The notes under the pieces: model-generated
Database searches by the model: none
What the model was told of the DNA's origin: nothing
Seen by the model: the letters and a program-made list of their open reading frames with translations, nothing else
Made by a program: the position numbers and the translations under genes
Origin: Sphaeroforma arctica JP610
Lineage: Eukaryota
Direction: 5' to 3'
DNA: 36,578 bases
Assembly (NCBI RefSeq): GCF_001186125.1
Contig: NW_014040475.1
Location: 14,771 to 51,348, forward strand
In this document: positions 1 through 36,578 of the stretch, piece by piece
How the letters are laid out: each line of letters begins with the position of its first letter
Position numbering within the stretch: the first letter of the stretch is position 1

Positions 1-507
1 CTAAACAAGCAAGAATAGCCAAGGACTACACGAAGTACAGCCAATTCGAGCAGAATCACCAAAACATGTGCATGGATTTAGAAAGAAATAATCAAGATTA
101 CAGTTGAGTACATACTTTATTCCTATGAGGGCTTGAGATGTGATCACATCGAAGCACACACCCGAGGCATCAATCTTAAAACCGTAATTTCTTATGGGCT
201 GTAAGACTAGTTAATAAGCAGGAATGGTCAAAAATTACAGGAATAAAACAGAACATGCGATTAGCATGACACCTGATTTAACAGAAATTTAAAGAAGGAC
301 ATACCAAGGGCCCATAAATTGGACAGTGAAGACAAAAGAAAAAGAAAGTGTGCAACAGACTAAAGATGTCAGTAACTAAAATAACATTGAAAGACAAAAA
401 ATTGCACATCGTAATCAAGGGATAAAAAAAGTACTAAGGCTAACTGAATAGACAAAACGGCCACACAGGCAGACAACGCAAACAATATAACCGCAAACTA
501 AGACAGC

Positions 508-531
508 GGGTTTTAGGGTTTTAGGGTTTAG
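508..531 (+). repeat. Telomere-like tract GGG(TTTTAGGG)2TTTAG
   Basis: Read directly; same unit order as the tract at 6583-6619. Confidence 0.7.
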
Positions 532-1051
532 TTGCAACAGCGAGAAACAGCCACACAAGTACACAAATCCTAGTGCACACATACGATCTTGCTAAGAGAC
601 AGAGTGAGACCTTGAAAGGGTGGTAATAGGACCGAGCATGTAAGGGTCACATACCACAACCGTATATACACATACACATTTAGCAAGTTGCTAAAACACA
701 CAGTTTCGAACTTCACGGGTGACGTCATAAAAGCGAACATCCAGTGAAAATCGCATATGAGAAAATATTTCCACATATGACAGAATAGGCACAAGTATTC
801 CCACACGTGACTAAATAAGCTTAACAACAAACACCAAACATACCTTTACAAACACAGGAAGGAACGCAACAAGCCACCGCGCAACACGGGACGGTGAACA
901 CTCCCCACGGAAGTGCAGCAAAGCGTGATAACAACAAAGGTACGTAAAATAAATCGAATTTTTATTGATCTTTACAGAAGTTACCAGCGTAGACAAGGCA
1001 GGTGAAGCGCTCATTCGCAGTAAATATAGCACAAGTTTTTACTGATAACCA

Positions 1052-2498
1052 GTGAAACACACACACCAACACAGTCAACTCAAAAGGCCATTTTCAACTA
1101 GAGCAGGCGTGTGTGGTGGTGCCGGGGGTGGCACAGGCGCAGATGGTGCTGGTGACAGACCAGTATGGGGGACAAACCCAGTCAGTGGTTCAAGCCAACC
1201 ACCACCGGGTGGAGTGCCCATACAGACTGTAGCATCTAGGGACCAGATTATCAAAGAGCCTATCCAAATCCCAAATCCCAGAATAATCAATTACTGAGTT
1301 TTGGAATTAGGATTGGAATATTTCTGATATTGGAGTCATCAGAAATACTAGCGGTAGAACCGGTAAGATATACCGGGACTCTTGCGTGTGAGAGAAACAC
1401 TCAAGTAAATCCTGAGTCTAGGGAAAACACAAATAAAAACTCAGTTCGGTTATCTCAGACTGTGGAATTTTCCTAGCTGAGATAACCGTACTTGAGAAGA
1501 GATCTATTGTATCCTATTGTCAAGTACCTTTCAGCTACTCTCCATACTCTACAAGGCATCAGCCATGCGTCTAGAAATAAACAAAAGCATTTGTCAAAGT
1601 ACGTTTGTAGCCAAATTAGAACAAACGGCACCAGTAAACATTGCGAGTCTACACAAGATGAGAGTAGGTATTCGCGACGAACGTCGCATGCCAAATGTAG
1701 ACGCAGAACTTAGAGATAAGATCAAGCTATCAATAAGAGCGGCGACGATGAGGAGGATGGATTATTCAAAACAGTCAGTAGATTAGCGAGCTAGAGCTCA
1801 TGTATTCCCGCTTAAGTGATAGGATTAATGAACCTGCACTATCGAAACTACTTAAGACCTCAAATTTCCAAAGTTACCAAGAGACAGTTACTTCAAAATG
1901 GAGAATTGTGAAGACAATATAGAGTTTACTACGCAATGCAGAGACCAATTCTTAGTCAAATCTATGCCACTATATCAGAATCCCGCGCTAGTGAGATATC
2001 TATTAGATTCCACTGGCGCAACTGAGAAGACCAAGGGGTTACTCAATGAGATACAAGAGTCAGAAACGCAAATCACAAAGCACTACACTAAACCAGATCA
2101 ATTTAATATGATTATTATTGATAGAGTCAGACATCAGCCAGTAGACTTATCTGTTAATGAAGTTTCTCAACGACATGGAGAACAAGGCACTGAATGTAGA
2201 GGTACGCACAGGGAGGTTGCATAGAACAATGCAAGTGTTAGAGGAGCGTTACCGAAACACGGACAAAGAGCCCATACACACGCAAATCCTCAAAGTAGCA
2301 AGATATCAGCCACTCCTGTATTATGGACAGCAGGAGAAAGTGGACGCCATCACTAAAGTGGACAAACTGCCTGATGAAAGTGACGTGCACATATTAGATA
2401 AACCATTCTCTTACTGAAGCAACCATAAGAGCAGCAGCCAAGGTAGAGGCAGATTGCATGCACAGAGAGCGCAAGAGATACAAATCTTACGCGGCCAC
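1052..2498 (+). pseudogene. gag: Gypsy B2 gag, frameshifted, interrupted by a solo LTR and cut at 2498 by a family C LTR
   Basis: Homology to the B1 gag; multiple stops and frameshifts. Confidence 0.75.
1228..1553 (+). mobile_element. Solo LTR, Gypsy family B
   Basis: TGTAGCATC...CTCTACA ends; similar to the LTR at 25360-25692; flanks AGAC/AGGC may be a degenerate 4-bp TSD. Confidence 0.85.
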
Positions 2499-2604
2499 TG
2501 TAGTCAAATACGCAAAGATACCAAGTATCTCAACGTACTCCCCTCTTACAAGGGGTATTTTGTACTTTTATTGAATAACAAAGAACCATTGTTTCTATTA
2601 TTTG

Positions 2605-4129
2605 TGTTGGAACATATATTTGCTAAAGAAGTAAGTTTACTATCATATTACATATTAGCTATATAGTATAATAACTGCCATGTGCCTTTTTAAGATACTA
2701 TTTTTAATTATTCGGCCAAAATATAAGCCGTAATATATTTTGGCCTTATAGCGTTTTGAGGGTTTGAGTCTTATATATTCGTCTTAACGCCCTGGAAGCG
2801 AAAGGACAGTGTGTATACGTAGTTGTATATGTGTTGAGTGCTCTACTAGGGTAGTGGTAACAACATGTAGGCTTGCTCTCCTCAGACTGCATTGAGGCTG
2901 GAATAATTGTAAAAGGAAGAGTAAAAAGGGGGTGGCGGGGCGACGGGCTGGGGCTTCATAGGGTGGTGGCAGCGAATCGGATAAATATCAGAGGGTTCGT
3001 GGTGGCGGCTGGAGCCGAAAACGCTGGGGGGGGGAGGGGGCGAGCGTGAGCTGGGAAGACGACAGAGAAGGGGGAGGAGTCTAAGTGATGGTCGACCAGT
3101 CGGGGTTTGTGCACGTTGTATGTGTATGTGTAGAGACACGTTGGTGTAGCGATTTTACGGCTTAAGGGGGGGGTCCGGAGAGTATGTAGGGCAGGTGTCT
3201 AGATGGGTAGGAGGGCAGATAGAGCCAGGAGGGAGGTGGATGGATCAAGGCAGGACGGATTGCGGTGAACATCGATCGGGTGGAACTCTCTTGACGATAT
3301 AGGATGCATAGCGAAGGTAGCATACGCGGTAGAGTGTGTTGGTAATGTGTGTATGGTTGTTGTCGGGCGTGTGAGCTAGTGCTGCAACAAGCGACGGTTG
3401 ATAAGGGTATGGGGATGGCGGTGAGTGTGATATGTGTATGTTAAAAATACGGTTGAGGTCAGATTGTGCATCGGTGGTGGCTTTCTGATAGTTGTTGCGG
3501 TCGGTGATAGCGGTGATTGCATCAAGTTCTGAGAATGCGGCATGTGCGCCTAAGTATATGGCGGTGTCGTTGACGTGAGGGTTGTCGTTGGTGTGAAGAA
3601 CGGCAGAGAGGATGGTGCGGACAAGTTGAATGAGGTTGTTGGCGTGGGAGATATTGCTGTATGGCTGGAGTGTTGGGAAGATATCGCGTTGAATGCGTTG
3701 GGCGCTATCGAAGGAGGAGAATGTAGTGGTGGGGATTTGGCTCGTGGGTGGAGGGACTCGCATGGTGATAGTGAATCAGAGACCAGAATGTCGATCAGAA
3801 GATCAGGTGGTGAGATCAGAGATCAGAATGTCAATCAAAGGATCAAGGGTGGGGAGATCAGAAGGCAGAAGCTCGGGTGGAAATCTAAGAGATATATATA
3901 GGGTATATATAAAGAAATATATTCGATATAGGCCCGTAACCTGTTGGAACATATTTTAGCTAAAAAAAAGTATGTTTATTATCATATTACATATTGGCTA
4001 TATAATAAAATAACTGCCGTGTGCCTTTTTTAAGATATTTTTACAATTATTCGGCCAAAATATAAGCCGTATTATATTTTGGGCCTTATAGGGTCTTTAG
4101 GGTTTGAGTCTTATAAATTCGTCTCAACA
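2605..4129 (-). mobile_element. 1.5-kb non-autonomous Copia-like/TRIM-like element with two LTRs
   Basis: LTRs 2605-2789 and 3942-4129 (TGTTGGAAC...AACA/AACG); perfect 5-bp TSD ATTTG (2600-2604, 4130-4134); minus-strand PBS GGTTACGGGCCTAT at 3928-3941 resembles the copia half-tRNAiMet PBS GGTTATGGGCCC. Confidence 0.85.
3245..3763 (-). CDS. 172-aa ORF of unknown function in the sense strand of the small Copia-like element (possible divergent gag N-terminus)
   Basis: ATG-initiated, about 165 nt downstream of the PBS in element orientation; no recognisable motif. Confidence 0.4.
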   Translation of the reverse strand: MRVPPPTSQIPTTTFSSFDSAQRIQRDIFPTLQPYSNISHANNLIQLVRTILSAVLHTNDNPHVNDTAIYLGAHAAFSELDAITAITDRNNYQKATTDAQSDLNRIFNIHISHSPPSPYPYQPSLVAALAHTPDNNHTHITNTLYRVCYLRYASYIVKRVPPDRCSPQSVLP

Positions 4130-4329
4130 ATTTGACATGTGTATAAATGACATAAACCCTTAACTGGGTTTATGTCATTTCTCAAAATAGACCTTAAATT
4201 ACCTAAATAACCTGCATTCACCCTCAGAGAGCTACAGCATTGTCTGATATTTAACCTCAGAAAGTTAGAGGGCTCGATTATTGATAACCACGCGAGCAAG
4301 GTCGGTAAGGTATAAGAAAGAAAAAATAA

Positions 4330-4450
4330 TAAAAATAATAACAATACATAACCATGATTGTTGCACCGCTTCTCGTCGGCGCTTGCGGGAGCGTGTTTGT
4401 GTATCCTTATGGTATGCTACGATGTCATTAGCCTCGTCAAACGCCTCTGC
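4330..4450 (-). mobile_element. Gypsy C chromodomain end and 3' UTR fragment
   Basis: Reverse complement of about 33120-33240 (AEAxDxANDIVAYHKDTQTRSRKRRREAV). Confidence 0.85.
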
Positions 4451-5440
4451 CGTTCATGTCGAATATGGGTGAGGTCAGATTGTGCATCGGTGGTGGCTTT
4501 GTGATAGTTGTTGCGGTAGGTGATAGCGGTGTTTGCATCGTTCTGAGAATGCGTACTTAAGTGTTTCTCTCACACGCGGGAGTCCCGGTATAGCTTACCG
4601 CTTCTACCGGTAATATTTCTGATAACTCTAATATCAGAAATATTCTAATCCTAATTCCAAAACTCAGTAATTGATTATTCTGGGTTTCGGGGTTTGGATT
4701 GGCTTTTTGTTATTCTGGTCCCTAGATGCTACAGCCCCCCCAACTTTATACTTCTGAGCCTGCGTAGGAGTCGAAAGTGACATCTTACAGTACTAGATTA
4801 TCTAGAGGTTGGTGTTTGTATACAGGAAATAATTGTCCCTTAGGGAGCATAAGATGAAAAAGCTGCCACCAATATATATTACATATTACCGATTAATTAA
4901 ATTTATACTATAACAGGAGTCCTCTACCACGCTCATCGTCGTCAGTCTTGACCGGTGCTCTCGATTGATCTCAACTTGGCGTAGGAAAACGCATCTCAAC
5001 GGTGGCTCTACAGCCGAATCTCTGGTCCTTGTCCCTCTGGTATGTGGGGGGATCATGCTTCTAGGCGAGAAAAGTGGGAGTGTCCTGTGGTGTCAGTGAG
5101 ACTTGCTTAGGTCCCCCGCTTCGTGCGCTGTCTGTGGCTCGCTGATTTTTCATCAGTGCTCGTCGTCGCTGGCTTCTTTGGCCTTGACTGCCTTCTTTTA
5201 CGTCTACGGCGTTGACGGTATGTTGTAATGACAGCAGTATCTGCGATGTCTGATTCATGCGTCCAGGTACGCTCACCATCTGTCCATTGCAGTAGGTCCT
5301 CTTGTGATCCATCACCTCGGATGGATGGCCTGTCGTCGACTATCGAAGAGAACTGAGTCTCTTCGTTTGGTTGAGCGTGATTGTTGGAAGTAAATGCTTC
5401 CGGAGCACTAGCCCTTTTTACGAGGCCAAGTAGCTCATCA

Positions 5441-6213
5441 TGTAATAGACGGGCCTCTACATTAGACTCTATATTATAACCGTACTCTTAAGCAGTACGT
5501 ATATTAAAAACGTACTCTTATTAGTACAAGGAACTTAAGTTTCCTAAATAGTTTTTAATGGTTTTATTTATTAATACCTTATCCATTTTTCATATCAGAT
5601 ATTTGGACGAGGCCATTAAAAGGCCCCAGTAAAATACCAAACATAAGATTTGGTCTATTTCTATGAATAGAACTATATTTACTTTCCAAATCTATTTATA
5701 TCTGAATACTTCGGTAGCGAGATGGCTCAACCGAATATAGGTTTCTAGGGACTATTAAAGTTACCTAGTTTATCCTCCGATCAGCCAACCAGATGTGCCA
5801 GTCTGATGAAGGCTAAGTCGGTAATTCTTGATAAGTGGCAAGTTATTGGTTAATGCAATAACTAAGGACATCAAGAGTATTTTTCTTTGTTCTTTTATTT
5901 TATATTTTTCTAAAGATAGGATTTTATGAGTCTCTCGGATTCGCTCCAACGAAACATATCATATTTTCTAATAAAGCGATAACGAAACACTAAATACAAT
6001 CCCTTCGGCGAAAACAGTACTGAGAGGATTATATATATTCAATGTCTCAGCCTCACAATCCCTCAGAGTATTGCAGTTTTCACGAGGCATACCTAACTTT
6101 ACTAAAAGTCTCATTTCGTTTATTTACTTTGAAATTTTCACGATACTTAGAATTTACCTACGCGTTTATTTACTCTAAGGCGTTAATATCGCCTTGATAG
6201 ACCTAATCTTACA
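5441..6213 (+). mobile_element. Solo LTR, Gypsy family A, inserted in the B2 integrase C-terminal region
   Basis: TGTAA...TTACA; matches 10749-11539; TSD ATCA (5437-5440, 6214-6217). Removing it restores PEYPDSITDELLGLVKRAS (B1: PEYPNSVNDELIGLVKKAS). Confidence 0.92.
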
Positions 6214-6582
6214 ATCAGTGATCGAGTCAGGATATTCGGGGGCTTTAGTTCCATCAAGGTTACAGACAAAATACCCGTTGCCCTCCCTGCATACTATTTT
6301 GTATGGTTCGCCATTTGGTGCTGTTAACTTGTTCATTTCACCTTGATAGCGAACCATGACAAGGTCCCCTTCCTGGAAGTTTACATACTTCTTTTGGTAT
6401 TTTCGATCGTATGCTGCGCGCATCTTTTCTTGATACTGTGCAACATTAATATCTAATTGTGACCTGATGGCTTCTTCTAGATTTTTCTGTCGCTCTTCCC
6501 AAAATACTGTTGTACTGGGCGCGGTCACTGGCTCATTGTAGTCCGTGAGTTGATTCTGTCTGCGACCAAGGTACACATTAAA

Positions 6583-6619
6583 GGGGGGGGGTTTTAGGGT
6601 TTTAGGGTTTAGGGTTTTA
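6583..6619 (+). repeat. Telomere-like tract G9(TTTTAGGG)2TTTAGGGTTTTA at the integrase deletion junction
   Basis: Read directly; absent from the B1 copy. Confidence 0.75.
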
Positions 6620-6620
6620 A

Positions 6621-7040
6621 GTATGGAGACTTAGCTCCTATCTTTGCTACTAATGTGACGCCCCATGGGGTCTTGCCACAAGCCTTCTTGCCTTCTTTGA
6701 GGAAAGTATTGTTTGTGTTTTCTACTAGCATCGGGTCTTCTTCTAGTAAGGACAAGAACTTTCGAAACCACGATTTATTGGGGTAGTAGGGTAGACATAT
6801 TGTGATGCTGGTTGCCTCGTCAATGACTTTGTCAGGACATCAGGTATGAGTTCCCCTGGTGGATTCGCCCATGCATTCCCTTCCTGCGCCCACTTTTGTT
6901 ATAGCGCATCCTGTTCTTTGGTGTAGTATTTATCTGTGTGTGCATTGTGTGCCGATTCAAACAGATCTACTGTGAACTTCCCAAACCGTCGTTCCGCTTC
7001 TTGGTAGAATCTGGGATGTAACATCCAGTCTATAGCTGAT
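6621..7040 (-). pseudogene. Dam-like N6-adenine methyltransferase domain, B2 copy (inactivated)
   Basis: DWMLHPRFYQEAERRFGKFTVDLFESAHNAHTDKYYTKEQDAL*QKWAQEGNAWANPPG...PWGVTLVAKIG; in-frame stop and NPPW changed to NPPG. Confidence 0.8.
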
Positions 7041-7737
7041 ATGGTTATGGGCATGTTCGTTTCCAATATGGTGTACTCTTGGCTATTATGTGTTGCCTCA
7101 TTCGCCATATGTAATACCTTTAACTCTTTAATACTGAAAGTATCTTCATGGAGAGGCGACAACATGTCTGCCATCTGGTTGTCCTTGCCTGGGACATGTA
7201 TGACGGAGAAATGGTGGTGGAACGTTTCTGCTATTCATTTGGCTAGCATTGGGTATAACGTCTGTCGACTGTTCATTTGCATAAACACTTTATGATCCGT
7301 TCACAGTGTTATGTCCCCCCCCTTTGATGTATTCGGAGAAATGTTCCAGGCTGTATACCAGTGCTAGTAGCTCTTTGGTATTTGTGCCATAGCGTTGTTG
7401 TGCTGGATTCAAGCCTTTTGAGAAGTAAAGAATGTCTCTTCTAATCCATCGATGACTTGAAATAAACACCCTCCTATGCCATAGTCACTAGCATCATTCA
7501 TTATTTGAAACGGTACCCTATCGACAGGGTATGCTAACGTCGCTGAACAGGCGATGGCTTCCTTGAGTTCTTCCCACTTATTTATTAGTTCCGGAGTCCA
7601 TAACATGGATATGTTCTGGTTCGTTTTTCCTTTCATTAGGTTCCGAAAGTGTTTCGTTGTGTGAGCAAAGTTAGGGGCATGGTCTCGCATGTTGTTTGCT
7701 AGTCCCACTGCTTTGCCTTTTTGTGTAGCATCCAAGG

Positions 7738-9309
7738 TAACAACTTATTAGGTCCGACACGCTAACAACTTATCAGGTCACTCTACTCTCGAGCTACCAA
7801 CCTATACTACTCCAACCCGGCCAGCCAGCCAGCCAGTTAGCTCAGCCAGCCCAGCTCAGCCCAGCCCAGCTCAGCTCAGCCCAGCTCAGCTCAGCTCAGC
7901 CCAGCCCAGCCCAGCCCAGCTCAGCCCAGCCCAGCCGAGGCAGATAGCCCTAATCCCTGAGCCCCTAAGTCCTGAGCCCTGAGCTCTGAGCCCTGAGCTC
8001 TGAGCCCTGAGCCCTGGGTCCGCCTACTTTGTAGAGAGCCTCAGAGTCTACTGTCTCTCGGTGTCTCCGACTCTTCCGCTTCGACAGCATCGATTACTCT
8101 ATCTTGAATTTTCGTCGCCTGGAGTATTTTTGGTCCCGTCGACCCGTAGCAAGCTGAGCAGCCCTGCACCATTTTTTTTTCTCCTGGACCAATCATCAAT
8201 CGAGATATGTTTATTTATGTTTATTTATTTTTTGCGCGAAAAACAATTCGTCGTTTTTTGACTTGCTAGAATTTTGGGATTTTTTTTTTTGGCTCCTTTT
8301 GTAGAAAAAATTGCATCCCGATTTTTTGAGATATTCGTCACCAGTCTTCGTAGCTTCAGCAGCTAGCGAATTTACGACATCGACCAAACAACAACAAATA
8401 CGACACTGCTATGCCACAACGCAGACGGGAGTTGTCCCCCAGCACCCAAGCCACAGTCGACACTCGACACTCGACACCGCTTCTGAAAGCAAATGTTTTT
8501 CAAGAAAATCTCATGAGTAAATTTACCTGCGACATTGTGATGCCTGTCCCCGTACAGAAGATTATCCACGCCCTGTCGTGAAGCCTGTCACTATACAGGA
8601 GATTGTCTACTCTTCAGAAAGTCAACGTTTTCGGCAATTTCATCGAGTCAACAGTCCCAACGAGTCAACGTTTTCATCAATTTTCATCGAGTCTATACTC
8701 AACAGCTCCAATTCGTCAACGTTTTCGACAAATATCCATCTGTTTGTTCAACGTTTTTCGCCCAACCCAACTACAGAAGTGTCAGAGTTAACAATTTCAC
8801 AATCTAGGTTTTCAGCCTTCAGCTTTCAGCCCTTGATTGTAAAATTGAAGGGGAGTGAGAGACTGCAATAGTAGACGTATTTCTATATACGTTAATAACG
8901 TTTTACGTCGTCAGCCCGAGAGTAATTTGGGACTTGTTCTCAAATTAATAAGTATAGGTGGGTCAGCCCGAGAGAACGTAATAGTAATTTGAGACTCCTT
9001 CTCAGATTGTTCTATTTATAGAATACGGGCCACCGGCTAGCCGAGAGCCGAGGTCCGAGACTTAGTGTAGTAACAGAGAATATGATATATTTATTTCTAG
9101 AAAATATATCCGAGTGCTAAAGTGTTCTGCATTAGGTTTCTCAAACTGATCATTTGAGTTTTTACCCTGGCCAACCCAAGTGGTTGAACACTAGTACAAA
9201 CACCATCAGTATATAACTGAGGGTGAGATCATAAATAAATTCATTCGAATGCACCATACTTTAAATACACTAGCACTTTACTATTAGTCCCCCACACCGC
9301 ACGCTAACA
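7738..9309 (+). mobile_element. Non-autonomous Copia-like element inserted in the B1 5' LTR (own 5' LTR almost absent; 3' LTR 8856-9309)
   Basis: TSD CAAGG (7733-7737, 9310-9314); PBS-like ACTTAT[T/C]AGGTC twice; PPT ATTGAAGGGGAG (8844-8855); LTR TGAGAG...TAACA; no coding domains. Confidence 0.8.
7816..8016 (+). repeat. Microsatellite blocks (GCCCA/GCTCA)n followed by (GAGCCCT/GAGCTCT)n
   Basis: Read directly. Confidence 0.9.
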
Positions 9310-10748
9310 CAAGGGCCAGATTATCAGAAAAGTCAATCCTAAACCCTAAACCCAGGATTATCAAATACTGAGTTTCAGATCTAGGATCCAATATTTCTGA
9401 TGATAGAGTGATCAGAAATATAGCGGGATTACCGGTAGATGATACCGGACTCCCGCGTGTGAGAGAAACACTTAAGCAAATAGTGAGTCTAGGGTAAAAA
9501 ATACTAAACACAAATAAAGACTCAATGCGAGTCCTTCAGCCTGGGACTTTATATAGCTGTAGGATTTGCACTTGAGAAGAGGTCTATTGTTTCTTCTGGT
9601 CGTATCTTATAAGCTACTTTCAAACTCTACATTTTTAACAATATCCTTACTGCGGAAAGTCATATAAAACATTAACTTGTTATAAGCACCCCAAGCAAGG
9701 TGGATAGTAAGCCGTAAAAGAAAAATAGATACACGTTATAGAACACTATTCAGAAACGAGCTTTTGTATAAAATCAAGATAGAACAAGACTGCTATGGAC
9801 AAGAATAGAGGAACAAGAAGAAACATATACTCAAGGCAAGGACAAAGAAGAGCTGGGGAAGCTTCTCTCAGAAGAATTGCCAAAGAAAAGGTACGCAATA
9901 TAGTCCACGAGTCCGCTTTGTTAATAACAAGGTAAGCTAAACCGGATACTACCCAGAGGTAAGAAAGTCTAGGTGTGCCCGTGTAAATTCGGCGTGAAAA
10001 GTGTTACTGTGATATATCATCAATGTTGGGGTACTGGAAATCGGAAAAACTATCACAAGTGATAACTCAGCAAAAGAAGACACTCTAGGAAGATACAAAA
10101 AACAATTCCGCAAAGGTAGGAGTATGTTCAAAGGTAATGTGTAAGTTTAAACCAGTTAAAGTCATACAAGACCAACAACCATTACCTACACAAGTAAAGA
10201 ACACAAACCAAACACCAATACATCACCGACAAGAACATGCACATCACAAATGAAGGGCAAGCACATTATGAGCAAGAGGTAAAGGCACTAAACACAGAGA
10301 TACAAGATACAGGTGTAACATCAGTAGGACACTAAAAGTGTTAAAGTGTTAAGAACAAAACAATACCTACATGCTTAAAAAAACAGAGGATTGGGGCTGT
10401 GTACGCAGGCACTAGCAACAAGAACATCACACGTTGACGTGCACAGACAAAATCACATAAGTAAATGAAATCAAATCACCCACAAATAAAATATAAACTT
10501 GAAATCGCACAAGGAATATTACGCACAACAAAGCTGGGCAGAATAATAACTAAAACACTAATTAGCCAAACAGTTAAGAACTTCCCAACAATACATTTAT
10601 AGCACAAGCAGATCAGATCCGCATAATTGATCACAATCACTACAGACTGATAGCGACTGAGGCTAGTAAAAACGATGGCTAGTAGTTAAAACAAAGTAAG
10701 TACAAGAAAATCTGAGAACAAAGAGAACGTGGTAAACATAAGTGATAC

Positions 10749-11539
10749 TGTAATAAGCCGGGCCTCCACAATAGACTCTATGCATAAACGTACTCTTAAG
10801 CAGTACGAGGAACTTAAGTTTCCTAAATGTACTCTTAATAGTACGAGGAACTTAAGTCTCCTAAATGTGCTCTTAATAGCACGAAGAACTTAAGTTTCCT
10901 AAAATGGTTTTAATGGTTTTATTAATTAAATCTTTTCTATTTAACATATCAGATATTTGGATGAGGCCATTAAAAGGCCTCAGTAAAATACCAAACATAA
11001 AAGAGTTGGTCTAGTTCTATTAATAGAGCTTGATTTAATTTCCAATTTTATTTATATCTGAATACTTCGGTAGCGAGATGGCTCAACCGAATATAGGTTT
11101 CTAGGGACTATTAACGTTACCTAGTTGATCCTCCGATAAGCCAACCAGATGTGCCAGTCTGATGAAGGCTGAGTTGGTAATTCTTGATAGTGGCAAGTTA
11201 TTGGTTAAGACAATAACTAAAAACGTCAAGAGTATTTTTATTTTTATTTCTTTTTTCTAAAGATAGGGTTTTATGAGTCTCTCGGATTCGCCCCAGAATA
11301 GAGCGACAACGAAACACTAAATAAAATCCCTTCGGCGGAAACAGTACTGAGAGGATTTTATATAGGCAATGTCTCAGCCTCACAATCCCTCAGAGTATTG
11401 CTGTTTTCACGAGGCAAACCTAACTTTATTAAACGTCTCATTTCGTTTATTTATATCGATATTTACACGATATAGAATTTACCTACGCGTTTATTTATTC
11501 TAAGGCATTAGTATCGCCTTTATTAGACCGAATCTTACA
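10749..11539 (+). repeat. Family A 5' LTR with three ~38-bp palindromic tandem units (10789-10905) and a TATA-like TTTATATA near 11357
   Basis: TGTAA...TTACA; matches the solo LTR at 5441-6213. Confidence 0.9.
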
Positions 11540-11671
11540 CATTTTAAAGTTAGCAAAAGTATTAATTACTTAGACTACTTAAGCGTAAAGGTAAGTTAAC
11601 TACCACAACATTTTTTTTCTCTTGTCTAAGCTAGTCGTTAAGAAACAAGCTAGTAGTCATAAGTTAAGATT

Positions 11672-13807
11672 ATGACCAAGAAAGACAACACTCCTTCTAA
11701 GAAACGTAGAGCTGAAAAGAAGAAGATGGAGAGAGAAGTCGCTAACGCTGACGCAGCTATTACTGCTGCAAAAGCAACCGACGCCGCTGCTGATGCATTT
11801 AAGCGCACTGTAGCCAAAGTACTTGCCTCTGACAATTATAGTCAAAAGGACAATGCTTCAGATAAGGAAGTAGCCACTCCGCTTAAGGAGACTACTCCTT
11901 CTGACAGAGCCCGAGGGCCAACTATTGCCTCAACTTCAAAGCTTGCATTAACGAAGCCAAGAAGTGAGACAAGGAATACGTCTCAAGACGCCCCAACCCA
12001 TTCTTCTGACGAAAATCAGAAAGGAAAGTCCCCAATTATGAGGGCATTCCCAATTATAGGGGACAAAAACAAATCTCAGAAGGAACCTATTATGGAACCA
12101 GAAGAGGAAGCAAGCTCAAGTAGAAAAACAGAATCTACGTCCGAGACTTCTAAGCCGAAGCACATAAGTAAGTTAATTTCTAAATACGCTGATCTTAAGA
12201 ATCAGTTAGCTACTATTATGAAAGACTTGACTGTCAAAAATGTAGATCAATTAGAAAGATCAGGAAAACGTACACAGCGCTTACGCGAGCATGTTTCCCC
12301 GGGCATTACTGAAGCCCTGCAGAAGTGGACAGAACGTCGACAGGCAATTACGCCCAAAGACTCAAGCTCGACACCTGAGTCATATGATCCAGAGGTGCAC
12401 AGCGTCGATATACCGTACGAGGCATTACTGCCAGAAGAACATGCTAATCATTTGCCTGTTCTGCCACCCGGTCGTGAGTCACCTGTCCTCAAAGGTATTC
12501 TCCGCCACTTGTACCCAATTGGGAGGATAATCGTCGGAAACCAGTTAAGACTGGGTATGTTATTCCGACGCCAAGGGATATTAATTATCCCCGCAGACGT
12601 GTGAACGACGTCGTGTTTAATCGCTTCGACCGCACGGCTTTACATCAACCCGCAGAGGATTTCCACTCTGGCGAGGTGACCGACCTTAATAAATCGGTCG
12701 ACGACTATACCAATAAAATGGAAGTCGCCCATGCTGCGCATCATGCTGATGACGTAGCATACTATGCGAATATTATTGCGATTAAGCAAAAGCGCATAGA
12801 CCAACTACGTCAGGCCGAACGTGGACAAGACCACAGGGACAACCAGAAGTACAAGGGACAGATCAGTCGACTTAAGTCGAACTGGGATGCCAACAGCAAG
12901 CAGGTCGAGTTTATAAACAACCATGACCTCGACACGCTAACTCGTACGCTTAATGCGTTTACGGTCATGTTGGAGACGAATGATATCGCTCCCCAGCAAT
13001 GGATCTCTGCCTTAATGCAGACATTTGACCCTACAGGGATCAGTTATCTGATCCTGCAGCGACACCAGCATGAGCTAGACTTTTGTCGTGACTGGCCAGC
13101 TGTGTGTTGGTTGGTCACATCCTTGTTAAGTAAGGATATGCGTAGCCCTGGGTTAAGCTCAATTTTAAATGAACCAGCCGAGAACACGCCCATTCAGAGT
13201 TATATTCTGAAGTTAGACACTGACCTGAAACGTCCCGATATAACAAAGGACAAGGCACAGCGATGGTACGAATTCCTGGTTATGCACGTGTTCTGTAAGA
13301 ACATAGGGAATAACGACCGTGAGAGTCTGTACACCGAGTTGCGACGTAAACACGCGACTGAGGCTCGAGACAAGGGACATGAAACAAAGTTTCATCTATC
13401 CCGACTTACATGGGAACAGTTTTATGATACTGTATCCACTCTTTTTCCCGCACATCGAGTAACATCGAAGGGAAAAGCGGCTGTTAAGAAGCCACGGGTA
13501 CGTATCCAGGCAGACCTCAAACGAGAGACCCCAACATACACGTGCTCGCGAATCCACTTTAACCACGCGACCCAATAAACGGGCACGCGCAGGAGCGAAG
13601 GACATGGAACCTCAATTTAAGGAGATTAAGAAATGTGCCGACGCCCAGTGTGGGTATGACATGTACCAGTTAACCCCTAACGGTTATTGGAATGGTAGAC
13701 ATGCATCCACCTGTACACACTTTCTTACCAAGTGTGACAAGTGTGAGAAGACCAACGGTTATCACACTAAGTCTTGTGACCGAAAGCCCAACATTAAATT
13801 GGAGTGA
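11672..13807 (+). pseudogene. gag: Family A gag in three frameshifted pieces, with C-terminal Cys/His knuckles
   Basis: ORFs 11672-12604, 12601-13578 and 13604-13807 (CADAQC...H...C; CDKCEKTNGYHTKSC); lies between the LTR and the protease. Confidence 0.75.
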
Positions 13808-13867
13808 CGGTACTACCAGGTACAATCATTACACAGACAATACAACAACTCTTTAAATGAGCGTGTA

Positions 13868-15084
13868 ATGATCCCTGTATATTGCAATGGAAATAAAATC
13901 CTTGCGTTGATTGATCCTGGTTCAGAAATTTCCTGTATATCCGATCGCTTTGCATTAATGAAAGATATCGAAAGGAGAACACAAACAACTCATCTCATTT
14001 TAGCTGATGATAAAACTGCTACGTGTGATACCATCGCCACAGATGTTAAAATCTCCCTGGCCGATGATAGGAGTATCACTACTCAAGCTGTGATAGTTAA
14101 TATGTCACAGAAGTACGACACTATAGTCGGAATGAGGGGTTTACTCACTCTAGGTATAACCGTAACTGGTCTACCAACTAACATAGATCAATTAAAGGAT
14201 CAATCAGACGATAACTGCCTGAATCCATATAAGCCCCCGTCAGACACAGTCAAGGCATTAATACCTGACTTTGCGGACAAAATCATGGATCTGATTCTTG
14301 TTAATAAGAAAATAAAGATCACAGATTGGGCAAAATTCCGCTTTAACGACGGATATGTCAGCCTTGACTTAACCAAGGTAGACTTTACACAGTTAAAGGG
14401 TTTTAAGACACGAGGCTGTTGTAAAAGAACAAGTTGAGAAATGGCTAGCAGATGGTGTGATAGAAATTATCTGTCAACAAACGCCAGTTAACTTGGCACT
14501 GCTAGCCGTAGACCAACATAACTCTGACGGATCGTTTAAGAAAGTCAGAGTATGTTTAGATATGAGTCCAATAAATAAATTATTGCCGACTCATAGCTTT
14601 CACTTACCTCGTATTAACGAGCTACTGCGAAGGATGGAAGGTGCTACAGTGTTTACAACTATAGACCTTACACAAGGATACCATCAAATGCAGGTATATG
14701 AACCCCACCGTAATACTTTAGCTTTACGTGGAAAGGCAAACAATACCGGTTCAGAGGTGCACCTTTCGGGTTACTCTCTCTACCAGCATTCTTCCAACAA
14801 GTAATGAAAGAAATGTTTGCAGACATGCCTAACGTGCAAGTTTATATAGATGACATAGTCATCTTTTCGAAGACTACAGGCGAACACGCCGCATTAGTCA
14901 GACGAGTCCTTAAGAGACTCAATGAGCAAAACTTCAAGATTAACGAAAAGAAATGCCACTTCGCAATGAGCGAAGTGCAGCTCTTAGGCTACCATGTATC
15001 TGGGGAAGGTATTAGATCGACCCCGGTAAGGTAGAACACCTGTTAGATTGGCGAACACCAACTACAGGAAGAGATGTTAACAGC
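13868..15084 (+). pseudogene. pol: Family A aspartic protease and reverse transcriptase, frameshifted
   Basis: ALIDPGSEISCIS (DSG/DTG-like); RVCLDMSPINK, LPRINELL, IDLTQGYHQ, VYIDDIVI (YIDD at 14843-14854). Confidence 0.92.
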
Positions 15085-17400
15085 ATGTGTGGGTTTGTAA
15101 ACTTCTTTTCAGATGGAGTACCACACTTAGCTGACTACCTTAAACCTTTTGGACACTTAAGATGTCATAAAGGCAAACTAGAAGACTTGTGGACTAAAGA
15201 GTGTGATGACGCATTTAAAGCGCACAAACACGCAGTCCAACAAGCCCCAGTTGTACAAGGGCCAGTCGATGGCGTGCCGTTTGAAATAGCAACGGACGCA
15301 TCAAACTTAGCCTTAGGAGGAGTATTATATCAGGTTATAAATAACAAACCTAGATATATACAATTCTTTAGTCGAGCAATGAATGCTTCACAGTTGAATT
15401 ATCCAACTATTAAACAAGAGCTATTAGCCATAGTGACAGCTCTAACACACTTCCGAAATTACTTATACGGAACAGTATTTACGCTGATGTGTGATCAGGA
15501 ATCTCTTCAATATATGAAAGGGATGAAACCCGACTCGCAATTACTGAGTCGCTGGCATGATACAATATCAAAGTTTCATTTTGATATAAAACATCTGCCA
15601 GGTATACATAACCATTTACCGGATATGTTATCACGCTTCGTATCGGACTTTAATAAATCCGTACGTGAGTTACTAGCCACTGACTGGAAGTGTAATCCCA
15701 GGTGGTTTGAACTGGCTCAAAAGATATATGGGCCAAATACCATAGATATGTTTGCTGCACATCATAATGCACAACTATCGAATTACAGGACTTTAAATCA
15801 TCCTATGGGAGACGCCTTTCAAATAGACCTTTCCCAACATAATGCGTGGGCTAATCCATCATGGCAGTTAATTGCCCAGCTATTAAATTATGTTCATATA
15901 CATAAAGCTACCATCACGTTGTGTTGCCCATTACGGAGTAAAGATCCATGGCTCAATAAATTTATCAGCATGATTCAATGCGAGCCAATATATTTAGATA
16001 GGGAAGTAGATATCCTATATCAGGGTACCCGAGCCATCCAGAAAACGCCCTGGAGACATACTATTATATGTCGTATAGGTCCCATTGGAACAACCAAATG
16101 GACCCCTTCTGAAACCTTCCTTTACAAGGTCAAAGAATCAGAGATTCCACTCTCTACCCAATTGAACGTTAAGCAGTTCAAAGGCAACACAGCATTTAGC
16201 GTCTGTGCACAAGAAATACAATCTACTAATGACACTGTTAAGAAGCGTCAGTCTCTAGCTAGGACTCTGTTTAATAGCATAAATTCCAAGCCCGAGGTCT
16301 TTCAAACCTTATTTTTAAAGGGATTAATGAAAGACAATCCTGAAGCGTATACACATATAGTGCGACTATTTAACAAGTCAGGTGACGCTCATGCAAAAAC
16401 AGGACAGGAGTCTGAAAACACTACAGACTTAGAGACCACGCAAGTGAATTCTCAACACTCTACCTTTATTCTGGAAGAGCAGAATGATGAAAACATTCTT
16501 GCTTGGCTGAAGCAACATCATAAGCTGAAGCACCAGAACGTAGTAGAAGCACTTAAAGATGCTAAGCGAAATGGGATCGCGCACCCTAAGCTGGCAACTT
16601 TAGTTGACAGAGTATATCCGTCATGCACAGACTGTGATCTCAATCAGATCAAGCGCTATGGTTTCGCACCGCTTAAGAGTGTGACTGAAGATGTTCCATG
16701 GCGCAGGGACATCATTGATCTGGTTGACCTGCCCACGTCCGAGCACACAGGCAACCGTTACGTATGCCACTTCTTTGATGTGGCGTCACGGTTTAACTTG
16801 CTCTATCCATTAAAAGATAAGAATACGCAGACCGTGGCAGAATTATGTTGCCAAGTCTTTGCTGACCACGGGTGGCCGGGTATTATGTGCACTGATAACG
16901 GTAGTGAGTTCTGCGATGACGTTATGGAATCGCTAGTACTCGTATCAGGCATATGCCATAAGAGAGGTGTGCCATATAAGCCGCAAACGCAAGGCGCGAA
17001 TGAGACGCGCCATAGAAGACTTAAGTTCTTCTTGCGTACTGCATTAACGGATGATGCAGATGATTGGCCGTACCACCTTAAGTGGGTACAAACACAGATG
17101 AACGAGTGTGCTGATCCGGTTACAGGAACTACACCCGCTCACTATTTTCGTGGCAGATATAGTGAGTTACAAATCCCTTTTAACAAGGACGAACCCGATC
17201 ACCATGAGTTACCATGGTTAGAGAAGGTCCAACGTATGTATAACGTTGTATATCCTTGCTTGCGAGAAATACGCAATATAGCCTTATTAAAAAGACAAAA
17301 GCGTTGGAACACTACCAAGAAGATAGCAGATTATCAGGTTGGTGACAGAGTTAACATCCGTCAACGTAATTCCGATGCTACTGTATTGACATCTAAATGA
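15085..17400 (+). CDS. pol: Family A pol C-terminal ORF: RT connection, RNase H, Dam-like MTase, linker, integrase (HHCC and DDE)
   Basis: One 771-aa frame: TDASNLALGG...ELLAIV...CDQESL (RNase H); IDMFAA...WANPSW (MTase, 15682-16080); H..H..CTDC, IIDLVD, TDNGSEF, PQTQGANE (integrase). Confidence 0.93.
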   Translation: MCGFVNFFSDGVPHLADYLKPFGHLRCHKGKLEDLWTKECDDAFKAHKHAVQQAPVVQGPVDGVPFEIATDASNLALGGVLYQVINNKPRYIQFFSRAMNASQLNYPTIKQELLAIVTALTHFRNYLYGTVFTLMCDQESLQYMKGMKPDSQLLSRWHDTISKFHFDIKHLPGIHNHLPDMLSRFVSDFNKSVRELLATDWKCNPRWFELAQKIYGPNTIDMFAAHHNAQLSNYRTLNHPMGDAFQIDLSQHNAWANPSWQLIAQLLNYVHIHKATITLCCPLRSKDPWLNKFISMIQCEPIYLDREVDILYQGTRAIQKTPWRHTIICRIGPIGTTKWTPSETFLYKVKESEIPLSTQLNVKQFKGNTAFSVCAQEIQSTNDTVKKRQSLARTLFNSINSKPEVFQTLFLKGLMKDNPEAYTHIVRLFNKSGDAHAKTGQESENTTDLETTQVNSQHSTFILEEQNDENILAWLKQHHKLKHQNVVEALKDAKRNGIAHPKLATLVDRVYPSCTDCDLNQIKRYGFAPLKSVTEDVPWRRDIIDLVDLPTSEHTGNRYVCHFFDVASRFNLLYPLKDKNTQTVAELCCQVFADHGWPGIMCTDNGSEFCDDVMESLVLVSGICHKRGVPYKPQTQGANETRHRRLKFFLRTALTDDADDWPYHLKWVQTQMNECADPVTGTTPAHYFRGRYSELQIPFNKDEPDHHELPWLEKVQRMYNVVYPCLREIRNIALLKRQKRWNTTKKIADYQVGDRVNIRQRNSDATVLTSK

Positions 17401-17999
17401 TTCAAGAATAGTGGTGGTCTTAATATCCTTAGAGTTCACAGTAGGCATATTGATAGCGCGAGATCAGAGTGACCTGATAAGTTGTTAGCGTGCAATGTAG
17501 TAGACTTTAAATAAAGTGCAAATGTATGTATTTATTTCTGGCCTCACCTTTGGTTTTATACCTAAGGTGTTTGTGCTAGTGTTCAGCCGCTTGGGCTGGC
17601 CAGGGTAAAAACTCATATGGTCAATATGAGAAATCTTATGCGGAACACTTTAACACTTCGATGCTTTTCTATTTCAACTTCTCTGCAACTAAATCTCACG
17701 CTGATCACATGATGCCTTTCCGCATAGGTTGTGACTTACATAGAACCGCAGCTATTATTAATATGTTGTGGTTGACATGCTTAATCCACTCTCGGGAATC
17801 GGTTGAGAACTAAATCTGCTCTCGGAAGTTGGTTAAGTAATAACTCAACTCTTGAGAGTACTTTGAGCAACTTGATTAGCTCTCGGGAGTGAGCTAACTC
17901 TGATGACTTAGCTCTCGGGAGTGAGTTAATTCTGATGACTTTAATAAATCAAAGATGGTTTCTTGCTGTAGAATCTGGCCTGAGACCTGTAGTCTCTCA
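17401..17999 (-). mobile_element. Copia-like 5' LTR (17483-17999), PBS and gag start, truncated
   Basis: Reverse-complement similarity to LTR 8856-9309 (TGAGAGACT...CACGCTAACA); PBS ACTTATCAGGTCACTCT (17466-17482); then MPTVNSKDIKTTTILES; ~31-bp CTCTCGGGA tandem repeats at 17789-17942. Confidence 0.8.
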
Positions 18000-18852
18000 A
18001 CAACACAGACATATATTAAGGAGCGCAGCACATCTCGATAAGAGACAGTCACGCACGGAATTAAGGACACACATAGTACAACCTCAATACATGGGAAGTG
18101 ACACAAATACACGGCACAGCTGCCAAAACAATGCCAAGTGACTAAATGACACAGGTGCGAACGATCATAACCACCACCAACTTATGATAAAGCACATATA
18201 TAACCAAGAAAAATAAGCAAACACGCACTATCGAATGAGTGTATATACAAGCACAAAACATTGACAACAGTACACCCAACAACCCATACGGAATTAGCCA
18301 TCATCACAAACACAGATGTACAAAGAGCGTGGGGGGATACAAAAGGTAATAAACGTATACAAGTTGTAGTACATGTGTACAATTAAGACTAAAATTGTAT
18401 ATAAACATAGGATGCAGATACAATCATATCTCTTTCGCACAAATTCAAGTCATACATAACGAGGAGTTCGGAACACCACCGAGCCTCAAATAAGAACAAA
18501 ATATAACAGAAAAACTCATAAACCCAAATTACAGGTTTACAAATCCAGAAACCAAGTTACAAGAGAAACTGGGTTTACAACCGATTGAGTTCAAGGGACT
18601 CAGACACAATACCCTGCAGTCAGTACGGTCACCGCATACCACACGGGACGCACATACAAGTAAAACCGATCTGATTCTACAAATGTACTAATGCACAAAG
18701 AAAACAATGGTTACTGATGCACAAAAAATACATCCTAACCATACCCCACACGTTCCACACGCAGAACAGTCAATGACGTCTGCGCCATACCAACGAACAC
18801 GCGCAGCACGTAGGAGCCTACGCACACAAGTGAGCTCAAGTCGTACACACAC

Positions 18853-20348
18853 GTGGGAGCACAAGTAACACTGCCAGAAAGCGAAACAAAACCAGAAAAG
18901 GCAAATACAATGCCAGTCTCACAGACATCTTCTCGTACCACCACTCCACGCAATGGAGAAGGGAGCATGCACATGGATGATGAGTTTACTCCAGCAAGAG
19001 CTCCCATGGATCCAGTGATGAATAAGTACAAGATAGTCTTAGACAAGACCATCTATGAGTAAGAACAAGATAGTCTTAGACAAGAACATCTATGAGCGCA
19101 ACTTCTACATTGTAGATATACTAGTAGACAAGTTGTATGCACAAACAGCGGACATCAGAGCATTCCACAAACTACGCAAAGCAGTCCACGAACAACAACC
19201 CAAGCGATTGATTCCAGTAATATACGAGTGGTCAGTAGAGCTATATAATAAAGCTATGAAGAACTGTGACAAAAGTGATCACGATGAGTGCATTGCGATT
19301 AGTGGCTATATGAGCGAGTAAACGTTAATTAGATCTCACGAAGGGGACAAAGCTTCAGAACCAGAACTGAACAAACTACTCAAGATCCCTAAGTGGCCAG
19401 TAGGCAAATATGTCAGTATGGCTGATTGTCGTGATACAATTGAGTTTGTATCTGTAGCTAAAGACTTGTTTGCGAGCACAAACATGCCATTGATACAGTA
19501 CCTCTCACTAGCACAAGAGCTGCTCAGACAGACAGACGCAAAGGAAGTATCGCGCACTGCACTCAACAATATACGTAGTACCCAAAAACTTTGGCAAGAC
19601 TTCATTGATGTGGAAGACTACAACATATTAATCATTGACAATCTACGTCGCACTCCAGTAGACTATCTACTAGAGAAGTGACTCGACGACTTTTATGACA
19701 CTCGTATGAATGTAGAAGTACGGGCCGCACGGTTGTGTCGCACAATGTTTGAGTTGGAGAAGCGTTCCAAGGGCACGGAGAGAGAGACTATCAATTGGCA
19801 ACTCCTCAAAGCATCACGTTACCTAAGTACTAGTCATGTACGGTTTGCAAGCGGAAGCAGACAAACTGATCAAGGCTCAGACAAAACCAGACGGTAGTAA
19901 GGTATTTCATGAGCTCACAGAAGGCATGATCAGACAGGCAACATTACTACAAGCTCATCGCAAGCGTGAAAACAAGCGAGCGAGAAATGCAACTGTTCCT
20001 GAACCGCGAGCCAATCGCCCAAGACTGGAGATCCCTCCAGGGGATCCACCCAGAGGTGGGGGACCACCGAGAGGGGGTGGCCCACCAAGAGGTGGAGGTC
20101 CACCAGGAGGACAAGGCAGAGGTCGTCCCATAGGACAGGCCACTGACACCCCAGCAACACGAGGACCACGACCGTGCCCACACTGTGGTATAAACCCTTC
20201 ACCACATGCGTTCAGCAAGTACCCCAACAAAGCGGAAAACAACCGTTTCAGGGCAGATCGAGCAGAGAAACAGAACCAAACCGTCCATGTTGACCTGTTG
20301 GCCAATATAAATGGCAACAAGGTGCAAGAGATGGATGAAGATCTATGA
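18853..20348 (+). pseudogene. gag: Gypsy B1 gag with PPRGGG repeats and a CPHC-x6-H-x4-(C>Y) knuckle
   Basis: ORF pieces 18853-19062, 19055-19321, 19418-19681, 19706-19897, 19836-20348; lies upstream of the protease. Confidence 0.8.
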
Positions 20349-22359
20349 AAAGCTTGGTGGTCGGAGGCTAACATGATAAACATGGTAGACATTGTGAATG
20401 CACACACTGATGAAGAAACGTTGTTAATAAATGCGAATGATATTGCTTACACACCCATTTCTTTACTTATAAATCCACGAGACCAAAGATTGCGCATAGA
20501 CATACAATTAATGGCACCACATATAATGCACTAGTAGATTCAGGAGCACAACACTCTTGTATGGACAGAAGTGTAGCAACTGAACTATACTCGCACAATC
20601 AGATGCAAGAGTACAACGCACAGGTTCCACTGAAGTATGTGATATAAACTACGGGAGGCAGAAAACCCTCAAACTGCTTCGAGATACTTGACCTCCCAGA
20701 CATGAAATCACCAATTCAATTAGGAATGGACATTCTACCATACTTGGGCATATACTTAGCAGGGATAATTAACCTACAATTACCAACAGATGTCAAGTGG
20801 GCATCACTTCTTACACCACATGAAGAAGACCCTAAACATGAACAGGTGTAAAGGATTCAGAGAACCACTATCAGACTTGTTCGAACAAAATGGTCAGATA
20901 CCACCAGATGTACACTGCAATCTATCAGATTCAGTGGTAGAGATACCAAGTCAAGAGGTCAAAGCCGAGAATATTCGTCATGCTAAAGTGAACTTTGTTC
21001 CACACAAATACATCCCACAAACAGATGAAAATGTTCAGAAATGGGTCAAAGATGGACACATATACAAAAGAACAACATCCACACAAGTGAACCTGCCACT
21101 ACTATCCACAGGAGAATTTGAACAGACAGGTCTGTTAAAGAAGGTATGCACATGTTTAGACTAGAGAGAAGTAAATTATCAACATGAACAAGACAAATTT
21201 GTTTTACCAAAGATAAAGGAAATACTCCACAACCTACAGGGTGCGCAATTCTTTTCTAAATTAGACTTAACAGGAGGCTTCCACCACTTTGAAGTACATG
21301 AAAATAGCCAACACTTCTTCACATTTTCATAGAGAGGAGCGCAATACTCACTCAAGTCAGCTCCATTTGGACTGCACTCGGTAGCAGCACAATTCCAAAG
21401 AGTGATGGCCAACCTCCTCATTGACATCAAAGGGGTACAAGTATATGTCGATGACATAGTCATCGCTGGTATGACAGAAGAAGAACATAGACAAACAGTA
21501 CGCGAAGTCGTCAAAAGACTTAATGCTGCTAACTTCAGGCTAAATCACAACAAGTGTGCGTTTGCGGTCAAGACAGTCAATATACTAGGCGTCAAAGTAA
21601 CCACCAAAGGGCTCAAAATAGACTCTGAGAAACAGAAACGCATGATTGACCGGCCTTTACCAAGAACCAAACGTGACTTACATCGAGCAGTCGGTCTAGC
21701 AAATTACATACGAGACCACATACCTCAGTTTGCACACATAACGAAACACTTCCGCAATCTCATGAGAGGCAAAATGAATCAAAATATAGCCAATCTTTGG
21801 ACACCAGAGCTCATTAAGAAATGGGAAGAACTCAAAGATGCCATTGCATGCTCAGCAACTTTGGCGTACGCAGTAGATGGAGTACCATTTCAGATCATGA
21901 ACGATGCAAGTGACTATGGCATAGGAGGTTGTCTGTTCCAAATTGTAAATGGAGTCAGAAGAGATATACTCTTTTTCTCAAACGGGCTCAACCCTGCACA
22001 ACCAAGATATGGGACAAATACTAAAGAGTTGTTAGCACTCGTATACAGTCTGGAACATTTTTCAGAATACATCAAAGGTGGCGATATACCATTGTGGACA
22101 GATCACAAAGCGTTATGCCAGATGAACAAGCAGCAAACGCTGCATCCTATGCTCGCGAAATGGATAGCGAAAACTTTTCATCACCACTTCACTATCATAC
22201 ACGTGTCAGGCAAAGATAATGAAGTTGCTGACATATTGTCACGACTACACGAAGACACATTCTACATCAAAACATTGAATGTGTTGAAAGAAGCCAATGA
22301 GCACATACACAATGGTCAAGAATGCGCTGACCTAGAAACAAACATACCCATCCTAGTGT

Positions 22360-22751
22360 CTGCCATATACAGGAAACTACATCCACGGCGCTTTCAAGAT
22401 GCAGAAGGCCTGTTCGGTAAATTCACCATCGATTTATTTGCAGCCACACACAATGCTCAGACCGTAAAGTTCTACACCAAAGAACAAAACGCGCTCCTAC
22501 AAAAGTGGGGAGATGAAATAAATGCATGGGCGAATCCTCCCTGGGAACTAATACCAGACGTGTTAGACAAAGTCATAGAGGAAGCCACAAGCATTACAAT
22601 ATGCGTCCCGTACTACCCAAACGCAACGTGGTTCCCCAAATTGATGTCATTACTTGAACAAGATCCGATGATAGTCGAAAACACAAAAACAACACGCTCC
22701 TAGAGAACGGCACAACAGCCCGTGGCAAAATACCATGGGGGGTCACATTAG
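22360..22751 (+). other. Dam-like N6-adenine methyltransferase domain, B1 copy, both motifs intact
   Basis: FGKFTIDLFAA (IDLF from 22428), NAWANPPW (NPPW 22533-22544), in frame with RT/RH in the 433-aa ORF. Confidence 0.88.
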
Positions 22752-23511
22752 GGAAAATATTATTTATTTCAAAAATGGCAAGTATGTATGATACAATGTA
22801 TGAACATATGGTATGGCTCTCATAGTCGCTGTAGTGGTTCAGGAAAGATTGATGGGAAGAAGTGGTCAGTAAATTCCCGTTTGAAGCTTGGGCCAAGTGA
22901 GTCGACAATGGAAGATATGTGCTGAGTCAATTCAAGCCGGTGTTGACAAAACACTGTTACTATCGAATGTTCCATATATTTGCTTGCTGACCTACTAGTG
23001 GTACGGATCGGGTCTGCGCCGTGTAGTGCCGCGGAATGGGTTAGTGCAGAGTACGAAATACCGAGAAGGACCAGGTTATCCGTCATAATCCGGTCGAAAA
23101 GCGAGGATGGGGGTAAGCCAATGCCGCACCAGACCACAGATGAATTCGGTATGTGTTGGCTGGTCTGGATCGGAAGTATCATAGTCGGAACCAACAAGCG
23201 CGATGATTTGGGTTGAACCGATATTTGGAAGTAGTACTTTAACAGCGTGATTAGCCGGGGTATGGGGAACATCTGTTAATGTGTCAGGGACGGGTGAGGG
23301 TACGGTGGTTCTTCAACATGCTGGAGAAAAGATCCAAGGTGTTCGTGGAGGGTCCAGATACCGTGGAAGTCATGGCACTCCTGTAATTGCTGAAGGAGGT
23401 CAGGACCAATGGGCGGCAGTTTCGGGCCTACCAGGATGTGTCGAATCAGTTGTTGGATGCAGGTAAAGTGGCTGGTAGTGAACTTGTGGCTACCGGGGCA
23501 GACAGGGCAGA
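22752..23511 (-). mobile_element. 5'-truncated non-LTR (LINE-like) insertion
   Basis: 10-bp TSD GTCACATTAG (22742-22751, 23512-23521); minus strand encodes CPVCPGSHKFTTSHFTC (CCHC) and ends in AAATAAATAATA; removal restores PWGVTLVSKIG. Confidence 0.72.
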
Positions 23512-25359
23512 GTCACATTAGTATCCAAGATCGGCACAAAGTCACCATACTTTGACCAAAAACTAACACACCCTGCAGTGAACACTGCGTCCATACACAT
23601 CACGGACAATTCCGCCGAGCTAGACACAATCAAGTATGAAGACTGAGCCACGCTCATAGCTCAACACCGCACAGTAGGTCACTAAACTGTCGATGAAACA
23701 GTAAACAAGCTCACACTAGATGGCCACACATGGTCTAGACAAAAGGAACATGTCAACCAATATATTGAGGGCTGTGTGCTCTGTCTCAAAAACTAAATTC
23801 ACAAAAAGGGATTCCACCCTTTACAATCAATAACGGCCGCATTCCCGGGCGACAGGATACAAGTGGACACCATCGGTCCCTTGATAGACTGGAATAGGGG
23901 CAACACATACGTTCTGGTATGGCTTGATGTACATTCTTCATATGCCATACTAAGACCGATGATGGACAAATCGGCAGCCACTGTTGCACGAACACTAGTT
24001 CCAATCATGCGTGAAGATGGATATCCACCAGTCATACAGACGGATCAGGGCACAGAATACGTGAATGACATACTCTCAAAATCATTGAGCAGGCACCGTT
24101 ACAACACTTAGTGTCCAGACCGTATCAACCCAAGGTAATGGGAGCAAATGAACGCTCACACAGAGACCCCATTCCTTTACTACGGAAATTTGTTGAACAA
24201 AATCCAGGCAACTGGTGCTCACGCCTCCCATTTGTCCAAATGGGCCATAACCTCCGTTCATCACGCAGACACAAATCACCAAGGTTCAATGTCTACTATG
24301 GGCGACGACAAAATCAACTCACCAACTATGACACAACAGTCAGTGCACCAGGTACAACAATACCATGGGAAACACGACTACAGCATCTAGAGGAGTCAAT
24401 ACGACCACAACTAGACGCCAATGTAACACAATATCAAGAGAAAATACGTTCAGCATTTGATCGCAAATACCAAGAGAAGTATGTACACTTCCAAGAAGGG
24501 GATAAGTGATGGTTCGCTTCCTAGGTGAAATGAATAAAATGACTGCAAAAAATGGAGGACCATACAAGACAGCAAGCAAAGAGGGCAACGGATATTTCGT
24601 CCGTAACCTTGATGGAACTCGTGCCCCCGAATATCCCAACTCAGTCAATGATGAGTTAATTGGTTTAGTCAAGAAGGCTAGCGAATCCGAGGAATTTACT
24701 ACCAACAATCAAGTCCAACCATCAGAAGTAACTCAATTCACCTCTATACTAGACCACAGAGAATCCACAAGAGGTGGAGGAACCCAGGATTAACTACTAC
24801 AATGGATAGATGGGGAGCGCACATGGACACATGAATCAGACATCGCAGATCCAGATATTCTTACGATATACCGACAGCGTAAACGACGCAAGCGAAGGCC
24901 ATCAAGGTCGAAGAAGTCAACAGCAACCAGCACTGATGAACGATCAGCGAGCAACTGGCAGTGCACGAGGCGGGGAACTTACCCAACTTTCACTGACACC
25001 AAAGAACTCTCCCACTTTTCTCACCTTGAAGCATGCTCTGCCCACACACCAGAGGGATAAGGACCAAAGACTCGGTTGAGAGCCACCGTTGAGATGCGTT
25101 TTCCTAAGCCAAGTTGAGATCAACCGAGAGCACAGGCCAAGACTGACTCCGATGAGCGTGATAGAGTACTCCTGTTATTTAGTATAAATTAATTTACTCA
25201 GTAATATGTTAGAATGGTTAATAGCGGCAGGTTTTTCATCTTATGCCCCCTAAGGGACAAGTTTTTCCTTGTACAAAAACACCAACCTCTAGATAATCTA
25301 GTCCTATAAGATGTCACTTTTTACTCCTACGCAGGCTGAGAAGCATAAAATTGAGGAGA

Positions 25360-25692
25360 TGTAGCATCCAGGGGCCAGAATATCAGAAAAGCCAATCCTA
25401 AACCCAAAACCCAGGATCATCAAATACTGAGTTTTGGATCTATGATCCATTATTTCTGATGATAGAGTGATCAGAAATATAGCGGGATTACCGGTAGATG
25501 ATACCGGGACTCCCGCGTGTGAGAGAAACACTTAAGCAAATATTGAATCTAGTGTAGAAAATACTAAACACAAATAAAGACTCAATGCGGGTCCTTCAGC
25601 CTAGGACTTTACCTAGCCTGTAGGATTCGCACTTGAGAAGAGGTCTATCGTTTCTTCTCGTCGTATCTTATAAGCTATTCTCAAACTCTACA
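25360..25692 (+). repeat. Family B1 3' LTR
   Basis: TGTAGC...CTCTACA, directly after the PPT. Confidence 0.92.
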
Positions 25693-26654
25693 CCACCTCT
25701 TCGCATTTTCATCCGTTTTCGGGATATACTAGTGCGGTACAAAGTTGACTTTGGTGTGCCTCATGTATCTGACATTAATTTCATCTGGGGACACTGTGAC
25801 TGTAGAGCCTGGTAGGTTGCGATGTACGTCAAGAGATACGTTCGCGTTGGTATCTAAGAGGTCTGCAACTCTCAGAAACCTTCTTGTTCATGCTCTGGGT
25901 CTTCCTCATGTGGAGTGAGTAGTGATTCCCATTTTGCATCTATTGATTTAAGTGGATTTACTAATCCTGCAATGTATATACCTATGTATGGAAGGATGTC
26001 CATACCTAGATGTATTGGTGCCTTCTTGTCTGGTAGATCCAACACTTCAAAACACTGACAGCTTTTCTTCCTTCATAATTAATGTTACATACTTGGGGTG
26101 GATAATAGGGTTTTTTAATCCTCGCGTCTGTTTATGCTAGTTGTATGTAGCTCGGTTGCTGTCTGACTGAGATATATAGTTCAGTTACTATGCTCTTGTC
26201 CATACATAATCGTTGTGAACCTCGGTCTACTAGGGCGTTGTATGTGTTGCCATTGATTCGTATGTCAATGTGTAGTCTTTGCTCTCGTGGTGCGGGAAGT
26301 GAGGATAAAGGCTGGCAAAACGTCTGGCCTGACACCCAGGTCAATCATGTTTGTTTCCGCCCACCACTTGTTTCAGGACTCATCGCTATCTGTTATCTCT
26401 TCTATCTTCCCGGAGGTATTGGATAGTCTAGCTACTTGCACATCGTTCTGGACACGCTCCTTCACCTTCTTGTTCTGATCTGATGCCTTCATAGGACATT
26501 GACTAAATCGATGTGGGGCTGGTGACACCACACAATGTCGCCCCTTTCTTCTCTTGGGGTTGTCCTATTAGTTTGGGTTGTATTGGTGTGCCATTTTCTG
26601 GATTGTGACGTTTGGTTGTATAGGTGGTGGCGTTCTGAGGCTCACTGTGCGTGG
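25693..26654 (-). pseudogene. Gypsy B2 gag end, protease and RT N-terminus
   Basis: HCVVSPAPHRFSQCP; PREQRLHIDIRINGNTYNALVDRGS; KVNFVPH, collinear with B1 at about 20000-21045. Confidence 0.85.
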
Positions 26655-29600
26655 TGTGGTCAGATATACTCAATAAGGTTTATTAGGTAATTTGAGGTTT
26701 ATTTTGAGAAACGACATAAACCCAGTTTAGGGTTTATGATCAAATTTGTACACATGTCAAATAATAGAAACAATGGTTGATTTATTATTCAATAAAAGTA
26801 CAACGTATCCCCGTGTATGAGGGGAGTACGTTGAGAAACTGTTATCTTTGCGTATTTGACTGCATTTTTAACAAGCTTACTAGTTGCACTTTATTGGAAG
26901 TAAAGTTAGAACCGTCATAGTATAAGGAAGACTGAAGAATGTCTTACATTTTTTTCGCTAAGATTCGAGAATCAACATTGAGACGATGGGTGAACCCACC
27001 AATGGGTCGCATGAGAAGCGAAAATATATCAACAGGGCCTTTCGAAGCAGACCAACAACTGAAGAGTGAGGATAGCGGGTTTGACAGTAGTGAGCCGAGC
27101 TTGCCATCTTTGTTGTCAAACTCGGAGAGCGAGCCTGAAGATGGTGAAGAAGATGAGGACCACACGAATAAAGAAGTAATCCAAAAACGGGAATCACGTA
27201 ATGAAATACACCGACCAATGAACATGGGACAACAGAGATTGGGAAGATGGTATATGCACAATATCATTAGAAGAGAAAGGATATATGAATATGTAAATAA
27301 GCTTATCCGGCGTCAAGACGAACCACTAACACCATTAAGACGAGCAGCAAGTGAATCTGGAATAACGGCTATACGCGGACATGAACATGACGAAGGAAAG
27401 AATGATGAGCAATCAACATGGGGATTATATACCGAACAAGGTACGTCTCTATGGACATGGAGGAGAAGTGACACGTTACGTTAAGATATAGGCAGAATTA
27501 AGTATGAGAGTGGGTACCAATGTAAACGTGTATGTATTGATAGTATGAGTACACGGAGTAGTGTTACATAACGAGCGGCGCAGGATCCTCATGGTCCTGA
27601 GGCACTAGATAACCGACGTGAGAGATTGTCCGGAGTGATCTATTCGCAGCAGCAGAATCAACGATTCGAGGCGGACGCAATTGCGAGAATCGTTGCTGCG
27701 GCAATCATCGCTAACAACTCCAACGACACCAGTGAACCCAATGCCGGTTAATGACAAGGAGTCTCGTCCAACACTGGAAAGTATTGTGGCGGACCGCCAA
27801 GTACTTCACGCGCGGATGCTTAGACTATCCGAGGAGTTGTGTAGAGCAGTCGAGGCGGATGATTTACCACGGGCCGAAGCCCTACGGGGGGGTACTAGAA
27901 AACTTTACAAGCTACACATGAATCTCGCCCGGTAACCTAGCATGAGCTTTGGGAACCGAGAAGCTGGCCATAATGACCGTCGAATAGATACCAACTACAC
28001 AATGCCTTGGAGCGAGACACTAAGGAAGCCCTTTTGGAGGCGTTGAAGAACGCGCAGATCTCGGGGTAATTTTATAGGGTTCGTAGCCATTTCAAGGCTG
28101 AGCAGTCCACCTTGGATTACATTATGTCCAACCACCAGCGGTTAGTATATTTAACACCGGGGATACAAATAACACAGATTTGTTCTCACGAAACTCATGC
28201 CACAGTCGACCTTACGTTCCGTAAGTTGGCGAAAGGACACTCTCGGGTTTCCAACATACCAATTATGGAACAGATGAAACAGCTCATGGAGAATCACAGA
28301 CGTGCCCATAAACGCAGCCAGGCAGATGCAGAGTTCAAGCAAAGTCGTTATTGGAAGATTCTCTTGGCTCCCGAACCTATAAACGGACACTACAACTACA
28401 CACCAACTGGCACTTGATGGAGACCGACGAATTGTTGCAGCTTCTTAGCCCAGACATTCAGGAGGCACAGACGAGAGCCACTGCGCGGATGTCAAACCGT
28501 CGACCCCACAACAACGATCACCAACGGGGGGACACACAGTTGCAGCGTGCGACACAGACAGCCACCAACCATGGTAACAACGTACACCAACGTCGAGCCC
28601 AACTACGACATGTGGCGGGTGCCAGGCACAGGCGCCACCAGGATTACGGCATATCCCTCGCTGTCACAATTATAAGGCAGCGACACAGGACAACCGTGTC
28701 CAATATCAGTTGAACGGTCGCATGTTCCGAGCCCTAGTAGATTCGGGCGCAAACATAAGCTGTATATCGCAGGCATCCGCAGAGGCACTAGGCCTACCAA
28801 TTTTCCCGGCTCGTCCTGATTCATATATATACCTGGCGGCGCGCACTCGGCGACTGGGGACGACGGAGGTTATACCAATTAGATATAGAACGTCCATAAC
28901 GAAAGGTTCGTTAGAATTGATGAATCTGCCAGTAGGAATCGACGAGATCAAAGGGGTGGACATCATTCCTGGATTGGGACTATACTTAGGTGGCCTACAA
29001 TCACCATTGGCTCCTCGGCGACAAGCTCCGGATCTAACCCAGCCTGAAGGCATACGCACGGAACTGAAATCAGTCCTGGAGGTGAACGCGGCGATTACTG
29101 ATAGTACACACTGCCGGTTGGAAGGGAGTGAGGTAGCCATACCGGTTTCTCGAGAACAGGCGATGAATATGCGGCGATCAATGAGGAACTTCGTGTCAGA
29201 CCGGTGAATACCATATGTAGAAGAACAGGTACAGAGCAAGAGATATTGCACAACATTAGACATCATCTCGGCGGCATATCATCGTCTACCGATTCACCCA
29301 GATTCGCATTACCTGTTCAGTTTCACATATGGACGCCACCAGTATTCATTTACGTCGGCGCCATTTGAATTACACGTCTTCGCCCAACAGTTCCAACGAA
29401 CCTTGAGTACAATATTGGACGCCTTCCCGTGCAGCATTATATTGACGATATAGTGATAACAGGAGATGACTACGAAGAACATATAGCTACGGTTAAGGAG
29501 GGGATACGCCGACTCACAAATCACAGCTTCAAGTTGAATCCGGATAAATGCCACTTTGCAATCGGGGAGGTTATGATCCTAGGAAAGAAGGTATCGGCAG

Positions 29601-30208
29601 CGGGTATTGATATCGATTTTGAGAAACAGGCGAAGCTGTTGGATTGGCCGACACCGCAGCGCTACAAGGATAGCATCGGCGTTAGGGTTGGCGAGCTTTT
29701 TACACGAACATCTTCCCAATTTTGAGCACATAGTGGCGCCACTCCGAGAATTCTGCAAGTTGAAACCAAACGAGTTGATTGGATCACGTTGGGAATCCCG
29801 CCACGCGGAGGCGTGGACGGCTAAGAAGACGGCGATTGACAATGCGGTAGCCTTACACTTTCCCGTGGAGGATATACCTCTTAATCTGGAGACGGATGCT
29901 ATTGACTATGACATCGGGGGAGTGCTGTTCCAGTGGGTCGATGAGAAGAAGCACTATTTCATGTTTTTCAGTCGCTCAACCAGGCACAACAGAACTATAC
30001 GACGCCAATAAAGGAACTTTTGGCGCTGGTCTATAGGCTAACCCACTTTCGGGGATTCCTCGACGGACAGCGTTTTGCGGCTTTCACGGACCACAAGGCG
30101 TTAGTTTACATGAACACGCAGTTGAAGTTGAACCCCATGCTCCAGCAGTGGCACGACATAATAGCCCCGTTTAATTTCACTATATCGCATATACCAGGAG
30201 GGGGGGGA

Positions 30209-31538
30209 ATGTACTGTCCGCGAAGGGACAGCGGAAGGTGGCGCACCGGAAGTATTCTACGCCGACTGCTGGCAGCTGTTTCCGAATTACTTTACGCAAG
30301 CACAGAAGATATTCGCCCCCAATGACGTGGACGTTATTGTGCACGATAGTTGGGGTATCGGTTTAAATAAGGTTTGCGATATTCCCTGCGGTCAGAGTAG
30401 ACGCGCGGTCTGGATCTGCGATGCTTGGATCGGCAATCACGAGCAAGGTGACCTGGTTTGCTACAATTAAAGCACTTTCGTTCTGCTGTGGCCGAAAGTG
30501 CTCTCTCTCCTCCTCGATTCTCTGTATTGGAGGCCGATGTTTGGATTTCCTCCATATCAAATTTTCGGAGATATTCGCAGAGCTCCTCGTAACTCATGAC
30601 GTCAGTATCAACTGTGTTGAGATGAGTTCTTGCTGCTTTAAAACGTTCATTGAGACCTTCCTTCAAGACGGTCTACAAGACGGTGGAGCCTCGCGTTTCT
30701 CCAATTCCATTTTCTTCAAATTAATATCACCAATAAAGGCCTCCAGAGTTTCGTTACTCTTCTGTGTTTTTGCCCAGAGCTCCTTTCTCAAACGGCCGAT
30801 TCCTCCCTGGGTGTTAATCTTAAACTTGGTTTCCAATGCTTTGAAGAACGCGTAGGGTTCCTTCATGATATGGAGTAAACCCTGTTGAAGTCGTCGAGAG
30901 ATCGTACGATAAATTGGCTCAGACGCGGCTCCACGATCCTCTTGAGTAAATGTTTCACGTTGAGTCTCATAGTAGTCGTCGGGTGGTGTAGCGGCTTCGA
31001 TCAGTTGTAGGCGACCCTGTTTCATCAGGATCATATCCAATTGAGCTTTCCATTGGTCCCACTGGATCGGCTTATCCAAAATCATTAGTTTAATTTTTGG
31101 TTTCAAATCGAAGCTTGTCATTCTCAGAGTAGAGGTAAAACGGACCTAATAAGTTATTGTTCTCAGATATTAAAGTATCTTAAAGTGTTTTAAGTTTTAA
31201 GTGAATAGTTCTCATTTATTTGATTCGAGTCCCTGCTTTTATATACATTGGACTCGTAATCCTTGAGCCATTGAAAAACACCTCTTAAGGTGAAAAAGGT
31301 TCTCACTTAATATATGATCCAATCCAAAGGCGGCGTCGCCACGTCTTCAACTGATCGTGGCTTCCATTGTAATCTTTGGCCTTATACGTTTAGATTGTAC
31401 TCTTCTGATATTTAGGGATGCCCTTATGCCCATCAGAGATTTTCTATAATGATGATTCCGTACTCCCGGCACTTCGGCTCCGAGATTAATTTACATCGGT
31501 AATATTTCTGTGTCACTCTCTGAGTTTAGATTCTCTCC
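30209..31538 (-). mobile_element. gag: Ty1/Copia fragment: 5' LTR (about 31155-31538), PBS and frameshifted gag with CCHC knuckle
   Basis: ORFs 30663-31121 (WDQWKAQLDMILMKQG) and 30334-30666 (CFNCSKPGHLARDC); PBS ACTTATTAGGTCCG (31141-31154); boundaries approximate. Confidence 0.82.
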
Positions 31539-31599
31539 TTGGTTGATGCTGGAATAAACCTTGTTGAGCCTCCGGTGTTTGACCGTAGTTTTATGCTTG

Positions 31600-31795
31600 G
31601 TAAATAGTTCTGGTTTACTGTGATCAATAGACGTGTTTGCAACACCGGGGGATGTGCAACTACCTCGATTCTGGACATATGGCGAGCAGGGAGGTGCCTT
31701 TCGGCATAATTGGGCGTTGATTAACGGATGGATGAATCCGCCCTGGAAACTTGTACACAAGATGTTTCGGTAGATCAAGTCCGATGGCGCGTCGT
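31600..31795 (+). pseudogene. Dam-like methyltransferase domain, family C copy (not in the ORF track)
   Basis: Manual translation from 31624: SIDVFATPGDVQLPRFWTYGEQGGAFRHNWALINGWMNPPWKLVHKMFR*IK (NPPW 31735-31746). Confidence 0.85.
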
Positions 31796-32991
31796 ACGAA
31801 TCCTTTCAAAATCGGTTAGGATTTGCCGAGCCCCGGTATTTACCACGACCTCGTTCTCTGGACACGGCACGAGATATCTCAATAGCGGTAACCAGTGCGG
31901 AGGCTCAGTCAGCGTTTGTCAATGCGTGACCGGAAGAATAACAACGACGCACACAACTGACCCAAGCCCAACACGAGCAAGGACACCATGACGCGACGGA
32001 CACAGTGACACAACTCCAACAGAATGGCCACGTATGACCGGGGGCACTGGAGTTAGCAACTGAAGCTAAGCGACAGTGCAGTGCGTGCTTGGGTCAGGTC
32101 ACACTGAAGAAGGGGGTTCAACTGTTGGTCAGTATAGACGCTAGTTATCCGTGGGACCACATTCAAGTAAATTACATCCCAATGCCTATTGTCTGCAGTC
32201 GGAAGAACAAGTACGTTCTCCATGTTCTAGACATCGCATCCGGGTATTCGATCCTACGCGCCACACCTGACATATCAAAGGAAACCACAGCGCAGACGTT
32301 GATTGCAATTTTTGGAGAACACGGGTTCCCCCGGAAGATGCAGTACGATATGGGTACTGAATTTGTTTATAGTGTAGTGGCGCTCATTGTTCGGGAGGTT
32401 GGGATGATGCACGAAATCTCACCACCATACCGACCCCAAGTACTAGGGGCCACGGAACACCGACACAAGGAGATTTTCCGATCAAATCAGATCTGCTGTG
32501 AGACTACGCCCCAAGCTTGGAATGAGCGACTGCCATTTACGATGCTTCACCAAAACCTTCGCGTGTCTCGCCGACACAAAAGTGCTCCTTTCAGCGTATA
32601 TTTTGGACGCCGCCATGTCCCTTCGCGGATTTTACCGACAATATCCCAGAGAATCAGCCAGTTACGAATGAGACGTGGGCTCAACGACTCGATCGCCTCC
32701 AGGATAATATCTTAACAACGCTACATAGATTGACGATGCGTTACACAGATACTTTGACGAATAATTTCGACCGCCTCCATGCAGATGGTTTAGTGCACTT
32801 TGAGGAAGGCGACGTGGTGATGGTCAAATCGGAAGGCGGCACATCCAAGGCAATGCGCCCCCTATGTCGTGAAAGGCTGGAATTGACAAGGGCACGATCT
32901 GTCTCATAGGGATGGTTCGACTCCGAATTCAAGGGTCGTCCGGATAGGGTTGAACTGATCCGTTTGGTATACCGTAGTACCGATCCCCCGC

Positions 32992-33210
32992 TTGACGAGA
33001 GTCTGTGGTGCGATGACGGTTCAACGTTTTCGACATATCATTGAACATCGGGTTAATGATGACACGGGCAAGACGGAGTATCTCGTACGATGGCGCAAAG
33101 GGGATCCTACCTGGGAAATGGCAGAGGCGCTTGACGATGCTAATGACATCGTGGCATACCATAAGGATACACAAACACGCTCCCGCAAGCGCCGACGAGA
33201 AGCGGTGTAA
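32992..33210 (+). other. Chromodomain at the C-terminus of the family C integrase
   Basis: FRHIIEHR...GKTEYLVRWRKGDPTWEMAEALDD. Confidence 0.9.
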
Positions 33211-33242
33211 CAAGTAAGGTTATATATTGTTATTATTAACCT

Positions 33243-34200
33243 ATTCTTGCTCACTTTCTTTTTGTTTTGTCTTCACTGTCCATATAGACCGTTTATTTAT
33301 GGGCCCTTGGTGTGTCCTTCTGTAAATTCCTATCGAATCAGGTGTCAAGCTAATCGCATGTTCTGTCTAATTCCTGTAATTCTTGACCATTCTTGCTTGA
33401 TTAGCTAGTCTAACAGCCCATAAGAAATTACGATTTTAAGATTGATGCCTCGGGTGTGTGCTTCGATTTGATCACATATCAAGCCCTCATAGGAAAAAAG
33501 TATATACTCAACTGTAATCTTGTTTATTTCTTTCTAAATCCACGATGATTGTGATCTTGTGTTGTTTACGCAATTCGTGCCCATGATTAAGAATTATGTG
33601 TGCTCTTTACTCCTTCCAGATGTATCTCTATATCGTTCTCTTTACTTATGACTTATGTATTGTCACACTGAGGCCTACGTGATTGCTTCTTCAACATGTG
33701 TTATTGGCGACTGCTTAAATTTGATCGATCTCTGTGCGACCTCGTATTTGAAATGCTATATATTCTACTCTCATACGATGTGTATCCTTTCTTGGTGCAG
33801 TATGCCGTTGTTTTGCAATTGTTTTGGGTACGACTTGTCCGTTGCCGGTATATGCTCCTGTATTGCACGCCTTTTGTATATCACGTTTTCATGTATTGTT
33901 GCATGCTTGGTCTGATCGATCTCTGCCATCTGCCTTTGTGTTGCTACAATTCTGGCTAATGTATGGTTTATGTTGGCTCGGATTGCCTTTGTATTGCAAA
34001 AGTTGCAGACACTACTTGTTCCATACCTTTTCATGCACTTCTATTTCATTAATTTTGGGCACTACGTGCCCTTTCGTGACTCAGTGTGTTTTACTTTTAT
34101 GATTGATGCTTCTTCGATGTGAACTTATTATCGTAATATGTCGCCTAATAGCCAACTGTTCTCTTATTAGGCCTTCTTTGTTTTTTATACAAGTTCAATG
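33243..34200 (-). mobile_element. Gypsy B2 5' leader, second (inverted) copy
   Basis: 33243-33542 is the reverse complement of about 73-357; the A-rich minus strand continues to about 34200. Confidence 0.65.
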
Positions 34201-34527
34201 GCATACCAAAGGACAGTGAAGGCTCCACAAAACAAGTCAAACGACCGAGACAGGGATCACGTGATGATGGCAGCAATGAGGTCAATACCGCACGCGTGTA
34301 AAAGGGATGCGTCTTTGTTTTTATTTTGGTGATTGGTGGAAAGCATTGTCAAGCATTGTCCGGTTAGAGAACCTTGTTCCGGCACAAGCATGACCATCTG
34401 GCTGTGTCTGTTAAAAGACCGGACATGAGGATCTAAAACACACAAATAAAAGAACTCAGTGAATTAGGGGGGTCTGGCAGTGGTTCAAAGGCGGATCAAG
34501 ACTACCTAAAATACACCAAGTAACTGT

Positions 34528-35200
34528 TGTAAAATCAGCGGGTTCCAATAGTAGAAGCACATGTTAACGTATTTTATGAACGTAATAACGTTTAAACGCT
34601 ATTACGGTTATGAAAACGGGTATACGTTGAAACGCAATTGTAGATAATAGTATCTGTATAATAATCAAATAATCTAATTATAGATATGTTGAATTTACAG
34701 AAAACAAACAAACAAATAATCTAATTTAGATATTGGGAATTAATTGTATATTCCATCAGAATATTGGGATACATTACAGGGTGAGTCTCAGGTGATATTG
34801 ACACTTGATGACACATGTATTACCAAATACTCTCAGCGCGAGATAGCCTACTGAGAAATGGGGCATAAAAATGATCCCCCTTAGCCGGCCAACTAGATGT
34901 GCCCGTCTATGCCTTCAATGGGATGGAGAGCTAGGTACCATGTGATGGTGTATAGGTATAGACATTTAACTGTACCATCATGGTGTTTTTGATTTCTTTT
35001 CTTTTTCTTAAGTTGAACTTTGAGTTATTTTATTGGTAATTGCGATTGGAAGGTAATTTCGAGGCATGAAATGGTATAGAAGAAAATATCATGCATCCAA
35101 TGAAATGAAATCCGATCTTAGTTACTGACACCGAATAAATCTAGACCGAAGTATTGTGTGATTAGAGCGGAGCCATAAAGACAATAGTCTCAGGCTTACA
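34528..35200 (+). mobile_element. Probable diverged family-A-related LTR
   Basis: TGTAA...TTACA ends; the start and the internal GCCAAC-T-AGATGTGCC-C-GTCT resemble LTR A; no TSD. Confidence 0.4.
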
Positions 35201-35693
35201 TCCCCTAATCTTTAGCTCATTACCAAGGGCTGAAGCTAAACTAGAAATTACATTGTGAAAATTTAATTTAAAATCTTACTTTTCTTTTACGTTAACTTAT
35301 TGAAACTAAATTGAAACTGATAGTCAGCCTGGTTAGTCTGACTTTTACATAGTACTATCCTAAATACTCTTTTGCCCGAAATAAATGCGCATTTAGGGAC
35401 AAGAAAGACCCCAATAACAACATCATCGCATCCCATTGCAGCCTGTGCATATAGATTAACAACATACGCAGTAGAGAACGCGGTACAGTTCAAGCTCGCA
35501 TCCAAACAATTGAAGCACAGTCTAATTCGTAGATCAGTAGCCGAGTTCATGGCTCGGGTATGAACACCAACATCGTGCATTGGTACAACGGCATGTATGT
35601 CAATAAATACCTTTTGAATCAACGTGTGATGGCCACAATCCAAATCGCGTGCATTTATTGTATAGCCCCGCCTATGCAGCGCCTTGTGTTTAA

Positions 35694-36150
35694 TCAGTTG
35701 AGTGAGCCGTGTTTGCCAATGTGAACGCGTTTGTGTCTTTTCAAACTACTACTTGTAGTAAACTCTTTGCTACATCCAGGGTAGTCACACGCATAGGGAC
35801 GTTCGCCCGTGTGCACGCGTATGTGTGTTTTCAAATTATCATTTGTAATAAACTCCATGCCACACCCAGGGTAGTCACACGCATAGGGACGTTCGTCCGT
35901 GTGCACGCGTTTGTGTCTTCTCAAATTACTACTTTGAGTATACTCCATGCCACACCCAGGATAGTCACACGCATAGGGACGTTCGCGCGTGTGCACGCGT
36001 TTGTGTTTTCAAAATACCACTTTCAGTGAACCCTTTACCACAACCAGGATAGTCACACGCATAGGGACGTTCGCCCGTGTGCACACGCATATGCACCTTC
36101 AGATTGGCAGCACTGGCACATATCTGGACACAGTTGGGCCACTCACAAGC
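35694..36150 (-). pseudogene. Tandem C2H2 zinc-finger gene, five fingers, with a 2-nt frameshift near 36005
   Basis: TGERPYACDYPGC...F.....L..H.RVH units with 90-bp period (35791, 35881, 35971) and one 88-bp spacing (36059); 5' exon structure unknown. Confidence 0.85.
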
Positions 36151-36547
36151 GTGCGGCCTCACTGTGCCAGATGTCGAACCAATAGAACGGACCGATAAAC
36201 CGTTTGCAGAACGGAGCCTGTGCAGTGCAAATGTACATATTGATGGGTTATGTTTGTGACAGAAGAGTGTGAACAAGGTGCCTCTTCTCCATATGAAAAT
36301 TTACAATCAAAGTATGTGCAGCTACAGGGATGTCTGTGAACTAGAGTTAAAAAAAAGTCTTGTCTTTTGGGTATGTATTTGGATCACTAATTCGAGTGAG
36401 CGAAGCAGAAATGTGTAAAGTTTGTGCCAATCCCAGTCGTTATTTGTATCGGAGAAACCACACTAGATCATAGTTAATCACAACAAGTACATGACTGACA
36501 ATGCATCTGTTGCAATACATGAAATTACACAACACACACATTCCGTA

Positions 36548-36574
36548 GTATATATATATATATATATATATATA
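36548..36574. repeat. (TA)n microsatellite
   Basis: Read directly. Confidence 0.95.
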
Positions 36575-36578
36575 CATG

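What the first reader, a model, noticed from the sequence alone, without database searches (positions are those of the whole stretch)
15085..17400. Ty3/Gypsy pol with a Dam-like DNA adenine methyltransferase fused between RNase H and integrase
Seen: in one uninterrupted frame RNase H is followed by DWKCNPRWF...GPNTIDMFAAHHNAQL...DAFQIDL...NAWANPSW...ITLCCP...W...PWRHTIICRIG (15682-16080) and then an HHCC/DDE integrase. Established: D-x-F-A (SAM-binding) followed by NPP[W/F/Y] (catalytic) is the signature of phage Dam-type amino-methyltransferases, including the MT domain after RNase H in DIRS retrotransposons. Those elements use a tyrosine recombinase; canonical Gypsy pol is PR-RT-RH-INT with no MTase. 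Inference: this is an integrase-using LTR lineage encoding its own N6-adenine (or N4-cytosine) writer, packaged with Pol and able to mark its cDNA or insertion site. NPSW here is one C>T change from NPPW. Novelty in the literature is unverified.
Basis: partly seen in the sequence, partly recalled or inferred. Interest (0 to 1): 0.93.

Follow-up and report, generated by a model that had tools for sequence, protein, structure and literature searches.

The report
Dead Gypsy retrotransposon carrying adenine methyltransferase
This is a broken copy of an abundant Ty3/Gypsy jumping gene, likely from the protist Sphaeroforma, whose enzyme chain carries a predicted adenine-methyltransferase domain between RNase H and integrase; the reading is right, but a May 2026 preprint already described such elements in that species.

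Summary
Observation confirmed. 15016-17400 is one 794-codon frame: RNase H, a Dam-like domain (15679-16077), a linker, then an HHCC/DDE integrase. The domain folds at pLDDT 93 and matches phage N6-adenine methyltransferases (TM 0.71-0.74) and PCIF1 (Z 10.6). It is no chimera: 8 of 30 scanned relatives carry RH-Dam-integrase in one protein, and the window holds three more decayed copies. NPSW is private to this copy; at least 99.6% of depth in 4 of 4 runs gives NPPW. The copy is dead (three breaks in PR-RT, no 3' LTR found). Its RT groups with an Abeoforma element inside Ty3/Gypsy (98.8/100). Sphaeroforma arctica proteins match window copies at 70-86% over parts, so the host is likely that ichthyosporean. 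Novelty is refuted: bioRxiv 10.64898/2026.05.21.726589 names 'DAM-LTRs', including an ichthyosporean lineage in S. arctica; the scan also met such elements in other genomes. Catalysis is unproven: that paper's E. coli assay was negative. Substrate is the open question.

The parts
10749..11539 (+). Candidate 5' LTR (TG...CA, 791 bp), 132 bp before the first ATG; link to this element inferred from adjacency only
   Evidence: 86% like 5508-6213; no target duplication around it, so not a solo LTR
11663..13807 (+). Broken gag-like region in three frames (11663-12604, ATG 11672; 12478-13578; 13463-13807 with a Cys/His knuckle-like end). Gag assignment by position only
   Evidence: no Pfam hit in any of the three
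13808..14437 (+). Retroviral-type aspartic protease and start of RT
   Evidence: RVP_2 E 8.5e-5, above cut-off
14397..15034 (+). Reverse transcriptase in two frames; breaks near 14400, 14711 and 15013-15015
   Evidence: RVT_1 E 0.0027 and 4.2e-20; one search shows other copies differ at these places; intact relative P0001 reads through
15190..15576 (+). LTR-type RNase H
   Evidence: RT_RNaseH_2 E 1.7e-29, RT_RNaseH E 9.9e-29
15679..16077 (+). Dam-like (PF05869-type) amino-methyltransferase domain; DMFA at 15745, NPSW at 15853 (NPPW in the family)
   Evidence: family state
16084..16500 (+). Poorly conserved linker
   Evidence: 7-29% identity to six relatives
16501..17400 (+). Integrase: HHCC 16519-16635, D 16717, D 16894, E 17002; stop at 17398-17400; intact relative P0001 continues about 150 residues further
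5441..6213 (+). Solo copy of the same LTR with a 4-bp target duplication (ATCA), inserted in another DAM-LTR copy
20850..25692 (+). Second DAM-LTR family, decayed copy: RT-RH-MT (NPPW; domain 22374-22724, interrupted near 22750-23510), integrase, repeat at about 25360-25692 taken as its 3' LTR
   Evidence: (80% identity to P0008 over 615 residues)
4556..7714 (-). Third copy (second family), RH-MT fragment with MT at 7033-6639 and integrase tail
   Evidence: 81-85% identity to SARC_00333 (P0168)
28578..32909 (+). Fourth, more distant DAM-LTR copy; MT split at about 30338/31624 by a nested insertion; NPPW retained

Best explanation
This is a dead copy of an abundant Ty3/Gypsy LTR retrotransposon of the ichthyosporean DAM-LTR type, likely in Sphaeroforma, whose Pol carries a Dam-like methyltransferase-fold domain between RNase H and integrase, and in intact copies that domain likely methylates adenine N6 on the element's own reverse-transcription product. 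Shown here: domain order, fold prediction, conserved DxFA and NPPW in the family, Gypsy-type RT, conservation of the domain as strong as RNase H (identity part about 0.95). From established Ty3/Gypsy biology: Pol is packaged with the RNA and cut by the element's protease. Inferred: the domain binds SAM, acts inside the particle on the RNA:DNA hybrid or new cDNA, and the mark is then kept by host AMT1 at ApT so that new insertions sit in transcription-permissive chromatin. That model is the preprint's own proposal (mechanism part about 0.55). This copy makes no working Pol.
For: One open frame RH-MT-INT. Model at pLDDT 93.2, pTM 0.88 from a 78-sequence alignment. Best viral matches are phage DNA N6-adenine methyltransferases, E 6e-8, TM 0.71-0.74; best PDB matches are PCIF1 (Z 10.6, rmsd 2.5, 124 aligned), then KsgA/Erm/Dim1, T4 Dam (Z 7.8), M.TaqI and E. 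coli Dam (Z 7.7). Among 155 aligned domains D is kept in 150, F in 147, N in 132 and the two prolines in 152 and 148. MT identity to six relatives is 31-71%, against 31-68% for RNase H, 18-62% for the integrase core and 7-29% for the linker, which points to purifying selection. RT clade with Abeoforma P0003 at 98.8/100, DIRS-type RTs apart at 100/100. The MT tree puts it in a 25-member group with Abeoforma and S. arctica proteins (FastTree 0.915). Preprint: more 6mA-marked insertions and higher expression for DAM-LTRs than other LTRs in S. arctica and A. whisleri.
Against: No activity is shown here or in print: expressed DIRS, DAM-LTR and adintovirus DAMs did not raise 6mA in dam-minus E. coli. 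Iyer et al. judged DIRS1 MTase domains likely inactive (passage). The 6mA enrichment is a correlation that host AMT1 alone could produce. The Pfam Dam score of this copy is below cut-off. The host species rests on partial protein matches of 70-86%, not on a genome match (no genome held). The LTR link rests on adjacency and no 3' LTR was found.
Confidence: 0.55

Rival explanations
1. Same element, but the domain works like PCIF1 on RNA: it methylates adenosine in the element's genomic RNA, cap region or primer, and the 6mA seen on insertions is secondary to transcription.
For: PCIF1 is the top solved-structure match by fold (Foldseek E 6.2e-5; VIA Z 10.6) and the top, weak, sequence-profile match (E 0.06). 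Iyer et al. place DIRS1 MTases in the PCIF1 clade (passage). [quoted passage not shown] This would explain the negative dsDNA assay in E. coli.
Against: Phage DNA methyltransferases match better than viral PCIF1-like proteins in BFVD (E 6e-8 against 7.1e-5), so the PDB ranking may reflect which structures are solved. The domain is about 135 residues and lacks the rest of the roughly 490-residue PCIF1 chains. The preprint's tree derives the eukaryotic DAM clade from prokaryotes.
Confidence: 0.2
2. Same element, but the domain is a non-catalytic nucleic-acid or SAM binder that tethers the integration complex to 6mA-marked or transcribed chromatin, or chaperones the template.
For: Negative heterologous assay; Iyer et al.'s view that DIRS1 domains are inactive; some relatives have altered motifs, such as NIPF in P0012 and no NPP match in P0024. 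Its place just before integrase would allow release as an MT-IN fusion (inference).
Against: DxFA and NPP(W/F) are near-invariant across the family and NPPW is kept in 10 of 12 relatives checked; a pure binder would be freer to lose them.
Confidence: 0.2
3. The domain is an N4-cytosine methyltransferase.
For: N4C and N6A enzymes share the fold and a related motif IV (established knowledge, recalled).
Against: All named matches are adenine enzymes; the family motif is NPPW/NPPF, not the SPPY that I recall for N4C enzymes.
Confidence: 0.03
4. The fusion is an assembly chimera or a DIRS fragment nested in a Gypsy pol.
For: No listed contig in the four laid runs spans the whole stretch. The window is a nest of insertions.
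Against: P0001 is an independent 1376-residue ORF with RT-RH-Dam-integrase, 70% identical in the domain. 8 of 30 scanned hits have RH-Dam-integrase in order. Three more window copies have the same order in part. Depth is present in all 30 bins and no listed joint removes the domain.
Confidence: 0.02

Closest known systems
Ichthyosporean DAM-LTR lineage (Fernandez-Moreno et al., bioRxiv 10.64898/2026.05.21.726589, 22 May 2026; whole main text read; figures and supplements not seen)
   Same: Ty3/Gypsy RT, PF05869-type DAM with NPP triplet, integrase, no chromodomain; nearest named proteins are from Abeoforma whisleri (44-46% over the domain) and Sphaeroforma arctica, two of the paper's three species.
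   Different: Nothing of kind. This copy is frameshifted and has NPSW. [quoted passage not shown]
DIRS-order retrotransposons with an MT domain after RNase H (Iyer et al. 2016, PMC4738411, passages; de Mendoza et al. 2018, PMC5890265, passages)
   Same: Same domain family in the same place after RNase H; many of the 150 listed hits are 600-780-residue RT-MT proteins whose RTs form a separate clade.
   Different: Here the RT and RNase H are Gypsy-type and a DDE integrase follows in frame. DIRS use a tyrosine recombinase in a separate ORF.
Phage DNA N6-adenine methyltransferases of Pfam PF05869
   Same: Best structural matches in BFVD, TM 0.71-0.74; Pfam Dam hit.
   Different: 13-20% identity; embedded in a eukaryotic polyprotein; target and activity not shown.
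PCIF1/CAPAM cap-specific adenosine methyltransferase
   Same: Top PDB fold match, Z 10.6, rmsd 2.5 over 124 residues.
   Different: 12-17% identity; only the catalytic core is shared.
KnitGypsy-Dnmt3 of Klebsormidium (PMC5890265, passages)
   Same: A Gypsy element that carries a DNA methyltransferase.
   Different: That enzyme is a C5-cytosine DNMT, structurally unrelated according to the paper.

Membership tests
DAM-LTR, ichthyosporean lineage | PF05869-type DAM domain with NPP catalytic triplet | tested here: met
   Pfam E 0.0016 for this copy (the paper's screen used 1e-5, which P0001 at 7.4e-6 and the second window copy at 9.7e-14 pass); NPPW is the family state
DAM-LTR, ichthyosporean lineage | RT branches in Ty3/Gypsy, not DIRS | tested here: met
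   reference RTs were database hits labelled by Pfam or source name, not Repbase entries, and 'DIRS-type' is my label for the separate clade
DAM-LTR, ichthyosporean lineage | DAM and RT group with Abeoforma/Sphaeroforma/Pirum elements | tested here: met
   RT clade with Abeoforma P0003 98.8/100; MT group with 4 Abeoforma and 2 S. arctica proteins, FastTree 0.915; no Pirum protein was identified in the set
DAM-LTR, ichthyosporean lineage | No chromodomain | tested here: met
   No Chromo hit in the focal ORF or in full-length P0001, P0003, P0008
DAM-LTR, ichthyosporean lineage | Ichthyosporean host | tested here: inconclusive
   SARC_02119 80% and SARC_08637 72% over parts of the focal domain, SARC_09892 86% to copy 2, SARC_00333 81-85% to copy 3; no host gene or genome match tested
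DAM-LTR, ichthyosporean lineage | Raised 6mA and expression on insertions | not testable with these tools
   Needs nanopore methylation data; reported for the class in the preprint
Ty3/Gypsy LTR retrotransposon | Order PR-RT-RH-INT with HHCC and D-D-X35-E integrase | tested here: met
Ty3/Gypsy LTR retrotransposon | Two LTRs (TG...CA), primer-binding site, polypurine tract, target duplication | tested here: inconclusive
   One TG...CA repeat upstream and a solo copy with a 4-bp duplication; no 3' LTR in the window; the sequence after the LTR does not begin with TGG
DIRS order | DIRS-type RT with tyrosine recombinase instead of DDE integrase | tested here: not met
   Gypsy-type RT, rve integrase in frame
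Active amino-methyltransferase | SAM-dependent methyl transfer | not testable with these tools
   Motifs and fold only; published E. coli test negative

The most novel reading that the evidence does not exclude
The DAM-LTR domain is not a double-stranded-DNA Dam but a PCIF1-like enzyme that marks the element's own RNA or RNA:DNA intermediate inside the particle: a retrotransposon-encoded nucleic-acid writer, which would explain the failed E. coli assay. The hybrid idea is in the preprint and the PCIF1 link for DIRS in Iyer et al.; RNA methylation by an LTR element's Pol was not found in print (0 papers; PCIF1 occurs 0 times in the preprint). Intact natural copies (P0001, P0008) make it testable.
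Probability: 0.2. Interest if true: 0.65.

Novelty: already known. Interest (0 to 1): 0.2.

Why it matters
If the domain is active, a transposon writes a host 'active gene' mark on its own new copies and so escapes silencing. That idea and this lineage are already in a 2026 preprint, so this locus adds a confirmation, not a discovery. Its practical value: it shows that the family is abundant and keeps NPPW, and it points to intact natural copies for the missing biochemical test of substrate.

Tried and rejected
Single-sequence fold gave pLDDT 46.7 and was not used. Word-index searches with the focal domain found only P0001 and nothing among shorter proteins; the HMMER library search was needed. 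Profile search of PDB sequences gave nothing under E 0.06. The metagenome scan gave 2 loci from 27 candidates, matching RNase H only, with no MT hit in either. No whole genome is held. No listed holder run is on record as RNA, so expression was not tested. The LTR-gag junction was not tested with reads, and the wide VIA fold search was not obtained. No tRNA gene in the window. A 9-bp complement between the sequence after the LTR and LTR position 11420 was considered as self-priming and left as too short. ESM Atlas gave eukaryotic unnamed clusters at 0.95-0.96 and one cluster with Dam on 11% of members: a lead only. No look-alike in earlier scan findings by sequence. Rejected: chimera, DIRS membership, categorical novelty. 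Rows left out: trees used RTs of at least 165 residues (117 rows; 41 of these) and MT stretches of at least 95 residues and 35 bits (156 rows); Pfam architecture was scanned for 30 of 150 hits, picked for rank and length, so 8 of 30 is not a frequency.

Full report
Observation. The frame 15016-17400 (+) is open for 794 codons. Pfam finds RNase H (E 1.7e-29), Dam PF05869 (E 0.0095; 0.0016 for the domain alone, below the curated cut-off) and the integrase core (E 3.8e-8) in that order. Upstream lie a protease and an RT in separate frames, with breaks near 14400, 14711 and 15013-15015, so this copy is dead. A TG...CA repeat at 10749-11539 precedes the gag-like region; a solo copy of it at 5441-6213 has a 4-bp target duplication. 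No 3' LTR was found.

The domain is a real methyltransferase fold. It finds 562 proteins at E<=0.001. With a 78-sequence alignment it folds at pLDDT 93.2. The best viral matches are phage DNA N6-adenine methyltransferases (E 6e-8, TM 0.71-0.74). The best PDB matches are PCIF1 (E 6.2e-5; Z 10.6, rmsd 2.5, 124 aligned), then KsgA/Erm/Dim1, T4 Dam, M.TaqI and E. coli Dam. Across 155 related domains the D, F, N, P and P of DxFA and NPP are kept in 150, 147, 132, 152 and 148.

The fusion is a family trait. Twenty of 24 listed runs, from 9 studies, hold the stretch or part of it. In the four runs laid, thousands of short contigs cover all 30 bins; none listed spans the whole stretch, so they do not by themselves prove the join. 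At 15859 the other letter makes up 99.6-99.9% of depth in all four runs and gives Pro, so the family reads NPPW and NPSW is private. P0001 is an intact 1376-residue relative with RT-RH-Dam-integrase, 71% identical in the domain. Of 30 hits scanned, 8 have RH-Dam-integrase in order (P0001, P0008, P0010, P0012, P0019, P0024, P0026, P0035). The window holds three more decayed copies. Across six relatives the domain is about as conserved as RNase H and far more than the linker, which implies selection to keep it; dN/dS was not computed.

Placement. The RT groups with P0001, the second window copy, Abeoforma P0003 and five unnamed proteins at 98.8/100, apart from a clade of RT-MT proteins that I label DIRS-type (100/100) (same picture with 117 rows). 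The MT tree gives the same neighbourhood. The best named hits are Abeoforma whisleri proteins; Sphaeroforma arctica proteins match parts of the window copies at 70-86%. The host is therefore likely S. arctica or a close ichthyosporean; no genome was held to confirm it.

What is known. Fernandez-Moreno et al. (bioRxiv 10.64898/2026.05.21.726589; whole main text read; figures and supplements not seen) report DAM domains in non-DIRS LTR retrotransposons, five lineages, one of them an ichthyosporean Ty3/Gypsy-like lineage without chromodomain in Pirum, Abeoforma and S. arctica. They report more 6mA-marked insertions and higher expression for these elements, no activity in dam-minus E. coli, and propose methylation of RNA-DNA intermediates followed by AMT1 maintenance. 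Iyer et al. (PMC4738411, passages) put DIRS1 MTases in the PCIF1 clade and thought them inactive. Yu et al. (PMC9178792, abstract) show PCIF1 prefers ssRNA over hybrid, ssDNA and dsDNA. De Mendoza et al. (PMC5890265, passages) describe Gypsy elements with a cytosine enzyme. Earlier agents of this scan filed similar elements in other genomes under the same preprint; I had found the paper before that.

How it likely works. Shown: architecture, predicted fold, motif conservation, lineage. Established for Ty3/Gypsy (recalled): Pol is packaged with the RNA and processed by the protease. Inferred: the domain methylates adenine N6 on the hybrid or new cDNA, and host AMT1 keeps the mark so that new insertions stay transcribed (0.55). 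Rivals: PCIF1-like RNA methylation (0.2), non-catalytic binding (0.2), N4-cytosine (0.03), chimera (0.02). The PCIF1 ranking in PDB is tempered by better phage Dam matches in BFVD.

Verdict. Novelty: already known. Interest 0.2. The remaining open point is the substrate, which intact natural copies make testable.

Noticed in passing
P0028 and P0067 (database proteins): A different architecture: endonuclease/exonuclease/phosphatase domain then Dam before RT, followed by LTR-type RNase H and an integrase zinc finger (P0067 also has a protease first). A Gypsy-like pol with an EEP domain and Dam upstream of RT; source organisms not looked up.
   Followed up: no
P0129: dUTPase followed by a weak Dam hit in one 776-residue protein.
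   Followed up: no
RT tree: Chromodomain- or integrase-bearing MT elements P0012, P0024, P0035 group with the ichthyosporean clade and two short proteins without an MT hit (98.5/97), while P0019 lies elsewhere; some DAM-LTR lineages may share an RT ancestor. Sampling is thin.
   Followed up: no
window 30335-31629: Insertion that splits the MT of the fourth copy, with a 5-bp duplication (GACGT) and TATTG...CAATA ends; it holds a minus-strand gag-like frame with a zinc knuckle. Looks like a deleted Copia-type element.
   Followed up: partly
window about 22752-23510: About 760-bp insertion in the MT of the second copy, flanked by a 10-bp duplication (GTCACATTAG); no Pfam hit in its longest frame. 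Possibly a non-LTR remnant.
   Followed up: partly
window 17480-17680 and 9098-9265: A separate dispersed repeat begins just after the integrase; many contigs start to match at 17480-17490. It seems to have replaced the 3' end of the element.
   Followed up: no
window 11545-11553 and 11420-11428: 9-bp complement between the sequence after the LTR and the LTR itself, with no TGG primer site; weak hint of self-priming.
   Followed up: partly
window 1227-1553, 9310-9631, 25360-25692, 4556-4734: Four copies of a roughly 330-bp repeat, taken as the LTR of the second DAM-LTR family.
   Followed up: partly
window 35694-36300 (-): Tandem C2H2 zinc-finger frames with 90-bp period.
   Followed up: no
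window 7820-8020: Array of 5-bp units (CAGCC/CAGCT) followed by 7-bp CTGAGCC-type units.
   Followed up: no

Follow-up and report, generated by a model that had tools for sequence, protein, structure and literature searches.

A decayed Ty3/Gypsy retrotransposon of Sphaeroforma arctica with a selectively conserved, putative N6-adenine methyltransferase domain in Pol

Introduction

What would a Dam-family domain do inside the Pol polyprotein of an LTR retrotransposon? The question is raised by an element copy, B1, in a 36,578-nucleotide stretch of the Sphaeroforma arctica JP610 genome (hereafter the window). We regard it as nearly certain that B1 is a decayed Ty3/Gypsy LTR retrotransposon copy of the DAM-LTR type. 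This architecture is already in print in a May 2026 preprint (Fernandez-Moreno et al., bioRxiv 10.64898/2026.05.21.726589), whose ichthyosporean DAM-LTR lineage comprises elements of S. arctica, Abeoforma whisleri, and Pirum gemmata; B1 belongs to this lineage and is an example, not a discovery. The preprint assigns the domain as Dam by EnzBert, ties DAM-LTRs to hosts with DNA 6mA (9 of 13 species), and reports that DAM-LTR insertions of S. arctica and A. whisleri carry more 6mA and are more highly expressed, the 6mA enrichment being a correlation at ApT sites, the motif of the host enzyme. Expression of such domains in Dam-deficient E. coli gave no rise in genomic 6mA. The main text of the preprint does not name PCIF1 or use the word "purifying" (bioRxiv 10.64898/2026.05.21.726589).

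Results and Discussion

Structure and state of the B1 copy

The recognisable parts of B1, and the insert that interrupts it, are as follows.

19322..20348, + strand: stop-broken remnant, gag-like and so labelled from its position (ORFs 19322-19681 and 19827-20348; tblastx match to the B-type gag at 1782-2306)
20370..20842, + strand: aspartic protease remnant (ALVDSGA), frameshifted (tblastn with residues 3-173 of the intact relative P0002)
20850..21884, + strand: reverse transcriptase (RT) and connection (RVT_1; YVDD; premature stops at 21162 and 21330)
21885..22247, + strand: Ty3/Gypsy-type RNase H (RT_RNaseH; motif positions)
22362..22751, + strand: predicted Dam/PCIF1-type N6-adenine methyltransferase domain (PF05869; model of an intact relative; fold matches)
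22742..22751, + strand: left target-site duplication (GTCACATTAG; exact 10-mer at 22742 and 23512, occurring once in the sister copy B2)
22752..23511, - strand: nested 760-bp insert with 10-bp target duplication
23512..23544, + strand: right target duplication and end of the methyltransferase (VTLVSKIGTKS; matched in tblastn by the P0002 domain)
23640..24652, + strand: integrase with zinc-finger region, DDE core, and C-terminus (Pfam rve, E 3.4e-11)
24734..24870, + strand: divergent chromodomain at the end of Pol, limits approximate (stop at 24791; profile and fold searches give chromodomains)
24980..25692, + strand: 3' LTR-like repeat with CA end, start not fixed (matches only 4556-5105 at 84%, 9310-9631 at 93%, and 1228-1553 at 76%)

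Protease, RT, RNase H, and integrase thus follow each other in the Ty3/Gypsy order. The first-pass annotation had claimed that B1 holds a methyltransferase with an intact NPPW in frame with RT and RNase H, and this is borne out. An open frame of 433 codons extends from a GTG at 21402 to a TAG at 22703 (stop-to-stop span 21333-22703) and encodes RT, RNase H, and the Dam-family domain in this order. It contains YVDD (21444), the RNase H motifs DASD (21903), KELL (22023), TDHK (22098), and DILS (22230), and the methyltransferase motifs IDLFA (22428; DLFA at 22431-22442), NPPW (22533-22544), and PYYPN (22608). Pfam recovers RVT_1 (E 8.8e-15), RT_RNaseH (E 1.1e-22), and Dam (PF05869, E 9.7e-14); the latter scores 51.8 bits where the cut-off is 28.1, which excludes a chance match. 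The frame is a remnant that begins inside RT past the stop at 21330 and exits via a frameshift near 22685, recognised by comparison with other copies. Stops in RT, this frameshift, and the 760-bp insert, which severs the final strand of the methyltransferase domain, mark the copy as dead. Of the annotated span 21402-23560, the first half stands as RT, RNase H, and methyltransferase, whereas most of the second (22752-23511) is an unrelated insertion. The integrase is damaged as well (stops at 23644, 23683, and 23794; frameshifts near 24078 and 24504). B1 shares 153 of 176 RT residues and 133 of 161 integrase core residues with P0002, in which Pfam places gag-asp_proteas at residues 47-138. The 19827 frame, the sole gag-like frame scanned, gave no significant Pfam family. 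Upstream of gag no 5' LTR was found in this copy, and no primer site was identified; a purine-rich run precedes the 3' LTR-like repeat. Elsewhere in the window, a B-type LTR piece lies ahead of gag at 1228-2306.

The nested insert probably stems from a very abundant, 5'-truncated element of which it is the 3' end, presumably a LINE (non-LTR) element judging by its motifs; Pfam gave no LINE match for it. Its minus-strand frame contains a CPVC..TSHF.C knuckle, five of its six protein matches are named S. arctica, and its summed depth is about 25-100x that of the B family. Its flanks are mixed at one end, and the other end continues into shared sequence. Insert-free contigs joining 22741 to 23512 were found in all four runs examined. 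The 10-bp duplication would suit a Mutator-type element, but we discarded this origin, since an inverted repeat is missing at the right end and other copies extend beyond that end.

Selection on the methyltransferase domain

A second B copy in the window permits a comparison at the codon level.

4556..7712, - strand: B2, fragmented sister copy of B1 (methyltransferase at 6615-7036)

The two copies align in inverted orientation (6650-7712 to 22751-21686) with 73% DNA identity. It had been proposed that B2 conserves the same protein despite many codon changes and that the domain was not a neutral capture. The first proposal holds in part: the B2 domain reads NPPG and contains one stop and one frameshift. 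The second is supported: between B1 and B2 the methyltransferase has a pN/pS of 0.21 (95% 0.14-0.30; 124 of 126 codons), a Jukes-Cantor dN/dS of about 0.085, and differences distributed 24/14/62 over the three codon positions, which argues for purifying selection. This selection acted on active ancestors, not on the dead B1 copy. Synonymous differences approach saturation (pS 0.69), and because Jukes-Cantor dS is undefined for the saturated RNase H and linker, pN/pS serves as the comparable figure. It amounts to 0.15 in the RT connection, 0.13 in RNase H, 0.29 in the integrase C-terminus, and 0.30 in the chromodomain; the methyltransferase value is no higher than that of the integrase tail. 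The linker between RNase H and methyltransferase comes close to the domain in pN/pS (0.26; 95% 0.14-0.42), so that the ratio indicates a constrained protein, not catalysis. For pN itself, the linker (0.251) lies above the domain (0.147).

The catalytic motif NPP[W/F] is kept in 17 of 17 database proteins of the methyltransferase clade of B1, a count biased by their having been found through domain similarity, while 51 of 149 more distant matches lack it in the matched domain. In an alignment of 61 rows, D24, F26, N31, P59, P60, and W90 are each conserved in at least 90%. No change falls in the NPPW codons among the 40 listed of about 980 differences between genomic copies, an observation that we do not count as evidence.

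Relatives and other families in the window

The intact Pol relatives P0001 and P0002 (1288 aa; 73% identical in the methyltransferase domain) encode protease, RT, RNase H, methyltransferase, integrase, and chromodomain in a single frame. The nearest named proteins come from S. arctica (86-87%; SARC_09892, SARC_05614) and A. whisleri; the ESM Atlas returned only eukaryotic clusters without names and one cluster with 14% PF05869. Two other families in the window carry the domain.

15676..16092, + strand: methyltransferase of family A, in the RNase H-integrase interval (Dam, E 0.0095; NPSW in this copy)
30264..31800, + strand: methyltransferase of family C in two pieces on either side of a 1.3-kb insert, which has a 5-bp duplication (the second piece contains NPPW)

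Families A and B had been described as sharing domain position and motifs in spite of dissimilar LTRs and gag. The position is indeed the same, but A reads NPSW in this copy; its nearest relative, P0131, has NPPW. The dissimilarity is confirmed, since the two gag frames of A hit no other site in the window (tblastn, E<=1) and the 3' LTR-like stretch of B1 has no match in the ends of A. Family C is an addition to the earlier annotation. Its domain is recognised by tblastn (E 3.5e-5 for 31624-31755) and by phmmer, in which the two pieces score 56 bits to methyltransferase matches. No tRNA genes were found.

In an RT-RNase H tree of 49 of 79 rows (30 domain-lacking rows left out; simpler model, quick search), B1 falls within a Gypsy side of 45 rows, from which four rows labelled DIRS-like by domain content split off (SH-aLRT 100). 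The methyltransferase tree contains a clade of 20 rows (100/99) that includes SARC_09892 and three named Abeoforma proteins. Both trees support one common origin of the domain in families A and B and the Abeoforma elements. Across lineages of this clade, the RT pieces are just 48% identical. The broken 79-residue domain of family C pairs, on a long branch, with P0185, an outside element; its membership of the A/B clade is not rejected by an AU test (p 0.34). An NPP Dam-like domain in a Gypsy Pol and the grouping with database proteins of S. arctica and A. whisleri place B1 in the DAM-LTR lineage.

DIRS1-type elements have the same domain family immediately after RNase H, according to Iyer et al. 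(2016; PMC4738411), who place the DIRS1 methyltransferases in the PCIF1 clade, derive them from PCIF1, and judge them likely inactive; the preprint instead proposes that the domain came directly from prokaryotes. DIRS-like proteins form sister rows in the methyltransferase tree. The carrier studied here differs in having a Gypsy RT, an aspartic protease, and a DDE integrase (rve) instead of a tyrosine recombinase, and in the catalytic motif that is intact throughout its clade. It also differs from EpiLTR elements, which combine Dam, a C5-cytosine methyltransferase, and a chromodomain, as no cytosine methyltransferase family was detected in P0001-P0003 at E up to 5. A literature search for a caulimovirus Dam found nothing relevant.

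Chromoviruses are Gypsy elements with a chromodomain at the integrase C-terminus. Families B and C likewise end in a chromodomain after the integrase, but B1 RT lies outside the Tf2/chromovirus-like rows of the RT-RNase H tree. Pfam detects Chromo in family C with better than the curated cut-off (E 4.2e-7) and weakly, below this cut-off, in the B relatives P0001 and P0003 (E 0.004-0.015); it finds none in P0002, in the 33-aa piece of B1 before the stop, or in the Pol frame of family A. A profile search of the chromodomain reached CBX1 (E 6e-8), and the matches of a fold search were chromodomains, none at E<=0.001. The ichthyosporean DAM-LTR lineage is said to lack chromodomains (bioRxiv 10.64898/2026.05.21.726589). 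This is a description rather than a clade criterion, and families B and C depart from it.

Predicted fold

The domain of an intact relative (137 aa) was modelled with a pLDDT of 95.5 and is predicted to form a compact SAM-dependent fold nearest to PCIF1/CAPAM. All six Foldseek matches at E<=0.001 are PCIF1/CAPAM (best 1.8e-5). VIA-align also ranks PCIF1 first (PDB 6IRX, 6IRW; Z 10.8, rmsd 2.7, 129 of 137 residues aligned), followed by rRNA methyltransferases at Z 9.3 and below and by E. coli and T4 Dam at Z 8.3 each over 105-108 residues; PCIF1 exceeds the next row by 1.5 Z units in a comparison from which solved structures of the PF05869 phage family were absent. The likeness includes the NPP-aromatic catalytic loop and a motif-I region that aligns with the PCIF1 stretch FECFASPLN. 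Sequence identity to PCIF1 is 15-18% with a non-significant profile match (E 0.17), and searching the solved structures with a sequence profile yielded no methyltransferase match of significance. The model aligns to the methyltransferase part of PCIF1 alone (chain range 493-652) and not to the helical domain, which has been linked to substrate and cap binding (reviewed in PMC8287941). No WW family was detected in P0001-P0003. The B domain, a predicted enzyme inside a polyprotein, is therefore not a PCIF1/CAPAM orthologue. In the preprint the domain is taken for a partial Dam of the T4/E. coli type, whereas PCIF1 as the best solved match directs attention to substrates that are single-stranded or hybrid.

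Putative function

The explanation that we favour, with a little less than even confidence, is that the Pol of B1-type elements carries a selectively conserved N6-adenine methyltransferase that methylates the element's own replication intermediates, so that new insertions carry 6mA. As part of Pol the domain would probably enter the virus-like particle, where it may methylate adenines in single-stranded or RNA:DNA intermediates, both catalysis and substrate being suppositions. New insertions would then arrive bearing 6mA, and, following the model of the preprint, host AMT1 would maintain the mark and the insertion would stay in active chromatin. The intact in-frame relatives, purifying selection, clade-wide motifs, common origin with family A and Abeoforma, the predicted PCIF1-like fold, and the reported 6mA and expression at DAM-LTR insertions form the basis of this explanation. 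Against it speak the sole published activity assay of such domains, which was negative; the low sequence identity to PCIF1, the small Z lead, and the lack of a match to its helical domain; the likely inactivity of the DIRS1 versions; the correlative nature of the 6mA enrichment; and the linker, which by pN/pS is nearly as constrained as the domain.

Alternatively, a PCIF1-like RNA methyltransferase might mark the element transcript at a cap-adjacent or internal adenine and aid its stability, translation, or packaging, while host AMT1 lays 6mA on the insertion because it is transcribed. This is unlikely. It would fit PCIF1 as the best solved match, with RNA m6A enzymes next, the motif-I alignment, the PCIF1-clade placement of DIRS1 methyltransferases by Iyer et al. 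(PMC4738411), and the negative DNA assay in E. coli. However, the domain has no counterpart of the helical cap-binding or WW domain of PCIF1, Pfam groups it with phage DNA methyltransferases, and DAM-LTRs are tied to hosts with DNA 6mA. A non-catalytic module, retained because it binds nucleic acid, SAM, or a host protein, or because Pol needs it to fold and be cleaved correctly, is rather improbable. The negative heterologous assay, the judgement of Iyer et al. on DIRS1 copies, the motif-less distant matches, and the similar linker pN/pS are all compatible with such a role, but the motif persists throughout a clade with strongly diverged RT, and pN is lower in the domain than in the linker. 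A classical Dam acting on a dsDNA motif, for example in the LTR promoter of an integrated copy, appears quite improbable: the Pfam match, the EnzBert assignment, and the 6mA enrichment agree with it, but Dam-deficient E. coli gained no 6mA, E. coli and T4 Dam match worse than PCIF1, and the size and model of the 137-residue domain suggest that it has no separate target-recognition lobe. Neutral decay of a passenger domain after a single capture is scarcely credible, because the pN/pS interval lies far below 1, intact in-frame relatives exist, and the breaks in all four window copies (two of which have lost the motif, NPPG and NPSW) also affect RT, RNase H, and integrase, as expected of dead copies.

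Methylation of replication intermediates could take a more specific form, which we put forward tentatively. The Gypsy "Dam" may be a minimal PCIF1-type enzyme that acts within the particle on the ssRNA or RNA:DNA hybrid from the fused RT-RNase H and not on duplex DNA, which would account for the negative E. coli assay. Together with the chromodomain, the ichthyosporean elements would then both set an adenine mark on themselves and read the chromatin of the host at integration. To the question of what a retrotransposon "Dam" does, this locus adds the codon-level sign of selection, a chromodomain in a lineage described without one, and the structural pointer to PCIF1, which suggests the substrates to consider after the failed dsDNA test. 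If the domain does methylate replication intermediates, the transposon would arrive pre-marked with the active-chromatin signal of its host.

The B1 Frame and Its Relatives

In B1, a decayed Ty3/Gypsy LTR retrotransposon copy, an open frame of 433 codons (GTG 21402 to TAG 22703; 456 codons stop to stop) matches the Pfam models RVT_1, two for RNase H, and Dam (PF05869), the last with an E value of 9.7e-14 and a score above the curated cut-off. This frame and its motifs confirm the first-pass annotation, which had placed a methyltransferase with NPPW in frame with reverse transcriptase (RT) and RNase H.

21444, + strand: YVDD motif in the B1 frame
22431, + strand: DLFA motif in the B1 frame
22533, + strand: NPPW motif in the B1 frame

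The intact 1288-aa Pol relatives P0001 and P0002 contain protease, RT, RNase H, Dam, and integrase in a single frame and share 73% identity with B1 in the methyltransferase domain. A word-limited search with P0002 residues 230–820 returned 116 proteins, with PF05869 in the four top-ranked, and missed several relatives found later. HMMER searching with the B1 domain gave 1697 matches at E<=0.001, the best 150 of which were followed up; a domain scan of 27 of the longer ones detected Gypsy-type RNase H or integrase in 17, the other 10 appearing DIRS-like or lacking those domains. Among the matches listed, the closest named proteins come from S. arctica (SARC_09892, 86%; SARC_05614, 87% across half of the domain), followed by A. 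whisleri proteins (42–44%). These named homologues point to S. arctica or a close relative as the probable host. One frame of the database protein P0262 (2382 aa) is listed with protease, APE-type endonuclease, Dam, RT, RNase H, and integrase zinc finger; Dam precedes RT there, an unusual chimeric order.

Decay of B1 and Neighboring Repeats

With P0002 as reference, B1 covers 1271 of 1288 positions and has six stops (21162, 21330, 23644, 23683, 23794, and 24791) and several frameshifts; the copy is dead. A frameshift near 22685 lies within the methyltransferase, which is also cut by a 760-bp insert flanked by GTCACATTAG at 22742 and 23512. This 10-mer occurs once in the sister copy B2 (4556–7712, − strand), and the insert-free joined form was found in contigs from all four public runs examined. 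The summed depth of the insert is 25–100 times that of the B family, depth not being copy number. One end of the insert is fixed with mixed flanks and the opposite end runs on into shared sequence; its minus frame has six protein matches, five of them named S. arctica. The insert is probably a 5′-truncated LINE end, judging by a CCHC-like knuckle and the composition of the database protein P0286; Pfam returned no LINE family. Several gene models in the S. arctica annotation, including SARC_07390 and a G-protein beta model, have incorporated the very abundant LINE-like 3′ end (22752–23511, − strand) and may be annotation artefacts. B1 retains a 3′ LTR-like repeat, whose 5′ partner was not found. 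Further features lie in the window.

1228–2306, + strand: B-family LTR end, then gag
5441–6213: second insert (~770 bp), breaking the B2 integrase tail; unclassified
7758–7800: 43-bp match to the family A 3′ region, adjoining the pentamer run at the B2 truncation point
7837–7955: tandem CAGCC/CAGCT pentamers at the B2 truncation point
9310–9631, + strand: lone B-family LTR end, 93% identical to that of B1
10749–11539: sister copy of the ~770-bp B2 insert, 86% identical, upstream of family A
25687–26314, − strand: protease-to-early-RT fragment of a further B-type copy, directly after the 3′ repeat of B1 in opposite orientation; 67% DNA identity to 20475–20863
35694–36300, − strand: C2H2 zinc-finger array with HTGERPYAC linkers at ~90-bp spacing, apparently frameshifted

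Origin of the Domain

In an RT-RNase H tree (49 of 79 prepared rows, the 30 dropped being without the domain; quick search, LG+G4), a 16-row clade (SH-aLRT 96) contains A, B1, C, P0001–P0004, and two Abeoforma proteins, and all 16 rows have the domain. The tree of the domain itself (49 rows, of which 25 DIRS-like rows were chosen by length and position) recovers a 20-row clade (100/99) with A, B1, B2, and Abeoforma proteins; the sisters of this clade are DIRS-like. A and B1 are 48% identical in the RT pieces, 38% in RNase H, and 40% in the domain. The likeness of the A and B methyltransferases despite dissimilar gag and LTRs had been noted earlier; because of the joint clades in both trees, it is attributed to shared ancestry: the domain was captured once, long ago, and retained as gag and LTRs diverged beyond recognition.

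A third Gypsy family, C, absent from the first-pass observation, also carries a methyltransferase, split by another insert that is putatively Copia-like by its motifs.

28680–33204, + strand: family C Gypsy element, methyltransferase between RNase H and integrase
30335–31629: 1.3-kb insert in the methyltransferase, with GACGT on both flanks, starting TATTG and ending CAATA
30334–31145, − strand: gag-like frame with CCHC knuckle, encoded by the insert
33013–33204, + strand: Pfam Chromo at the end of Pol (E 4.2e-7, score above the cut-off)

The short, broken C domain piece falls outside the domain clade on a long branch, and its inclusion was not rejected by an AU test (p 0.34). Since the RT, RNase H, and integrase of C are closest to family B, whereas the best scores of its methyltransferase remnant are to other elements, domain replacement is possible.

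Selection and Motif Retention

Between B1 and B2 (codon frame of B1, stop and gap codons excluded), pN/pS is 0.21 (0.14–0.30) over 124 of 126 methyltransferase codons, compared with 0.15 in the RT connection, 0.13 in RNase H, 0.29 in the integrase C-terminus, and 0.30 in the chromodomain. The ratio of a 38-codon linker, 0.26 (0.14–0.42), is not clearly apart from that of the domain, although its pN is higher (0.25 versus 0.15). The domain is under constraint like the remainder of Pol, and the selection postulated in the first-pass annotation is upheld by this dN/dS-type test, in which reliance on a single pair and a near-saturated pS of 0.69 weaken a strong reading. The catalytic motif reads NPPW in B1 and C, NPPG in B2, and NPSW in A. 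As the nearest database relative of A has NPPW and NPP[W/F] is present in every one of the 17 database rows belonging to the clade, the losses in B2 and A appear to reflect the decay of dead copies. NPP[W/F] is kept in 98 of 149 new hits among the matches listed.

Predicted Fold, Chromodomain, and Proposed Role

An AlphaFold model of the intact P0002 domain (61-row input alignment) reached a pLDDT of 95.5. Foldseek gave six matches at E<=0.001, each of them to PCIF1/CAPAM, and PCIF1 also ranks first among 48,161 representative chains (Z 10.8, rmsd 2.7, 129 aligned), followed by DIMT1, ErmE, and KsgA (Z 9.3–9.0), with E. coli Dam and T4 Dam at 8.3. Sequence identity to PCIF1 is 15–18%, and the profile match by itself is not significant (E 0.17). 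The predicted fold is closest to PCIF1, a likeness that does not establish function.

At the place of the family C chromodomain, Pfam gave weak Chromo matches in P0001 and P0003 and none in P0002. The matches of a four-row profile that includes C are chromodomains of HP1/CBX and cpSRP43 (E 2e-8 to 6e-8). The P0001 stretch is modeled as three strands and one helix; the fold matches listed for it are to chromodomain proteins, each with E above 0.001.

The element type has already been described from this same lineage: the DAM-LTRs (Gypsy elements with a Dam-like NPP domain in Pol) reported by Fernandez-Moreno et al. (bioRxiv 10.64898/2026.05.21.726589) comprise, among others, an ichthyosporean lineage known from S. 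arctica, A. whisleri, and P. gemmata. That lineage is stated there to be without chromodomains, whereas family C ends in a clear one. The same preprint reports higher 6mA and higher expression at DAM-LTR insertions and proposes that the domain acts on RNA:DNA intermediates and that AMT1 maintains the mark; "PCIF1," "CAPAM," and "purifying" are absent from its main text, and its supplements may cover these points.

A PCIF1-like domain with a role on RNA only would fit the predicted fold and is an unlikely but serious alternative; two reviews treat PCIF1 structure and substrate order (PMC8287941, PMC11550742). Less likely again is a non-catalytic module: the preprint found no activity in E. coli, and Iyer et al. 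(PMC4738411) assign DIRS1 methyltransferases to the PCIF1 clade and consider them likely inactive; against it, the motif is kept in all 17 database proteins of the clade. A classical dsDNA Dam, as the Pfam name would have it, is improbable, the Dam structures ranking below PCIF1. A neutral passenger, set against the constraint on the domain, can be practically discounted.

Beyond the observed architecture and constraint and the predicted fold, we propose catalysis, a substrate, and a benefit to the element. The methyltransferase domain may be packaged together with Pol and methylate adenines of single-stranded or hybrid intermediates of the element, a reading that we favor tentatively, at slightly less than even chances. 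More doubtful, though still plausible, is the fuller version in which a PCIF1-type enzyme acts on particle intermediates and is combined with a chromodomain. If adenine methylation within the particle does occur, new element copies would arrive marked.
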